Assembly: GCA_007376395.1 (NCBI GenBank) | Contig: VMGE01000004.1 | Span: 70,431 to 134,430 of the forward strand | Source of the DNA: Microgenomates group bacterium Gr01-1014_5 | Lineage (GTDB): Bacteria > Patescibacteriota > Microgenomatia > UBA8517 > UBA10165 | Direction of reading: 5' to 3' | Length of the DNA: 64,000 nt | Shown here: in pieces, positions 1 to 64,000 of the stretch | How positions within the stretch are numbered: position 1 is the first letter of the stretch | How the letters are laid out: each line of letters starts with the position of its first letter | Program-made: the position numbers and the translations under genes | Notes under the pieces: generated by a model | The model's database searches: none | Told to the model about the DNA's origin: nothing | Seen by the model: the letters and a program-made list of their open reading frames with translations, nothing else

Positions 1-1
1 A

Positions 2-937
2 GAGCTTTTAGACCGAGCCGAATCCGAGGTCTTTTCTCTAACACAACAGCATGTTGACCGCGCTTTTACGCCAGTCCGTGCAACGCTCGCAGAGTCGTTC
101 GACAGATTAGACGAACTGCACAAAAGTCCGGGGGGATTGCGCGGCGTACCCTCTGGTTTTTCAAGTATTGACGACGCGCTCGCCGGTTTTCAAAAGTCTA
201 ATTTAATTATACTTGCGGCCCGTCCCGGTATGGGAAAGACGGCGCTTGCCCTAAACATTGCCCAGCATATCGCGGTTGTGGAAAAACGCTCGGTCGGCTT
301 TTTTTCACTTGAAATGAGCAAAGAAGAATTGGTTGACCGACTACTCGTTTCGCAAGCTAATATTGACGCCTGGAGGCTCAAGACCGGCAGGTTAAACGAG
401 GATGATTTTACCAGGCTTTCTGACGCAATGGGAATTCTTGCCGACGCACCTTTCTTTATCGATGACACTCCGGCAATGACTTGTTTGGAGATGCGCACAA
501 AAGCCCGCCGCCTGCAGGTCGAAAAAGGTTTGGATCTATTGGTTGTTGATTATTTGCAGTTGGCACGGGGCAGGAGTATGGATAATAGGGTGCAGGAAGT
601 TTCGGAAATCTCTCAAGGATTAAAAAATCTTGCCCGTGAGCTGAAAGTGCCGGTCATTGCCATTTCTCAGTTAAACCGTTCTGTTGAATCCAGGGGGTCA
701 AGAAAGCCGCAGTTGGCGGATCTGCGCGAGTCAGGGGCAATTGAGCAAGACGCCGATGTGGTCATGTTTTTGTGGCGGGAGGAAGAAGATGATTTGGAAA
801 ATTGTATACTAGACGTCGCCAAGCACAGAAACGGGCCCTTAAAAACAATTAAATTGCACTTCAAAGGCGACCGTATCCGTTTCTTTGAGCGGGAGACTAA
901 ACACGCTGTAAATTCTGCTACTCAAGAGGGGAAATAA
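2..937 (+). CDS. dnaB: Replicative DNA helicase DnaB, C-terminal RecA-like domain (5' end outside window)
   Basis: Frame is open from window start; Walker A AARPGMGKTALALNIA, Walker B LLVVDYLQL, DnaB-type H4 motifs; ORF track 137..937 is the same frame. Confidence 0.9.
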   Translation, partial: ELLDRAESEVFSLTQQHVDRAFTPVRATLAESFDRLDELHKSPGGLRGVPSGFSSIDDALAGFQKSNLIILAARPGMGKTALALNIAQHIAVVEKRSVGFFSLEMSKEELVDRLLVSQANIDAWRLKTGRLNEDDFTRLSDAMGILADAPFFIDDTPAMTCLEMRTKARRLQVEKGLDLLVVDYLQLARGRSMDNRVQEVSEISQGLKNLARELKVPVIAISQLNRSVESRGSRKPQLADLRESGAIEQDADVVMFLWREEEDDLENCILDVAKHRNGPLKTIKLHFKGDRIRFFERETKHAVNSATQEGK

Positions 938-1376
938 CGCTTGTCGAGTGTTCAACACGTTCTTTGAAGTCTTCAGCTAATTTAGCAGACACGTCGTACT
1001 GGTCGACATCTTCAAATTTGGGCGAACCTAGACGAGATATATGGTATGTTTCGCCAAAGCTCCAGCCCAGCGAATCGTCCTGTCCAAGAGGAGCCTGGGG
1101 AACAATAACCCAAACGCGTTTTTCTAGAGTGTTGTTGGGTAATTCTACGCAATGTGGAACAAAAATCGGGGTTCTGCCTTCTACGACCAAAGCTTCAATA
1201 GCCCCCGGCTCTCTCAAGTCTAAAACCGGGCTGTGTATAGGAGATTCTACGCTCATTGAGCCGATTAAAGCATATTGATGTTGCTCATTTTGATGAACTT
1301 CGCCGTCGGGAAAGGCTTGAGGAGATTTATGCCGAGGAAAAAAGAAAACGTGAAGAGATACAAAGAAATATACCAT
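918..1376 (-). CDS. Hypothetical protein (possibly shorter, start near 1256)
   Basis: 152 aa ORF on minus strand, protein-like C-terminal half (GSPKFEDVDQYDVSAKLAEDFKERVEH); overlaps dnaB 3' end by 20 nt; no recognisable family. Confidence 0.3.
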   Translation of the reverse strand: MVYFFVSLHVFFFPRHKSPQAFPDGEVHQNEQHQYALIGSMSVESPIHSPVLDLREPGAIEALVVEGRTPIFVPHCVELPNNTLEKRVWVIVPQAPLGQDDSLGWSFGETYHISRLGSPKFEDVDQYDVSAKLAEDFKERVEHSTSVISPLE

Positions 1377-1903
1377 TGTGGTTAATACCGAGTTTAACCA
1401 GTGAACCGGACGAAGAGTTAAAAAATGAACTCAGTCGCAGGTATCCTTACGATATTGCTTTTCGTAGTCAAGATGTGACCAGGAACCACTACTATTATGG
1501 CCCACTTTTTAAAAAAATGTTTGAAAATTTAAACTTTCCGCCTACAACCAGGTCAATTCGGAATTCAGCAGCTCCTCCAGCTGAAAATAAAATACTATTT
1601 AAACAGTTTAATCTTTTGTGCACAAATTGGACTAAACCATACAAATTATATCAATTTAGTGATGATTTCGAAGTTCCTAAAGATAGAGTTGATTGGTTAC
1701 TAAATGATAGTAATTCTATTGATGCTGTTCGTATAGTTCAGCTAAGGTTGAAACAATTAGGATTAGAAAGTGCAAAAAGTGATTTCCTTCTTTCTACTTT
1801 AGAAAGCCTAGGTCTCGGCTTATTACACACAGAAGAAGAAAGCGGTGTTGTATTAGGTTATAGTATGATGAGATTTGTGCAGGGAACTGTTTACTCCTGC
1901 TAA
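1256..1903 (+). CDS. Hypothetical protein in AT-rich segment
   Basis: 215 aa ORF with TTG start in ORF track; charged N-terminus; GC drops sharply after ~1380. Confidence 0.4.
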   Translation: MSRLKHIDVAHFDELRRRERLEEIYAEEKRKREEIQRNIPLWLIPSLTSEPDEELKNELSRRYPYDIAFRSQDVTRNHYYYGPLFKKMFENLNFPPTTRSIRNSAAPPAENKILFKQFNLLCTNWTKPYKLYQFSDDFEVPKDRVDWLLNDSNSIDAVRIVQLRLKQLGLESAKSDFLLSTLESLGLGLLHTEEESGVVLGYSMMRFVQGTVYSC

Positions 1904-1941
1904 CGTTGACAACTATCTTATAGTCTGATATTATCTGCTAA

Positions 1942-2262
1942 ATGGCGGCTGAATTCGAGAAACTAAGGTGCGAAATGGTAGAAAAGTCAGAACAAGTTCG
2001 TGCTTCTGGTCAAGGAAAAAATGCTGAATATCTGCCTCTCTTCTCGGGAATAACCTTTGAACAAATAGCGTTCCACCCCGATCAAATTACAGACGACACT
2101 AAAGTTTTTATAGGATCCCTCATCTATTACGATTCAGAAGGAAAATTAGTCAGAATCTTTGATAAATTAAAAAACGTCAAAAATATTTATACATCCTTTC
2201 CTGAAGGGAGAGTTCCAAGAATTAGGGTTAGAACTTTGCCCAGCCGAAGTTGGCGCATATAA
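1942..2262 (+). CDS. Hypothetical protein, possibly frameshifted (reading frame continues in +1 frame to ~2479)
   Basis: 106 aa ORF whose last ~17 residues look out of frame; a second frame is open from ~2171 to stop at 2477-2479 with protein-like sequence. Confidence 0.35.
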   Translation: MAAEFEKLRCEMVEKSEQVRASGQGKNAEYLPLFSGITFEQIAFHPDQITDDTKVFIGSLIYYDSEGKLVRIFDKLKNVKNIYTSFPEGRVPRIRVRTLPSRSWRI

Positions 2263-2616
2263 AAGACTTGTCGACACAAATCAACAACAAAGTGCCGGGT
2301 ATTTTATCGGCATGGAACCTATTTATCATGGAGGTCTGCTCACACTTTTTAACCTCAATGTTAAGAATGATGAAAGTGGTTTATCTCACAAGTTAATATT
2401 GTCGAATATAAGTAATATTTATATTCCACGGGATCCTGATGACGAATTCGTCTTTTGTATGCCAAGAGCGAAAAATTGACGCACCCATCGTTAATGAATA
2501 AAGAAACGGGAGTCGAACACTATGCTCAAGCAACTCACTTGGGGCTTTCTTGCACTTCTATTTAGAACTCGTCACCCTTGAGCCTAGACCTGGTAAATGG
2601 TAAAATATACTACTAG

Positions 2617-2703
2617 GCCGGGGTGGTGGAACGGCAGACACGCACGCCTCAAGAGCGTGTAATCGCATAGATTGTGAGAGTTCGAATCTCTCCCCCGGCA
2701 CCA
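2617..2703 (+). tRNA. tRNA-Leu (anticodon CAA)
   Basis: Cloverleaf read by hand: acceptor GCCGGGG/CCCCGGC, U8, anticodon stem CACGC/GCGTG, loop CUCAAGA (U33, anticodon CAA, G37), long variable arm, T-arm GAGAG-TTCGAAT-CTCTC, discriminator A, encoded CCA. Confidence 0.85.
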
Positions 2704-2825
2704 CGTAGGAATTTGCAAGCGGCTTTGGTTCGCCTCGCGGAGTTTATCCCGCTTTTGGCGGGACTCGGCGACTGATTCGTATTCAATTTTTAGGGAAGAG
2801 GATTTTTAACTCGAATAATAAAGAT

Positions 2826-3380
2826 ATGATTCCCGTAACAGAACTAAGAAAAGGTGTGACGTTTGAGTTTGGGGGCTCGCCTTATAAAGTTTTAGAGTAT
2901 CATCACATTAAGGTCGGGCGTGGAGGAGCCACAATCCGTGTTTCTGTGCGCAATTTAGTTAACGGGGGAACTGAGGAAAAAACCTTCAATAACGGGGCTT
3001 CCGTTAAATCCATTAATACGGTTAAAAGACGCCTGCAATATCTGTACGAGGCTGAAAATGCAGTTTTTATGGACCCAAAAACTTTTGAACAAGTAGAAAT
3101 AGGAAAAACAGCAATTAACCAGGAGTTAGTCTATTTAAAAGAAGGGCAACAAACCGATGTGCTTTTTTGGGAAGAGCGCGCTTTGGGAATAGAACTTCCG
3201 CCCAACGTAACGCTAACTGTAACCGAGGCGGATCCGGGAGTGAAGGGCAACAGCGCGTCTAATTTTTATAAACCTGCAAAGCTGGAAAACGGACTTCAAG
3301 TGAAAGTCCCGCTGTTTATTAAAGTGGGGGAGAAAGTGCGCGTTGATACCCGTACAGGACAATATGTTGAGAGAGCATAA
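2826..3380 (+). CDS. efp: Translation elongation factor P
   Basis: 184 aa; N-terminal KGVTFEFGGSPYKVLEYHHIKVGRGGATIRV and C-terminal OB domains typical of EF-P. Confidence 0.9.
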   Translation: MIPVTELRKGVTFEFGGSPYKVLEYHHIKVGRGGATIRVSVRNLVNGGTEEKTFNNGASVKSINTVKRRLQYLYEAENAVFMDPKTFEQVEIGKTAINQELVYLKEGQQTDVLFWEERALGIELPPNVTLTVTEADPGVKGNSASNFYKPAKLENGLQVKVPLFIKVGEKVRVDTRTGQYVERA

Positions 3381-3452
3381 TCGGGTTACCAGGTGCCAGG
3401 TTACCGGGTTATCTGGTTTCGGGTTGTTAGGTTTCCAGATTATCAGGTAAGA

Positions 3453-3833
3453 TTGGTTGTGGCGATTAAAGATGTTAAAGACTTGAGGGTTTATCAGCTC
3501 GCTTTAGAACTGTTAGAAGTAGTTTACCAAACAGTTTATAAAATTCCCCATCTTAAACTTAGAACTCAACTTACTAAATCTGCCGAAGCTATAGCACCCC
3601 TAATAAGTGAAGGTTTTTCCAAAAGAAGAAATCCTAAAGAGACTGCTAGGTTTTATGAAATGGCTATGGCTGAAAGCGATGAGGTACTAACTCATCTAGA
3701 GGAAGCAATTATACTCTCAAAAACTCTGCGTACAATTCCCAGAGTCGAGTGTGAGATATTATTAGAAAGATACACAACACTATCGAAGCAGCTTAATAAA
3801 TTATTCAGTGCTTGGAAAAAATTTTCAGCCTGA
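3453..3833 (+). CDS. Four-helix-bundle protein (23S rRNA intervening-sequence protein family)
   Basis: DLRVYQLALELLEVVYQ...LTKSAEAIAPLISEGFSKRRNPKETARFYEMAMAESDEVLTHLEEA matches TIGR02436-like family; ORF track starts at 3393 but likely TTG/GTG start near 3453-3459 after AGGTAAG. Confidence 0.55.
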   Translation: MVVAIKDVKDLRVYQLALELLEVVYQTVYKIPHLKLRTQLTKSAEAIAPLISEGFSKRRNPKETARFYEMAMAESDEVLTHLEEAIILSKTLRTIPRVECEILLERYTTLSKQLNKLFSAWKKFSA

Positions 3834-3880
3834 TTTTCCGAGAACCTGATTGCCTGGTACCTGAAAACCCGATAATCTGT

Positions 3881-4339
3881 TTAGAATACCCACGCGAAGA
3901 CGGCGGCTAAGAGCAGAACTTGGGTTAGAATGCCCAAGAACGGAGGAGCGTCGTTTTGAATACTTTTCTGAAACTTCAAAAGCTTCTCAATTGGCCAAAT
4001 CCTTAAACTGGTAAGAAAATGCGGAGCTTCCAAAACATCCGGCAGAACTCCCATAAACGCTCCTGTAATTACATACATGAATTTAGTTTGGTCGGGAAGA
4101 ACAGTTGAGGCAATAAGCAGGCCACCGGCCAAACTCAAAAAAACGTCAGTGGCAATGAAGGTCAAGGTTTTATTTGAGAGACGGCCGAATTTATTCAGCT
4201 CGGTATTCAAATGGGGATTCCAATGGGGGAGAAGATCGAGAGCAAAATGGCTCGCGAGGGCTAAGGGCAGTGAAAGCGCAGGATTGCCGATTTTAGCTGC
4301 AATTGCCGCACCTACTATTGTGTGTGGTAACTCAAGCAC
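3881..4339 (-). CDS. Small inner-membrane protein, YdjM/DUF457-like metal-dependent hydrolase candidate
   Basis: 152 aa, 4 predicted TM helices, N-terminal LPHTIVGAAIA motif. Confidence 0.35.
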   Translation of the reverse strand: MLELPHTIVGAAIAAKIGNPALSLPLALASHFALDLLPHWNPHLNTELNKFGRLSNKTLTFIATDVFLSLAGGLLIASTVLPDQTKFMYVITGAFMGVLPDVLEAPHFLTSLRIWPIEKLLKFQKSIQNDAPPFLGILTQVLLLAAVFAWVF

Positions 4340-4365
4340 GTTAAATCTGATAATATATTCTTACT

Positions 4366-5019
4366 GTGTGGATGTCAACGTTGGTAATTACATTTTTTAA
4401 TTTTGTTTCCATTTTTGCTTTTTCTTATGTTTTGTGGAAAAAGCTTAAGGAGGATTATCACCACGATACAATCTTTAAATTTACTTTAACGATTTTATTT
4501 GGAGCCGGCGCGGGCTGGTGGGTCGGAGAAAGCTGGGCAAAAGATTTTGTTTTTTGGCTGGTTTTTGCAGGCGGGGGAGGCGCAGGATACTTATATCTGC
4601 AAAGACTAAACTTAAAGTTTTTCGAGATAATAGACGCGATCTCTCTTGGCACTTTTTATTTCCTTTTTTTACTTTACCTCGGCCGTTCAATAGTCCTTTT
4701 TGCTTTACCTAATTACTTTTTTATCGCACACGCCGCACTTTCGGTGTTGCTGATTTTTTTATACGCTTATTTCATAAGAAACTACCGCGGATTCCGCTGG
4801 TACCCTTCAGGGAAAGTGGGGTTTGCCGGCTTGTTTACACTCTCCTTATTCTTCTTGGGACACGGCTTAAGCGCTTTGGTAAAGCATTTCCAAGACCCTG
4901 TAATTTTCTTCCAATATTCACCCTTGTCTTTGAGCGCGGAGGTTGTTAATGTTATACTTTCATTGTCCTTATCTGGAATTCTTGCTTGGGTTTTATATAC
5001 CCGTTCGGGTAGAAGGTAA
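4366..5019 (+). CDS. Hypothetical polytopic membrane protein
   Basis: 217 aa, multiple hydrophobic helices, Gly-rich GAGAGWWVGESW and AGGGGAGY segments. Confidence 0.4.
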   Translation: MWMSTLVITFFNFVSIFAFSYVLWKKLKEDYHHDTIFKFTLTILFGAGAGWWVGESWAKDFVFWLVFAGGGGAGYLYLQRLNLKFFEIIDAISLGTFYFLFLLYLGRSIVLFALPNYFFIAHAALSVLLIFLYAYFIRNYRGFRWYPSGKVGFAGLFTLSLFFLGHGLSALVKHFQDPVIFFQYSPLSLSAEVVNVILSLSLSGILAWVLYTRSGRR

Positions 5020-5022
5020 AAA

Positions 5023-5439
5023 ATGGCAAAAAAATTGAAAAAAGTAATTAGCAACGGAGACAGCAGGCCAGCCGTAATACGAATTCCGGCAAAACTCCTT
5101 TCTCCAATAGGTAAGTTATTAAGCGGCCAATTGCAATCTTTAGAGCGCAGACGCCGCGGTTTAGACAGCGATGATCCTTTTATAACCGGTCGGGAAGACA
5201 GTCTGGCGTCACCTGATACAAACGCGGCCGAGCAATTTGGACACGCAAGAATTGAAGCAGTTAAAAAAGAAATCGACCGCAGGCTTATCCAAATGCGCAA
5301 AGCTTTGGCTCGTATTAAAGTCGGCAGTTATGGAATTTGTGAGGAGTGCGGACAGATGATTGACACAGACCGCTTAATGGTTTTTGCCGAAGCGACACTA
5401 TGTGTAAATTGTGAGAAAAGAAAAGAAAGGTCGAAATAA
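5023..5439 (+). CDS. DksA/TraR-family C4 zinc-finger protein
   Basis: C-terminal CEECGQMIDTDRLMVFAEATLCVNCE four-Cys zinc finger preceded by coiled-coil region. Confidence 0.7.
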   Translation: MAKKLKKVISNGDSRPAVIRIPAKLLSPIGKLLSGQLQSLERRRRGLDSDDPFITGREDSLASPDTNAAEQFGHARIEAVKKEIDRRLIQMRKALARIKVGSYGICEECGQMIDTDRLMVFAEATLCVNCEKRKERSK

Positions 5440-6280
5440 GCGGAGCTTGCTGCTTCGCAGTAAGAAGGTAAAAACAACTGTGACTCCTAACATCCTCTTT
5501 GAAGATTCTGTTGTTTTAGTAGTAGATAAGCCGGCTGGCTTGGTGGTGAATCGCGCTGAGTCTGTAAAAGAACCAACGCTTCAGGATTGGGTTATAAATA
5601 ATTTTCAATTTTCAATTTTCAATTTTCAAGACGGAATAACTGAATTTGAAAAAAGGTCGGGGATTGTTCACAGGATTGATAAAGAGACGAGCGGAGTATT
5701 GCTTGTTGCCAAAACTCCGGAGGCGTTTGTAGAACTGCAAAGGCAATTTAAGGAGCGCGAGATAGAAAAGACTTATATCGCACTTGTCCACGGCAAGTTT
5801 GAGCGCGAGCAGGGGGTAATTAATGCTTCGGTAGGCAGGCTTCCATGGAATAGAGAGCGTTTTGGTATTTTGCCTGGCGGAAGAGAGGCAGAAACCAGAT
5901 ATAAGGTCGTAAAGAATTACGACAAAGTCGCAAGCTCAGCTTATGAATTAAGAATTAAGAATAACGGTAGGGATAAAGCGCATAATTCATTATTCAAGAT
6001 TCATGATTCGTATTCTTTGGTAGAATTTTACCCAAAAACCGGTAGGACACACCAAATTAGAGTACACGCAAAATATCTTCACCACGCCCTGGTTAGTGAT
6101 ACTTTTTATGCCGGCCGCAAAACTTCGCGCCGCGACCGAGAATGGTGTCCGCGTCTTTTTCTCCACGCGGCAAAAATAAGTTTTACCCATCCGGAAACAA
6201 AAGAGAGGGTCGTGATCGAATCTCTATTGCCTGGAGATTTGCAATCGGCATTGTCACACCTCGGAGGCGTAAATCCTTAG
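5411..6280 (+). CDS. RluA-family 23S rRNA/tRNA pseudouridine synthase
   Basis: VVDKPAGLVV, HRIDKETSGVLLVAKT catalytic Asp motif, HQIRVH; start likely downstream of 5411 (overlaps dksA-like stop); contains in-frame heptamer repeat insertion. Confidence 0.8.
   Translation: MRKEKKGRNKRSLLLRSKKVKTTVTPNILFEDSVVLVVDKPAGLVVNRAESVKEPTLQDWVINNFQFSIFNFQDGITEFEKRSGIVHRIDKETSGVLLVAKTPEAFVELQRQFKEREIEKTYIALVHGKFEREQGVINASVGRLPWNRERFGILPGGREAETRYKVVKNYDKVASSAYELRIKNNGRDKAHNSLFKIHDSYSLVEFYPKTGRTHQIRVHAKYLHHALVSDTFYAGRKTSRRDREWCPRLFLHAAKISFTHPETKERVVIESLLPGDLQSALSHLGGVNP
5600..5628 (+). repeat. Heptanucleotide microsatellite (ATTTTCA)x4 inside RluA-family CDS
   Basis: aattttcaattttcaattttcaattttca read directly; encodes NNFQFSIFNFQ insertion. 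Confidence 0.8.
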
Positions 6281-6290
6281 GTGCAAACCT

Positions 6291-6328
6291 AATCCACACC
6301 GGGTGTGGAATAGCTTGGCACATCGGGA
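6291..6328. repeat. Dispersed intergenic element copy A: 21-bp palindrome AATCCACACC-G-GGTGTGGAAT plus GCACATCGGGA
   Basis: Seen directly; second copy at 15044-15081 with identical spacing. Confidence 0.8.
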
Positions 6329-6368
6329 GAACTTGTACTACTTTTACTACTTGTGCTACTTTTAGTTA

Positions 6369-8057
6369 GTGTCAATTTTTCTCGCGGTTAGTATAGGCAT
6401 AATTACTGCGGCTTTCTTCGGCTTCATAGCCCGGCTTTTTCGCCAGCCGCCGATTGTTGGCTATCTCTTTGCCGGACTGGCGCTTGCTTTATTGGGAGTC
6501 TTTAGCGACGATCAGAAACCCCTCTTGCAAACTATGGCACAGCTCGGGGTAACGTTCTTGCTTTTCCTCATCGGATTAGAAATAAACTTGCGGGAACTAG
6601 CCTCAATTGGCAGAGTGGTAATCCTTGGCGGGATAGGGCAGATCTTCTTTACTTCACTTGCCGGTTACTTTATAGCGGCACTTTTAGGATTTAGCACAAT
6701 TGAGTCATTATATATCGCCGTAGCTCTTACTTTTTCTTCCACCATAGTTGTCGTCAAACTGCTTTCTGAGAAAAAAGACCTGGACAGTTTATATGGCAAA
6801 ATAACAGTGGGATTTTTGCTGGTACAGGATATTGCGGCTATCCTCACCCTTGTTTTTCTCTCAGGTTTCCAAACAGCCAGCTTCGAGCCCTTAACTTTCT
6901 TTTGGGTTTTAGTCAAAGGTGTTGGGCTTCTCGCAGTGGTTTACCTTTTGTCTAAATTTGTTTTGACTCGTGTTTTTGACCGGGTTGCTGCGACTTCTGT
7001 TGAGTTGTTGTTTGTCTCGAGCATTGGCTGGATGCTGGGAGTAGCCTCAGTAGTTAGTCTGCCGCAAATTGGATTTACACCCGAGATTGGCGGTTTACTG
7101 GCCGGAGTTGCCTTGGCAAATTCTTCCGCACATTTACAAATAGCCTCACGGGTTAAACCCCTGCGGGACTTTTTTATTACCATCTTTTTCCTGCTTTTAG
7201 GAACCAAAATGGTAGTAGGCTTAAATCCTCAAGTGATAATTCCAGCCTTAATTTTATCAGTATTTGTGGTCGTTGGGGGGCCGCTTATTGTTTTAGGATT
7301 ACTAGGATTATTAGGACACAAGAAACGTACTTCATTTTTATCAGCGGTAACTTTTGCTCAGGTTTCTGAATTTTCTTTAATCCTCATCGCTTTTGGGCGG
7401 AACTTGGGCCACGTTTCGGAGTTTGTAGTAGGGCTGGTAACTTTGGTTGCCGTAATTACTATGATAACCTCCACTTATTTGATCATCAACGGTTATAGAC
7501 TTTATTTAATACTTGCGCCTATTTTGGGAATATTTGAACGCAAGAAAATTCGCGAGACCGCGCTTTCAATAAACCGCGAGTTCGCCGAACACGTTGTCTT
7601 GCTTGGGTGCGACAGGCTAGGCAGAAGAGTTTTGCCGCTTTTAGAGAAAAAGGAAAAGAATGTCGTTGTTATCGATTTTAACCCCAGAGTGGTTTCTGAG
7701 CTTGTAGCCCAAAATCATCAAGCGTATTATGGAGATGCATCTGACATCGAGACTTTAGAGAGTTTGAGTCTTCCCCAGGCAAGGTTAATTGTTTCAACGA
7801 CCGGGAGTCTCGAAGACAATTTAATTGTGCTTGAATATTTAGGCAAACTCGAAAAGCCTCCGCTTTCAATTTTTGCTGCCGCAACTCCCCAAGAAGCCTT
7901 AACCCTTTACGAAAAAGGCGCAGACTATGTAATAGTACCCCAAGTGGCGGCAGGCGACCACCTAGCTCATCTCCTGAGTGTACACGGCATTAATAAAAAC
8001 CACTTCAAAGTACTGCGGGAACGTCACTTCGACCGCCTTGCAAAAGATCGGTTTTAA
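6369..8057 (+). CDS. Kef-type cation:proton antiporter (CPA2) with C-terminal TrkA-N/RCK domain
   Basis: 562 aa, 12-13 TM helices, Na_H exchanger family; C-terminal HVVLLGCDRLGRRV Rossmann (RCK) domain. Confidence 0.8.
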   Translation: MSIFLAVSIGIITAAFFGFIARLFRQPPIVGYLFAGLALALLGVFSDDQKPLLQTMAQLGVTFLLFLIGLEINLRELASIGRVVILGGIGQIFFTSLAGYFIAALLGFSTIESLYIAVALTFSSTIVVVKLLSEKKDLDSLYGKITVGFLLVQDIAAILTLVFLSGFQTASFEPLTFFWVLVKGVGLLAVVYLLSKFVLTRVFDRVAATSVELLFVSSIGWMLGVASVVSLPQIGFTPEIGGLLAGVALANSSAHLQIASRVKPLRDFFITIFFLLLGTKMVVGLNPQVIIPALILSVFVVVGGPLIVLGLLGLLGHKKRTSFLSAVTFAQVSEFSLILIAFGRNLGHVSEFVVGLVTLVAVITMITSTYLIINGYRLYLILAPILGIFERKKIRETALSINREFAEHVVLLGCDRLGRRVLPLLEKKEKNVVVIDFNPRVVSELVAQNHQAYYGDASDIETLESLSLPQARLIVSTTGSLEDNLIVLEYLGKLEKPPLSIFAAATPQEALTLYEKGADYVIVPQVAAGDHLAHLLSVHGINKNHFKVLRERHFDRLAKDRF

Positions 8058-9241
8058 TCAGTTAACATTGAGGAGGCGAGGATAATATCTTTAGTTGCAC
8101 GCTCAGAATTTTTAGCGCGATCTGCAAGGTAATGTGTAAATAATCTGGAAACAACGTCGCTTACACGAGGCGAGAAATGACCTTCTCTTTGTGTCTCTTC
8201 AAGTAAAACAGCTACAGTTTCTAGAAAGTCAGGTTTTGACTGGAGTCTTTTCTTTTGTATTACTACTGCGCCCTCTGCAATATAAAACTCCGGGGCCTCG
8301 TTACAGGTTGGCTGTGGTACTAGCCATGAGCTAGTTGTTCTACTAATTTGTCTTCCGTGACTTTTCCAGCTGGTTGTTAAACCGCCCAAAACATCTGGCT
8401 TTTCCCATTCGCTTACTCCTCGGTCGCTTGCTGCAGAAAAGATGATGACAAGTTTTTCTAGTTTGCCATTATTATCAGGAATTGCAGTCAGTAGAAATTC
8501 GTCGAAAAAGCCTCTATTGTTTGACGCTCCTCTTATTGCGCGTGCTTTTTCCACAATTGCCGCAACTAAAGCTTTTTGACGAGGGGTGAGCATTTTTTCA
8601 GCACTTTGGCGTTCGGCCTCTAAAAATTCTTGTTTGAGACCGCCCATGATAACTGACAGTTCTTTAACGACCGTAGTCGGTTTAATCGCTCCTGGATTTA
8701 GCAGGTCTTTTGCGTCCTTTAAAGACCTAGGGGCTTCAAAAGAAGATCGTTTAAAATATAGAGTAGGAGGTGAGAGCTCCTCCCAATCTAATCCTAGTAT
8801 TGCTGCCGTTGCAATTAAAATAGCCTGAGAATTCAAAACTCGTGACTTGTCAGCATCTTCTACTTCTATACTGGCGCTTTTACAGTAGATATATTCATAA
8901 GGTTCCGAACCTGTTGTAAGAGAGATTTTCACTATTTGCATACCTTGTCCTTTAAGACGTAGTACTCGGCTTAAAGAGTGTGCATCTTTTAGATCTTCTG
9001 GTCTAAGATAAGCAAGAGCGGTAAAAGGAGAAGAGAACTTTCCGACTCTCTGGAAAGCAACCATACTAAAAAGTTCTTCTATCTGCTGCGTAACTGTTCT
9101 TGTAAGTGGGTGTTCTGGTTTATCTTCGAAAGGAATTTTGTCTTCTGAGGTTGTGGGAATTTCGGTTTGAGGAGGCGAGAAAGATGTTTTGCGCTTCCAG
9201 CGCAGGTGATCAAAACCTCTTCTTAGAGCCTCGGCTAACAT
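8054..9241 (-). CDS. Hypothetical protein (395 aa), no family recognised
   Basis: Long ORF with protein-like composition, sole minus-strand gene between kef and LCP genes. Confidence 0.5.
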   Translation of the reverse strand: MLAEALRRGFDHLRWKRKTSFSPPQTEIPTTSEDKIPFEDKPEHPLTRTVTQQIEELFSMVAFQRVGKFSSPFTALAYLRPEDLKDAHSLSRVLRLKGQGMQIVKISLTTGSEPYEYIYCKSASIEVEDADKSRVLNSQAILIATAAILGLDWEELSPPTLYFKRSSFEAPRSLKDAKDLLNPGAIKPTTVVKELSVIMGGLKQEFLEAERQSAEKMLTPRQKALVAAIVEKARAIRGASNNRGFFDEFLLTAIPDNNGKLEKLVIIFSAASDRGVSEWEKPDVLGGLTTSWKSHGRQISRTTSSWLVPQPTCNEAPEFYIAEGAVVIQKKRLQSKPDFLETVAVLLEETQREGHFSPRVSDVVSRLFTHYLADRAKNSERATKDIILASSMLTD

Positions 9242-9329
9242 AAGTTCTTATACGCCTTAAGAATAAGCTCTGTCAACTACTATATTTGATACTTGTGATA
9301 TTTTTCACGCGTGTGGTACCTTTAGATAT

Positions 9330-10331
9330 ATGTCTCCTGCCCGAGGCCATTCTCGTATATCAGATAGTCACAGGTTGCGCGTTCGCCGTGCCAAAACTGC
9401 CTATAAACATAAAAGATCCTCGAAAGGAATTCTCGCGAAATTAATTTTTGTACTTTGCTCTGTGTTCTTTGTTATTTCAATCTGGAAACTTTTTAACTCC
9501 TGGCAAAACAGCCAATGGATTACGGGTACACGGCTAACTATTGTTGTAGCAAGTGATAATCCCAAAGTTTATTCTTATAACCCCCAGGCAGAAAAACTAG
9601 TCGTCTTCGAAATACCCGACAACACACAAATCGAGACCTCCAGGGGTTACGGTCAATGGTTTGCCGGCAGTCTTTGGAAGTTGGGAGAACAGGAAAAGCT
9701 TCGTGGCGAACTTTTGCGCGAGTCAGTGCAGAAATCCTTAGGTTTACCTATTGACGGATGGATTGAAGAAAGGGGAGAGGCTCTGTTTGCTCCCCGTAAA
9801 TTGGGAGTAATGAGCGCTCTTTTTGAGGCATTGACCACGACCAGGATAAAGTCCAACCTGACCTTTTTTGACCGCCTGCACTTATTAATGAAAGTGGGGA
9901 TTGTGGGAATTAGCGCCCGGCGCGAGATGGATCTTACCGCGACAGGTGTCTTAAAAAAGGAGAAGCTCGGCGATGGCGCAGCGGGTTTTAGTGTTATTCC
10001 CGATAAGGCAAAGCTTGCGTTTGAGGGATTGCGCGACGACCTGGTTTTCGCCGAAGAAAAAAAGGTGGTTATTGTAAATGCCTCAAAAAAATCCGGATTG
10101 GCAAATGATGTTGGGCAGATAGCCACAGTTTTGGGTATCCGTATTATTGGTGCACAGACGAGCAGTGAGAAGATAAATGAATGTGAGGTAAGAGGCGGAA
10201 AAAGCGAATTAAAAAGCTTGTCTGCCCGGCGTTTGATAAGAATTTTTGACTGTAATGAGGTGAATGTTAAAGCAGAGAGCCCACAGGATTTAGAATTGTG
10301 GCTGGGAGAAAACTTCGCAAAGAAGTTTTAA
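9330..10331 (+). CDS. LytR-CpsA-Psr (LCP) family cell-envelope phosphotransferase with LytR_C domain
   Basis: N-terminal TM anchor, TRLTIVVASDN...LVVFEIPDNTQIE LCP core, C-terminal KVVIVNASKKSGLANDVGQIATVLG LytR_C-like. Confidence 0.6.
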   Translation: MSPARGHSRISDSHRLRVRRAKTAYKHKRSSKGILAKLIFVLCSVFFVISIWKLFNSWQNSQWITGTRLTIVVASDNPKVYSYNPQAEKLVVFEIPDNTQIETSRGYGQWFAGSLWKLGEQEKLRGELLRESVQKSLGLPIDGWIEERGEALFAPRKLGVMSALFEALTTTRIKSNLTFFDRLHLLMKVGIVGISARREMDLTATGVLKKEKLGDGAAGFSVIPDKAKLAFEGLRDDLVFAEEKKVVIVNASKKSGLANDVGQIATVLGIRIIGAQTSSEKINECEVRGGKSELKSLSARRLIRIFDCNEVNVKAESPQDLELWLGENFAKKF

Positions 10332-10415
10332 GTAACAAGTAACAGGTAACAAGTTAAAACGTGGAAGGGTTCTTTGGAGTTTGATGAAATCGCAGTAATT
10401 CTTCTTACTTGTTAC
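10332..10415. repeat. Inverted-repeat element between convergent genes (GTAACAAGTAA ... TTACTTGTTAC, 3x heptamer GTAACAR)
   Basis: 11-bp perfect terminal inverted repeats ~62 bp apart; related copy CTTGTTACCTATTACTTGTCAC at 15188-15209. Confidence 0.6.
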
Positions 10416-10422
10416 TTCTTAC

Positions 10423-11145
10423 TTACATATCCTGCTCTTCAGTGGTCGAGACATCGGGCTTTTCATCGTGTATTAAATCAGGCGGGGTAAAGGAAATGTA
10501 CCCAGGACGCTCAGTAGAAGAAAAAGAAGGCAGATCCCGTCTTAGCTCTGAGCGTTTTGTCTCTTTAACAAAAATTTTAACCTGGTCAGCCCCTACTGCG
10601 CGGACATATGTCGAGAATTCATTTCCTTCCCGGGTTAGTTTGATTACAACCCGCGAAAGATCGTCGGGAAAACGGCCAATATATTTACCGTTCTCGGTTG
10701 TTACTGAAACCCTATGGGCGTAACACTCTAACCGGACTGGTTCACCAGCGTCCAAAGTGGAAATAACAGCCAGATCTCCTAGATGAATCAGTGTTACTGT
10801 TTTAGTTTTCCCCGGTTCTTCAATGAACAGGTTTGCGGTTGCAACTGGCGAAAAACTGTTTATCCCATTCCTCTTCATTTCTTTGACGGTACTGACAGAC
10901 ATAGCCATTTTCAACCGCTCTAAAGCTTTTAAGGCAATAGTATTATATGAGTCAATTTTTATCACCTTTTTATAATTAGCAATTGCCCGGGATAGTTTTC
11001 CTACTTCGAGATATGCACGGGAAAGACGGTTTAACGCCTCGCAATTTTTGGGGTCTTCTGCGAGGAGTTCCTCATTTAGTCTTATTGCCTCTTTCCAGTT
11101 TCCACGGAGAGCTTCATCAATCGCTTTTTGGGCAAGCTGATCCAT
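10423..11145 (-). CDS. TPR-repeat protein with C-terminal uncharacterised domain
   Basis: Start taken at MDQLAQKAIDEALRGNWKEAIRLNEELL (M35 of 10423..11247 ORF) to avoid overlap with divergent yebC; 2-3 TPR units. Confidence 0.55.
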   Translation of the reverse strand: MDQLAQKAIDEALRGNWKEAIRLNEELLAEDPKNCEALNRLSRAYLEVGKLSRAIANYKKVIKIDSYNTIALKALERLKMAMSVSTVKEMKRNGINSFSPVATANLFIEEPGKTKTVTLIHLGDLAVISTLDAGEPVRLECYAHRVSVTTENGKYIGRFPDDLSRVVIKLTREGNEFSTYVRAVGADQVKIFVKETKRSELRRDLPSFSSTERPGYISFTPPDLIHDEKPDVSTTEEQDM

Positions 11146-11235
11146 AATTATTACCACCTTGAGTATATGTTTCTTATACACATTGTCAAGTGGAACAAAT
11201 GGAAACTGGTAACCTTCACATTGTATAATACGAAC

Positions 11236-11949
11236 ATGTCCGGACATTCAAAATGGTCGACGATTAAACGACAGAAGGGAGTCAACGATGCAAAGAAGGG
11301 ACTTATTTTTTCTAAGCTGGCGCGCGCAATTACTCTAGCCGCAAAACAGGGAGGTATTGACCCTGACGCCAACTTTAAACTCCGCTTAATTGTGGACAAG
11401 GGTAGAGAAGCAAATATGCCCAAAGAGAATATTGACCGTGCCCTTCGCGCGGCGATGGGTAAACTGGCAGGGGAGCTATATGAGGTGACGTACGAAGGGT
11501 ATGGTCCGGGAGGTGTAGCGATTCTGGTAGAGGCAACTACAGATAACAAAAACCGGACTGCGCAGGAAATTAAAAATATATTCGAAAAAGGAGAGGGGAG
11601 TTTAGGTACTCCGGGATCGGTTAGTTATCAATTTGAGCCAAAGGGTTTGATATTGGTAAATAAAGGAACGAGCGCTGATGAAACAATGTTGGCTCTGATG
11701 GAAATAGAAGGAGTAGAAAATATGGATGAAGCTGAGGATGGAATCGAAGTTATGGTTCGGCCAAACGAAGTGTTTTTAACCAAGGAAAAAATCGAACAGG
11801 CAGGAATGCAAGTCGCGTCAGCAGAAGTAACCATGCGCCCCCGAACGCCAATAAGCCTGAGTGAAGATAAAGAAAATAAAGCTCTAAAACTAATAGAAAA
11901 CCTGGACGACCAGGAGGACGTACAAAAAGTATACGTTAACATTACATGA
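11236..11949 (+). CDS. yebC: YebC/PmpR-family probable transcriptional regulator
   Basis: MSGHSKWSTIKRQKG...KKGLIFSKLARAITLAAKQGG signature; start at M37 of ORF 11128..11949. Confidence 0.9.
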   Translation: MSGHSKWSTIKRQKGVNDAKKGLIFSKLARAITLAAKQGGIDPDANFKLRLIVDKGREANMPKENIDRALRAAMGKLAGELYEVTYEGYGPGGVAILVEATTDNKNRTAQEIKNIFEKGEGSLGTPGSVSYQFEPKGLILVNKGTSADETMLALMEIEGVENMDEAEDGIEVMVRPNEVFLTKEKIEQAGMQVASAEVTMRPRTPISLSEDKENKALKLIENLDDQEDVQKVYVNIT

Positions 11950-12755
11950 ATTTGACTAAAAGGCAAAAATTTGTTGCTGCATCCCTGTTTTTGGCTGCTG
12001 TTTCTTTTTTTGTTCAGTATGCAGATGTTGATTATCGTTATCTTGCTATAGTCGGATTTTCTTTATTAACATTGCTTTTATCGGCTTGGGCTTTAAAGGA
12101 CGGGCTAGGGAAGAGTGCCACACTGCTAACCCTTGTTTTACCGGTATTTTTTACAGCCGGCATCCAGCTTTTTTATTTGGGTTTCGAGTCGAGTAATTTT
12201 TATTTGTCTTTGCCGGAATTCTTACAAATGGGGATAAGGGGATTATTTATTCTAGGGTATGCTGTTGGTTTTTATGCTCTTCTTTTAACCGGCAATATCT
12301 ATAACGTAGCGACAGCGCGCACCATTCAGCTTTTGAGAGCGGCTCACGCGGTCGGGTTTGTTCTTTCCTTGGCAACATGTTTTTTCTTATTTAATTGGCT
12401 GTTATCTTTAAAACTTGATTTTTACGTCAATACTTTTGGAATGGGTATTATTGCCATACCGCTTTTTTCTCAGGGATTTTGGTCAATAGAGCTTGAACAC
12501 AGGTTAGGCCGGGAAGTGCTTTATCTAACAGCCTCTTTAGGTTTAATTGTTGCGGAATTTGCTGCAGTTTTGTCGTTTTGGCCGATAACTGTGCCTGTTG
12601 GCTCGCTGACTTTGACAAGCATTGTTTATATTGGCCTTGGTTTGGGTCAAGCCAAGCTCCAGCAAAGATTATTTGAAAAAACCGTACGGGAATATTTAGT
12701 CGTAGGTCTGCTTGTTTTTTCTGCCATGTTTTTAACCGCTAGATGGGGAGGCTAA
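11946..12755 (+). CDS. Hypothetical polytopic membrane protein
   Basis: 269 aa, ~8 hydrophobic helices. Confidence 0.45.
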   Translation: MNLTKRQKFVAASLFLAAVSFFVQYADVDYRYLAIVGFSLLTLLLSAWALKDGLGKSATLLTLVLPVFFTAGIQLFYLGFESSNFYLSLPEFLQMGIRGLFILGYAVGFYALLLTGNIYNVATARTIQLLRAAHAVGFVLSLATCFFLFNWLLSLKLDFYVNTFGMGIIAIPLFSQGFWSIELEHRLGREVLYLTASLGLIVAEFAAVLSFWPITVPVGSLTLTSIVYIGLGLGQAKLQQRLFEKTVREYLVVGLLVFSAMFLTARWGG

Positions 12756-13523
12756 AACTAATTTTCAATTTAAAATTTTAAATTTTTAATGAGGACATCT
12801 TAACAGGGGAGAGAGGGCTCTAATGACACGTACTATCCTATAATTTATTACCGAGATTTCACGGATTACAACCGATAGTTTTCACGCAAACGCTGAAGTT
12901 GACTGCTAGTAGCCTCAATGAAGAAAACCCGAAAGCCATTTTAGCTAATTTCTAGCCACAAATGATATAGTTTGTACGCAACCACTCACTCTTTCGAGTG
13001 TGGATAAGTTTAATCGTAATTTTTAAGCGAAATAAAGTCACGACGCAAAGAGTCATACTTCAGAAGGGAGTGTGAAGTCTCAAGGCGGGTTGCTGCTATA
13101 TTCTCCTCCGGTTAAAATTGAACAACAAATCTTCTCGAGGAACAGATGTATCCAATCAAGAGAAGTAAATCACTATATGTCGCACAATGATACTTTTGCG
13201 ACGTATAGTGAATCTAGGCAGAGAAGTGCTGATTCGCTCCGCTCGAATTTACAATTCTCATTTTTCAATTTTTATTGATCCTTCTTATTCCTTTTTGTTC
13301 TCTAGAAATACCCTTTATCTTATTTTAACACCTTCCGAACACTACCCGAAATCCACTCCCCTACTATGGGTTGTGTGTAAATTTCTAATATCTAATTACT
13401 AATTTCTAAACTAATAAAAAATGTTGACCTAGAATACTGAAGATGGTTAATTAGTGCTTCTTTCATCCAGACAGGCTTTCTAGGGGTCTACAGGAGCTCA
13501 CTTATTTAGACTTTGGGCGGGGG

Positions 13524-13532
13524 TGATATAAT
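13524..13532 (+). promoter_or_regulatory. Extended -10 promoter (TGATATAAT) 5 nt upstream of ATG, implies leaderless mRNA
   Basis: gggtgatataatcggtcATG. Confidence 0.45.
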
Positions 13533-13537
13533 CGGTC

Positions 13538-14263
13538 ATGTCGATAGAAGACACTTCGTCTTGCCAAGAGAGATGGGAGATATATTCTCAAGAAAGCGCC
13601 TATGTCCGCAAAGCCCAAAAAGAAGTAGATAAAGCAAAACAGCTTCTTCCTTATCGCTTAACAACAGAGTTTCGTGATGCTAAAGGATTAACGTTTGACA
13701 ACGGAAAACCAGCAGAGGTAGTTATAGTTTTTGGAGACATAGAAATTAAAATTCCTTACAGAGCATCCACAACCAGATACAGACAATTGCTAGGGCTTGC
13801 CCTGCCGTTTCATAAGACAGGAATAACTAGAAAGGTTGAACATATAGAAGTTTATGATGATTCAGACCTTGATCGGGCAACAAGAGATAGATATTTTAGC
13901 AACACTTTACCAGACCTTAGGACTTTGATAGCCTTTGGCGGAGATTTTTTCAAACATAACGCCCACAGCTGGGAGCATTTAGCCGATGGTGGAGCTTCTT
14001 TAGCCCCTAATGATCGGGGAAAATATAACGCTGTAAATTTTAGCGTATATATCCTTGATGCCTTGACATTTACGCCTGAAAGCGTAGATTTCCGATTGGA
14101 ATGGGGAAAGTATCCTACTACAGAAAGGCTGAAGATAGACACAAGATATCTTGCAACTCTTGATGGAAAAAGGTTTCTGCATCCACAAACTCAAGACCAA
14201 TGGAGATCTGCCTTAGAACAAAACTATCAACGAGAAAAAGCTAAAAAGCCCCAAAGCCTCTAA
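13538..14263 (+). CDS. Hypothetical protein
   Basis: 241 aa ORF; TGATATAAT extended -10 ends 5 nt before ATG. Confidence 0.5.
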   Translation: MSIEDTSSCQERWEIYSQESAYVRKAQKEVDKAKQLLPYRLTTEFRDAKGLTFDNGKPAEVVIVFGDIEIKIPYRASTTRYRQLLGLALPFHKTGITRKVEHIEVYDDSDLDRATRDRYFSNTLPDLRTLIAFGGDFFKHNAHSWEHLADGGASLAPNDRGKYNAVNFSVYILDALTFTPESVDFRLEWGKYPTTERLKIDTRYLATLDGKRFLHPQTQDQWRSALEQNYQREKAKKPQSL

Positions 14264-14348
14264 TCACTACAGGCTTGTCAAGGGAGATTATATAGGTCTT
14301 GCAATAAAATTCTCCGTTCTACGTAGAGTGATAGAAAAATAACGCGAG

Positions 14349-14357
14349 TGATATAAT
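14349..14357 (+). promoter_or_regulatory. Extended -10 promoter (TGATATAAT) 7 nt upstream of ATG, implies leaderless mRNA
   Basis: gagtgatataattgtaatcATG. Confidence 0.45.
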
Positions 14358-14364
14358 TGTAATC

Positions 14365-14994
14365 ATGAATTTAAGCCGAGACGAACGGCTAACAATTGCT
14401 TCCTACGATAATATGGCTGAGGCATGGGCGCGAGAGCATGCAACTCCTGGGTGGTGGTCTGAAGAAATTGCTAAGTTCAAAGGCTACTTACCTACCGGAA
14501 AAATAATAGAAGTCGGTTCTGGTGGTGGGCGTGACGCTAAAGAGTTGGTTGAAGCGGGTTATGGTTATGTAGGCACAGATGTCTCAAGCGGGTTGTTGGT
14601 CGAAGCGAAAAAGCTTAATCCAGGAGTGGCGTTTTTAAATCAAAGTGTTTACGAATTAGATTTTCCGGACAACAGCTTTGATGGGTTTTGGGCGTCGGCG
14701 GTTCTGCTGCATATTCCCAAAAATAGAATCGACGAGGCTTTGCAATCTTTAGGTAGAGTTGTTCGCGACAAAGGAGTTGGTTTCATCTCGGTCAAGCAAG
14801 GCGAAGGTGAAAGGATGGAGTTTGAAGAAGCTCACGCGCCAAGCGTTCACCAAAGACTATTTTCTTATTACTCAGAGGATGAGTTCAAAGACGTTCTTCT
14901 AAGAAACAACTTCACTACACTTGAGTTTTATCTAAAGCCAAGTGGCGGTAAAACTACCTGGCTGGTATTTTTCGTGCAAGCTCGGAAAATATAA
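14365..14994 (+). CDS. Class I SAM-dependent methyltransferase
   Basis: Motif I IIEVGSGGGRD, motif post-I YGYVGTDVS, motif II SFDGFWASAVLLHIP. Confidence 0.7.
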   Translation: MNLSRDERLTIASYDNMAEAWAREHATPGWWSEEIAKFKGYLPTGKIIEVGSGGGRDAKELVEAGYGYVGTDVSSGLLVEAKKLNPGVAFLNQSVYELDFPDNSFDGFWASAVLLHIPKNRIDEALQSLGRVVRDKGVGFISVKQGEGERMEFEEAHAPSVHQRLFSYYSEDEFKDVLLRNNFTTLEFYLKPSGGKTTWLVFFVQARKI

Positions 14995-15043
14995 AATATC
15001 CTTATGTGCCAAGTCTTCGACCCTGAGCTCAGACCGAAGGGCT

Positions 15044-15081
15044 ATTCCACACCTGGTGTGGAATACGTTTGCACATCGGGA
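15044..15081. repeat. Dispersed intergenic element copy B: ATTCCACACC-T-GGTGTGGAAT plus GCACATCGGGA
   Basis: Perfect 10-bp arms; same 6-nt spacer length to GCACATCGGGA as copy A. Confidence 0.8.
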
Positions 15082-15187
15082 TAATATTGTTGTAAATAAG
15101 GTTGTGTCGCACCACGCACAGCGTGGTATTAGCGACGCTAAGCGTCGCACAATCTTGACCCCCTCCCCTGTTTTGGTGTAGTCTTTT

Positions 15188-15209
15188 CTTGTTACCTATT
15201 ACTTGTCAC
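15188..15209. repeat. CTTGTTACCTRTTACTTGTYAC repeat copy upstream of xerC
   Basis: 20/22 identity to reverse complement of 10332-10353. Confidence 0.6.
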
Positions 15210-15222
15210 TTATTACTAATTT

Positions 15223-16164
15223 ATGGAACTTGCTAAAGCTCCAAAATCAGAACTTGAACGTTTAATTCAGGAGTATCTCGAATATTTGGAAGTTGAAAAG
15301 AACGTTTCTCCCCTAACTGTCCGTAATTATGCCCATTATTTGCGCAGGTTTTCAGGTTGGATGGCTGAGAGAGCGAAGCTTGCAGATATAACCCAGGATT
15401 CTGTTAGACAGTACAGGGTTTACCTCTCCAGGCTGCCGGGAGGAGATAACGGAGCTATCTCGCGCAAGACCCAAGGCTACCACATTATCGCTTTGCGCTC
15501 CTTACTCCGCTGGCTAATTAGAAACGATAGACAGGTGTTATCCCCGGACAAGATTGATTTGCCAAAATCCGAAGGGCATTCAGTCAAATTTCTTAATGGC
15601 GAACAAGTTGACCGTTTGTTAAACTCTCCGTCTTTGTTCGCAATCCAAGGCAAACGCGACAAGGCGATATTAGAGGTGCTCTTCTCTACCGGGCTGCGAG
15701 TTTCAGAGTTAACTAAACTTGATCGCGACAAGGTCGACTTAGGTCACCGCGAGTTTGGCATAATCGGCAAAGGAAACCGCAACCGGGTGGTATTTTTGTC
15801 CGGGCGGGCGGCAGAATGGATTGATAACTATTTAAAATCCCGGGATGATAACTACAAACCGTTATTTATCAGGCACAAAGGCAAAGTTGATCCTTCGACG
15901 TCGGACGAAGAAATGCGCCTTACTCCCCGCTCGGTTCAGCGCATGATTAAAAAATACGCCAGAAAAGTGAATATTCCGGTAGACGTAACGCCCCATGTCA
16001 TGCGCCATTCGTTTGCCACAGACTTACTTATGGCCGGAGCCGATTTGCGCTCAGTCCAGGAAATGTTGGGTCACAAAAACATTTCTACAACCCAAATTTA
16101 CACCCATGTTACGAACAAACAGTTGAAAGATGTACACGAATCGTTCCATGGCCGCGGAAAATAA
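15223..16164 (+). CDS. xerC: Tyrosine site-specific recombinase XerC/XerD family
   Basis: R..HxxR..Y catalytic set: GLRVSEL, HVMRHSFATDLLMAGADLRSVQEMLGHKNISTTQIYTHV. Confidence 0.85.
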   Translation: MELAKAPKSELERLIQEYLEYLEVEKNVSPLTVRNYAHYLRRFSGWMAERAKLADITQDSVRQYRVYLSRLPGGDNGAISRKTQGYHIIALRSLLRWLIRNDRQVLSPDKIDLPKSEGHSVKFLNGEQVDRLLNSPSLFAIQGKRDKAILEVLFSTGLRVSELTKLDRDKVDLGHREFGIIGKGNRNRVVFLSGRAAEWIDNYLKSRDDNYKPLFIRHKGKVDPSTSDEEMRLTPRSVQRMIKKYARKVNIPVDVTPHVMRHSFATDLLMAGADLRSVQEMLGHKNISTTQIYTHVTNKQLKDVHESFHGRGK

Positions 16165-16208
16165 TTAACTCTTTGCAATTAACACCCAACATCTGATATT
16201 ATCAGCAA

Positions 16209-16886
16209 ATGGCCGCAAGAGCACGAAGAGTTATACCCAAGACACAGAAAATAACAAAAAGCGTAGTTGAAAGAGAAGTTGCCGAGGTAGTTCTGACCCC
16301 CCCTTTCCTTTCTCGAAACAAACTTTTCTCAAAACAAGTACTTGTCGGTTTGGCAGTTGTCCTCCTTCTGCTTTTGGTAGTTAACAAAAAACACTGGTTT
16401 GTTCCCGCAACGGTTAACGGTTTGCCAATACTCTCCCCGCAAGTAATTGTTAGACTTTACAGCGATTACCGCTCCCCGGCTGTGAGTGAACTTGTTGACG
16501 AAAGGATAATTATGGCAGAGGCGAAGAAAATGAATGTTTCGCCAAGCCGTGAGGAAATAAAAGCTAGAATGGCAGAACTTGAGACTCAAGTAGGAGGAGC
16601 AGACAGCCTTAATAAATTATTATCACAAGAAGGCACAAGCCGCACTTCATTAGAAAGAAGAATGAGTATGAGGCTAGCCCTTGAGAAAATTTATTCTAAT
16701 GAAGCAACGGTGTCTGCAGAAGAAATAGATGAATTTATAACAACGAACAAAGCTCAGTTGACGGCAAGTGATTCAGCTAGTCAAAAAACAGAGGCCGAAG
16801 CGCTTATTAAACAAGATAAGCTTGGAGCGATAATTAACCAAAAGTTTGCGGAGCTTCGCGAAAAGGCAAATATTAAAATATTCTGA
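16209..16886 (+). CDS. SurA N-terminal-domain-like periplasmic chaperone-like protein with TM anchor
   Basis: N-terminal TM helix, then helical domain resembling SurA_N/PpiD N-domain. Confidence 0.4.
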   Translation: MAARARRVIPKTQKITKSVVEREVAEVVLTPPFLSRNKLFSKQVLVGLAVVLLLLLVVNKKHWFVPATVNGLPILSPQVIVRLYSDYRSPAVSELVDERIIMAEAKKMNVSPSREEIKARMAELETQVGGADSLNKLLSQEGTSRTSLERRMSMRLALEKIYSNEATVSAEEIDEFITTNKAQLTASDSASQKTEAEALIKQDKLGAIINQKFAELREKANIKIF

Positions 16887-16916
16887 GAATATTTTAAGTC
16901 TAACTATTAAAATCTT

Positions 16917-17123
16917 CTAGACCTTTTGTTTTTTTGCTACCTTTTTAATATAGATTTTTGTGTAAAACAGTGGTGTGATTACTGGGAACGCCCAGAAAGC
17001 AAAAAGCCAGACAAGTTTATCTGTGGGATTTTTGAATTTTCGAGACAGAATATCAGACAGTACAAAGTAATATACAAAAGTCGATATCAACACAATAGTG
17101 AAGAACACAATGATATAAAACAT
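16917..17123 (-). CDS. PLDc_N-like small membrane protein
   Basis: Two TM helices with LFAFWAFPVITPLFY motif; start taken at M35 of ORF 16917..17225. Confidence 0.4.
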   Translation of the reverse strand: MFYIIVFFTIVLISTFVYYFVLSDILSRKFKNPTDKLVWLFAFWAFPVITPLFYTKIYIKKVAKKQKV

Positions 17124-17262
17124 AGTTAGGTCTGGAGACGATCCTACCACTTTAGACCCGCTTTCTTCAATTGCTCTAATTAAATTAGAATTAGGTGAGG
17201 GTACATCTGCTTTTGTTAGGTTCACAAATTAAGTAAAGCACTCTTAGGGGTTAGTGTCAACT

Positions 17263-19929
17263 CTAATTTTCTGATTCTACAGGAATTGGTTCGGACTCGA
17301 TTTCCTCTTTGTCTAAAATCGCAACTGCGGCAACTTTGTCTGATTTATCCTTGCCAAAACGCATCAGAATTACTCCTTGGGTAGCTCTGCCCAATTGCGG
17401 AATATTTTTCAAAGGCAATCTGATGACTTGTCCAGAGCGGCTGGTAATAATAATTTGCTCAATGTTTTCCGTAACCATCATGGCGCAGGCCAGTTCACCT
17501 GTTTTGTCTGAGAGTTCTGCAATTTTTACTCCAGACCCGCCGCGTTTTTGTAATGGGAAAGCGACAACAGGAGTACGTTTGCCCAAACCGCGCTCTGTAA
17601 CAACCAGAATGTCACGGAAAAACTTTTTCCTGCGGTCTGTGGGAATATTTTCTTTTTCAGGGAAGACTTCCATGGAAATAACCTGATCTTCCCCTGTCAG
17701 CATAATTCCCCTTACCCCATGAGAGTCCCTCCCCATTGGACGGACATCCCCTTCTTTAAAACGGATTGATTTACCCCGCCGGGAAGCCATAATGACCTGA
17801 TCTTCCCCTGTTGTTTGGCGTACCCAAGCAAGCGCGTCTCCGCGGTCTAGGCGGATGGCAATTAATCCCGAAGTACGTAAGTTTTTGAATTGGGTCAAAG
17901 AAGTTTTCTTTATAGTTCCGTTTCTGGTTGCCATCAAGAGGTATTTTACCTCTGTGCCATCCAGAACGACTACTGCTTCGATGACCTCTCCCTGGTCGAT
18001 GTTAATCAGATTAACGATTGCTTGGCCTTTTGCCTGGCGCGATCCTTCGGCGATTTCCCAAGCACGGGTAGAAAATACCCGTCCGCGGTCGGTAAAGAAC
18101 ATTACCTGGTCGTGAGTTGACGCGGCAACCAGATGCGCGATTTCATCCTCTTCTTTTGTGGTCATCCCAATAACTCCCTTGCCTCCCCTAGCTTGCGATT
18201 TGTAAGTTGAGCGCGGGACGCGCTTAATATAACCGGTTTTAGTGATCATGATTAGGACTTCTTCGCGGGCTACCAAATCCTGCTCTGAGATCTCTCCCAC
18301 CGGCTGCATGTAAATTTTTGTCCTGCGCTCGTCACCATACTTTTCTTTTAAAGCTATAAGTTCGCTGGTTATGAGGCCTAAGATTTTTTCAGGATGCATT
18401 AAAAGATCTGTTAAATGAGCGATTAACTCCTGGATCTTTTTATACTCTTCCTCAATTTTTTCGCGCTCTAGGGCCGAGAGGCGTCTGAGCTGCATGTCTA
18501 AAATTGCCACAGCCTGAATCTCGGTAAATTTGAATTTTTCCATAAGGCTGGTTTTGGCTGTGTCTGAGTCGCGGCTTTTACGGATTGTGGCAATGACTTC
18601 GTCCAAATGGTCAAGTGCAATTACAAGTCCTTCCAGGATGTGTCCCCGCTTCTTGGCTTCTGTGAGGTCATAAATAGAACGGCGGGTAACGACCTTTTGT
18701 CTGTGTTTGACGTATTCAACCAAAATTTGTTTTAAAGCCAGGGTTCTTGGGGTACCGTCAACTAGAGCGACAAAGTTTGCAGGGAAAGTGTTTTGCAGTT
18801 GGGTATGTTTGTAAAGATTATTTAAAACCGACTTTGGCCGGGCGTCTTTTTTAAGTTCGATAACGACTGACATTCCCTTTTGGTCTGATTCGTCTCTTAA
18901 GTCTGAGATGCCGACTATCTTTTTGTCCCGCGCAAGTTCTGCAATTTTAGCAACAAGCAAGGCTTTGTTAACTTGGTAAGGAAGTTCGGAAATCATAATT
19001 CTTGATTTGCCGCGCTCGGCTTCTTCGATCTTTGCCACTCCGCGGACAACAATGGTTCCGCGTCCCGTACCATAAATTTCCGTCATGTGTTTAGCTCCGT
19101 AAATGACCCCTCCTGTTGGGAAATCCGGACCTTTAATATACTTGACGAGCTCTTCTGTGGTGATTTCTGAGTCGAAGTCGGTGTTTGGAGCCACAATTGT
19201 AATGTCTTTTTGTCTCCCTTCTGCAACTGCTAGATCAATCTTTTTAATAGCGAACGTAGCCTCACTGTTCTCGCTTTTTCCGTTTTTTTCTGTGTTCTGT
19301 GTACTACGTCCCTTTTCCTGCGACACAGCGCTACCTTTTTCGATTGTGGCGATAACTGCTTCGACTACTTCGTTAAGATTGTGGGGAGGGATTTTGGTAG
19401 CCATTCCGACGGCGATTCCCTCAGAACCCATAAGTAGAAGGTTGGGCAAGGTTGCCGGCAGATAATTTGGCTCTTTGATTGTGCTGTCGAAATTTTCGCC
19501 AAACTCAACTGTATCTTTTTCGATATCGGCTAAGAGTTCCTGGGAAATTTTGGCCGGGCGTGCTTCTGTATAACGCATTGCAGCCGGTGGGTCACCGTCT
19601 ACCGAGCCGTAATTTCCCTGTCCGTCGACGAGCGGATAGCGCATGGAGAAGTTTTGCGCTAAACGGACAAGAGCGTCGTAAATCGGGCCGTCTCCATGAG
19701 GATGAAATTTTCCCATGGTTTCTCCGACTATTTTGGCAGACTTGGTGTAAGCAGAGGCTGGCGTAAGACCCATTTGGTGCATGGCAAAAAGAATTCTGCG
19801 GTGTACAGGTTTTAGACCGTCGCGCACGTCAGGCAGGGCTCGTGAGACGATAACCGACATGGCATAGTTAAGGTACGATTTTTGTACCTCAGTGGTTATT
19901 TCGACTTGTAGAACTTTACCGATATTCAT
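17263..19929 (-). CDS. gyrA: DNA gyrase subunit A
   Basis: YAMSVIVSRALPDVRDGLKPVHRRILFAM, catalytic Tyr region, C-terminal beta-pinwheel repeats; carries a ~60 aa low-complexity insertion. Confidence 0.95.
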   Translation of the reverse strand: MNIGKVLQVEITTEVQKSYLNYAMSVIVSRALPDVRDGLKPVHRRILFAMHQMGLTPASAYTKSAKIVGETMGKFHPHGDGPIYDALVRLAQNFSMRYPLVDGQGNYGSVDGDPPAAMRYTEARPAKISQELLADIEKDTVEFGENFDSTIKEPNYLPATLPNLLLMGSEGIAVGMATKIPPHNLNEVVEAVIATIEKGSAVSQEKGRSTQNTEKNGKSENSEATFAIKKIDLAVAEGRQKDITIVAPNTDFDSEITTEELVKYIKGPDFPTGGVIYGAKHMTEIYGTGRGTIVVRGVAKIEEAERGKSRIMISELPYQVNKALLVAKIAELARDKKIVGISDLRDESDQKGMSVVIELKKDARPKSVLNNLYKHTQLQNTFPANFVALVDGTPRTLALKQILVEYVKHRQKVVTRRSIYDLTEAKKRGHILEGLVIALDHLDEVIATIRKSRDSDTAKTSLMEKFKFTEIQAVAILDMQLRRLSALEREKIEEEYKKIQELIAHLTDLLMHPEKILGLITSELIALKEKYGDERRTKIYMQPVGEISEQDLVAREEVLIMITKTGYIKRVPRSTYKSQARGGKGVIGMTTKEEDEIAHLVAASTHDQVMFFTDRGRVFSTRAWEIAEGSRQAKGQAIVNLINIDQGEVIEAVVVLDGTEVKYLLMATRNGTIKKTSLTQFKNLRTSGLIAIRLDRGDALAWVRQTTGEDQVIMASRRGKSIRFKEGDVRPMGRDSHGVRGIMLTGEDQVISMEVFPEKENIPTDRRKKFFRDILVVTERGLGKRTPVVAFPLQKRGGSGVKIAELSDKTGELACAMMVTENIEQIIITSRSGQVIRLPLKNIPQLGRATQGVILMRFGKDKSDKVAAVAILDKEEIESEPIPVESEN

Positions 19930-19949
19930 ATCAAATATTAAATTTCAAA

Positions 19950-21959
19950 TTAGACGAGAAATGGTGCCAAAAGTAATGCCACCACGTTTGCCACCTTGAT
20001 CATAGGATTAATTGCCGGGCCTGCTGTATCTTTGTAGGGATCGCCAACCGTGTCTCCTGTAACTGCCGCTTGGTGAGCAACACTCCCCTTTCCTCCAAAA
20101 TTGCCATCCTCGATATACTTTTTGGCATTATCCAAAGCAGCTCCTCCAGTGGTCATAGAAATAGCTACAAAAAGACCGGTAACTATTACCCCGATTAATA
20201 ATCCGCCCAGAGCCGTAGGGCCTAAGAGCAGACCAACGACAACTGGCGCAACAACCGGCAAAAGCGCAGGGACAATCATTTGGCGAAGTGCCGCTTTTGT
20301 CACAATATCTACACAGCGGGCATAATCCGGCCTTTGTGTTCCCTGCATAATGCCTTTTATTTCTTTGAATTGCCGTCTTATTTCAACAACAATCGCCATT
20401 CCGGCTTTACCAACAGCTTCCATGGCAAGACCGGCAAATAAATAAGGAAGGGAGGCTCCGATAAGGATTCCCACAAGAACGTTTGGATCGGCCAGAGAAA
20501 AAACATTTGCCGCGCCTTCTCTGGCTAGTTCTTGTGTATATGCTGCAAAAAGCACAAGTGCGGCAAGACCGGCCGATGCTACGGCATATGCTTTAGTAAC
20601 AGCTTTAGTTGTGTTGCCAACGGCGTCTAAAGCATCTGTAATTTTGCGCACACTCCCCTTTTGTCCCGACATCTCAGCAATTCCTCCGGCATTATCGGTT
20701 ATTGGTCCAAATGAATCAATGGCAACGATGATTCCGGTTAAAGAAAGCATGGAGACGGCCGCAATTGCCACGCCATAAAGCCCTGCCAAGCTAAAAGAAA
20801 GCAGGGTTGCTCCGGCTATTAATAAGATGGGTAGAAAAGTAGACTCCATGGAGAGCGCCAGTCCAGCGATAATATTAGTCCCGTGGCCGGAAACCGAAGC
20901 TTCGGCGATTTTTTTAACAAACCGGCTGTTCTTGCCGGTATAAATCTCGGTTAAAACAACCATGCCGATTGTGACTACAATTCCGATTAACGAAGTCAAA
21001 AACAGTGTCGTGTTGGGTATTCCAGGAATTCTTGGCGAGAAAAAGACGAGCACACCCAAAAGACCCAAGACAGAAAAAACAGCGGTGGCTCCTAACCCTT
21101 GGTAAAGAGCAGGCATAATTCTTCCGCTTTTGGGTAGTTTGACAAAAAAAGTTCCGAGAACCGAGGCAATGAGTGCTACGCTACCCAATAACAAAGGGAA
21201 ATAAATACTTGCGTTTCTTTCTGCAAAAAGCAGTGTGGCTAAAAGAATGGCAGAGACAGTAGTTACGACATATGTTTCGAAAATATCTGCCGCCATTCCG
21301 GCACAGTCTCCAACATTATCCCCGACTAAATCTGCAATGACTCCTGGGTTGCGGGGATCATCTTCGGGAATTCCTGCCTCGATTTTGCCTACCATGTCAG
21401 TTCCCACATCTGCTCCCTTGGTGTAGATTCCTCCACCAAGCCGGGCAAAAACCGAGATTAAGGAACCTCCAAATCCAAGTCCGACTAACGCACCCACAGG
21501 GGATATGCCAATGATGTTTGCAATTAAAATGACTAAGGCTATAGATAAAAGCGCAAGCCCGCCAACTAAGAGTCCTGTAACGGATCCGCCCTGAAAAGCG
21601 ACTTCAAGCGCCTGAGCTAGACCTTTTTTAGCAGCTTGGGTTGTGCGTATGTTTGCTCTTACCGCAACGCTCATGCCAATATATCCGGCGAGGGATGAAG
21701 TAAAGCTTCCGAGGATAAATCCAAGTGCATAGTCTGAACCAAGAGCGATCCATAGAAGTATTGTTAAAACTAATGCCACCAAAGCAACGGTTTTTGTTTG
21801 ACGGCCAAGATATGCCTGGGCCCCTTCAGCTATCGCCTGGGCAATAGACTGCATCTTTTCGTCTCCTGTAGGAAGAGCCAAGATTTTGCGGATTAAAAAC
21901 GCGCTAAAACCCAAAGTTCCTAAAGAGGCAAAGACGGCAAAAGTTACTTCTGGTATCAT
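19950..21959 (-). CDS. hppA: Membrane-bound H+-translocating pyrophosphatase, K+-independent type
   Basis: [39 protein letters not shown]; GNTTKA (Lys) variant indicates K+-independent class. Confidence 0.95.
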
Positions 21960-21961
21960 GT

Positions 21962-23944
<1,983 letters not shown>

Positions 23945-24015
23945 CTAGCTATAAGTATACAGTTTTAGGATTGTCTTTGCAAGGCTTTTTAGCCTTATTT
24001 TAACGAGTGTGTGGT

Positions 24016-25263
24016 TCAGGAGAGATTTTTCAAAAAGATGGGTTTTACCGCTTGCGCAAGGAGTGCAAAAATAAGTCCAAAAACAATAAAAACGATTGTC
24101 ACATCTACTTTTTCCGTGATTAGCGCGATGAGTAAAATTGGAATTGGCGTTACAACCGACCCGGAGGCATAAACAAGCGCAAAAACCCGACCCAGCATTT
24201 TTTCTGGAGTGTTTTTTTGCAGTATCGTACGCGAGTGTACTGCGATAAACACCGCAGATATTCCGGCAACAACTGCTCCGGTGGCGGTTATTGCTCTCAA
24301 TAAAAGCATACCTCCTGTTAATTTTGTCACGTAGCCGCCTGCTAGGCCGATAAAAAGCATAGCCAGACCAAACGCTAAAGAACCCAAATAAATCATATAC
24401 CCCTTGCTTGCTCTTTCTTTTAACTTATTAAGCAGGTAGACGCCAATGCCCAAGCCGAAACCCAAAGGAATAATTAGAAAATAACTAGTGGAAGTAGACG
24501 GTAACCGTAAATAAGTTTTAACAAAATCAATAAAGAGGATTGCCATGAGCCCGATACAAAACTGCATTAAAGTTAACATGACAATAGGAATGAATATTTT
24601 TGTATTCGTACGGGTTATGTCCAAAACTTCCCGGGTTAGTTTTTTCGCGTGGGAAAATAGTTGCGGGTCAAAACCGCGGTGTCCGTTATTACTCAGAGTT
24701 AATGTTGACGACAAAACGAAGCCGATAGCTGTTAGAATCGCGGCAATAATAAAAGTAGACTGATCCCCATACTTCTCTAGCCCACCGAAGAACTGAATTA
24801 CAGGTCCTGCTAAGCCATATCCCAAGAGTACTGAGCCAAACCCGGTGAATAAAAAAAGCGCGTTCGCGCGTTCCAAATCCTGTTTTTTAACAATAGTTGG
24901 CAGTGTTGCAGATTCGGCGGGCGTAAAAACCTGAGACACGCAAGAAGAAAGAAAAGCTATGGCTAATAAAAACCAATAATTGTGAGTAAAGACGGCATAA
25001 GCGGCAAAAAGTAAAGCAAGTAGTGCATCACTGGTCAAAATAATCCACTTGCGGTTTGATGTGTCTACAATTGCGCCGGCAAATAAACCGACCAAAAAAG
25101 AAGGGAGGGTCATTACTGCGTAAAATTGGGCGATAGCGAATCTCGAGCTCGTTATCTGGTCTATGAGAAGTAAAATGGTGAAGTTGGACATATTGAAGCT
25201 GGTTTGCAAGAGAATTTGGTTTCCCCAAAGCCGCATAAACTGCCCGTTTTTTAAAAGTTGCAT
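24016..25263 (-). CDS. MFS transporter
   Basis: 415 aa, 12 TM helices. Confidence 0.75.
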   Translation of the reverse strand: MQLLKNGQFMRLWGNQILLQTSFNMSNFTILLLIDQITSSRFAIAQFYAVMTLPSFLVGLFAGAIVDTSNRKWIILTSDALLALLFAAYAVFTHNYWFLLAIAFLSSCVSQVFTPAESATLPTIVKKQDLERANALFLFTGFGSVLLGYGLAGPVIQFFGGLEKYGDQSTFIIAAILTAIGFVLSSTLTLSNNGHRGFDPQLFSHAKKLTREVLDITRTNTKIFIPIVMLTLMQFCIGLMAILFIDFVKTYLRLPSTSTSYFLIIPLGFGLGIGVYLLNKLKERASKGYMIYLGSLAFGLAMLFIGLAGGYVTKLTGGMLLLRAITATGAVVAGISAVFIAVHSRTILQKNTPEKMLGRVFALVYASGSVVTPIPILLIALITEKVDVTIVFIVFGLIFALLAQAVKPIFLKNLS

Positions 25264-25286
25264 TAGTTTATATTATCAAATACCAG

Positions 25287-26117
25287 TCATTTTTTATTAC
25301 ACACGGCAAGTAAAAAGACTGGCTCTTTTTGACACCCTGAAACAATGGGTTTGACTTGTGAGTCGGCATTAAAACAATAATATGCTATTAAAAACATAAT
25401 AGGTAGTCGGTATAAACGATGGTTCCATGGAAGCCCCAAATGTTTTGCTAAAATTCTAAAAGGAAAAGTTAAGTTTGCGACTTTTAAATATTTTTCTCTG
25501 TCAACAAACCTTTGTCCGTAAATGTTTTTAATCTCCCAGCCTCCTTTATCTAAAACTTCTAAAAACTGGTCAAGGCCGTATTCTTTTTGGTGATACTTAT
25601 ACCAAGGAGAATTTTCTCGCTCTGCATAGGGAGAAAAAAGTGGGGCATTAGGTGTAGAAATGACTAGTTGTCCTTCCCCTGTATGGAGTCTTGCTAAATT
25701 TCTCAAAAAAACTAGGTTTTGCTCACAAGAAACGTGCTCAAGGGTCTCAAAACTTACAACCCAGTCTGCAGGCTCTATAGTTTGTGTATCTTGGAGGTCA
25801 GCTAAATCTATTTTATAAAAATGCACTCTTGGATTAGGAGTAAATTCGTTTCTTGCTTCACGAAGCGCGTCTTCATTACAGTCAAGTCCAATTACCCGTC
25901 CTGCATCTGTGTGAGTTGCAAGATAGTGTGTTCCCCAACCCGACCCCGAGGCAGCGTCGATAACCATTTCAGGAGAACCTTGTATGAGATTTGCAGCAAA
26001 TATGTAGCGAGACATGTGGTCTCTCGGGGTGGAATTCCTAAATTTACCCCAATAGGTATTTTCTCTCTCTGCCTTTTTATACCTTTCTGCGGTAACTCTC
26101 TCAGGAAGCATGCCCAA
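25287..26117 (-). CDS. Class I SAM-dependent methyltransferase
   Basis: VIDAASGSGWGTHYLA (motif I), VIGLDCNEDAL, VVSFETLEHV. Confidence 0.7.
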   Translation of the reverse strand: MGMLPERVTAERYKKAERENTYWGKFRNSTPRDHMSRYIFAANLIQGSPEMVIDAASGSGWGTHYLATHTDAGRVIGLDCNEDALREARNEFTPNPRVHFYKIDLADLQDTQTIEPADWVVSFETLEHVSCEQNLVFLRNLARLHTGEGQLVISTPNAPLFSPYAERENSPWYKYHQKEYGLDQFLEVLDKGGWEIKNIYGQRFVDREKYLKVANLTFPFRILAKHLGLPWNHRLYRLPIMFLIAYYCFNADSQVKPIVSGCQKEPVFLLAVCNKK

Positions 26118-26221
26118 GTTTAATCGAGTATAAACAGCATTTCAACTCGACATACTGATATTTGTTTATATTCTAGTAAGCAAAAAGTTGTACTTTAGCT
26201 AAAAGTCAAATTTAGTTAATT

Positions 26222-26257
26222 TGACCAGCCAACTTGCAATTGCAAGTTGTTTGGTCA
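26222..26257. promoter_or_regulatory. Palindromic operator TGACCAgcCAACTTGCAATTGCAAGTTGttTGGTCA (20-bp perfect core)
   Basis: Upstream of methyltransferase 25287..26117 and downstream of regulator gene. Confidence 0.55.
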
Positions 26258-26845
26258 CATATTAAAGTATTCTTTGTAGGCTTCTTCGTCTTCTAATTGA
26301 CCCACGGTGAGTATTTTGACATTTTCTCCTATATCGTAAAGCTCTCTTAAGAACATTACTACTTCCTCGCAAGGATATGGATAGAGATAAACACTTTTTT
26401 GCAGTTGGTGGAAATTAAGCCTTTTGAGTGTTGTTCTGATGGCTTCTCTTGCGGCATCTTTACCTTTGGGTATGTCATAGGTAATTATTCGCCAGCGTCC
26501 GTCCCATTTTTCAGGTGTGGGTATGGTTAAATCAGCGAGATTGTGTTGAAATAATTTTCTTCTGCCCCGCTGGGTAATTTGTAAAACAAACTTTTCTCCG
26601 TCGTTCCAAATTTTAATATACTTTTTCTTCCTTAACTCTTTTAGCCTTTCCCTTAGCCTTCTTTCATCAAATTCTTCCCATTCCTCTTCTCCCAAGAGGC
26701 TCGCGATATCGTCATAACTTAAAGTTTTTTTAAAAAGTCTGGATAGTCCCGGCGCCATTAAACTTCCGGCGATAAATGCACCCACAGCCGCGATAGCCAA
26801 AATTTGCTTAGCTTTGGGGTACTTTTTCTTTATTTTTCTGAGCAT
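26255..26845 (-). CDS. wHTH plus Cas2/PaaX_C-fold putative transcriptional regulator with N-terminal TM helix
   Basis: WRIITYDIPKGKDAAREAIRTTLKRLNFHQLQKSVYLYPYP resembles Cas2/PaaX C-domain; flanked on both sides by CTTGCAATTGCAAG palindromes. Confidence 0.4.
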   Translation of the reverse strand: MLRKIKKKYPKAKQILAIAAVGAFIAGSLMAPGLSRLFKKTLSYDDIASLLGEEEWEEFDERRLRERLKELRKKKYIKIWNDGEKFVLQITQRGRRKLFQHNLADLTIPTPEKWDGRWRIITYDIPKGKDAAREAIRTTLKRLNFHQLQKSVYLYPYPCEEVVMFLRELYDIGENVKILTVGQLEDEEAYKEYFNM

Positions 26846-26884
26846 GATTAAATAATAATAGGTTTACAAACATTTGACAAGATA

Positions 26885-26900
26885 TCTTGCAATTGCAAGA
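26885..26900. promoter_or_regulatory. Palindromic operator TCTTGCAATTGCAAGA adjacent to TTGACA -35-like hexamer
   Basis: In divergent promoter region between regulator gene 26255..26845 and membrane protein gene 26958..27509. Confidence 0.55.
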
Positions 26901-26957
26901 ATTGTGGGCAAATTAATTAATTTTATTGCTTAAAAGTTGCTATACTTTATTTAGGTA

Positions 26958-27509
26958 ATGTTAAATTTCGATTTGGTAAAAGTATTTTTTATAACCTTAT
27001 TTTTTAGTTTTGGCGTGCAAGCCCTATTTTACTTGAGATATGCTTTTGGCAATAGAAAGATAATACGAGAACACAAAGCAGTAATTGCCTACAAATCCGG
27101 AGTTATCGGTGACGGGGTGCTTATTCCCCTAACCAATGTTTTTGCCTGGCTGGTTCTTGGACAACTGGCTCCATGGAACACGCAGCTTAATTTTTTCCTC
27201 ACAACAGGTGCAACCGGCTTATTAATTACCTTTTTGTTTCATTGGGGACAGCAAAGGTTTCACTTAACCAACTGGACAATGCCCACTTCCGGTCACTGGA
27301 CCCTGCTTGGGGTATATCACGCGATATTTATGTTTTGCGAAATTAGTTTTTTATCTTTTGTCTTATTTAATTATCTGTTTAGTGTCTTTGACGGTACGCG
27401 AACTGGCGGCGTTCCCCTTTCTTACGCCTTAATTATCCTTTTTCTTTTCTTCGTCACTTTTGTCCACGATTATTGGCGGACACTATTTTCGAAGTTTGTT
27501 GCGAAGTAG
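26958..27509 (+). CDS. Hypothetical membrane protein
   Basis: 183 aa, 5-6 TM helices, divergent from regulator gene. Confidence 0.45.
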   Translation: MLNFDLVKVFFITLFFSFGVQALFYLRYAFGNRKIIREHKAVIAYKSGVIGDGVLIPLTNVFAWLVLGQLAPWNTQLNFFLTTGATGLLITFLFHWGQQRFHLTNWTMPTSGHWTLLGVYHAIFMFCEISFLSFVLFNYLFSVFDGTRTGGVPLSYALIILFLFFVTFVHDYWRTLFSKFVAK

Positions 27510-27540
27510 CCCAGAAGCCCGGTTTGTGAAAACTTAGCCA

Positions 27541-28134
27541 ATGTGGAGTATAATCAAGCCCAACAGCATGGGTGTTGAAGCACGAATTAAACAAAACGAA
27601 GAGGTGATAACAGAGAGTGTAGTAGGCGTCGGCGCACTGCTTGTTACACCTGACTTAAAATTTCTAACTGTTCAAGAATTAGAAAATAAACGTTCTACTG
27701 GCAAGATAGCAGGTATGAGAACGGCTCCAATGGAAACAGTCGTTGACGGCGAGTCAGACGACGATGCTCTAAAAAGATTATTTCAAGAGGAGGTAGTCCT
27801 TGACGAAGCAGAGCTTCCTTTAGATAAAAAAGTTCTACTTTGTAAAATACAGTTAACAAAGGGTGTATGGTTGCATGGCTATCTACTTCAGATAGAAAGG
27901 CCAGTTCTTGCCGTAATAGGAACAGAGAATCACGAAGTTTCCGATCCGCTCTGGACAAGTATTGAAGAAGTTTTACATAGCAATCCTGACAACCGGCAGT
28001 TTCGTCCTGGAGTTAGAGAGCTTGTTTTTAGTTATCTGAATTTTCTGAAAAGTCCGGAAAATTTTTCTCCACACATTTATCCTCAAACCCAAGGCCAAGT
28101 GCCGGATGAGGCATTCGTCAGTCTCAGAGCCTAA
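27541..28134 (+). CDS. NUDIX-like hydrolase with degenerate Nudix box
   Basis: GKIAGMRTAPMETVVDGESDDDALKRLFQEEV approximates GX5EX7REUXEEXGU with one-residue offsets. Confidence 0.35.
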   Translation: MWSIIKPNSMGVEARIKQNEEVITESVVGVGALLVTPDLKFLTVQELENKRSTGKIAGMRTAPMETVVDGESDDDALKRLFQEEVVLDEAELPLDKKVLLCKIQLTKGVWLHGYLLQIERPVLAVIGTENHEVSDPLWTSIEEVLHSNPDNRQFRPGVRELVFSYLNFLKSPENFSPHIYPQTQGQVPDEAFVSLRA

Positions 28135-28937
28135 CTAAAATGAATTTTCGTTCCAATTTTCTTCCCTGCCAAGACTCCTGTTAACACCTCTTGCTTCAGA
28201 CCGTCTACTATATAGATACTCTTTTTTCTTAACTCTCTTTTAACGGCAACCATCTTTCCATACATCTCACCCGTTACGTTAATCTTAGATGCGCCCTGGG
28301 ACGCTAGTATTTTTAAAACCTTCTTGAAATTTCGGTTATTAACCTCTGGAATCAATTTAGCGCGAGGATTAGATTTAGGGTCTTGCTCGAAAATTCCGTC
28401 AACATCGGATAAAAAGACAACCTTTTCAGCCTTTAATTTTCTTGCCAGATAAGAAACTATTGTGTCGCCTGAAAGAACTGAACATCCCCATTTAGTATCT
28501 AAAACACCGTCTCCAAAAAGAATGGGTACCAATCCTTGATTTAGCGCGTTATTAATAATTGCTACACTAAAGCTTTTAAACTCACCCTGCTCTTGTTCGG
28601 CAAAACTGTGCGGAACAATACTTACTGCTGGAACCGCCCGGCTTGTCAGGGATTTAATTACAAACTCATTCAAATCCAGCATATTTTGAAGAGTTTGTGC
28701 ATACGCCAGCTTTTGTTTAGCGGTCTTCATTCCTTTGTGCAGGTTGAATTTCTTAACATTAGGGTGACCAAAAGAACCTCCTCCGTGCACCAAGACAATC
28801 CTGTACTTTCCGGTCCTGACAATTTGCGCTATTTCTTTGGTAAGTAGCCTAATCACCGATAATCTTGCTTTTGGAGTTTTGCTCTTTTTGTAAGTTATTA
28901 CGCTTCCGCCGAGTTTGATAATAACCAGAGGCTTCAT
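28131..28937 (-). CDS. Isopentenyl phosphate kinase (amino-acid-kinase fold, archaeal type)
   Basis: IIKLGGS, LVHGGGSFGHP, PAVSIVPHSF, VLSGDTIVSYLARKLKAEKVVFLSDVDG, INVTGEMYGK align closely with archaeal IPK from memory. Confidence 0.8.
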   Translation of the reverse strand: MKPLVIIKLGGSVITYKKSKTPKARLSVIRLLTKEIAQIVRTGKYRIVLVHGGGSFGHPNVKKFNLHKGMKTAKQKLAYAQTLQNMLDLNEFVIKSLTSRAVPAVSIVPHSFAEQEQGEFKSFSVAIINNALNQGLVPILFGDGVLDTKWGCSVLSGDTIVSYLARKLKAEKVVFLSDVDGIFEQDPKSNPRAKLIPEVNNRNFKKVLKILASQGASKINVTGEMYGKMVAVKRELRKKSIYIVDGLKQEVLTGVLAGKKIGTKIHFS

Positions 28938-29009
28938 ACCCTCGGATTATACCAGAGGCAGAGTTACAGCGCATTTCTTGCGCCAGACGAGGCAAACTCA
29001 AACTATCTC

Positions 29010-29249
29010 TTAATTTCCTTTTTCAAGAACTGTTACTCTCTTGTCAAGGTTGTCTAAATTATCAGAAACTCTTTCGTGTGACATTTCGTGCGCTGCGTTT
29101 TCCTCTTCATTCCTGGTTTGTGTACCGGCTTTCTCGTCCAGTTTGTCAAAGATGTCGCTTTTGAGTTGAGTGAATTTGCCATCCATTTTCTCTTCAAATT
29201 CGTCAAATCTTAAATCTAAATAAGCTTTTGTAATATAATCATTTGCCAC
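29010..29249 (-). CDS. Hypothetical small acidic coiled-coil protein
   Basis: 79 aa ORF. Confidence 0.3.
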   Translation of the reverse strand: MANDYITKAYLDLRFDEFEEKMDGKFTQLKSDIFDKLDEKAGTQTRNEEENAAHEMSHERVSDNLDNLDKRVTVLEKGN

Positions 29250-29296
29250 AACTTAAAGATACAATAACTAACTTATTAACTCAACGAGCAAAGCGG

Positions 29297-31084
29297 TTAC
29301 GGCACTATCTCCCTCCAGACTTTGCCTTTGCGCAGAAGCTCACGGGGGAAGGTGAGGAGGAGGTCAGGGGCATATTCAAAGTATTCTGATGCCGTAGTTG
29401 AGTTTTGTCCTGCTCCTAAATCACGTTCTAGTGCCACTCCACCCCAGGCAATGACAGAACCTCTGACATATAGGCGGGAGCTTCCTGCCCCTGTGGAGAA
29501 CAGGCCGTCAGTCAGGAAGATTCCTTCCAAGCTCGGGTTGTTAGGATGTGAGACCTGAGGGTCAAGAGTTAAATTTCCTTTAACGATTGCCCCAAAGAAG
29601 CCAACGCCATCCTCAATGGTAATGTTGTTGCCGATGGTTAAATTACCGTTAACAATTAATATTATTTTTTCAGTCATCTCGTTTAGATTACTATTGGTTG
29701 ATAAATCTCCGTTGCGGTAATTCCAGAAGTAACCATCGGGGCGCTTTTTGTTTTCGTTTTTCAGTTGGCTGACATTAATGGTCGCTGTGTCAATGGCATA
29801 TATAGGGTTGGTAAACACTTCCGGAGGGACACTGCCTGTAAAGTATTCATAGTTATACTCGCGGCCAGTGTAAGGTAAAGGAGTAATCTGCGCCTTCCAG
29901 TCTTTGGAAGAGAGAGTCCCTGCCCCTGTACTGAGTGTTCCAGAGTAAGCTACAACCCCGGGATAACCTCCTGCCCCATCTTTAATTAGTTCGTAGGCAG
30001 AACTCGGAATTGTCGACCTAATGTCTCCTTGGGAGATTAAGTCTCCGTCTTTCACCTGCCACCAGGCAGGAAGGTTGGCACACACTCCCCCCAGGCATTG
30101 CAAATCCCCACTGCAGGACGAACCGGAACAGCACTGTTGGGCAAAAGCGCCGCATGCAACACACACACCGCTTTGACAAATTTGTCCATTACTGCAACCG
30201 GGCTGGCTAAGGCAAGGTGACTGGGTATATGCAGTATCAGTGCATGATCCGCCTCCGCTATAGGTATTGTACGTGCAGGTTTGACTGCCTCCTCCCCCGC
30301 ACTGGAGACTGCAGGTAGAGCAGTTGCTAGCGCCTTGATCACAGGCAGGAGTTACAGGAGGACCCCCGCCCCCAGGCGGAGTTCCCGGAGCATCGCAAGT
30401 CGGGTTGCAATTATTGCCCGTACAGTTGCAGTAAAGCTGACCGGTACAGCAGGTGAGAGAGCCGACATAGAAGCCGCAGTTGCCTTGAGCGGGAACAGTG
30501 GTGCAAGCACCTCCACTACTTGGAGACGGGCTGGGAGAAGCAGTGGTGCCACCACCAGAAACACATTGAGCTGCGGTTGCCCCGCTGTTGCATTGGGAGT
30601 AGCAAGTGCACCAGGCGTCTCCCGGAGCAGTAAATGTCCCATAATATCCACAGTTCGCATCCCACTGTCCTGCGGTACAACCTCTGCAATTAACAGAATC
30701 AAAGTAACCACTTGTGCATACTGGAGAAGGGGATGGGGAAGCAGTTGTTGCCCCGCCAGTACCGCCGCACCCGCTACAGTCTCCTCCGCAGGGGCCGGGA
30801 GGGTTGTTAGACTGTGATCTGCGGCAAAATCCGTCGCAATAGAAATATTCACACTGACTTGGAGGCGTGGTAGTTGTACAAGATCCCTCACCCCATGTAT
30901 CTACACAGTTTTCTCCGTTCTCATCACAGGTTGTGGTACGTTCTCTACCCGTACACTCCCCTCCTGGACAATCGATATCACTTGTACAACCCGCCGAAGA
31001 ACTTGCAGGGAATAAAAAGAAGGACGCGAAAAACAAAACAAAGAGGGTGGACAGAAACAAGGAAATTATATGTACTTTTCTCAT
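29297..31084 (-). CDS. Secreted cysteine-rich repetitive protein with C-terminal beta-rich domain
   Basis: Signal peptide MRKVHIISLFLSTLFVLFFASFFLFPASSSA, >60 Cys, GGTTASPSPSP repeats, C-terminal NGNLTIGNNITIEDG...RGSVIAWGGVAL. Confidence 0.6.
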   Translation of the reverse strand: MRKVHIISLFLSTLFVLFFASFFLFPASSSAGCTSDIDCPGGECTGRERTTTCDENGENCVDTWGEGSCTTTTPPSQCEYFYCDGFCRRSQSNNPPGPCGGDCSGCGGTGGATTASPSPSPVCTSGYFDSVNCRGCTAGQWDANCGYYGTFTAPGDAWCTCYSQCNSGATAAQCVSGGGTTASPSPSPSSGGACTTVPAQGNCGFYVGSLTCCTGQLYCNCTGNNCNPTCDAPGTPPGGGGPPVTPACDQGASNCSTCSLQCGGGGSQTCTYNTYSGGGSCTDTAYTQSPCLSQPGCSNGQICQSGVCVACGAFAQQCCSGSSCSGDLQCLGGVCANLPAWWQVKDGDLISQGDIRSTIPSSAYELIKDGAGGYPGVVAYSGTLSTGAGTLSSKDWKAQITPLPYTGREYNYEYFTGSVPPEVFTNPIYAIDTATINVSQLKNENKKRPDGYFWNYRNGDLSTNSNLNEMTEKIILIVNGNLTIGNNITIEDGVGFFGAIVKGNLTLDPQVSHPNNPSLEGIFLTDGLFSTGAGSSRLYVRGSVIAWGGVALERDLGAGQNSTTASEYFEYAPDLLLTFPRELLRKGKVWREIVP

Positions 31085-31848
31085 TTTGTAATCTTTATCC
31101 CCGCTTCTTTGAGGAGTGAATCTGCAGGTTTAAACCTTCTTATGACGACCCAAGAAGCAATTAAGTTTCCGTTTGCATCTTTTAAGTTGGTATTATTTTT
31201 TGTATCAATCTTCACAGTTACCCCTAAAGTGTCACCTTTAATGATTAATTTACTTAATTGATTCTCTGTTAACTTGCCGATTAAGCTTATCGGGTAAATT
31301 TTTACTCTCTCTGTGTTTTGCGGTTTGGGGATAGTTAAGCTTAAATCTTCAACTCCCAACGCCGTGCCGTAGATGTCTATATCGTTGATGTTTTCTGCTG
31401 CAAAACCAATCCTGATTTTAGGAAAAACAGTTACTTCTCCTTGGGCGTCCCTTGTTTGCAGTTTATCTTCCAGTACTAGATACCTGTCTTTTGAGTTTCC
31501 AATTCCTTCCCACTCGACAAAACTCCCAATTATGTAATCTATGATGTTGTTTTCAGAAACAGACAGCAAAACATCTCCACTCTCGTTTGTTATTTGTGTG
31601 TTTTTGTCGAGTTTGTAAACGCCAACTCCTGCAAATTCGCGGTAACTTATTCCTGTATCGGCGTAATAAAGAGCTCTTCCTGTCTTATCCCCTCTTGAGT
31701 CATACAAGACGTTCTCCTGCGCCTTTATACCCGCTAACCTGAAAAGATAATCTTTGTTGTAAATTACCAGCAGTGCGCTTAAACCAAGAAGCAGAAAGGA
31801 GATTAGTAAAACCAACAAAAACTTACCCTCCTTGAAGTATGAAAGCAT
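31081..31848 (-). CDS. Membrane-anchored hypothetical extracellular protein
   Basis: N-terminal TM helix LLVLLISFLLLGLSALLVI then 230 aa soluble domain; 4-nt overlap with upstream gene. Confidence 0.5.
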   Translation of the reverse strand: MLSYFKEGKFLLVLLISFLLLGLSALLVIYNKDYLFRLAGIKAQENVLYDSRGDKTGRALYYADTGISYREFAGVGVYKLDKNTQITNESGDVLLSVSENNIIDYIIGSFVEWEGIGNSKDRYLVLEDKLQTRDAQGEVTVFPKIRIGFAAENINDIDIYGTALGVEDLSLTIPKPQNTERVKIYPISLIGKLTENQLSKLIIKGDTLGVTVKIDTKNNTNLKDANGNLIASWVVIRRFKPADSLLKEAGIKITK

Positions 31849-31895
31849 TACTTAATTATTATTCTTGAAGAGTCTATAGTCAAGGAGTTTGTCTA

Positions 31896-33215
31896 TTAAC
31901 GCCAAGTATCTATTCGTTGGGCGTATCCATAACTTGTTGGACCTCCCCTGATGCGCCGCGTTGTATATACTGGATCGCCTTTTTTAAAGTACAGATTCAT
32001 AGCTGTCAATGCAGAAGCTATTTCGGTTGATTTATAATGCGTCCATACCTTGGGGTATCTAGCAATGTAGAACCAAATCGAATCTTGCTCCTGCGGAACA
32101 AAGGATATTTCGTTTATTTCGTTCAAATCGTCTTTATTGGTGGCTATTTTCAGTACTAGATTATTACCGTCTACAGACCAATCAATAAGTTTACCGGAAA
32201 GCTGAAGTGTATGAGTTTTTTCATTTATACCTTCTTTACGATACCAAGGCATGTTTAATGCTTTAGCAACCTGTTCCTCGTCATAGATAAATCCTCCCGG
32301 CGGCAACGGAGGTACATTTACGGTCGGTTCTGTCTTTACCGGTTGTTCAGGTTGAGCCGAGAAATTGCCAAAGTTTAGGTCAGGGGAGGCAAGTTGGGCA
32401 TCGCGTGGGACGAGACCTGCGGCTTTGGCGGCATCTCCGACTAAAATTCTTTGAATTAGTCCGTCTTTTTCCCAGCGCTGAACTGCAATTCTCTGCATTC
32501 TCCAAACTTTGTAGCCGCCGTAGTCCTTGCCTTTTGAAGTAAAAACTCCTACTTCCAGCCCGCTCCTGCGGTAACTATTGGCAAACTCAACAACGTCTGA
32601 GGGAACTCCAAAGATGTCTACTCTGTTTCTAAAGGCTATCTCTAGATTTCCGCCGGATTTATCGTCTACTTGCTCATATGGGGGAACAGTAACTCCCAGG
32701 GAACCGTTATCAAGTTTTGCGTCCAACCCTGCTTTGTTCATTTCGTCCAAAGTGTTCCAAAGGCGGACTTCTCCGGTAGTTGGTTCTTCCTGCACCATTA
32801 AGCCTTGATATCCGAGCATATTAAATCCGTCCGGAGCTTTCCAGGCATTAGTTACCCTGTAGCCAAACTGGTCTACTGTATATTTAGTTTCCGCAACAGC
32901 GCGTATACGGGCAGTAACCTCAGAAACTCCACCGTCTGCCTCTGCAGTCCTAATACCAACACCGAGTGATGAAAGTCTTTCTGCAAGACCGGTGGCAGGA
33001 TTTGTTCCTTTAGCCTCCGAAACAATTGGTTTAGGTGGCTGTGGAACGGTTACCTCAGGGCTAAGAGCTGCTGCTCCTGCAGCAATTGAACTCACTCCCA
33101 CCAGTCGGAGTGCTCTGCTCCAGAAAGAAGGTCTGGTATCTCTGTGTTGGACTGAGCCTGTAACTGTACCTATTTCTTGTCGGCTTGGCATTGGCTTCTC
33201 CTCGGAATCTGGCAT
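31896..33215 (-). CDS. Hypothetical secreted protein
   Basis: 439 aa; N-terminal RPSFWSRALRLVGVSSIAAGAAA signal/Tat-like region. Confidence 0.5.
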   Translation of the reverse strand: MPDSEEKPMPSRQEIGTVTGSVQHRDTRPSFWSRALRLVGVSSIAAGAAALSPEVTVPQPPKPIVSEAKGTNPATGLAERLSSLGVGIRTAEADGGVSEVTARIRAVAETKYTVDQFGYRVTNAWKAPDGFNMLGYQGLMVQEEPTTGEVRLWNTLDEMNKAGLDAKLDNGSLGVTVPPYEQVDDKSGGNLEIAFRNRVDIFGVPSDVVEFANSYRRSGLEVGVFTSKGKDYGGYKVWRMQRIAVQRWEKDGLIQRILVGDAAKAAGLVPRDAQLASPDLNFGNFSAQPEQPVKTEPTVNVPPLPPGGFIYDEEQVAKALNMPWYRKEGINEKTHTLQLSGKLIDWSVDGNNLVLKIATNKDDLNEINEISFVPQEQDSIWFYIARYPKVWTHYKSTEIASALTAMNLYFKKGDPVYTTRRIRGGPTSYGYAQRIDTWR

Positions 33216-33301
33216 ACCTAACTTCTGAATATACTACATTATATCCGGTTTAAGCAAGAGGTGTTAAAATTACTAGAGGTTGAAATTTTCAGCCATGGAA
33301 C

Positions 33302-33871
33302 TCAACGTCTTTCAGGACCAACTGCCCGTCTTCCTAGAACTGATTCAAAAACTAATTGCAATTCCTGCACAATCTCTGCTGCTGGCCGCTCAGAATCAAC
33401 AACTAGATCTGCCTTGTTTATTAGTTCAACCATACCCGCCTCTAACTTCCAGTTGTCAATCAATGCCATTTCCTTTCCTGCTTCTGTTTTATTGGTACCT
33501 AGTCTCCCCTCCATCCTCGCTTCTCGCGTTATTTCCCCAACGGTCAAGGCTATGATGAAAACTTTACAATCTCCAATACTTTCTAATAGAGTTTGAGGAA
33601 TCCGCCGGTCATAAGAACCGTCAATTATGACCGCTTGTCCACTACTTTGCTCTTTAGTGACTCTGACGGTTTCCTGCAACGCTTCATCGAGAATAACTTG
33701 CAACCCTACCGACTCAAGCCAGTGTCTTGTACGTGTGTATCCCTCTCGTTCCGCAAGCTGGTGAAGAATTTCCCGTTCGCCCACAATAGGAATGCCTAAT
33801 CTTTCTCTAAGAAAACGTGCGATTGTTGTTTTACCTGTAGCCGACAAACCTGTAAACAAAAAAATATTCAT
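33302..33871 (-). CDS. P-loop kinase-like ATPase
   Basis: Walker A FTGLSATGKTT, DxD VIIDGSYD; start at M27 of ORF 33302..33949 giving ATGA overlap with upstream NUDIX gene. Confidence 0.55.
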   Translation of the reverse strand: MNIFLFTGLSATGKTTIARFLRERLGIPIVGEREILHQLAEREGYTRTRHWLESVGLQVILDEALQETVRVTKEQSSGQAVIIDGSYDRRIPQTLLESIGDCKVFIIALTVGEITREARMEGRLGTNKTEAGKEMALIDNWKLEAGMVELINKADLVVDSERPAAEIVQELQLVFESVLGRRAVGPERR

Positions 33872-34281
33872 AGGTTGAGTAATGTTAATACTTCTTTTAT
33901 ACCCGGAACCAGCTTGGGCATTTTTCGTGCTTGCGCTAGGTTCACCCATTTGTATTCCGAGTGTTCTTTACTTAATAAAATCTTTCCTTTGTAGTGTGTG
34001 AGCATAATAATTCGCAAAAGATGTAGACGTTTTCCTGCAACTGAGAATGTTTTGGAACATACATCAAAACTTTCGGCATCTTTCAATTTAAGTCCCAGTT
34101 CTTCGTCAAGTTCGCGAGCAAGAGTTTCTCTTGGTTGTTCACCAAATTCCATTTTTCCTTCTGGTAGCTGCCAATACTCTTGAAAACTCTTATTGGTTTT
34201 AGAGCGCTTGAGAAGAAGGATTCTTTCTTGAGCATCGCACAGAACGCCAGTCACTAATATAACAAAGCCGTTATCTCTCAC
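33868..34281 (-). CDS. NUDIX hydrolase
   Basis: Canonical Nudix box GKMEFGEQPRETLARELDEELGL. Confidence 0.75.
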   Translation of the reverse strand: MRDNGFVILVTGVLCDAQERILLLKRSKTNKSFQEYWQLPEGKMEFGEQPRETLARELDEELGLKLKDAESFDVCSKTFSVAGKRLHLLRIIMLTHYKGKILLSKEHSEYKWVNLAQARKMPKLVPGIKEVLTLLNL

Positions 34282-34501
34282 AAACCTCCCTTATTTTTTT
34301 TGGGAGCATTGAGAAGATTGTTGCAAGCTCTCTATCGGGATACGCCCTGGAGAGCATGTTGGCCTGGGAATCCATCAGCTGGATATATTTATCTACATTA
34401 CCAAGTAAAATTTTAAGCAGTTCTGAAGAGTGCCCGACGGCCTTTATTATCCCAGCCATAGATTTTCTATTATATCCTGCTTGTGCAAGAAGTATCAACA
34501 A
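34271..34501 (-). CDS. Hypothetical small protein
   Basis: 76 aa ORF only. Confidence 0.2.
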   Translation of the reverse strand: MLILLAQAGYNRKSMAGIIKAVGHSSELLKILLGNVDKYIQLMDSQANMLSRAYPDRELATIFSMLPKKIREVCER

Positions 34502-34534
34502 TACTACAGGTATGTTTAGGAGTGCAACTTTTTA

Positions 34535-35506
34535 TCAAGAGGGAAAATGAGGAACTCTTAGTATTTTGGAGTTATTGCTTCTAAGAAAGTTTCCAATCCG
34601 ACTCTTATTCCCACAAATAAACTTTTTTATTGTCAATAGAGAAGGCACCGTACTTGCACCTATTCCCCCAAGTTTTTCTTTCTCAGCTATTTTTAAACTC
34701 GCATATAGAGAGGCAAATAAAGCTGCTTCTTTTAAATCTTGATACTGTAGAAAATGTATAATAAAAGCAGTTGCATAGACGTCTCCCGCACCGGACAGGT
34801 TTACAGGCTCATTAGAAGATAACTCAAAGGCCTTGATTCTTATGGGTTCTTTTGGGGTATTTTTATAAACAAGAGATCCATTTCTGCCGCACGTTAGAAC
34901 AGTTACAGAACTATGCATTATTAGCCTCTCGAGCAACAATTTTCGGGAAAAACCACTGTTATTAATAGTAATATCTTCTTCACTAAACACTGTAATTCTA
35001 GAGTAAGAAAGCGAGGATATTTTTCTCCAAACGATTTGTTTAACCTTACCGCTTTTTTGTATCTTACGAAAGTATCCCTGGGGAGTTGCTGTAAAATAAC
35101 CTAATTTTTCTAGAATAGGGAAAAGAGCCTCTTCTACTTCAGCAACAACTGATGCTATTAATATCACTGAGTTGTCTGGAAAACTTGGGAAAAAGTCTAG
35201 ATCTTCAACAGTGATTCTTTCTTGGGTATCGGTAACTACCTGCTCTCGGTTACCATCTTTACTAAAAAAATTTTTAAAGGAGGTTAAACCCTTCTTAATA
35301 TTCGATTGTCGAATGGGTAGCGGATATACAACAATCCCCATTTTTTCAAGTTGACGGACGTATGGATGTTTTTGTGGTATTTTAGTGATGATATGGGCTC
35401 GAAATCCCAGTTTCATTGCAGCAACCGCCGAGTAAACAACCGCCCCTGATACATGGCTTCTCGGCACGATATCTTCAGTCACATGTCCTATTGTATAAAA
35501 ATTCAT
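34535..35506 (-). CDS. PfkB-family (ribokinase-like) sugar kinase
   Basis: N-terminal GG-like region and C-terminal SGAGDVYATAFI catalytic GAGD motif. Confidence 0.75.
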   Translation of the reverse strand: MNFYTIGHVTEDIVPRSHVSGAVVYSAVAAMKLGFRAHIITKIPQKHPYVRQLEKMGIVVYPLPIRQSNIKKGLTSFKNFFSKDGNREQVVTDTQERITVEDLDFFPSFPDNSVILIASVVAEVEEALFPILEKLGYFTATPQGYFRKIQKSGKVKQIVWRKISSLSYSRITVFSEEDITINNSGFSRKLLLERLIMHSSVTVLTCGRNGSLVYKNTPKEPIRIKAFELSSNEPVNLSGAGDVYATAFIIHFLQYQDLKEAALFASLYASLKIAEKEKLGGIGASTVPSLLTIKKFICGNKSRIGNFLRSNNSKILRVPHFPS

Positions 35507-35653
35507 AATACAGTTTACCCTAAAGTTTTACCCATCTTACCGCTCGCTGAATACACATCTTATCACATAGGATTTTCAGAATTTACCGTTAATCAATACT
35601 ATAAGTAGATATTGGGGTACGTTGAGGTTATAATTAGCAAATTAGTCGGTTAT

Positions 35654-37315
35654 ATGGGCAAGAAAATAGTGATTGATCCAAAAAGTCGTCTATATTTAGG
35701 TATCGGGGGTTCTACCCACGACTTTTCGGCATGTTTACTAAAAGACGGAAAGATAGTATCCGCAATAGAATCTGAAAGGATTAGTAGGGTAAAACATTCG
35801 CTTGATATGTTCTCTCCCATTAACTCTTCCATAAAATACCTCTTACCTCAAAGAACGAAGATTAATGAGATAAGCTCCTCTGACATTCTCAATATTTATA
35901 ATTGGTATGATTACAAAGATCAAATTAAATTTTACAATCACCACTTATGTCATGCTGCTTCCAGTTTTTTCACAAGTCCGTTTAAAGAAGCAGCAGTCTT
36001 TGTTTGCGATGGATTGGGAAGCTATAATCACACTAGTAAAGGGTATGAATATGAAACCTACTCCTATTACTCTGCAAAGAATAGACATATCAATCTAATA
36101 AAAAAGAATGTTGGCTTCGTGAACGAGCAACTAGATGAAACACACGTACACTCTATTGATGTCCCGAATTCTCTAGGGCTTTTTTACAACACCATAACTA
36201 AGCTTATTGGTTTTGGTTTTTTACAGGACGGCAAGACAATGGGGTTATCAGCTTATGGTAATAGCAATAAATATTACAAACAAATTATAGAATATTTTAG
36301 TTTTAAGCCTAGTGGTATTATTAACATATCTTTTGGCGAAAAAGAGGCTAAGCTGTTCTATGAACAAAACAATAGATATAAGTCATCAAAAACCAGATTG
36401 GAATTTCACGCAAACATTGCTGCGTCAAGTCAAAGGATATTAGAGGAATGTTATTTTTACTGTTTAAATTATCTCTATAAAGTCGCTCCTAATGATAATT
36501 TGTGCATTTCTGGTGGGGTTGCCTTGAATAGTGTCGCGAATGGGAAAATTACTCAGAACACACCTTTTAAAAATATTCACATCTTCCCTGCATGTGGTGA
36601 CGCGGGTATAGCAATCGGATCGGCATATTTATCTTATTATAAAGCGAACCGAAGGAGAGTGCTTGTAAAAAATCAGTCTCCGTTTCTTGGAAAGAATTAT
36701 AGCAAAAGTGCAATCTTATCTGCTCTCCGAGCAAAAAGAGTTAAACATGTCGAAACAACCAATGTCTATACGAAGACCTCAAAGTTACTCACCAACGGTA
36801 AAATAGTCGCGTGGTTTCAAGGCAGATCGGAAATAGGTCCTCGAGCTTTAGGACATAGAAGTATTCTGGTTGACCCGAGAAAAAGATGGATGAAAGACTA
36901 CTTAAACAAAAAAGTTAAAAAGCGGGAACCTTTTCGACCATTTGCGCCAGCGATTTTAGAAGAATATGTGAGTGAATTTTTTGAAAAGTCACGAAGATCT
37001 CCTTATATGCAAGAAGTTTTCACTATTAAAGAACCTATGCAAAAATTTATACCTGCGGTTGTACACGTAGACGGAACAGGAAGGATACAAACAGTCGGTC
37101 CTGATAATGAAAAGTTTTATAGACTTATCAAAAGCTTTTACAAAAACACAGGTGTGCCTGTGGTTTTAAACACTTCGTTTAATGTAAATTCAATGCCAAT
37201 CGTAGAGACTCCAGAAGATGCCATTGAATGCTTCTTGCAGACCAAAATCGATGCACTTGTAATAGGCAACTTTATTTGTACAAAAACAAATGACAATAGA
37301 AAGACCAACAAGTAA
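35654..37315 (+). CDS. Carbamoyltransferase, NodU/CmcH/TobZ family
   Basis: LGIGGSTHDFSACLL, YNHHLCHAASSFF, ASKH-fold N domain and Carbam_trans_C-like C domain; start at M15 of ORF 35612..37315. Confidence 0.8.
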   Translation: MGKKIVIDPKSRLYLGIGGSTHDFSACLLKDGKIVSAIESERISRVKHSLDMFSPINSSIKYLLPQRTKINEISSSDILNIYNWYDYKDQIKFYNHHLCHAASSFFTSPFKEAAVFVCDGLGSYNHTSKGYEYETYSYYSAKNRHINLIKKNVGFVNEQLDETHVHSIDVPNSLGLFYNTITKLIGFGFLQDGKTMGLSAYGNSNKYYKQIIEYFSFKPSGIINISFGEKEAKLFYEQNNRYKSSKTRLEFHANIAASSQRILEECYFYCLNYLYKVAPNDNLCISGGVALNSVANGKITQNTPFKNIHIFPACGDAGIAIGSAYLSYYKANRRRVLVKNQSPFLGKNYSKSAILSALRAKRVKHVETTNVYTKTSKLLTNGKIVAWFQGRSEIGPRALGHRSILVDPRKRWMKDYLNKKVKKREPFRPFAPAILEEYVSEFFEKSRRSPYMQEVFTIKEPMQKFIPAVVHVDGTGRIQTVGPDNEKFYRLIKSFYKNTGVPVVLNTSFNVNSMPIVETPEDAIECFLQTKIDALVIGNFICTKTNDNRKTNK

Positions 37316-38483
37316 TAACGATACAGAAACTCTAAAGACCTACCGTGCGCAACTTGAATTATTTCTCAGAGAACGTGGCTGGGAAAGGAGAGATTGCTCA
37401 AGATGTGAAAGGCAATACTACGCCAAAGGAGTTTCGCAAAATTGTGGAGATTCAACGTGTTGTGGCAGTTTCGAATTTCTCCAAGATGTTAGAAGAGAAA
37501 GATCTCTAACACTTCCTGGGTTAGAAATAGTTGTTCGGAATCACTTCGAGAACGCAGGGTTTGAACTCCATCCTCCTAAATCAATTCTCAACGAAGGTGG
37601 TACAACGTTGTTCACGTCAGCTGGAGTCCAGTTATTAGACGACTGGGTATTAAAGGACGCCAACCCTCCCCGGAGACCTCTTTATGTATCGCAACCCAGC
37701 GTTCGTACACAGCACCTTGACAGTATAGGAGAGGGTAACTCTTTGTCTTTTGTAAATATATGCACAGAGGTTGCTAATGCAACTCCAGAAACACACTTCG
37801 TAAATTTAGACCATTGGCTAGACTGCTTGTCTAGACTTGGTCTATATGTTGGAGATATTACCTTGCACGAGAGGAGGCTAATTCAGCAATGGGGAGATGT
37901 TACACTCAAAAGCGAAATTATAGCCATTTTCTATAAAGGACTAGAGATTGGAGACGGAAACTATAATTATGGCTTTACTCCACAAGCATCCAACGCCACA
38001 TTCATTAGCGACTTTGGTTTTGGACTTGAAAGATTGGCGTGGATTTTGCGTAAAGGTTCGTATTTCGACGGAGTAGGACCATTAAGTGAATCTCTTAAAG
38101 GAAACAGTGTTCTCCAAGAATTAATTAAAACACTAACTTTACTCTCTTCTTATGGACTCGAACCCTCAAATAAAGATAGGGGTTATCGTTTCAGGCTTTT
38201 TGCGAAAAAGCTGGTAGCTCTTACTTTCCCTGAACACTGCGTAGTTTTCCCATTGGCTTCATATTACTATAATTATTGGAAAAACTTTGCTGACTTGCTG
38301 ATCCAACAGGATCTTGTAGTAGACATAATACAAAGAGAGTATGACAGAAACTACAACCAGAGGGTCAACTTATTACTCTCGGCAAAGTCTGATCCTAATT
38401 GCCCAACAGAAGAATATCTCTTAAAATTACTTATGTCCAGAGTTAGCAGAGATGGGATTGCTCAAATACTAAGGGGTAATTAA
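37290..38483 (+). CDS. Stand-alone alanyl-tRNA synthetase catalytic-core homologue with N-terminal Cys zinc ribbon
   Basis: TLFTSAGVQ (AlaRS LLFTNAGM), SQPSVRTQHLDSIGEGNSLSFVNICTE (SQRCVRAGG...FFEMLGN), SDFGFGLERLAWIL (DTGMGLERIAAVL); only 397 aa, no tRNA-binding/editing/C-Ala domains; CSRCERQ...CGDSTCCG. Confidence 0.7.
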   Translation: MTIERPTSNNDTETLKTYRAQLELFLRERGWERRDCSRCERQYYAKGVSQNCGDSTCCGSFEFLQDVRRERSLTLPGLEIVVRNHFENAGFELHPPKSILNEGGTTLFTSAGVQLLDDWVLKDANPPRRPLYVSQPSVRTQHLDSIGEGNSLSFVNICTEVANATPETHFVNLDHWLDCLSRLGLYVGDITLHERRLIQQWGDVTLKSEIIAIFYKGLEIGDGNYNYGFTPQASNATFISDFGFGLERLAWILRKGSYFDGVGPLSESLKGNSVLQELIKTLTLLSSYGLEPSNKDRGYRFRLFAKKLVALTFPEHCVVFPLASYYYNYWKNFADLLIQQDLVVDIIQREYDRNYNQRVNLLLSAKSDPNCPTEEYLLKLLMSRVSRDGIAQILRGN

Positions 38484-38489
38484 TATTAT

Positions 38490-39191
38490 ATGATCTTATT
38501 CTTATCAGGGGGTGGCAATAGTAAAGATTCTAAAGAACTCGATAAAAGATTTTTAGATCTTTTGCCCAACAAGAAATTTCTCTATATACCAGTCGCTCTC
38601 GAGGGAGAGCAAAATTATTCTTATCGAAAGTGCTACGAGTGGATTAAAGACGTTTTTTCAATACTGACTAGTAATTCACCGAATATAACAATGTTGACGG
38701 ATTTGGCCTCGGCTAACATGGACTTCTTAAAATCTTTTGACGCCATATACATAGGAGGAGGAAATACATACAAGTTAATAGGTCGTATGGCGGAAAGTAA
38801 ATTTAATAAATTATTACTTGCGTTTGTCAAAAACGGTAAACCAGTGTATGGAGGGAGTGCTGGAGCTATAATATTCGGAAAAAGTATTGCTACGGTTGAA
38901 GAAGAGAATGTAAACAATTCTAGTTCTGACCAGGGATTAAATTTACTGAAGGGTTTTTCTGTAAAATGTCACTATAGAAATACAAAAAGTGAAGTCGATT
39001 TAATTAATAACTTTATCAAGCAGAGAAATGGTGGGGTATTTGCTCTTCCAGAACAAACAGGTTTAATCATTACAAACACCTCAATTGAAGTTGTGGGAAA
39101 TAAGCCTGCTTATGTCTTCTCAAACAAACGACGCGGATCTGCAAAAAATATAGGTAAACTTATCCGAACAGGAAGTTTTGTGTATTTATAG
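38490..39191 (+). CDS. Peptidase S51 / type-1 glutamine-amidotransferase-like protein
   Basis: MILFLSGGG, AIYIGGGNTYKL, VYGGSAGAII pattern of PepE/cyanophycinase-like fold. Confidence 0.55.
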   Translation: MILFLSGGGNSKDSKELDKRFLDLLPNKKFLYIPVALEGEQNYSYRKCYEWIKDVFSILTSNSPNITMLTDLASANMDFLKSFDAIYIGGGNTYKLIGRMAESKFNKLLLAFVKNGKPVYGGSAGAIIFGKSIATVEEENVNNSSSDQGLNLLKGFSVKCHYRNTKSEVDLINNFIKQRNGGVFALPEQTGLIITNTSIEVVGNKPAYVFSNKRRGSAKNIGKLIRTGSFVYL

Positions 39192-40104
39192 TGGTGATGG
39201 CAACTACTGCTTGTTCAGAAATACCAAATAAATCTTCGATGACTCTTACTTCATCAGAATAAGCATGTTTGCTACGAACTACCCCATCTGCTTCTATTGA
39301 AGTTGTCCACGGCTCATCTGTCCCCCATACAAGATTACCCTTCATCAACTGATAATATCTTAATAACGAGCTCGCGGGTTTCAACGGATCTATCATATTT
39401 GGATACTTTACGCTAGTATTACCCTCAGAAACAGCAGCGCATAATTGCAAAAAGGGAGAGCAGTCTATGTATATATTGCCCATTCTCGAAATCTCAAAGA
39501 TTGCTTCCTGGTCAAGTGCTGCCAAGTGTGCAACACATAATCTAAGCTTTGGGAATTGTCGGCCTATCTCTAAAATATTGCCTGGGCGAGACAGTGCATC
39601 TGGACCCGAATGAACTAAAATAGGCAAATTATTACCCTGAGCAAACTCAGCGAATCCGCTTGTAATAAGTTTCTCTGCGCCACAACCACAGGCTAGAGTA
39701 TGAAATTTTAAGCCGTAAATTTTACCTGAATCTAAAAGTTCTCTTAAAAAATCGATCTGCTTGTGTACTTCTGTGTTCGGATCAATACACGCGAAAGGAA
39801 ATATATCTCCCTTAAATTGTTCACAATCACTGACAAGCACCCTGTTTTCTGTTTGATAAGGGAAGTCTTGAAAACCTGATGGCTCCCTTCTCCCTTCCAA
39901 AACCAAGGTTCTTGTGTTGTAATAAGTCGAACCTGGAAATGGAAAAGTGACTACTTTGTCAACACCTGCAAGTCTAGCCTTGAACATTAAGTCGGAAACA
40001 GCTTGTGTGTGGGGTAAGTTTCCTACAAAATAGTTATATGCATCAGTTCCCCCAGAATGAGTATGGCAATCTATGGCATTTCTAATCCCAAGTTCTTTTA
40101 ACAT
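39160..40104 (-). CDS. Amidohydrolase-2 family metal-dependent hydrolase (TIM barrel)
   Basis: AIDCHTHSG metal-binding HxH, conserved His/Asp downstream; 314 aa. Confidence 0.6.
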   Translation of the reverse strand: MLKELGIRNAIDCHTHSGGTDAYNYFVGNLPHTQAVSDLMFKARLAGVDKVVTFPFPGSTYYNTRTLVLEGRREPSGFQDFPYQTENRVLVSDCEQFKGDIFPFACIDPNTEVHKQIDFLRELLDSGKIYGLKFHTLACGCGAEKLITSGFAEFAQGNNLPILVHSGPDALSRPGNILEIGRQFPKLRLCVAHLAALDQEAIFEISRMGNIYIDCSPFLQLCAAVSEGNTSVKYPNMIDPLKPASSLLRYYQLMKGNLVWGTDEPWTTSIEADGVVRSKHAYSDEVRVIEDLFGISEQAVVAITTINTQNFLFG

Positions 40105-41348
40105 CAGTGGTTTATAAGTTTTCCGTCTATAAATTCTGAAGTAATCTTTTGAACCTTGTCTAGATAACTATTAACAACTTTATAGACAACCGCCTTGTCT
40201 GCTAGTGTGACTACTCGAATTAACCAAGGTTTGTCGAGAGGTCCACCGTTTTGCGAAACTATTTCAACAATATTTGATTTACCTGTTTTTTTATATAACT
40301 TAGATGATATCTTCTTGGTCACGACTGAATATATAAAACCAGAATAATACCTGGGATTTTTACCGTTAACACCTTCCATACTCATCGGTCTGTTTGATGT
40401 GATAAGACCGTTTGCTCTATTGCCTCTCCCAACAACACCGATATCACCAGACAAAGATGCACCTGATACCGTAAGATATACATTCAACTTTTCGTAATCA
40501 TCCTTTGTATTAATAGATATATCGATAGAATGTTTAGGTAAGTGTGTTTTAAATTTTCCCTCTATTATCCTACCAATAGTTTCTAAATTATTTTTGTAAT
40601 TCGTAAGGGAATGTACGTATTTTGCAATTTGCGGTATACACAAAGTAATACCAATTTTTTTCTGATTTCTAACAGCCATAATCTTAATATCAGATCCCAA
40701 CCACTTAAATTTCACTTTTGTTTTCTTATCGTTCAAGAACTTCTCCACTCTAAGTACTGCCGTCTCTAATTCTGAGTATGGAGAATATGCTATACAGTAT
40801 GAGGTGTCGTTCGCTACCAACTTCTCATAACCTCTGACGTGTACTTTATCCTTAGGTGAGAACATACTAGCTATAGCTCCTTTGCTATTTTTAATAGTTC
40901 CTGGACCGGGATAATCTGTTAGTTTGTTTTCTATCTTTATGTCGTGTTCGAGATCGACCAGAGGAAAGCGCTCTTTAAAATAATTTTTTATCGACGAACT
41001 TAATATCTCGTTCACAGGGATATCGTTTCCCTTATAAGAATAGGTAATCCTTCCTGCAATAATTACTCTAATTGGTTCTAGAAATTCTCCCCCACCGAAA
41101 TCGATCCTAGTCTTTCCACCGATTATCATAAGCTTGTCTATCTGATGGTGAAGAACTAACCCATCACATCTCTTTGTTGTATAAATGGAATATCTACGAC
41201 TAAGATCAGCAGCTAAACTATCTGCAATACTGTCAGGATGTCCCAGACCCTTCCTTTCGATTGTTTCAAAATCCCCATAAAAAGGGTTTGCATCTACTAT
41301 TGTAAGATGACTCGTCTTAATCCCATTTGGCCCAAAAGATATCGACAT
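40104..41348 (-). CDS. S-adenosylmethionine synthetase, archaeal type
   Basis: ERKGLGHPDSIADS, HHQIDKLMIIGG, NDTSYCIAYSP, INTKDDYEKLNVYLTVSGASLSGDIGVVGRGNRANGLITSNRPMSMEGVNGKNP align along whole length with archaeal MAT. Confidence 0.85.
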   Translation of the reverse strand: MSISFGPNGIKTSHLTIVDANPFYGDFETIERKGLGHPDSIADSLAADLSRRYSIYTTKRCDGLVLHHQIDKLMIIGGKTRIDFGGGEFLEPIRVIIAGRITYSYKGNDIPVNEILSSSIKNYFKERFPLVDLEHDIKIENKLTDYPGPGTIKNSKGAIASMFSPKDKVHVRGYEKLVANDTSYCIAYSPYSELETAVLRVEKFLNDKKTKVKFKWLGSDIKIMAVRNQKKIGITLCIPQIAKYVHSLTNYKNNLETIGRIIEGKFKTHLPKHSIDISINTKDDYEKLNVYLTVSGASLSGDIGVVGRGNRANGLITSNRPMSMEGVNGKNPRYYSGFIYSVVTKKISSKLYKKTGKSNIVEIVSQNGGPLDKPWLIRVVTLADKAVVYKVVNSYLDKVQKITSEFIDGKLINH

Positions 41349-41507
41349 GTTTAATATTTATAAAAACAGTATTGCTACGCATAGCGCGCCCTATCACTTC
41401 TAAATTCGTTTTAGATTGCTTCAAGGTGGCGTGTTATTATAACAAAAACACACAACCTAATACTCTTTTTGAGCAATTTCTCTCTCTTGCACATTCTTGG
41501 TTAAAAT

Positions 41508-41915
41508 TTGATTTTCCTTAAAACTTCCTATATACTCTGCCAAATGTTACTCGAAAAACTAGGTAGCTACCTAACTGCTGCTGAAACCAAAGAGCAGATA
41601 ATAGAACAATGTAAAAAGACAATTGAAAAACTTGGATTGTTTGAAACTTTGCTAGATCTTACCTCAAATAATACTCAGGTTACCTTAGACTTGGATACGT
41701 CTATACCCAATAATAAGATTTATATTCAGCTGAAAGTAACACAAAAATTTCCAGGGACGGCAACCGAGATAACGATAGGGGTTAAACCAGACGAAGCAAC
41801 GGTTCATGGCCAGAAGACAGACGAAGAACGTTATAAGAAATTTGACGTAGTAAATACACCCATAGATCAACTTCAACGGGAGTTTAGAGAAACAATCAAA
41901 GGCCTCGTCTCTTAA
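41508..41915 (+). CDS. Hypothetical protein
   Basis: 135 aa ORF, AT-rich. Confidence 0.3.
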   Translation: MIFLKTSYILCQMLLEKLGSYLTAAETKEQIIEQCKKTIEKLGLFETLLDLTSNNTQVTLDLDTSIPNNKIYIQLKVTQKFPGTATEITIGVKPDEATVHGQKTDEERYKKFDVVNTPIDQLQREFRETIKGLVS

Positions 41916-41990
41916 AACTAAGCTCCTATGGTGCGATTTCTCTCCAAACGAAGCCGGTGCGACGCGGTGAAAAATTGAAAATATTAAATA

Positions 41991-42356
41991 TCACTCGAGC
42001 AAAACTTTGTTATCCAGAATGCTCGGGTATCTAACGCCTAAAATTGTCAATTCTTCTTTAACTTCGATTATTTTTTCTGGTGTGTCTTCTGGAACAGCTA
42101 GGTAATCCCCTTTTTCCAGTTCAAACGTTTCCTTGCCGACTCTAAATACAGCCTCGCCTTTTAAGACTACCATATATTCTCTTCCTTTTGGATGTTTGTG
42201 CAATTTGTCTGATGGCGTACCAGGTACAAAGGTCTTGTAATATATCTCTATGTGATCATCTTTGAAAGAGCTTCCGTCAGGGAAAAATTGCCCCACCAGC
42301 CAGCCTCTCATTGTTTTTTGCTGGACAGAAACTTTCCCTATTTGAATATTACTCAT
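41991..42356 (-). CDS. Cupin-domain protein
   Basis: HKHPKGREYMVVLKGEAVFRVGKETFELEKGDYLAVP two-motif cupin signature. Confidence 0.6.
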   Translation of the reverse strand: MSNIQIGKVSVQQKTMRGWLVGQFFPDGSSFKDDHIEIYYKTFVPGTPSDKLHKHPKGREYMVVLKGEAVFRVGKETFELEKGDYLAVPEDTPEKIIEVKEELTILGVRYPSILDNKVLLE

Positions 42357-42921
42357 TTTTATTCCTTTGTTCGCTCTCGATATTGTTAACGAGTTCTGCC
42401 AGTTCTTCCTCGGTTAACAAACGTATATCTAGTTCTTTGGCGACTTCGCGAATCTTATTTTCTGCTTCGCTCTTCTTGTTTTCATCATCAACGACCAACT
42501 CAAGCTCCAAGTGATATTGCCAATGCTCGCTAAATTTTAGTGCAAGTTCGACTCCATTATATAAGTAATTATTTCTTTTTTGAAAAGAATGCATTATGTT
42601 ATCGGTAACTTTCAGTTTAGTAAATATTTCTACTGCTCTGCCTACTTCACTTTGCTGTACAGGGAATTCTATTTCTTCAAAAGCGCTTCCCTTGCCAATT
42701 CTATTTAATTTTAGAGTTATTTTCGCTGTACCTTGAGAAGTGTTGCTGGTAACTTTCAAAAGCTTGTCGGGAAAAATGAAGAAGTGCACGTCTTTATCGT
42801 CTTCACCCAAGTTTTCTGCGTTTTTATCCAGAAATTGTTTAAGACGGTCGTATTCTGCCTTGTCAAAAACAGACCTAAATTCTATTTCAAAATTTCTCGC
42901 AGACTTGTTCGCTTTCTTCAT
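42349..42921 (-). CDS. CYTH-domain protein (triphosphate tunnel metalloenzyme)
   Basis: N-terminal EIEFRSVF (EXEXK-type start), alternating acidic beta strands; start at M16 of ORF. Confidence 0.55.
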   Translation of the reverse strand: MKKANKSARNFEIEFRSVFDKAEYDRLKQFLDKNAENLGEDDKDVHFFIFPDKLLKVTSNTSQGTAKITLKLNRIGKGSAFEEIEFPVQQSEVGRAVEIFTKLKVTDNIMHSFQKRNNYLYNGVELALKFSEHWQYHLELELVVDDENKKSEAENKIREVAKELDIRLLTEEELAELVNNIESEQRNKNE

Positions 42922-42992
42922 CGCGTGAAGAAAGTATAACAGAGCTGGACATAAGACAAAAAACATATTATTACAATGCTATAATCTTATTT

Positions 42993-43451
42993 ATGGAAGA
43001 TAGAAAAATACATATTCGTTTAAGACTTATTATTATAAAAAATGGCAAGCTTTTAGCTTCATATACCAAAAAACGCGATTTTTACTTTTATATCGGAGGC
43101 CATATGGAAAATGGAGAAACAGTGCTTCAAGGGTGCAAGAGAGAAATTATTGAGGAATGTGGGGAAGGAACTGAATTTACACTAAACAAAATTCTTTATA
43201 TTAGAGATTTCTTTGACCCGGATAACGGCGAACAAAATCTTGAGCTTTTTATTTTGGGTGATATTAATAAAGATAAAGGGCTTGAACACAAATTAGATTA
43301 TCAACACCCTGACGGTTCGATGTGGTTAACCTGGCTCGATGTCGAAAATTTACCTAATAATATATTCCCCAAACAATTAAGCAGTAAACTTTTGGAAGAT
43401 TACAAGCAAGGATTCCCTAACTCCGGGGAATATATTGGCGAAATTGAATAA
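42993..43451 (+). CDS. NUDIX hydrolase
   Basis: Nudix box GGHMENGETVLQGCKREIIEECG. Confidence 0.7.
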   Translation: MEDRKIHIRLRLIIIKNGKLLASYTKKRDFYFYIGGHMENGETVLQGCKREIIEECGEGTEFTLNKILYIRDFFDPDNGEQNLELFILGDINKDKGLEHKLDYQHPDGSMWLTWLDVENLPNNIFPKQLSSKLLEDYKQGFPNSGEYIGEIE

Positions 43452-43530
43452 TACTACGGCGCAATCTCGCGCCTGACAGTCCCCATTATATTCATTTAAA
43501 AAGAAAGATGTATGTCAGCCTACTCACACT

Positions 43531-44613
43531 CTAAAAAGCCAGGAGCGCCCCGAAGATTATTAGTAAGAATCCGGCTCCGATAGCCAGGTAAGTTGGAAGG
43601 CTAAACCCGGCAACCGGTGTCTCGCCTGAGGGTGTGGTTGTTCCCCCTTGAACTCCGGAAACAGTAAATGTGGTGGTGTAAGTCCCGTTAGAATCGGTAA
43701 TGGTAAGCGTGTGCGTTCCTGCTGACAAGGTCGAAGGGATGGCGTAACTCCATTTACCTGTTGCGTCGGCCTTGACTGTAGCCGTTATCGGTTCAGATTG
43801 AATTGTAATGGTTACGTTGGAATTTGGTTTGGCAGTTCCTGTGATTGTATCCCCTGCCTTGACCGTCTTGTTGGCTGGCAGTGTGACCGTAGGTTTTGCG
43901 GCTGGCGAGGCTGAGGCTGAAGGCGCTGCTGATGGTGAAGGCGAGGCAATTGATCCGCCAACTGGTGCAGTAGATGGGCTAGGAGAGGCAGAACTTCCCG
44001 CTACGGGAGACGCCGAGGGTGAGGGTGATAACGGTAATGCTGGCGAGGCTGATGCTACCTGTGCCGGTGATGGAGAAACAGCTCCACCAGCCGCCAGAAT
44101 AGATATGGTTGCCGGATTTTTAGCAATAATGACGTTTGTCGCTTCGCTGGTTCCCGCGGCCTTAGTATTCGGACCAAAAGTAATTGCCGCATTCCCTGCG
44201 GCCTTTGCTTCAAATTTAAGTGTGGCGATGGTCCCTTTTCCCTGGGGAGGGTTGGCTGGTTGTGCTCCTAAAGAAATAGTGGCAGACCCGGCTGTATTGT
44301 TGATTTGGGCTTTAGCTAATTCGACCGGTAAAAGTGTCGAAGGAGAAAAACTGGCGAGTGTTAGCTTTTCTTTATCGAAATTAATCTCCAGCTCAGTTCC
44401 GGAGAGAACGTTGGTCGAAGTGTCTACCTCAACCGTAACATCAAAGCTTTCCCCGACCAAAATAGTCTTAGCTGGTTTTTTAATACTAATGGTTGTTGCC
44501 GGAGCCGCTTTTTCGCGGAGATCTTGCTGTTGGCGCATTAAATAAAGCCCGGCTCCCAAGCCAGCCAAGATTAAAAATAAAACAATAATAGCGACAATTT
44601 TCTTTGTACTCAT
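43531..44613 (-). CDS. Cohesin-domain surface protein with Ser/Pro/Ala-rich linker, Ig-like domain and C-terminal TM anchor
   Basis: N-terminal TM, cohesin-like ILVGESFDVTVEVDT...GKGTIATLKFEAKAAG, SPSPS linker, C-terminal hydrophobic anchor. Confidence 0.6.
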   Translation of the reverse strand: MSTKKIVAIIVLFLILAGLGAGLYLMRQQQDLREKAAPATTISIKKPAKTILVGESFDVTVEVDTSTNVLSGTELEINFDKEKLTLASFSPSTLLPVELAKAQINNTAGSATISLGAQPANPPQGKGTIATLKFEAKAAGNAAITFGPNTKAAGTSEATNVIIAKNPATISILAAGGAVSPSPAQVASASPALPLSPSPSASPVAGSSASPSPSTAPVGGSIASPSPSAAPSASASPAAKPTVTLPANKTVKAGDTITGTAKPNSNVTITIQSEPITATVKADATGKWSYAIPSTLSAGTHTLTITDSNGTYTTTFTVSGVQGGTTTPSGETPVAGFSLPTYLAIGAGFLLIIFGALLAF

Positions 44614-44615
44614 AT

Positions 44616-45164
44616 CTAATCAACAATTATATAGCCTGCGGTGGTTTCTTTTAAAACATTAAAGGATTTTTGCACAGCTGCTGCCTGGCTCCCTTCGAGA
44701 CTTAGATTACTCCTGCCTTTTTGCAGACCTTTAATTTTTATTTTTGCAACAGTCCCCTTTCCCTGTTTTGCCCTAATACCTCCAAGAACAAAAGTAACGT
44801 TACCTTTCTTTTGGTTAATCGTTTGCTCTAAAACGTTTGCTTTTTCAAAAAACAACCCAGGAGTAATATCTGTAACTTCGATAAATTTTGGGTTGTAGGA
44901 AAGTACGGCTTCTACTGCGCTTACTGAATCTTCATTCGTGTCGATGTTAATCGTCACGAAAGTTTCAACACCTTTTTTAACCGTAATATTTGCCGGGTTA
45001 AGGGTCAATATTGTTGTTTTTTCCTCACTTAACGCTTGAACATTCAATTTGTTTACGGATAATTTATCCGTACCGGATACAAGATATGAAAAAGTACCCA
45101 CACCAATTAGTGCCAGGCATAAAAAAGCGAGACTCCAGTTTTTAAGGACAGAATTTGTTTCCAT
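44616..45164 (-). CDS. Cohesin-domain protein
   Basis: VKKGVETFVTINIDTNEDSVSAVEAVLSYNPKFIEV...GKGTVAKIKIKG. Confidence 0.55.
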   Translation of the reverse strand: METNSVLKNWSLAFLCLALIGVGTFSYLVSGTDKLSVNKLNVQALSEEKTTILTLNPANITVKKGVETFVTINIDTNEDSVSAVEAVLSYNPKFIEVTDITPGLFFEKANVLEQTINQKKGNVTFVLGGIRAKQGKGTVAKIKIKGLQKGRSNLSLEGSQAAAVQKSFNVLKETTAGYIIVD

Positions 45165-46276
45165 TAATCCCCTACTTTGCCGAAGTTTTGCACGACAAGA
45201 TTGTAATCAAAAATGTCGACGTCGTTGTCGAAATCTAAATCAGCAGGACTTCCCCCGGAAGGCATTCTTGACCCAAAATCCTGGACGATTATATTGTAAT
45301 CAAAAATGTCGACAACATTATTGTCAACAATATCTCCAGCTATTAATCCAAGATACCCGTCTTTCGGAACAGTTACGGTTTTGCCCGTACTGAAACCTAC
45401 CGTGCCAATTTTCTTTCTCAGCTGGGATAGCGCATTTACAAAAATGTGGTAGGTACCGATAGGTGCCGTTAGGCTGGCGGTATATGTTCCGTCGCCGTTG
45501 GTTACGGCACCTGAGGTAGCGCTTGAATCCATTGGTTGACCAGAATCGGCAAGTGCAGATTCGAATCTAACATCAACGGGAATTTTCCGGCCGCGTTCGG
45601 TAGCTGATCCTGAGGTCACCCCTTCAAATTTAAGGTTAAGAATAAGATTGTCGACGGAAGGTGGGTTTGATTTTGAAACGTATACACTCGCCGGGTAAAA
45701 ATTACTCGCGACATTTACTTGTTTGTAAATGGCCGCGACTTGCGAACCGTCTGCCAGGGAAAGAGTGGCGTTGCCTTCTTGATTTGAAGCCACGAATTTA
45801 ATGGTGGCCACTTTGCCATAGCCTGAAACTGGTGTTTCTGTTTTACTACCGACTGCGAAAGAAATTGTTGTGGGCGGTGGCGGGTATTGAAGTGTCATTA
45901 CGTCAGGAATTGTGGGTTCTTCTAGGATTACCGGCAGAAAGCCGCCCACAGTCACCCCTGCTTCTTCTGCGTGCAATAGTGTGCCGTCATAAGTCAAAAC
46001 AATCTCTGCGGCAGTGACATTATTAGAACCAGTGTCCAACATGACGTCGACATAAAATGTTTGGTTTGGTGCGACGTTTATAATGTCAGGCTGAAGTGAC
46101 AGTGTTGCCGGGAATTCATAGCCGCCAGTACCGGAAACAGGAGAACCGGCTCGCGAGAATGGATTCGTTGGAGAAAGCGCGAGATAAACAATTACCGGGG
46201 TAACCAAAAGAAAGACAAAAAGGCTTGTTAGGGCAAATCGTTGAGTGAAGTTTAAACTACGCCATTTTAGGAACAC
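45164..46276 (-). CDS. Cohesin-domain protein with C-terminal tandem dockerin
   Basis: Cohesin core FYVDVMLDTGSNNVTAAEIVLTYD...GKVATIKFVAS; C-terminal DIVDNNVVDIFDYNIIVQDFG ... DLDFDNDVDIFDYNLVVQNFG dockerin repeats. Confidence 0.65.
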   Translation of the reverse strand: MFLKWRSLNFTQRFALTSLFVFLLVTPVIVYLALSPTNPFSRAGSPVSGTGGYEFPATLSLQPDIINVAPNQTFYVDVMLDTGSNNVTAAEIVLTYDGTLLHAEEAGVTVGGFLPVILEEPTIPDVMTLQYPPPPTTISFAVGSKTETPVSGYGKVATIKFVASNQEGNATLSLADGSQVAAIYKQVNVASNFYPASVYVSKSNPPSVDNLILNLKFEGVTSGSATERGRKIPVDVRFESALADSGQPMDSSATSGAVTNGDGTYTASLTAPIGTYHIFVNALSQLRKKIGTVGFSTGKTVTVPKDGYLGLIAGDIVDNNVVDIFDYNIIVQDFGSRMPSGGSPADLDFDNDVDIFDYNLVVQNFGKVGD

Positions 46277-46312
46277 ACCCTACTGTAATATACTATTAAT
46301 AGGAGTGTCAAC

Positions 46313-47539
46313 TTGAGATTTATTACGCGGTTAACTATTCTTAAAATTACCTTTTTTTCAGGGATTTTTTTGCTTCCTTTTATAGTTTGGCCTGCCTCAC
46401 CTACTCCTTTTGAAGTTCCCAGGGTGTGGGTATTTTCCCGCTGGGTTGAATTATTAGTTTTTCTGTTGGTTTTTAATCTTGGAAAAATTCAAAACAAACC
46501 AAATGTTTGGCTTTTATTTCTTACTCTTGCATTTTTCTTAATCGAGGCTGGCGCTTCTTGGTTTGGAGTTGATTGGACAAAGAGTTTAATCGGCAACTAT
46601 TACCGCGCCGATGGCCTTATCACTCTACTGCATTCTGTGATTCTTGTATTTTTCCTCGCTTTATTTTGGACCAAGAGTTATTCACGGACACTGGCTTATG
46701 TTTTTCTTTTTAGCTCTGCTCTGGTTTCTTTTTGGGCGCTTGATGAATTTATTAGCCTGCATTTTTTGAGAAACCTGAGTATTCCTAATTTTTCCGGAGC
46801 AGTTGGCGCTTCGTTTGGCCAGCCTAATTTTTTGTCCGGGTATCTTTTAGTCGGACTCCCCTTCTCGTTTTATGCCTACACCTTAAATAGCGGAGGTTTT
46901 CGTGCACTTGTTAGAATCGGCATTATATTACAAGTCTTGGCTGTCTTTTTAACTATGTCATGGGGTGGCATCCTTGGATTAATTCTGCTGTTGCTTTTTT
47001 ACTTTCTTTTGTCAGGTAAAAAACTAGCAGTCAAAATTTCTCTTGGGTTAGTATTGTCACTGACCCTGGCCGGCGCATTATTTTATTATGCCCAAAGCCG
47101 TCCTAAATTTGTAGCTGGTTTTCAAGAAATCGCTCTTCATCCCCAAAGCAGGGAGCGCATTATTAAAAACACGTTATATGCGTTTAATCTAAAGCCGTTT
47201 GCCGGATGGGGGCGGTCAAATTTTGATTATGCTTTCACGGCCAATCCCAACGACACAAGGTATGGCAGTGATGTTTATGTGGACCGCGCACATTCGGTGC
47301 TGGCTGAGACTGCTATTTCCTCGGGAGTAATAGGCCTTACTGCTTATCTTTCTTTGGCTATTTTTGCGCTTGTATTGATTTTAGTCCGGTTAAGGAAAGG
47401 TAAGGACACTGGTTGGAATAAAGCACTACTAATATCACTACTGCTCTACCTTTTCCACTCACAGACAAACGTTATTTCAATTAATGAAGAATTTTTCTTC
47501 TGGCTCATTGCAGGGATCGTGGCAAGTAATGAGTCGTAA
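46313..47539 (+). CDS. O-antigen ligase (Wzy_C) family membrane protein
   Basis: ~10 TM helices, periplasmic loop with HSVLAETAISSGVIGL Wzy_C motif. Confidence 0.6.
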   Translation: MRFITRLTILKITFFSGIFLLPFIVWPASPTPFEVPRVWVFSRWVELLVFLLVFNLGKIQNKPNVWLLFLTLAFFLIEAGASWFGVDWTKSLIGNYYRADGLITLLHSVILVFFLALFWTKSYSRTLAYVFLFSSALVSFWALDEFISLHFLRNLSIPNFSGAVGASFGQPNFLSGYLLVGLPFSFYAYTLNSGGFRALVRIGIILQVLAVFLTMSWGGILGLILLLLFYFLLSGKKLAVKISLGLVLSLTLAGALFYYAQSRPKFVAGFQEIALHPQSRERIIKNTLYAFNLKPFAGWGRSNFDYAFTANPNDTRYGSDVYVDRAHSVLAETAISSGVIGLTAYLSLAIFALVLILVRLRKGKDTGWNKALLISLLLYLFHSQTNVISINEEFFFWLIAGIVASNES

Positions 47540-47597
47540 ACCCTCTTTTTTAGCTTTCCAAACCGGGTTTGGAAAGCTAAAGTGGAATTCTGAATGG

Positions 47598-48248
47598 TTA
47601 CGTTTTTTTGAAGAATTTACTTTTGTAAATGACGTATGCCGTAATAACAACGACAGCAAAAATAACTAATCCCCAATAAGCATCTTTTGTATAGAGGTTC
47701 ATATAGAATTCTTCACCGGCATAATAAAGTATTGTGTCGGGAAGAAGGGAAATTAAAGTAGCTAAAATAAAGCGAGGGTAACTAATTTTGGAAAGACCCG
47801 CAAGGTAGCTGATAAAATCCATAACCGGGCCGGTTGTAAACCTAAGCACCAAAAAACCAAGAAACTCTGTTCTTGCAGAAAGCTTTTCTTCCCAATGGTG
47901 CAACTCCTGCAAAGGTACAAAACGTTTTACAAAAGGTTCTCTGAACTTTCGAGCTAAAGCAAAGGCGAGACTGGTACCTATAAGCATTCCAAGAGAGGAG
48001 AAAATAAACGACCAAAACCAGCCAAAGGCAGGAAGAAGCGCTAGCGAAACAACTCCGCCCGGCAGAGGCGGGATAACGATAGCCAGTATTCTCCAGAAAA
48101 TTACCAAAAAAGGCGCGAGAAAGGTGTGTTCTTTAGCAAAAGCAATGATCGCGTCAAGGTTTGAAGGAACAAGGAATACAAAGAGAGTCAAAGAAAACCC
48201 AGTCAGTAAAAGGGTTAACAAAGCAAGCCCTTTGGGTTGTTTATGCAC
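47598..48248 (-). CDS. DedA/TVP38 (VTT-domain) membrane protein
   Basis: FLAPFLVIFWRILAIVIPPLPGGVVSLALLPAFGWFWSF VTT signature. Confidence 0.75.
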   Translation of the reverse strand: MHKQPKGLALLTLLLTGFSLTLFVFLVPSNLDAIIAFAKEHTFLAPFLVIFWRILAIVIPPLPGGVVSLALLPAFGWFWSFIFSSLGMLIGTSLAFALARKFREPFVKRFVPLQELHHWEEKLSARTEFLGFLVLRFTTGPVMDFISYLAGLSKISYPRFILATLISLLPDTILYYAGEEFYMNLYTKDAYWGLVIFAVVVITAYVIYKSKFFKKT

Positions 48249-48274
48249 TTCTCATACTAGCAAATTTAATCTGT

Positions 48275-48916
48275 CTAGGGTAGGTTGAGGAAAAGATCTC
48301 CGAGCGCCAATTTTACGTTAACATTATTTTCTATATCAAGCCGTGTTGTTTCGATTTTTTCTGCCAATTCAGCGTGCGCCCGCGAGGGTTGTTTTAATAA
48401 AAACAGACGTGCTCCGGCAATTAATTCAGTGCAAAAAACCAGCGCTTCCTGCCGGTCGCCAATCTTGTTTAAATAATCCAAACGTTGGGCTGGAGTTAGC
48501 TTGATAATAGTTTTTAACTTTATTCCTGCCGTTTCTTGAAATTCCGGTATTGCGTTTCCAAGATTAATTTCTTGACAGCGTGAACGAATTGTGTCTAAAA
48601 CTTGTTCGCGGTTAGGGGTAGTAAGAACAAACAAGGTTTGCCCTGAAGGCTCTTCCAGCGATTTAAGAAAGGCATTCGCGGCTTCAGGAGTCAATAACTG
48701 CGCTTCTTCGAGATAAACCGCTCTACCGGCTTCGGGATCTTGCGGGGAAAAAGAAAGTTTATGTTTGAGATTCCTGATTTGTTCAATGGTATGCTTACTG
48801 TCGGTTATCAATTCGTGAATCTCTTTGATGTTTTGTTCGCGGACGAGAGACTGAAACTTTTGTTTTCTATCTGTGATGTTTTTACCAGTAATTAAATACG
48901 CGTGCATTGTTTGCAT
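48275..48916 (-). CDS. holB: DNA polymerase III delta-prime-like clamp-loader subunit
   Basis: HAYLITG, AANAFLKSLEEPSGQTLFVLTT, sensor TIRSRCQ. Confidence 0.65.
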   Translation of the reverse strand: MQTMHAYLITGKNITDRKQKFQSLVREQNIKEIHELITDSKHTIEQIRNLKHKLSFSPQDPEAGRAVYLEEAQLLTPEAANAFLKSLEEPSGQTLFVLTTPNREQVLDTIRSRCQEINLGNAIPEFQETAGIKLKTIIKLTPAQRLDYLNKIGDRQEALVFCTELIAGARLFLLKQPSRAHAELAEKIETTRLDIENNVNVKLALGDLFLNLP

Positions 48917-48939
48917 TTTACCACTTATTTCGTGGTAAA
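48917..48939. promoter_or_regulatory. Inverted repeat TTTACCAC-N7-GTGGTAAA in 30-bp holB/pilB divergent spacer
   Basis: Read directly, abuts holB start codon and lies 8 nt from pilB ATG. Confidence 0.4.
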
Positions 48940-48946
48940 ATCAGGT

Positions 48947-50710
48947 ATGCCTGCTATTGCCAGCCCCGCTCAGAACGGGGTCTCTGCATCTACAAACGGG
49001 GTTGCCCAACCGGTTGATTCTGCTTCCACCCTGGCTGACGTTCTTGTTTCTCAAGGGCTTTTAAAAAAAGAACAGGCAGAGGCAATTAAACTTCAAGAAT
49101 TACAGGAAGGAAAAACCCAGGAAGAGATTATTCAAGCTTTGGGAACCGTAAACGAGGAGCAACTGGCTCGTGCCAAAGCGTCATTTTATAACATCCCTTT
49201 CTTGGATTTAAACCAAGCCCCTATTTCTCCGGAAGCTTTAGCAGTTTTGCCCCAATCTGTTGCCGCGAGGTTTTCCGTACTTCCAATTTCTGTAAACCGC
49301 GAAAAGAACACGCTCGACCTGGCTATGGCCAACCCTCTTGACTTATCAGCGAATGAATTCGTCGAACAAAAAACAAACCTGCGTGTTAACCCTTTAGCGG
49401 TTGTCCCCTCACTGCTCGCCAAAATACTTACCGAACGTTATTCCATAGGCTTGGCAGAAGAAGTCACAAGCGCCTTGAAAGAGACCGATATCGGTGAAAA
49501 AACAATTGATCTTTCAAAATTATCTGAAATTATTTCAGAGGCTCCAATTGCCAGGATTGTGAAAGAGCTTTTAGCTTTTGCCGTTAAAGCCCGTGCTTCT
49601 GATATTCATATCGAGCCCGAAGAAAAACAAACCAGGGTCCGCTACCGTATTGACGGAATTTTGCAGGAAAAGTTTACAATGCCGCGCCAGTTTCATGATG
49701 CCTTAATCTCAAGAATTAAAATCTTGGGTGGAATGAAAATTGACGAAAAGCGGATTCCCCAAGACGGCAGGTTTAGTTTTAAGTCAGGCTTAGAAGAGGT
49801 GGATTTACGTGTCTCGTCACTGCCGATTGTTTATGGAGAAAAGATCGTTATGCGTTTATTAAAGAAAACAGGAGGCGTTCCCGATTTACCGGATTTGGGT
49901 TTAAGAGGACGAGCTTTAAAAAATTTGCAGGATGCAATTTTGCGGCCCCACGGAATTATTCTTGTTACCGGTCCAACAGGGAGCGGAAAAACAACTACGC
50001 TTTATTCGGTTTTATCAAAGATTAATACTCCCAAAGTCAATATTTTAACTCTTGAAGACCCGGTTGAATATAAAATGGCCGGTGTTAATCAAGTGCAAAT
50101 TAATGCAGATGCCGGTTTGACTTTTGCCACGGGTTTGCGCTCGTTTCTGCGCCAAGACCCCAACATTATCATGGTCGGAGAAATTCGCGATCAGGAAACG
50201 GCACAGCTGGCAATCCAGGCTTCTTTAACCGGACATTTGGTTTTTGCAACTTTGCACACTAATTCAGCGGCCGGCGCACTCCCCCGCTTGGTTGATATGG
50301 GAGCAGAACCGTTTTTAATCGCTTCTACTATTACTTGTATTCTTGCCCAAAGGGTTTGCAGAAAAATACACGAGCCCTGCCGGGAAGATTACACGCCCGA
50401 GGCGCCAGTGGTTGAAGATATGAAGAAGACGCTGGGTAATCTATGGAGCGCTAAGGATCCTGTGAAACTCTACAAAGGTAAAGGCGACCAGGAAGACGGC
50501 AATACAGGTTATATGGGCAGAGTTGGTATCTACGAGGTTATGCCCATTACCGAGAAAATAGGACGTTTGGCCATTGCACGGGAATCGGCAGAAAGTATCC
50601 AAAAACAAGCAGAAGAAGAAGGAATGATTACCATGAAGCAGGACGGATATCTCAAAGCTCTTGACGGAATTACCACTATAGAAGAGGTTTTGCGCGTAGC
50701 ACAAGAGTAA
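48947..50710 (+). CDS. pilB: Type IV pilus assembly ATPase PilB (GspE family) with N-terminal T2SSE_N domain
   Basis: Walker A GPTGSGKTT, Asp box, Walker B IIMVGEIRD, His box, tetracysteine CRKIHEPC; start at M16 of ORF. Confidence 0.9.
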   Translation: MPAIASPAQNGVSASTNGVAQPVDSASTLADVLVSQGLLKKEQAEAIKLQELQEGKTQEEIIQALGTVNEEQLARAKASFYNIPFLDLNQAPISPEALAVLPQSVAARFSVLPISVNREKNTLDLAMANPLDLSANEFVEQKTNLRVNPLAVVPSLLAKILTERYSIGLAEEVTSALKETDIGEKTIDLSKLSEIISEAPIARIVKELLAFAVKARASDIHIEPEEKQTRVRYRIDGILQEKFTMPRQFHDALISRIKILGGMKIDEKRIPQDGRFSFKSGLEEVDLRVSSLPIVYGEKIVMRLLKKTGGVPDLPDLGLRGRALKNLQDAILRPHGIILVTGPTGSGKTTTLYSVLSKINTPKVNILTLEDPVEYKMAGVNQVQINADAGLTFATGLRSFLRQDPNIIMVGEIRDQETAQLAIQASLTGHLVFATLHTNSAAGALPRLVDMGAEPFLIASTITCILAQRVCRKIHEPCREDYTPEAPVVEDMKKTLGNLWSAKDPVKLYKGKGDQEDGNTGYMGRVGIYEVMPITEKIGRLAIARESAESIQKQAEEEGMITMKQDGYLKALDGITTIEEVLRVAQE

Positions 50711-50816
50711 TTAAAATTCAAAATGCAAAAATCAAAATTGCAAGTCAAAATTCAAAAGTGCTATTCTGAACTGTTGCGTAACTTTTGCCTTTTAACTTTT
50801 GCCTTTTAACTTATCT
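50711..50816 (+). repeat. AT-rich repeats upstream of pilT (CAAAATT-like units; AACTTTTGCCTTTT x2)
   Basis: aacttttgccttttaacttttgccttttaactt read directly. Confidence 0.7.
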
Positions 50817-51875
50817 ATGGAATTTGCCCAACTGCTCCAATTAGTCGTTGACAGAAAAGCTTCTGATTTACATTTAGTGGTTGGTTTGCCTCCTATGCTT
50901 AGGGTAGACGGTCTCTTGGCGGCAGTTCCCAACGAGCAGGTTTTGGCTCCTGAGGACGTCGACCGTTTAATAAAAAGCTTTTTAACCGCTGAACAAATAG
51001 AAAGAGTCACAGTTAATAAAGAAATAGATTTGGGTGTGTCTTTCTCGCAAAACGCCCGTTTCCGCGCCAATATTTATCATCAAAGGGGTTATATAACAGC
51101 CGCCTTGCGCAGAATTCCCATGGAAATCCCAACGATTGAGGGATTAAAGCTTCCACAAATTCTTTACACTTTCACCAAACTTAGACAAGGCCTGGTTTTA
51201 GTTACCGGACCCACAGGTCACGGTAAATCAACTACAATCGCCGCCATGCTGGACGAAATTAACAAAACCCGTCCCGCACACGTTCTTACCATAGAAGACC
51301 CCATTGAATTTGTTTTTACGCCGCGCCAGGCAATGTTTTCCCAAAGAGAAATGCGCGAAGACACTTTATCCTGGGAAATCGCGCTCCGCTCGGCTCTGCG
51401 TGAAGATCCGGATATTGTGCTCATTGGTGAGATGCGCGACTATGAAACAATAGCCGCGGCGCTTACCATTGCCGAGACAGGACATCTTGTCTTTGCAACG
51501 CTGCATACCAATTCCGCCGCTCAAACCATTGACCGGATTGTTGACGTTTTTCCTGAAAATCAACAGTCTCAAGTGAGGCTCCAGTTGTCAAACGTTCTTG
51601 AGGGCGTGTTTTCACAGCGCCTTGTTCCTCTGCTTTCAGGAGGGAGAACAGCGGCGTATGAAGTGTTGACCGGAACCAATGCTGTCCGTTCTACCATCCG
51701 GGACGGTAAAACGCACCAAATTGACAATATTATTCAAACTTCTGCCGAGTTTGGTATGACTACTCTGGAAGCGAATTTAGCTGCTTACGTCCAACAAGGA
51801 TTAATTTCCCTCGAAGAGGCTATAAGCTTCTCTATCCGCCCGGAAGAACTGACTCGCATAGTTAAAGGCTCTTGA
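50817..51875 (+). CDS. pilT: Type IV pilus retraction ATPase PilT
   Basis: GPTGHGKSTT, DIVLIGEMRD, AIRSALREDPD, GHLVFATLHTNSAAQTIDRI. Confidence 0.9.
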   Translation: MEFAQLLQLVVDRKASDLHLVVGLPPMLRVDGLLAAVPNEQVLAPEDVDRLIKSFLTAEQIERVTVNKEIDLGVSFSQNARFRANIYHQRGYITAALRRIPMEIPTIEGLKLPQILYTFTKLRQGLVLVTGPTGHGKSTTIAAMLDEINKTRPAHVLTIEDPIEFVFTPRQAMFSQREMREDTLSWEIALRSALREDPDIVLIGEMRDYETIAAALTIAETGHLVFATLHTNSAAQTIDRIVDVFPENQQSQVRLQLSNVLEGVFSQRLVPLLSGGRTAAYEVLTGTNAVRSTIRDGKTHQIDNIIQTSAEFGMTTLEANLAAYVQQGLISLEEAISFSIRPEELTRIVKGS

Positions 51876-51878
51876 GCT

Positions 51879-53087
51879 ATGAATGTATTTAAATATCAGG
51901 CAAAAGACCAAACTGGAAAGAAGATCACCGGCAAAGTAGAGGCAGAAACCGGACATGACGCCGCGAGGCTTTTGCGGGAAAGAAATCTGGTTGCTTACCG
52001 CATTTCCCCCCAAACACCCTTTTTTCTTTTAGATATCTTTAATAAAGCAACAAACAAAGTTTCCCTTGCCGACGTGTCGATTTTAACCCGCCAGTTTTCA
52101 ACCATGATTTCAGCAGGTTTGCCGATAACTGACGCTTTGGTAATTATCCGTTCCCAGTGTGCTCCGCAAATGCTGCCGATTGTTAACCAGATACTGTCTG
52201 ATGTTCAAGGCGGGAGTTCTTTGGCAGAGTCTATGGGGAAACACCCTAAAGTTTTTTCGCAAGTCTATGTGTCGCTGATTAAAGCAGGAGAGTCGGGAGG
52301 TGTTTTGGATAAAATCTTGGCGCGTTTGGCTGAAAATTTGGAAAACGAGCGTGAGTTTCAAGCAAAGGTAAAAGGAGCGATGATTTACCCCGTGGTGGTC
52401 GTTTCTGGTATGGCTGTAGTTGTTTCGGTTATGCTTATCTTTGTTATTCCAAAAATAACCTCTATCTACCAGGATTTCGGAGCAAAACTGCCAACTCCGA
52501 CATTAATTTTGATAGGACTTTCGAATGGTGCCCAGAAATATTGGTGGCTGGTAATTTTAATCGGCGCGGGTATTTATTACGGTTTTACGCTTTATAAAAA
52601 AACTCCCGGAGGGCGTATGAAGGTAGATGAGTGGAAATTCAAAATACCTATTATTGGCAACTTGCAAAAACAAGTTATTTTAACCGAATTTACAAGGACT
52701 CTTGGGTTACTCGTCGGTTCCGGTATCCCTATTCTCGAAGCCTTAAAGGTGGTTTCCGGGGCAGTTGATAATGTTCTTGTTGCCCAGGCATTAACGCGCG
52801 CCGGAGAAAAAATAGAAAAAGGGTTTACTCTCGCCTATGCACTCTCGCAAGAAGCAAAAGTATTTCCTGCAATGCTCTATCAAATGCTGGCAGTTGGCGA
52901 AGAGACCGGAAAAGTAGACGAAACCCTGCTTTCTGTTTCAAATGTTTTTGGACAAGAGTCAGAACATACGGTGCGTAATTTAACAACCGCTATTGAGCCA
53001 ATTATTATGATTGTTTTAGGAATTATCGTTGCCGCTTTGGTTATTGCGGTTATTCTGCCTATCTTCAACCTTTCGTCACAATTCTAG
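51879..53087 (+). CDS. pilC: Type IV pilus inner-membrane platform protein PilC (GspF family)
   Basis: Two GspF repeats, three TM segments. Confidence 0.9.
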   Translation: MNVFKYQAKDQTGKKITGKVEAETGHDAARLLRERNLVAYRISPQTPFFLLDIFNKATNKVSLADVSILTRQFSTMISAGLPITDALVIIRSQCAPQMLPIVNQILSDVQGGSSLAESMGKHPKVFSQVYVSLIKAGESGGVLDKILARLAENLENEREFQAKVKGAMIYPVVVVSGMAVVVSVMLIFVIPKITSIYQDFGAKLPTPTLILIGLSNGAQKYWWLVILIGAGIYYGFTLYKKTPGGRMKVDEWKFKIPIIGNLQKQVILTEFTRTLGLLVGSGIPILEALKVVSGAVDNVLVAQALTRAGEKIEKGFTLAYALSQEAKVFPAMLYQMLAVGEETGKVDETLLSVSNVFGQESEHTVRNLTTAIEPIIMIVLGIIVAALVIAVILPIFNLSSQF

Positions 53088-53130
53088 AGCCATTCAGTCT
53101 GTCGGGTGGTCAGAGAACTCGGTACTCCGG

Positions 53131-53242
53131 TGAATCAGGGTCTCAGCAAGTGTCAGTGTTATCAGCACATTCTGTGAGTCAGAAATTTCTGACACTCTGA
53201 TTAACTGATATTCTGAAGTGCTGACTACCGACACCCTGATTA
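53131..53242. repeat. ~110-bp imperfect palindrome with periodic TCAG (left arm) / CTGA (right arm), core TCAGAAATTTCTGA; candidate bidirectional terminator or structured RNA
   Basis: Between convergent pilC and pilin genes; arms share AATCAGGGT...GTCAGAA. Confidence 0.5.
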
Positions 53243-53806
53243 TGGGCAGGTAATAGTTGAGGCAGAGAATACTTCAAAATTAGTATCGTTGTTTCCGCCG
53301 TCGTTAATCATCTTTATCTTCTCCTTGTTTGAAGCGGATTCCATATAAGTACACAATTTATATCCGGCTGTTGAGTATCTGAAATAATAGTATGCGTTAG
53401 TTCCAGGAACTGCTGTCCCTGCCGAATCTGTGACAGAAGTTGCTCTGTTGATGGGATCAACAGGAATCACATTTGCGTAAGGACAGAGATTTACTCCAAG
53501 CCAGTTTGTAGAACATGTTTTTAAGACTGTAGGACCACTTTCCTTATTTGCGTTTAGCCCTGTAAGTGTACCAGGATTATCTTGGTAGTATTGCTCAATA
53601 ATGGCTTGTAAAGTGGCCATGTCTTTTAGCCTTGCAGTGTCGCGGGCTTTCTTTTGCGCCTCGGCAGGGTTGATGGCCACAAGAGCAACTGTGGCAAGAA
53701 TTCCCAAGATACCAATAACTACGAGTACCTCGATAAGTGTGAAACCGAGTTTTAACTGAAGCTTTCTTTTATTAAGAGCAGATATAAACATTTGTAAGTT
53801 ATTCAA
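53240..53806 (-). CDS. Type IV pilin (probable major pilin) with long leader
   Basis: Class III signal ...KLG|FTLIEVLVVIGILGILA, mature-domain ARDTARLKDMATLQAI pilin pattern; largest and first pilin adjacent to pilC. Confidence 0.7.
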   Translation of the reverse strand: MNNLQMFISALNKRKLQLKLGFTLIEVLVVIGILGILATVALVAINPAEAQKKARDTARLKDMATLQAIIEQYYQDNPGTLTGLNANKESGPTVLKTCSTNWLGVNLCPYANVIPVDPINRATSVTDSAGTAVPGTNAYYYFRYSTAGYKLCTYMESASNKEKIKMINDGGNNDTNFEVFSASTITCP

Positions 53807-53890
53807 TTATTGACACTTCCGTGTTCTTCTGTCAAGCCCCAATTTGAGTTCATATTTCCATCTCTTCTGCACTTGTGGTACTTTTAAGTC

Positions 53891-54448
53891 ATGGAAAAAA
53901 TTAAAGGTATTACAAAAATTAGACTAATCTTTGGAATTGCTTTTCTGGCACTCATCTTTACTGCTTTTTACTCGCAAATAGATCCAGCAGAAAAGACGAA
54001 GCAAAAAATTGACCGCGAGAATACAGAATACGCAAAAAATATTCTCGGAGCTGTTGCAGGTTTTTACCAAGACACAGGCAGAATGCCTTGGACGGATGAC
54101 TTTGGCTCGGAAAAAGGCGAGGCTCCTTTAATGTTTACTCAAGTGACGGAAACTTCTGTAGGGATTTGCGAAAACACCAAGTGTGCCGGCCCTGGCGAGT
54201 TGGCTCTAAAGGAGCAGAAACTCTACCCTCTGCCTTTTGGAGCAAAAAGTCTGCTTGTTGGCAAAGGTACTTCTAATAGTGATCCGGTTTATGTCTGTTT
54301 CGTACCAGAATCACAAAACATTCGGGAAAAGACGGGAAGTCTTTATAGAATAGAGGAGCTTAAAAAGAAGATTTTCACCGGAGACCTTCCCGCTTGCGGC
54401 GACAATGTCGACTGGAAAGACGAATCCTGCTACGTTTGTATTAAGTAA
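53891..54448 (+). CDS. Membrane-anchored Cys-containing hypothetical protein in pilus locus
   Basis: N-terminal TM, 6 Cys, no prepilin cleavage motif. Confidence 0.4.
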   Translation: MEKIKGITKIRLIFGIAFLALIFTAFYSQIDPAEKTKQKIDRENTEYAKNILGAVAGFYQDTGRMPWTDDFGSEKGEAPLMFTQVTETSVGICENTKCAGPGELALKEQKLYPLPFGAKSLLVGKGTSNSDPVYVCFVPESQNIREKTGSLYRIEELKKKIFTGDLPACGDNVDWKDESCYVCIK

Positions 54449-55239
54449 TGACACTCTTTGAGTATTTAACTCTGCTTATTTTTGGACTTGTTAGCGGTTC
54501 TTTTTTAGGTATGCTTACCTACCGTTTGCCGCGTTCCTTGCATTTTGGCGGAAGATCATATTGTGACCATTGCAAGAGAAAACTTTCTTGGAGCGAAAAC
54601 CTGCCCTTAATTTCCTACCTTGTTCTTAAAAAGTGCAGGTGCGGCAAGAAAATCCCCTCACGTTATCCGTTAATCGAGGCTGCAACAGCAGGATTTTTTG
54701 TTCTGACGGGTTTTGCATACTCGGCAAACATTAACAGCGGTTTTTTAGATACTCTTCATTCGCGTTTGGGGCCTGCTACCCTGCCATTTCTACTATTAAT
54801 AGTTATGGTTCTTATGGCTCTTGCCGTTATTGATATAGAGCGGCAAATCTTGCCTGACGCTCTAGTTTATATTTTAGGTCTTATTTTCGCAGTCTACTTT
54901 ATCCTCTTTGCCAACAACTTATTGTTTTCGCATTTGTTGTGGGGATATTTGAGTTTTCTCTTTTTTCTTACAATTTATTTAGTCACAAAACGCCGCGGTA
55001 TGGGGTTTGGAGATGTTAAATTGTCGTTTGTTTTGGGAAGCTTCTTGGGTTTTGAGCAATCTATTCTTTGGCTGTTTGGGGCGTTTACCTTAGGCGCTGT
55101 TGCAGGTCTAATTCTTCTTGCTGTCAGACGTGCTAAACTGGGATTGCCAATACCGTTCGGGCCTTTTCTTCTTGTTTCTTTTTGGTTGACTGTTTTCTAC
55201 GGGGAAAAGATTGTTGGTTGGTATCTTAAGCTACTATAA
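54448..55239 (+). CDS. pilD: Prepilin peptidase PilD (A24 family) with N-terminal zinc-binding CxxC...CxxC
   Basis: CDHCKRKLSWSENLP...CRCG, catalytic Asp-containing TM regions, GFGDVKL motif. Confidence 0.9.
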   Translation: MTLFEYLTLLIFGLVSGSFLGMLTYRLPRSLHFGGRSYCDHCKRKLSWSENLPLISYLVLKKCRCGKKIPSRYPLIEAATAGFFVLTGFAYSANINSGFLDTLHSRLGPATLPFLLLIVMVLMALAVIDIERQILPDALVYILGLIFAVYFILFANNLLFSHLLWGYLSFLFFLTIYLVTKRRGMGFGDVKLSFVLGSFLGFEQSILWLFGAFTLGAVAGLILLAVRRAKLGLPIPFGPFLLVSFWLTVFYGEKIVGWYLKLL

Positions 55240-55254
55240 TAATTTATATTCGGT

Positions 55255-55755
55255 ATGAAGAAAAACGAAATAATAGGCGTCGGAATAATCCTCGCGGTAA
55301 TCTTCATAGCCGCCTTTTTTAATCTGAAAAATTCCCTGCTTTTGGCCCGCGACGTCCAACGCAAAAACGATTTAAAGCATATTGCTACCGCACTGACTGC
55401 TTATACGGATATAGCCCGAAGCTATCCAGGGGCAATAGACGGAAAAATCGCAAACTGTGGAATTGGCATGAGCGAGGCTTGCCGCTGGGGTATTGATCCA
55501 TTAAATGCTTCAGAATCGGCAATTATGGAGAGAATGCCGAACGATCCTTCTTGGGCTCAAAGTTATTCTTATCTTTACCGCTCAAACAGAAAAGATTTCC
55601 AGCTTTATGCTCATTTGGAAGACAAAAACGAAGAGGAAATTGACCGCGATATTGAGAAAAAAGGATTTTCCTGCGGGGTGGCAGTCTGCAACTTCGGTCT
55701 ATCGTCTTCAAAGCTTCCTTTAACTGAAAACATCGAAGAAGTGGTTGAAGAGTAG
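55255..55755 (+). CDS. Pilin-like protein with non-canonical N-terminus
   Basis: TM helix followed by ARDVQRKNDLKHIATALTAY pilin-type helix, but no G-1/F+1/E+5 prepilin motif. Confidence 0.45.
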   Translation: MKKNEIIGVGIILAVIFIAAFFNLKNSLLLARDVQRKNDLKHIATALTAYTDIARSYPGAIDGKIANCGIGMSEACRWGIDPLNASESAIMERMPNDPSWAQSYSYLYRSNRKDFQLYAHLEDKNEEEIDRDIEKKGFSCGVAVCNFGLSSSKLPLTENIEEVVEE

Positions 55756-56245
55756 TATGAAAATAAAAATTAACGGTTTCACACTGATTGAGGTTTTGGT
55801 TGTAATTGCTGTTATTGTCAGTATTACTGCTGTTTCCGGAGGTTATTGGGCAGCCGGAATTAAAAAGGGGCGCAACACAGAGCGCAAGTCAGACCTTGCC
55901 CTTTATAAGGTAGCTCTGGAAAATTATGCCTCTGCTAATAATTCTTATTATCCGTCAGCTGTTACCACAAAAAGGCTTTCTGTTTTTTGCGCGAGTTATT
56001 TAGCGCTTTATATTCCTGATTGCCCTGAAGACTCCTATTATGGAAACGACAACACCCTTGTCTACAACTATCAAGCTTACGGCGGGAATCCTTTGGAGGT
56101 TGATGGCGACCCGACTGCTTTGCGCTGGGTTATGTGGTCAAAACTTGAAACAACCAGCAAAATATGGGTATCCTGTTCTAATGGCAAGAGCGGCGAGATG
56201 GATTCCGTTGGTTTTGCGGTAAGCGACGCGAACTGTCCACTCTAA
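55745..56245 (+). CDS. Type IV pilin-like protein (prepilin-type N-terminal methylation domain)
   Basis: KING|FTLIEVLVVIAVIVSI, then TERKSDLALYKVALENY. Confidence 0.7.
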   Translation: MKSSMKIKINGFTLIEVLVVIAVIVSITAVSGGYWAAGIKKGRNTERKSDLALYKVALENYASANNSYYPSAVTTKRLSVFCASYLALYIPDCPEDSYYGNDNTLVYNYQAYGGNPLEVDGDPTALRWVMWSKLETTSKIWVSCSNGKSGEMDSVGFAVSDANCPL

Positions 56246-56290
56246 CCGCAAATTTTTAATTTTAAATTTATAATTTAAAATGAAATCATA

Positions 56291-56788
56291 ATGTTTAAAT
56301 ATTTAAATACTAAAAATTCAATAAAAATTTCAAATTTCAAATTTCAAATTGGATTTACCCTTATCGAGCTGATGGTGGCAATTACAATTGTGGGAATTTT
56401 GGTCGCGCTTTCTACCTCTGCTTTTCTTGGCGCCAAGAGATCGGCCCGTGACGCCGAAAGGAAAGCAGATTTAGAAGACATCCGCTCAGCTTTGGAGATT
56501 TACCGTTCTGACTGCGGTTTATACCCGCCGGACACTGGAGCTGGCGCTCTGGTTCCCGGAGCCGCGCTTACTGCAACTTGCGCAGGTGCTGTAAATACCT
56601 ATATGTCGCTAGTTCCGCAAGACCCGCTTAAGGATCAAAGCGGTTATGTTTATAAATACACCCGTCTAACCAGCAGTACCTATCGCCTTTGTGCTTACTT
56701 GGAAAACGGCTCGGGTGTGGTCATTGCGTGTGGTAAATGCGATGAGTCAAATGCTGTTGATTGCAACTACAGTGCTGTAAACCCCTAA
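56291..56788 (+). CDS. Type IV pilin-like protein
   Basis: ...KFQIG|FTLIELMVAITIVGIL, ARDAERKADLEDIRSALEIY, C-terminal Cys pair; leader spans AAATTTC repeats so true start uncertain. Confidence 0.7.
   Translation: MFKYLNTKNSIKISNFKFQIGFTLIELMVAITIVGILVALSTSAFLGAKRSARDAERKADLEDIRSALEIYRSDCGLYPPDTGAGALVPGAALTATCAGAVNTYMSLVPQDPLKDQSGYVYKYTRLTSSTYRLCAYLENGSGVVIACGKCDESNAVDCNYSAVNP
56325..56350 (+). repeat. (AAATTTC)x3.7 microsatellite at 5' end of pilin gene
   Basis: aaatttcaaatttcaaatttcaaatt. Confidence 0.8.
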
Positions 56789-56828
56789 CGTGATAATTTT
56801 AAATTTAAAATTTGAAATTTTTAATTCC

Positions 56829-57332
56829 ATGCGCCAGCGTGGCTATACTCTTGTCGAAATCATGATCGGGATGACAATTCTTTCTTTTTTGTTTATCGGC
56901 GGGTATACAGCTTACCGGGAATTTGTGCGCAGACAAATTTTAACCATAGCCACAGAGGATCTGAAGGTGAATCTCAATTCAGCCAGACAAAAGGCGCTTG
57001 GCGCAGAACGACCCGATCCAAACAGCGGAGAATGTTTGGGTGACTTTTTGGGATACTCGTTTACTTTTAACGAGACTTCTTATACTATGGCTCCCAACTG
57101 CGAAGATGTGAGTCCTGGCGCTCTATCCCCTTTCGTTAAAACAGTTAGCTTGTCTGCTTCTGTTTCTGTATCTATACCTGTTTCTGATACAGCCAGTCCA
57201 AATAAAATTTTATTTAAGGCACTGGGCGGCGGAACCGATGTTACAGGCACTCCAGCCGTTATTACCCTAACCCACACCCAATCGGGAAATTTTAAAACTA
57301 TTACTGTTACAGGAGCAGGAGTCATTAAATGA
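56829..57332 (+). CDS. Minor pilin-like protein
   Basis: MRQRG|YTLVEIMIGMTILSFLFIGG; start at M14 of ORF 56790..57332. Confidence 0.6.
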   Translation: MRQRGYTLVEIMIGMTILSFLFIGGYTAYREFVRRQILTIATEDLKVNLNSARQKALGAERPDPNSGECLGDFLGYSFTFNETSYTMAPNCEDVSPGALSPFVKTVSLSASVSVSIPVSDTASPNKILFKALGGGTDVTGTPAVITLTHTQSGNFKTITVTGAGVIK

Positions 57333-57787
57333 AAAAAAACAGAAGCAAGGGACAGAGTCTTTTTGAATTGATTATTGCCATAGGTATAGGAATTATTATC
57401 GTGACGGCAATTGTGCAGTTAGTCACGATTTCTGTACGCAACGCAAGTTTTGCTAAAAACAAGAATGAGGCAACGCGTCTTGCCCAGCAAGCCTTAGAAT
57501 GGCTAAGGTCTGAAAAAGAAAAGGACTGGGCTGTTTTTTACAATCGTACCGGAAACCCTGCTTATTGGTGCCTTCCCACTCTTGCTTGGATCGCGGGTCA
57601 GTGCGGGTCTGGACAAACTATTTCCGGCAGCACGACTTTTACAAGACAAGCAACTCTTGACCAGGATGACATTGATGATGATGGTGAAGTAATTGACATC
57701 GCGGTGGTCGTGGTGACTGTGTTTTGGACAGAAGGCGGAAAAACACATCAATCTCAGGTAACAACTCAATTTGGGGAGACTGATTAA
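57329..57787 (+). CDS. Minor pilin-like protein
   Basis: KGQ|SLFELIIAIGIGIIIV prepilin-like N-terminus. Confidence 0.6.
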   Translation: MKKNRSKGQSLFELIIAIGIGIIIVTAIVQLVTISVRNASFAKNKNEATRLAQQALEWLRSEKEKDWAVFYNRTGNPAYWCLPTLAWIAGQCGSGQTISGSTTFTRQATLDQDDIDDDGEVIDIAVVVVTVFWTEGGKTHQSQVTTQFGETD

Positions 57788-57805
57788 TATAGTACCAATC
57801 TAATT

Positions 57806-58318
57806 ATGAAACAAAAAGGCCATGCCTGCCGGCAGGCAGGATTTTCACTACTTGAGATTGTTGTCGTAATTACTCTCTTTACCGGTATTGTCTTTTTTGC
57901 AAACCAGGCGTTGTTTTCTACCTTAAAAGGTAATACAAAATCTCAAGTCTCAACAAAAATAAAACAAGCGTCGTCTTATGCGTTTGATCTCATGGAAAGA
58001 GAGTTGCGGCAAAGTACAGCTGTCGGTACCTGTACTTCCACCTCTATTGCGTACACAAATATAGATGGTGTACCGTCCTCATTTGTTTGTAATACGGGTA
58101 CGGCAGGATTTCTTACTTCTGGCCCAACCCTTACACAAACAAAGATAACTCCTGATGATGTTGCAGTTACTGCCTGTAATTTTTCCTGCACTGTCTCAGG
58201 TTCTTCACGTACCGTAAACCTCGACGTTACCTTTGCTCAGACAGGGAATTCTGCTCTCCTTCGTGTCGAAGAAACCGATAAATATCAACTAAAAAACCAA
58301 ATCCTACTGAGAAATTAA
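57806..58318 (+). CDS. Minor pilin-like protein
   Basis: RQAG|FSLLEIVVVITLFTGIV. Confidence 0.6.
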   Translation: MKQKGHACRQAGFSLLEIVVVITLFTGIVFFANQALFSTLKGNTKSQVSTKIKQASSYAFDLMERELRQSTAVGTCTSTSIAYTNIDGVPSSFVCNTGTAGFLTSGPTLTQTKITPDDVAVTACNFSCTVSGSSRTVNLDVTFAQTGNSALLRVEETDKYQLKNQILLRN

Positions 58319-58366
58319 AAATTGACACAGTGTGCCAAATTAAGGTTAAATAAAACTGTGAGAAAT

Positions 58367-59242
58367 ATGCGTGGACAGGCTTTGGTGGTCATTGTCTTAA
58401 TTATGGCGGTTGTTTTAACCATTGCCCTTTCCGTTGTTTCGCGTACAGTAAGCGACATAAATATTTCTACAAAAGAAGATGATTCTTCGCGGGCGTTTTC
58501 TGCTGCAGAGGCAGGGGTTGAGCAAGCTCTGCTTAAGGGCACACCGCAAACTTTTGGAGCGGAAGTCGGAAGCACGGGTAGTTTTAATGCAACCATTAGT
58601 CAGCTTACAAGCGGCGGTACTGAATTTGCCGTTCCCATACTTCTCTCTTCCGGAGAAATAGCCCCTGTTTGGTTGGTTGAACACGATGACATAACTTCAG
58701 AACTTATCTGCTCTGACTTAAAGCCATGTTTTACAGGTGACGAATTGAAGGTTTGTTGGGGAGAACCCGGTACGCCATCTGATTCTTCCACAACTCCTGC
58801 CTTGGAAGTTTCTGTGGTTTATACCGAGTCTGAAAATTTTTCAACCACAAAAATTGCCCGCGCCGCCTATGATCCCCATCCAACCCGAGCTAATAATTTT
58901 GAAAAAGGCGCAGACGGCGGAGAGGCGATTGATGGCGTTGCTTATGAATTTTGCAGGAAAGTCAACCTTGTAAATCTTGATGTTAACATCAGAAATACAG
59001 GCAGTGCTCGTCCCGGTCCCCAATATGCCAGACTGAGGATGCTTTACAATACAACTCAATCTCAGCCCGCCGGAGTTAAAATTGTCGGGGCTGGAAATTT
59101 GCCGCTTCAGGGACAAAAAGTTGTTTCCACGGGGACGTCAGGAGAAGCTCAAAGAAGTCTTGAAGTATATAAACTTTTTTCAGACCTGCCGCCAATTTTT
59201 GACTATACTCTTTTTTCCGGCGCTGGAGGAATTGTAAAGTAA
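58367..59242 (+). CDS. PilX-like minor pilin/tip-associated protein
   Basis: MRGQ|ALVVIVLIMAVVLTIALSV PilX_N-type N-terminus; start at M16 of ORF. Confidence 0.55.
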   Translation: MRGQALVVIVLIMAVVLTIALSVVSRTVSDINISTKEDDSSRAFSAAEAGVEQALLKGTPQTFGAEVGSTGSFNATISQLTSGGTEFAVPILLSSGEIAPVWLVEHDDITSELICSDLKPCFTGDELKVCWGEPGTPSDSSTTPALEVSVVYTESENFSTTKIARAAYDPHPTRANNFEKGADGGEAIDGVAYEFCRKVNLVNLDVNIRNTGSARPGPQYARLRMLYNTTQSQPAGVKIVGAGNLPLQGQKVVSTGTSGEAQRSLEVYKLFSDLPPIFDYTLFSGAGGIVK

Positions 59243-59326
59243 ATTACTAATTAACCTAATTAACCTAATGACCAAATTATTTTAGGATTTAGAAATTAGA
59301 AATTAGAATTTGGAGCAAAGCGACTT
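59243..59326 (+). repeat. AT-rich tandem repeats (CTAATTAAC x2.5; GAAATTA x3) upstream of pilM
   Basis: ctaattaacctaattaacctaat ... gaaattagaaattagaattt. Confidence 0.7.
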
Positions 59327-60355
59327 ATGCCTGCCTTTGGTTTAGATATTGGTACTACTTCTATTAAAGCTGTTCAGCTTGACAAACAAGGTGAAAATTT
59401 TAGCCTGCTCGCCGCGGGAATTACCCCTACTCCGACTCGCGGGATGGAAACTGAAAATCAAAAAGACCTGGAAGCTGTTGCTGTGGCAGTGAAAAAGTTG
59501 ATTACCGACACCAAGATTACAAGCCGTGATGTCGCAATTTCTCTACCAGAGTCAAAGGTTTATACACGGCTGATTAGCCTTCCTCTTTTGACTGACGAAG
59601 AGGTGTCATCGGCAATTGCTTGGCAAGCAGAGCCTTATATTCCAATTCCTGTAGCGGAAGCAAGTCTTGACTACCAAATCGTGGGAAGAACAGAAGCTGT
59701 TCAAGGAAAGCCGGGAAAGACAGATGTTTTATTAATAGCCGCATCTAAAGCTTTAATTAAACAATATTTAGATGTTTGCAGTATTGCCGGTCTAAACGTG
59801 GTTCATGTGATGAGTGAATTATTGGCGTTAACCAGCGCCCTTGCAACCGATAAACAGACAGTACTTTTGGCAGATATCGGGTCAACTTCAACCGACTTTG
59901 CCATTGTCCGTTCAGGGCAACTTTTAGTCAGCCGTTCAGTGGCAACAGGAGGCAATGTTCTTACGCGCGCGGTTTCTGCCGGGTTATCGGTAGACACGCA
60001 AAGAGCAGAAGAATACAAAAAGTCTTATGGATTAAACGCGAGTTTTCTTGAAGGAAGAGTAAAGGCGTCAGTCGAGCCTGCTTTCAGAGTGATTGTTGAG
60101 GAGGCTAAAAAGACAATCCAATATTACCGTTCTGAAATCGGTCGGGACGATCAAGTATCATCCATGATTTTGTCGGGCGGTACGGCAGGAATTCCTGACA
60201 GCACGTCCTATATCGCGAACGCTCTCGGGATTGAAGTCTTGGTGGGTGATCCGTTTGCGGGTATTGCCAAGAACGAACAAACCGCAAAGTCCCTTGCTTC
60301 CTGGGCGCCTTTGTACGGAATTTCAGTGGGGCTTGCCAAATACTCATACACCTAA
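59327..60355 (+). CDS. pilM: Type IV pilus assembly protein PilM (actin-like ATPase)
   Basis: FGLDIGTTSIKAVQL, DIGSTSTDFAIV actin-fold phosphate motifs. Confidence 0.85.
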   Translation: MPAFGLDIGTTSIKAVQLDKQGENFSLLAAGITPTPTRGMETENQKDLEAVAVAVKKLITDTKITSRDVAISLPESKVYTRLISLPLLTDEEVSSAIAWQAEPYIPIPVAEASLDYQIVGRTEAVQGKPGKTDVLLIAASKALIKQYLDVCSIAGLNVVHVMSELLALTSALATDKQTVLLADIGSTSTDFAIVRSGQLLVSRSVATGGNVLTRAVSAGLSVDTQRAEEYKKSYGLNASFLEGRVKASVEPAFRVIVEEAKKTIQYYRSEIGRDDQVSSMILSGGTAGIPDSTSYIANALGIEVLVGDPFAGIAKNEQTAKSLASWAPLYGISVGLAKYSYT

Positions 60356-60876
60356 TGCAACCATCTAAACAGAAAATTAATCTTTTACAGCAGGATCTGG
60401 TTGTCGCAACCAGGTTTCGGCACCTGGGCAAGATTAGCTTAATAACCACAGGTGTTTATGTCTTTATTGTCATGGGTCTTTTTTCGGTACTTTTTCTTAC
60501 ATCACGCCAGAAAAATAGCTTAGAAACACTTGCGGCTGGTTTGACCCGGGACGTCCAGTCTCTAAAAGAGACAGAGGGATTGCTTGTTACTCTCAAAAAC
60601 CGCCTCGGCCTTTCTAAATTAATTTTGGGAGCTGCGGCTCCCACTCCTTCAGAGTTTATCGAGAAGCAAATAAAATCTCTACCAGAAGGGGTGGAGGTTA
60701 CCTCGTTTAAAGCTCAGGAAGACGGAACAATCACCCTCTCTCTCAGAGCGCAAAACTCTCTCAGTATTATAAAATTCATCAACACGCTAAAAGAGCAAAA
60801 TCCCGTAACCGTTGTACTCAACTCCCTGATTCAACTTGAGGATGGAACTTATTCTCTATCCGTAAACGTCAAATGA
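60355..60876 (+). CDS. pilN: PilN-like bitopic inner-membrane protein
   Basis: INLLQQD, single TM, position after pilM, 4-nt overlap. Confidence 0.6.
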   Translation: MQPSKQKINLLQQDLVVATRFRHLGKISLITTGVYVFIVMGLFSVLFLTSRQKNSLETLAAGLTRDVQSLKETEGLLVTLKNRLGLSKLILGAAAPTPSEFIEKQIKSLPEGVEVTSFKAQEDGTITLSLRAQNSLSIIKFINTLKEQNPVTVVLNSLIQLEDGTYSLSVNVK

Positions 60877-61565
60877 TTACCAGTATTATTGCTAAAATAC
60901 CGCTTGCTTACAGATCTTTTATTTTGCCTGCGTTGGTATTGGTTTCCATTCTTGCTTTTAGTTTGACCATAGGACGCGCTGTTTGGGAAAAAATCGTGCA
61001 GGAAAGAGGAGTAGTTTCCGCTTTACAAACAGACAACGCAAAACTTTTAGCAAAAAAAGAAATGCTGGCAAGCCAGGACAATAAAACTCTTTTAATAAAA
61101 ACCCAAGCTGCGGTTGACGCAATCCCGGCAGAAATTCCGGCACTTCCAACTCTTGCCTCTCTCAATTTTTTAGCAACTCAGACAGGCGTTACGGTGACAG
61201 ATTTTAGAATAACAGAACGCAAAGATAAAAAAAGTGAAACAAGTTATTTAGAAATGGTCGTCAATTTTGAGGGAATAACAACTTCTTCTTTAACTTTTCT
61301 CAATGAGTTGAAAAACATGGCTCCCTTGGTAAAGGTAATCGAAATCGCGTCAACTGTTCAGGCAGAAACTGCGCGTTCTAAAGTAACTCTCAACTCAATT
61401 TGGTCGCCTTTGCCGAAAGATTTAGGGAAACCTAACTCTCCTCTTGAACCGTTATCGAAGGCTGACGAAGAAGTAGCCAATAAATTATTACAGTTGAAAA
61501 AGTCAAAGTCGAAAGTTGCAGAAGGTTCAGTACCTCAGGGGAGAGCCAACCCTTTCGCGCTTTGA
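60873..61565 (+). CDS. pilO: PilO-like bitopic inner-membrane protein
   Basis: Single TM then coiled coil, follows pilN with 4-nt overlap. Confidence 0.5.
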   Translation: MITSIIAKIPLAYRSFILPALVLVSILAFSLTIGRAVWEKIVQERGVVSALQTDNAKLLAKKEMLASQDNKTLLIKTQAAVDAIPAEIPALPTLASLNFLATQTGVTVTDFRITERKDKKSETSYLEMVVNFEGITTSSLTFLNELKNMAPLVKVIEIASTVQAETARSKVTLNSIWSPLPKDLGKPNSPLEPLSKADEEVANKLLQLKKSKSKVAEGSVPQGRANPFAL

Positions 61566-61596
61566 AGAAACGTTTATGTTTATTTTGAAAAAACAC

Positions 61597-61842
61597 TTAT
61601 GTTTGTGCGGCTTCTTTTTCTAATAGATTGATAAAAACCTTCTCTTGGTCAACTATTGCCCGTGCGCGCGCTAAAGCTCTAATGGCGCGTATTGTTTTGC
61701 CTTCCTTGCCGATTAAAATCCCCATAACTTCCTTAGGAGCAACAATTGTGTATGCTTTTGCTCCGTCTTGTTCCTGGACTTGAACTTGTATCTCTTCATT
61801 CTCTGTGAGAGAACGGGAGATGTATTCGAGTAGTTTTTTCAT
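61597..61842 (-). CDS. KH-domain RNA-binding protein (YlqC-like)
   Basis: VMGILIGKEGKTIRAIRALA GXXG KH motif; adjacent to rpsP. Confidence 0.7.
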   Translation of the reverse strand: MKKLLEYISRSLTENEEIQVQVQEQDGAKAYTIVAPKEVMGILIGKEGKTIRAIRALARARAIVDQEKVFINLLEKEAAQT

Positions 61843-61848
61843 ATAGTT

Positions 61849-62076
61849 TTAATTCTCTGAGGTAAATAGTTTGCGGACAGTAGGACTTGGCGCGGCGCCT
61901 CGTGTGATCCAAGAAAGGTAGACGTTATGGTTAGCGACAAGCTGCTTTTCTTTCGGGTGCCAATGTCCGATTTGCGCCACGATTTTTCCGTCGCGTTTAG
62001 AGCGTGTTTCCGTAACAACAATTCTGTAATGCGCGGCGTGTTTTTTACCGGTTCTCGATAAACGAATTTTCAGCAT
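61849..62076 (-). CDS. rpsP: 30S ribosomal protein S16
   Basis: MLKIRLSRTGKKHAAHYRIVV. Confidence 0.9.
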   Translation of the reverse strand: MLKIRLSRTGKKHAAHYRIVVTETRSKRDGKIVAQIGHWHPKEKQLVANHNVYLSWITRGAAPSPTVRKLFTSEN

Positions 62077-62113
62077 ATACTTACGAGTATTTTATCAAAA
62101 ACAGCTTCGAGTT

Positions 62114-62830
62114 TCAAGGAGCGGATTCTTCTTCCCATTTTTTTAGGGCGTTATCGGCAGCATCCTGTGCCGCTTGCTGTTTACTTGAGCCGCGCCCTGC
62201 GGCATAAGGAAGCCGGTTAACAAAGACCTGAATTGTAAATGTTTTAGCGTGATCCGGGCCAACAGACGTCACAGTGCGGTAAACAGGGGCGGCAAACCCG
62301 GCCGCCTGGACATATTCCTGCAAAAGACTCTTGGGATCTTTTAGAGATTTTTTGACAACTTCCGGTATCTTTTCCAGGATGTAGGCGGTTATAAACTTTT
62401 TAGCCTCTGGTAACCCTTGGTCAATGTAAATCGCGCCTACCAGAGCCTCGAAAGTATTGGCTAAAAGACTGGTGCTTTCCCTCCCTTTACTCTTTTCTTC
62501 TCCCCGGGAAAGAAAAAGCAGCGCTCCGAGATTTAAGGCACGGGCTGACGCGGCAAGCGAAAGCGTGTTTACCAGTTTAGACCTCAAAGCTGTTAAGTGC
62601 CCCTCGTCTTCCCCGGGAAAGCGGTTATAAACATGTTCTGAGACGATAAATTCCAAGATAGCGTCTCCTAAGAACTCTAACCTCTCGTTTGACTCTTTTT
62701 CTTCTGAACTCTCGTTAAGAAAAGATTTATGGATAAAAGCTTGGTGCAGGAGCGCCTTGTTTACAAAATTAACGCCAGTTGTTTGTTCAAGAACAACTTC
62801 TTGAGAATTATTCCAAATCTTCGGGGACAT
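62114..62830 (-). CDS. rnc: Ribonuclease III
   Basis: ERLEFLGDAILEFIVSEHVY catalytic motif, C-terminal dsRBD. Confidence 0.9.
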   Translation of the reverse strand: MSPKIWNNSQEVVLEQTTGVNFVNKALLHQAFIHKSFLNESSEEKESNERLEFLGDAILEFIVSEHVYNRFPGEDEGHLTALRSKLVNTLSLAASARALNLGALLFLSRGEEKSKGRESTSLLANTFEALVGAIYIDQGLPEAKKFITAYILEKIPEVVKKSLKDPKSLLQEYVQAAGFAAPVYRTVTSVGPDHAKTFTIQVFVNRLPYAAGRGSSKQQAAQDAADNALKKWEEESAP

Positions 62831-63047
62831 ATTTACCTATTGTTTCAAATAGTTCTTCCACGGTTTTTGCCTGGGCAGCTTCGTCTGGGTCGATTTCTGT
62901 TTCATACTTTAGGTTGACCGTGGTAACGATTTCTGCAATGTCGGCGGCACTTAGACCTAGATCCTGGCCAAGCGTACTTGTTTCATCGATATCGCGCGGA
63001 TCAATCCCTAAAGATTGAGCGATAATATTGAGTACTTCGTCGTGCAT
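62808..63047 (-). CDS. acpP: Acyl-carrier-protein-like protein
   Basis: Four-helix ACP-like 79 aa, DLGLSAADIAEI around phosphopantetheine site with Ser shifted by one residue; 23-nt overlap with rnc. Confidence 0.6.
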   Translation of the reverse strand: MHDEVLNIIAQSLGIDPRDIDETSTLGQDLGLSAADIAEIVTTVNLKYETEIDPDEAAQAKTVEELFETIGKYVPEDLE

Positions 63048-63049
63048 TT

Positions 63050-63409
63050 TTATTCTAAATTTTCTTCTATAACAACAGTTCCCAGTACTCCGTTGACAAA
63101 AGCCGCTGAACTTTCGCCCCCAAGGCTCTTAGCCAGTTCTACGGCTTCGTCAATAATAACGCGAACCGGCTCCTCTCTGTCAACTAGTAATTCATAAACA
63201 GCAAGTCTAAGAATTGCCAAATCGATTTTATTGAGCTTGGCAAGCGGCCATTCGGGCGCGGTCTTGGCGATTATGGGATCAATTTCTTCCTTTTTCTGCC
63301 AAATTTTTTGAGTTAGGGCAGACAACTCCTGCTTCTGGTTAAAGCTGGCGGCAAATAACTCTTGGATAATAGCTACTCTTTTAGAATGACGGGGATCAGG
63401 AGTTTGCAT
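63050..63409 (-). CDS. nusB: Transcription antitermination factor NusB
   Basis: RRAREAAVQ-like core replaced by KRVAIIQELFA; ILRLAVYELL, VIIDEAVELAK typical NusB helices. Confidence 0.8.
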   Translation of the reverse strand: MQTPDPRHSKRVAIIQELFAASFNQKQELSALTQKIWQKKEEIDPIIAKTAPEWPLAKLNKIDLAILRLAVYELLVDREEPVRVIIDEAVELAKSLGGESSAAFVNGVLGTVVIEENLE

Positions 63410-63560
63410 GATGCCAGCCGCAATGTGAGCAAGTTAAGTGAGGCATTTTTAATTTTTTACAAGACGGACAATTGGCTAAATTCGGGAGAGCAACAGCAAA
63501 TTTGCCTCTTCGCTTTCCGGTTCTTGCACGGGTTGATTTTTTCTTTGGTACTGCTGGCAT
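63396..63560 (-). CDS. rpmF: 50S ribosomal protein L32 (zinc-ribbon type)
   Basis: MPAVPKKKSTRARTGKRR...CPSCKKLKMPHLTCSHCG; start at M13 of ORF. Confidence 0.8.
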   Translation of the reverse strand: MPAVPKKKSTRARTGKRRGKFAVALPNLANCPSCKKLKMPHLTCSHCGWHHANS

Positions 63561-63617
63561 ATAGTGTAGTTTAGCACAGAGTACCCCCGGGCTCAATGAT
63601 TGTTTTTAAACAAGAGG

Positions 63618-64000
63618 TCAGTTTGAAGAGATTTCGGTCTTATCTTTGATGAGTTTTTTGATTTTCGGATGCTTATCTATCTGTTCTATTATTTTTTCGG
63701 CAACTTCGCGCGCCAGTTTAATTAGTTCAAGATCGGAATAAGAACCAACTTTTAATTCTGGGAAGCCGGACTGGGCAGTGCCATAGACCTCGCCAGGACC
63801 TCTTAGTTTTAGGTCGAGATCTGCCAGTTGAGGGCCGGACAGACCCCCCTCTAAAGCTTTTAGGCGTGTATAAACCTTTTGGGATCTGTTCTCGGTAAAA
63901 AGCAGACAATAAGATTGCATTTGGGCTCTGCCCACACGTCCTCTGAGCTGGTGAAGTTGAGCCAAACCGAATCTTTCCGACGCCTCTATCAACATAATTG
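63618..64000 (-). CDS. recG: ATP-dependent DNA helicase RecG, C-terminal part (5' end outside window)
   Basis: LAQLHQLRGRVGRAQMQSYCLL helicase motif VI and RecG C-terminal tail. Confidence 0.8.
   Translation of the reverse strand, partial: IMLIEASERFGLAQLHQLRGRVGRAQMQSYCLLFTENRSQKVYTRLKALEGGLSGPQLADLDLKLRGPGEVYGTAQSGFPELKVGSYSDLELIKLAREVAEKIIEQIDKHPKIKKLIKDKTEISSN

Follow-up and report, generated by a model that had tools for sequence, protein, structure and literature searches.

The pilin O-oligosaccharyltransferases TfpO, TfpM and PglS have their substrates encoded adjoining the transferase, and a substrate of this type is bitopic, with its N-terminal helix in the membrane when it is modified, while PglL prefers disordered Ala/Pro/Ser-rich regions (PMC12645811). 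The 64-kb stretch of DNA analysed here (the window) holds a locus of the CPR Microgenomates in which a polytopic Wzy_C/WaaL-like enzyme likewise lies beside a candidate substrate gene, as in the TfpO/PilO-PilA, TfpM-pilin and PglS-ComP pairs. The Pfam domains PglL_A and Wzy_C_2, typical of PglL and PglS, are absent from this enzyme, as they are from TfpO and TfpM. However, its neighbour is a non-pilin that lacks both a class III signal and an N_methyl motif, the two genes are head-to-head, a P-x-T-P-P stretch close to the membrane is the candidate acceptor instead of a C-terminal Ser/Thr, and the host is a CPR lineage. Literature searches returned no glycoprotein evidence for CPR. PglL of Neisseria, Burkholderia and Acinetobacter belongs to the same superfamily, and its preferred regions resemble a Ser/Ala/Pro linker in one of the cohesin proteins described below, but PglL is usually unlinked to its substrates, whereas the Wzy_C clade here keeps tight linkage to a single gene. 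WaaL of Cupriavidus metallidurans (7TPG/7TPJ) provides the best profile match (E 2e-8, to 7TPG) and the closest fold (7TPG_B, TM 0.66), although identity is 16% and the window contains no LPS genes; to our knowledge, CPR lineages are not known to make LPS and would not be expected to offer a lipid A-core acceptor.

The other genes of the locus recall two further groups of systems. Cellulosome scaffoldins (R. flavefaciens ScaE/ScaB, C. thermocellum SdbA/CipA), whose linkers are O-glycosylated, and non-cellulosomal cohesin-dockerin pairs share the cohesin beta-sandwich (TMt up to 0.77) and the dockerin with its duplicated Ca-loop/helix segment, and as in scaffoldins one protein combines cohesin with dockerin and another cohesin with a cell anchor. 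Here, in contrast, each protein has a single cohesin, glycoside hydrolases and CBM3 are lacking, and the anchor is a transmembrane (TM) helix rather than SLH or canonical LPXTG. The Gram-positive signal-peptide motifs YSIRK-G/S and KxYKxGKxW (the latter of serine-rich glycoproteins) single out certain surface proteins whose passengers are unrelated, and PEP-CTERM/exosortase is a Haft-type pair of sorting signal and enzyme with an associated O-antigen-ligase-like protein. These likewise join a short motif at or near the signal peptide to a dedicated membrane partner, but the motif found here is different and the partner enzyme is the directly adjacent Wzy_C protein. The features are as follows:

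43531-44613, minus strand: anchoring cohesin protein, 360 aa (Pfam Cohesin, Big_6, Big_13)
43534-43608, minus strand: 'GFSLPTY' motif and hydrophobic helix, residues 336-360 of the 360-aa protein
43891-44094, minus strand: Ser/Ala/Pro low-complexity linker, residues 174-241 of the 360-aa protein
44616-45164, minus strand: small N-anchored single-cohesin protein, 182 aa (Pfam Cohesin)
45164-46276, minus strand: adaptor protein, 370 aa, cohesin and tandem dockerin
45167-45340, minus strand: dockerin of the adaptor, two 23-aa Ca-loop/helix segments (45272-45340 and 45179-45247)
46139-46276, minus strand: N-terminal signature of the adaptor, residues 1-46 ('FLKWRSLNFTQR', TM helix with central Pro, then 'FSRA')
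46277-46312: divergent intergenic region, 36 nt, between the adaptor gene and Wzy_C
46313-47539, plus strand: Wzy_C protein, 408 aa, putative WaaL-fold polytopic membrane glycan transferase (Pfam Wzy_C)
47099-47296, plus strand: large external loop of Wzy_C, residues 263-328 (R280, R282, D324, H327), continuing into H-S-x9-G-x2-G
47549-47581: hairpin with perfect 16-bp arms between convergent Wzy_C and dedA
47598-48248, minus strand: dedA, DedA/VTT-family membrane protein (Pfam VTT_dom 66 bits)
48275-48916, minus strand: holB
48902-50710: pilB

A cohesin operon with a divergent dockerin

The range 43531-47539 given in the preliminary description coincides exactly with four ORFs; its observation is confirmed and its interpretation, overall, partly supported. 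The three consecutive same-strand cohesin genes that it reported form a minus-strand operon, overlapping or abutting one another (the 182-aa gene starts within the stop of the upstream adaptor gene) and head-to-head with Wzy_C. The 36-nt spacer holds a minus-strand promoter-like TTGACA-18-TACAGT whose end is 6 nt from the GTG start codon; on the other side, an AGGAG precedes the TTG start codon of Wzy_C by 7 nt. The three proteins are paralogues (pairwise BLASTP E 1e-8 and 4e-9), the 182-aa protein matching both neighbours, and the Pfam Cohesin model scores 38.3 bits in the 360-aa and 32.4 bits in the 182-aa protein, above the gathering cutoff of 24.1, and 23.5 bits in the adaptor, 0.6 bit under it.

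From N to C terminus, the 360-aa protein comprises a signal/anchor ending 'RQQQDLREKAAP', cohesin (residues 42-166), the Ser/Ala/Pro linker, an Ig domain (residues 246-318; Big_6 31.1 bits, Big_13 27.6 bits) and a C-terminal TM anchor, which bears out the previously noted linker and anchor. The linker (20 Ser, 18 Ala and 15 Pro out of 68 residues) differs in length among orthologues and is a candidate O-glycosylation region. 'GFSLPTY' with its helix is a membrane anchor or a possible sorting signal, not a canonical LPXTG; the C-terminal motif is kept in L003, L005 and L080 ('PVAGMSTPTF...'), and a canonical LPKTG is present in the counterpart from L111. The linker also contains the D1 family of DNA repeats.

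The adaptor consists of the signature signal/anchor, a cohesin that the AF2 model renders as a beta-sandwich (residues 57-200; its Foldseek matches are type I cohesins, with TMt 0.77 for 6KGC_A), a second beta-sandwich (residues 211-311) and the dockerin (residues 313-370). The preliminary description had called this a classic tandem dockerin. Tandem it is: the two segments share near-identical helix residues, DIFDYN[IL][IV]VQ[DN]FG, the first resembles the CipA type II dockerin 'GDIVKDNSINLLD', and the DNA direct repeat said to mirror them was found as D2 (45180-45246 / 45273-45339, 67 nt, 70% identity, offset 93 nt), coding for residues 313-335 and 344-366. It is not classic, since Dockerin_1 reaches 12.2 bits (E 0.22) against a cutoff of 22.9, so that the window's adaptor falls below the HMM threshold. 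Orthologues clear that cutoff (L024, 30.8 bits; L060, 35.6 and 30.6 bits), with Dockerin_1 matched in 5 and Cohesin in 9 of 11 family members, and a profile built from the last 62 aa finds PDB dockerins in all five top places (5K39_B, E 7.7e-4, then 2B59_B, 2Y3N_B, 3KCP_A and 5G5D_B). Given these scores, these profile matches and the confirmed repeat, the adaptor dockerin is real but divergent. It is the most conserved stretch of the family, with invariant alignment columns; AF2 predicts helices at 327-337 and 355-365 in a low-confidence part of the model (pLDDT ~45).

The same trio together with Wzy_C occurs again in other lineages (L003, L005, L024 and L080), and L060 has a comparable cohesin/dockerin cluster flanked by Wzy_C. 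Dockerin-bearing neighbours in related loci include peptidases, one M64-like (L047) and one S8 subtilase with a dockerin-like tail (L111). With paralogous cohesins, a divergent dockerin, an anchor and this recurrence, the small cohesin-dockerin surface scaffold proposed earlier is a reasonable reading, in which the proteins would bind one another.

The Wzy_C enzyme and its head-to-head partner

The adjacent protein was correctly recognised as Wzy_C (53.2 bits, cutoff 31.7). Its AF2 model (pLDDT 88.7) has the WaaL fold, followed among fold matches by the SEDS polymerases RodA/FtsW. R98, H327 and H-S-x9-G-x2-G (residues 327-341) are invariant in the clade alignment, R280/R282 and E392/E393 are kept in at least 90% of sequences, D324 is among the invariant or near-invariant positions of the loop, and the external-loop Arg and His align with the 7TPG motifs 'R..I' and 'AH'; the residues for comparison in PglS are R271/R278/H324/E379 (PMC12800693). 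Sequence and model describe a WaaL-fold enzyme with its Arg/His/Glu active-site residues intact. By sequence and fold, a ligase or polymerase acting on something other than protein would look the same as an O-oligosaccharyltransferase. The 64-kb window has no gene for a glycosyltransferase, an initiating phosphoglycosyltransferase or a flippase. O-antigen and capsule genes are likewise absent near Wzy_C there, and inspection of the homologues' neighbourhoods did not show the conservation beside such genes that the preliminary description had named as its counter-case.

The new result is a recurrent pairing of this clade with a signature-bearing gene. Among 42 usable GTDB species representatives, a signature protein stands head-to-head with Wzy_C in 23 (start-to-start gap -29 to 123 nt) and nearby in 4 more, and an N-anchored protein occupies the divergent slot in 35; 15 relatives have no signature match, and in L018 Wzy_C is kept and the slot is empty. 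Replication in 44 metagenome loci placed the signature protein adjacent in 22 and near in 7. The signature spans ~50 N-terminal residues, with W-x2-L-x3-Q-K, LP within a TM helix and S-R-A at fixed spacing, then P-x-T-P-P, and no Pfam or NCBIfam model covers it. The window's adaptor scores 60.9 bits with the signature HMM, and 36.7 bits (E 3.9e-10) when its lineage is left out of the training set. Strong matches among 2631 six-frame ORFs were confined to Wzy_C neighbours, the signature being essentially absent elsewhere in ~1.3 Mb of flanking DNA, and in two-fold cross-validation held-out partners scored E 1e-12 to ~1e-2 (all but one <3e-4), with no module-unrelated ORF better than E ~1e-2. 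In the reverse direction, P0072, a cohesin-dockerin homologue found independently of Wzy_C, also faces a Wzy_C gene head-to-head and has two cohesin genes after it, and P0073, which lacks the signature, does not adjoin Wzy_C.

Conservation of the partners is limited to the N-terminal ~60 residues (full-length mean column identity 11%), and the domains behind them vary (n = 32; Dockerin_1 in 9, Laminin_G_3 in 5, Cohesin in 5), giving cohesin/dockerin, ConA-like lectin and CBM-like passengers; a partner of the smallest type is a 115-aa dockerin-only protein (L044). The 40 aa past the anchor are enriched in Pro, Thr and Ser (median fraction 0.40; the 96 other N-anchored ORFs have 0.225, p 2e-12), with S-R-A-x2-P-[IVA]-T-P-P recurring; in the window's adaptor, S-R-A is followed by 'GSPVSGTGG' instead of P-x-T-P-P. 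S-R-A satisfies the -3/-1 rule for signal peptidase I, so the anchor may be cut there; Pro is rare at +1 (0.06). The conserved partner of the Wzy_C clade, which the preliminary description had overlooked, is the head-to-head gene, recognised by its N-terminal signature.

What the Wzy_C enzyme acts on

A reading that we favour tentatively, holding it somewhat short of probable, is a four-gene surface module of CPR Microgenomates that couples a cohesin-dockerin scaffold to an O-oligosaccharyltransferase-like enzyme dedicated to the membrane-tethered protein encoded beside it. The adaptor (specialised N-terminal signal/anchor, cohesin, Ig-like sandwich, tandem dockerin), the small N-anchored cohesin as second component and the anchoring cohesin with its linker, Ig domain and C-terminal membrane anchor would be joined through Ca2+-dependent binding of dockerin to cohesin, giving a minimal non-cellulolytic surface scaffold. 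The WaaL/PglL-type enzyme, expressed divergently from the spacer, would take an undecaprenyl-diphosphate-linked glycan as donor and attach it to Ser/Thr of the adjacent-gene protein, in its Pro/Thr/Ser-rich stretch close to the membrane, while the signature helix still tethers that protein, by analogy with TfpO and PglS, which serve membrane-tethered pilins encoded beside them; the linker of the anchoring cohesin may be a further target. Several of the observations above weigh against this reading: the lack of donor-assembly genes in the window, the missing PglL_A and Wzy_C_2 domains, the relatives with no signature match, the adaptor's departure from P-x-T-P-P, the possible cleavage at S-R-A, the low-confidence dockerin model and the negative literature searches for CPR glycoproteins.

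The preliminary description had instead made Wzy_C a candidate transferase for pilins, as TfpO/PilO, TfpM or PglS are, a suggestion that is now poorly supported and very improbable. A complete type IV pilus locus (pilB, pilT, pilC, pilD and about seven pilin-like genes) begins 1.4 kb downstream, relatives at 58-88% identity retain this linkage, in a second lineage (L018, L019, L028 and L044) pilC-pilB lie one to two genes from the pair on its other side, and known pilin transferases share the superfamily of Wzy_C. The position 'immediately upstream' holds loosely as proximity, but opposite-strand dedA and holB and a strong hairpin (-23.1 kcal/mol, z -4.15; matched by none of 200 shuffles; no U-run alongside on either strand) separate Wzy_C transcriptionally from pilB, the hairpin being a likely transcript boundary between Wzy_C and dedA. 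The nearest pilin gene lies 5.7 kb away across five genes, and insertions in relatives (a Y1 transposase; two unknown genes) come between Wzy_C and the pil genes, but in no case between Wzy_C and the cohesin genes. The Ser/Thr-rich pilin C-termini expected as glycosylation sites did not appear, none of nine pilin-like or neighbouring proteins having a terminal Ser/Thr or a low-complexity S/T/P/A region, and pilB/pilC are absent within 6 kb in 38 of the 42 species-level relatives, the remaining 4 forming one syntenic group. Given the recurrent pairing with signature surface proteins, the neighbouring protein is a likelier target of Wzy_C than the nearby pili. It is just as improbable that the adjacency is incidental, a housekeeping envelope enzyme sitting beside a hot-spot for variable surface-protein genes: passengers are exchanged between otherwise syntenic genomes, and the empty slot and the 15 loci lacking the signature fit such a view, but the pair moves jointly among contexts (gyrB/MFS, NUDIX, miaA/PerM, recA and ribosomal protein genes), its spacers are very short and the signature is essentially restricted to it.

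Polymerisation of an Und-PP-linked envelope or S-layer-associated glycan, or its ligation to lipid or wall, with the partner as a glycan-binding or organising accessory rather than a substrate, is unlikely yet deserves more weight. The SEDS polymerases as next-best folds, the frequent carbohydrate-binding passengers (Laminin_G_3/ConA-like and CBM_4_9-like), occasional GT2/GT4 or epimerase neighbours (L009, L011) and the DedA/UptA-like gene adjoining Wzy_C in the window's lineage all accord with it. Against it, wzx, wzz, glycosyltransferase and initiating transferase genes are missing near Wzy_C in the window and most relatives, the partner can shrink to a lone dockerin, and what is conserved in it is the N-terminal membrane segment and P-x-T-P-P stretch, not the passenger, a pattern more in keeping with a recognition tag than with a subunit that binds glycan. 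We regard as still less probable that the signature is a specialised signal peptide and Wzy_C its membrane receptor or processing/attachment factor, for instance tethering or releasing the protein at S-R-A. The fixed spacing of the motifs, the -3/-1 fit with Pro rare at +1 and a fusion of Wzy_C to a Peptidase_S9 / alpha-beta hydrolase domain in one lineage (L024 and L122, which may sample a single Rifle population) suit such a role, but the clade retains the residues for the Und-PP-glycan chemistry of WaaL and PglS, which argues for glycan transfer, and we know of no Wzy_C member that is a protease or sortase. As context only, the DedA protein, whose UptA match is weak (17.8 bits), is a possible undecaprenyl-phosphate recycler; by synteny, its linkage to Wzy_C is confined to close relatives.

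Organization of the cohesin-dockerin operon

The locus consists of three cohesin genes and a divergent Wzy_C gene, followed by a hairpin and a DedA/VTT gene (window positions):

43531-44613, minus strand, 360-aa anchoring cohesin protein
44616-45164, minus strand, 182-aa small cohesin protein
45164-46276, minus strand, 370-aa cohesin-dockerin adaptor protein
46313-47539, plus strand, 408-aa Wzy_C protein
47549-47581, hairpin where Wzy_C and dedA converge, with perfect 16-bp arms and a 1-nt centre
47598-48248, minus strand, DedA/VTT protein

The three consecutive cohesin proteins of the preliminary description were borne out, with their ORFs and that of Wzy_C recovered at exactly these coordinates. 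Pfam Cohesin (PF00963, gathering cutoff 24.1 bits) matched the 360-aa and 182-aa proteins above the cutoff (38.3 and 32.4 bits) and the 370-aa protein slightly below it (23.5 bits). Within the family of the 370-aa protein, 9 of 11 members matched Cohesin at E values up to 0.1, and several carry a precomputed PF00963 annotation. All three proteins are paralogues (E = 1e-8 and 4e-9), and their genes form one operon, since they overlap (45164) or abut (44613/44616). Modelled by AF2 (overall pLDDT 68.9), the 370-aa protein has a helix at its N-terminus, sandwiches at residues 57-200 (the cohesin, pLDDT 80-90) and 211-311, and two dockerin helices of low confidence. Its best Foldseek matches were cohesins (6KGC_A, TMt 0.77; 1G1K_A, 0.76), and the model, which covers this one of the three cohesin proteins, has the nine-stranded jelly-roll beta-sandwich by which Cohesin is defined.

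The adaptor had also been described as bearing a classic tandem dockerin. That epithet failed at the HMM threshold, with Dockerin_1 (PF00404, gathering cutoff 22.9 bits) scoring 12.2 bits (E = 0.22), but the dockerin itself held, through conservation, homologues and profile matches to the PDB. Conservation within the family is highest over the C-terminal 58 residues, where more than 25 columns are invariant; Dockerin_1 was matched by 5 of the 11 members at E values up to 2e-5 and exceeded its cutoff in proteins of the related loci L024 (30.8 bits) and L060 (35.6 and 30.6 bits). When a profile of the region was searched against the PDB, the top five matches were all dockerins (5K39_B, E = 7.7e-4; CipA 2B59_B; 2Y3N_B; 3KCP_A; 5G5D_B). 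From its sequence, we regard this dockerin as real despite the sub-cutoff score.

Type I dockerins are built from tandem segments of ~22 residues, in which a helix follows a 12-residue Ca2+ loop with D/N at 1, 3, 5, 9 and 12, and this tandem loop-helix arrangement was found in segments 313-335 and 344-366. In the second segment the loop residues 1, 3, 5, 7, 9 and 12 are all Asp, whilst the first has D1, N5, D9 and D12 and, like the aligned CipA dockerin, a Val in third position. A DNA direct repeat said to mirror the two segments was found again (45180-45246 and 45273-45339; 67 nt, 70% identity, 93-nt offset) and codes for these same residues. Helices were predicted at 327-337 and 355-365 with low pLDDT, and are nearly the same (DIFDYN[IL][IV]VQ[DN]FG), which by likeness to type I dockerins suggests a symmetric dual binding mode.

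The 360-aa protein runs from an N-terminal anchor ending 'RQQQDLREKAAP' through the cohesin, an S/A/P linker and a Big_6/Big_13 Ig domain to 'GFSLPTY' and a hydrophobic helix. Its reported Ser/Pro linker and C-terminal anchor thus correspond to a 68-residue S/A/P stretch (S20, A18, P15) and the C-terminal hydrophobic helix; the 'GFSLPTY' motif is kept in orthologues and in L080. Sortase-anchored proteins end in LPXTG, a hydrophobic helix and a basic tail. This class was rejected for the 360-aa protein, the C-terminus of which ('...GFSLPTYLAIGAGFLLIIFGALLAF') has neither LPXTG nor a basic tail; in L111 a counterpart closes with a canonical sortase signal (LPKTG, TM and KG). Comparison of the anchoring cohesin (window 43534-43608) with L003, L005, L080 (10188-10982) and L111 (352-1059, LPKTG in its place) revealed a conserved 'P-[VA]-[AS]-G-[FM]-S-x-P-T-[FY]' followed by a hydrophobic helix and, in some, a charged tail, which may be an unrecognised C-terminal sorting signal. 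An antisense 'shadow' ORF of 245 aa (43808-44545, plus strand) also runs through the GC-rich S/A/P-linker region of this gene. In the public assembly of L001 (7517-8233) the gene caller picked the antisense ORF over the 360-aa cohesin gene, and for this reason the record is without the third cohesin protein.

The operon and the Wzy_C gene diverge with 36 nt between start codons, a spacer that holds a promoter-like site for the cohesin operon and a Shine-Dalgarno sequence for Wzy_C. A -10-like hexamer in the spacer (46277-46312) ends 6 nt ahead of the GTG start of the cohesin operon, which suggests that the mRNA is leaderless or has a very short leader. The imperfect inverted repeat (ACACCCTA...TAGGAGTGT) flanking the spacer on both sides could be an operator. 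The hairpin beyond Wzy_C folds at -23.1 kcal/mol (z -4.15) and was rejected as a canonical intrinsic terminator, as no U-run follows the stem on either strand.

The Wzy_C protein and its head-to-head partners

Pfam Wzy_C (PF04932, gathering cutoff 31.7 bits) matched the 408-aa protein at 53.2 bits. Its sequence is identical to that of a protein from Microgenomates group bacterium Gr01-1014_5, and its closest relatives are from Candidatus Blackburnbacteria (88% identity), which places the window in a CPR/Patescibacteria bacterium. The AF2 model (pLDDT 88.7, pTM 0.88) has as its best solved-structure match the O-antigen ligase WaaL, 7TPG_B (TM 0.66, E = 4.8e-8), with RodA/FtsW next, and 7TPG was the sole match of a sequence-profile search of the PDB (E = 2e-8); the 'R..I' and 'AH' motifs of the family align to it. 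Across 31 homologues R98, D324, H327, G338 and G341 are invariant and R280, R282, E332, E392 and E393 near-invariant, R280 and R282 being kept in at least 90%. The protein therefore combines an HMM score above the cutoff, a WaaL-like polytopic fold, external-loop Arg/His residues and H-[NSQ]-x9-G-x2-[GTY], which we take to be the motif expected in the Wzy_C/O-antigen-ligase superfamily. Its conserved Arg/His/Glu residues mirror the set proposed for PglS (R159, R271, R278, H324 and E379; PMC12800693). Given the fold match and these conserved residues, Wzy_C is most likely an active enzyme using an Und-PP-linked glycan, as judged from sequence and model. One Blackburnbacteria lineage has Wzy_C fused to a C-terminal Peptidase_S9/alpha-beta hydrolase domain (828 aa; L024 3449-5935 in a genome record and L122 4887-7373 on a metagenome contig, possibly one population), a fusion that could hint at coupled processing of a Pro-rich linker or at glycan de-esterification.

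Proteins encoded head-to-head with this Wzy_C clade recurrently carry an N-terminal signature of ~50 residues. Its consensus is W-x2-L-x3-Q-K-x2-L, a hydrophobic helix having L-P at its centre, ~14 residues and S-R-A, after which 54 unique proteins showed x2-P-[IVA]-T-P-P-[IVT]-T-P-P. Beyond the signature the proteins are unrelated, with a mean column identity of 11% over full length, and most of 32 are without any Pfam domain (Dockerin_1 in 9, Laminin_G_3 in 5 and Cohesin in 5). Over the 40 residues after the anchor, the median P/T/S fraction was 0.40 vs 0.225 in 96 other N-anchored ORFs (p = 2e-12), and that of Pro alone 0.225 vs 0.05 (p = 2e-14).

When an HMM of the N-terminal ~50 residues was run on 2631 six-frame ORFs from the window and related loci, strong matches (45-65 bits) occurred only in genes beside Wzy_C. 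Its only matches within the 64-kb window were the 370-aa protein, at 60.9 bits, and a weak one at 18.6 bits, the 360-aa protein. In two-fold cross-validation a model built from 13 loci without the window lineage recovered the window protein at E = 3.9e-10. Held-out partners in both folds scored from 1e-12 to ~1e-2, all but one below 3e-4, and the best ORF unrelated to the module did no better than ~1e-2. No model in Pfam or NCBIfam covers the signature, and NCBIfam had none for the cohesin-dockerin, small cohesin or Wzy_C proteins. A6, the 24-sequence alignment of the signature, returned no match from an index of 5.8 billion proteins because the profile is too short for an index of that size. 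Many secreted proteins of these genomes also have a post-helix motif Q-x2-[RK]-[SE]-[KR]-A-A ('RQQQDLREKAAP', 'QDLRSKAAP', 'IREKAAP'), found at window 44503-44613, in the homologues P0071 and P0073 and in L060, L080 and L111; this motif resembles a signal-peptide or cleavage feature general to CPR and differs from the signature linked to Wzy_C.

A scan of GTDB species representatives yielded 66 loci and 42 usable in-family species. The signature protein lay head-to-head with Wzy_C in 23 of these (start-to-start gap -29 to 123 nt) and nearby in 4, with no signature found by HMM in the other 15; an N-anchored protein of some kind occupied the divergent slot in 35. Metagenome loci, partly of common origin with the GTDB set, gave the same proportions (adjacent in 22 of 44, near in 7, none in 15). 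In one syntenic group (pilC, pilB, an MS-channel-like gene, the slot, Wzy_C, PerM, miaA) the passengers of the slot are wholly different, and in L018 of this group it is empty.

Nearer to the window, the block of anchoring, small and dockerin-bearing cohesin genes opposite Wzy_C is whole in L003/L004, L005 and L024 (Wzy_C identity 88%, 58% and 40%), and it is kept while the flanks vary and insertions arise between Wzy_C and dedA. These insertions are a Y1 (IS200-like) transposase in L003/L004 (9317-9958) and two unknown genes in L005 (9208-11109); the cohesin side of Wzy_C is uninterrupted in all these relatives. Among remoter homologues, the divergent upstream gene again codes for a secreted protein, the N-terminus of which resembles that of the 370-aa protein. 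In the reverse test, P0072, a cohesin-dockerin homologue found independently of Wzy_C, proved to be encoded 14 nt head-to-head with Wzy_C (L080), with two cohesin genes after it, whilst P0073, of the same architecture, has an ordinary signal and no Wzy_C neighbour. Cohesin-dockerin clusters beside Wzy_C occur in the further lineages of L060 and L111, the latter with six cohesin ORFs. Overall, the observed pairing of Wzy_C and its neighbour is probably functional.

Candidate substrates of the Wzy_C enzyme

The three cohesin proteins would form a minimal surface scaffold, and Wzy_C would be an O-oligosaccharyltransferase-like enzyme dedicated to the neighbour encoded head-to-head with it, acting on the membrane-proximal linker whilst the signature helix tethers that neighbour; possibly it would also modify the S/A/P linker of the anchoring cohesin. 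Fold, conserved residues, pairing, signature and Pro/Thr enrichment come directly from the analysis; what we infer is glycan transfer and its acceptor site, the choice of cohesin bound by the dockerin, and what becomes of S-R-A, a sequence also compatible with cleavage by signal peptidase. This reading as a whole is tentative, although it is the one we favour. A broader proposal, possible but rather doubtful, is that Microgenomates have an undescribed system of surface-protein targeting and glycosylation, with an N-terminal tag recognised in the membrane and the linker glycosylated or otherwise attached. The tag of ~50 residues would comprise W-x2-L-x3-Q-K, a TM helix having LP at its centre, S-R-A and P-[IVA]-T-P-P, and would mark otherwise unrelated proteins (adhesins, lectins, cohesin and dockerin proteins) for the dedicated head-to-head WaaL-like enzyme. 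If true, such a tagged-substrate mechanism would be one that is not known in the Wzy_C superfamily outside pilins.

The main rival, in which Wzy_C is a glycopolymer polymerase or ligase and its neighbour an accessory, also draws on the WaaL-like fold and appears unlikely. By the preliminary description, Wzy_C homologues lying beside O-antigen or capsule genes would have spoken against its own reading; no such context appeared in the ten neighbourhoods examined. No wzx, wzz or glycosyltransferase gene lay near Wzy_C in the window, L003-L008 or L010, GT2/GT4 neighbours occurred in L009 only, and remoter homologues had neither T4P nor O-antigen/capsule genes in their neighbourhood. A Wzy O-antigen or capsule polymerase was rejected for want of this expected glycan locus. 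Precomputed Pfam annotation of three overlapping stretches likewise gave no glycosyltransferase, flippase or initiating transferase gene in the 64-kb window. The WaaL class calls for lipid A-core as acceptor and for LPS core genes in the host; the 64-kb window contains no LPS genes, and CPR bacteria are generally regarded as being without LPS.

Pilins, the target first suggested for Wzy_C, gave way as the main reading, with no adjacent pilin gene, no Ser/Thr C-termini and T4P genes rarely near. Dedicated transferases beside their substrates are known for pilins. The genes of known examples adjoin that of their pilin (PMC12645811), whereas the pilin gene closest to Wzy_C in the window (53240-53806) lies five genes away. 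Unlike TfpO/TfpM, which have their own pilin adjacent and a pilin C-terminal Ser/Thr as acceptor, the window Wzy_C has neither: none of nine pilin-like or neighbouring proteins ends in Ser/Thr or with a low-complexity tail. Genes for pilB/pilC lay within 6 kb of Wzy_C in only 4 of the 42 species, all from one syntenic group. T4P genes thus came to lie near the pair in two lineages, on a different side in each, and such proximity is weak evidence for a pilin link. O-oligosaccharyltransferases of the PglL/PglS class carry PglL_A and Wzy_C_2 domains beside the ligase domain (PMC12645811), and both are missing from the 408-aa protein, for which Pfam gave Wzy_C alone even at E values up to 1.

Related scaffolds and flanking genes

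Non-cellulosomal cohesin-dockerin modules are already known. Cellulosomes combine glycoside hydrolases that bear dockerins with a scaffoldin of several cohesins and a CBM that binds cellulose, whereas the window proteins carry one cohesin each, no GH or CBM3 lies within the window and the cargo-like dockerin proteins at related loci include peptidases. Candidate cargo encoded beside cohesin genes comprises:

L060 8584-11670, S8 subtilase with BNR repeats, weak or by-eye dockerin-like C-terminus
L047 7011-8846, M64/M10-like peptidase, Dockerin_1 19.6 bits, below cutoff
L111 3050-4810, S8 subtilase, weak or by-eye dockerin-like C-terminus
L081 345-2111, unannotated protein, weak or by-eye dockerin-like C-terminus

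CPR cohesin-dockerin scaffolds may therefore display proteases rather than glycoside hydrolases. CPR/Patescibacteria attach to other cells, and little is known of how their surface is built or decorated. A dockerin-domain envelope protein is essential in a cultivated Saccharibacterium (PMC10633639), and our literature search on O-antigen ligases or oligosaccharyltransferases in CPR/Patescibacteria found nothing relevant. A non-pilin, signature-tagged partner class in CPR appears new to the curated libraries and literature searched. The locus is a compact cohesin-dockerin scaffold candidate, open to testing, in a non-cellulolytic ultra-small bacterium, and the recurrent head-to-head pair, a candidate enzyme with its substrate, could give a first way into the study of CPR protein O-glycosylation; the short tag would predict which surface proteins the enzyme handles. 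Recognition by the transferase of a portable N-terminal tag with a P-x-T-P-P acceptor would, if true, be of glycoengineering interest alongside PglL, PglS and TfpM; if not, the locus represents ordinary non-cellulosomal cohesin-dockerin modules beside an envelope glycan enzyme.

Beyond Wzy_C lie the DedA/VTT gene, holB and then divergent pilB-pilT-pilC, pilD and ~7 pilin-like genes. The DedA/VTT protein has weak similarity (17.8 bits) to UptA, an undecaprenyl-phosphate transporter, and could recycle lipid carrier freed by the transferase; its convergent arrangement beside Wzy_C is kept in close relatives only. GTDB record titles of L017, L021, L023, L027-L031 and others ('uncultured Gammaproteobacteria/Pseudomonadales', 'Clostridia', 'Vitreimonas') look like placeholder or wrong taxonomy, because the gene content and closest relatives of these loci are Microgenomates-like. 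On the other side of the operon, synteny with L003/L005 breaks at ~27541-43451, where the window has ~16 kb of other genes, including those for a carbamoyltransferase, an archaeal-type AdoMet synthase (PF01941), CYTH and NUDIX. In L003/L005, gyrB-MFS-methyltransferase-PaaX-like genes and that for a membrane protein of 183/209 aa, which shares 66% identity with window 26958-27509, are followed directly by the cohesin operon.
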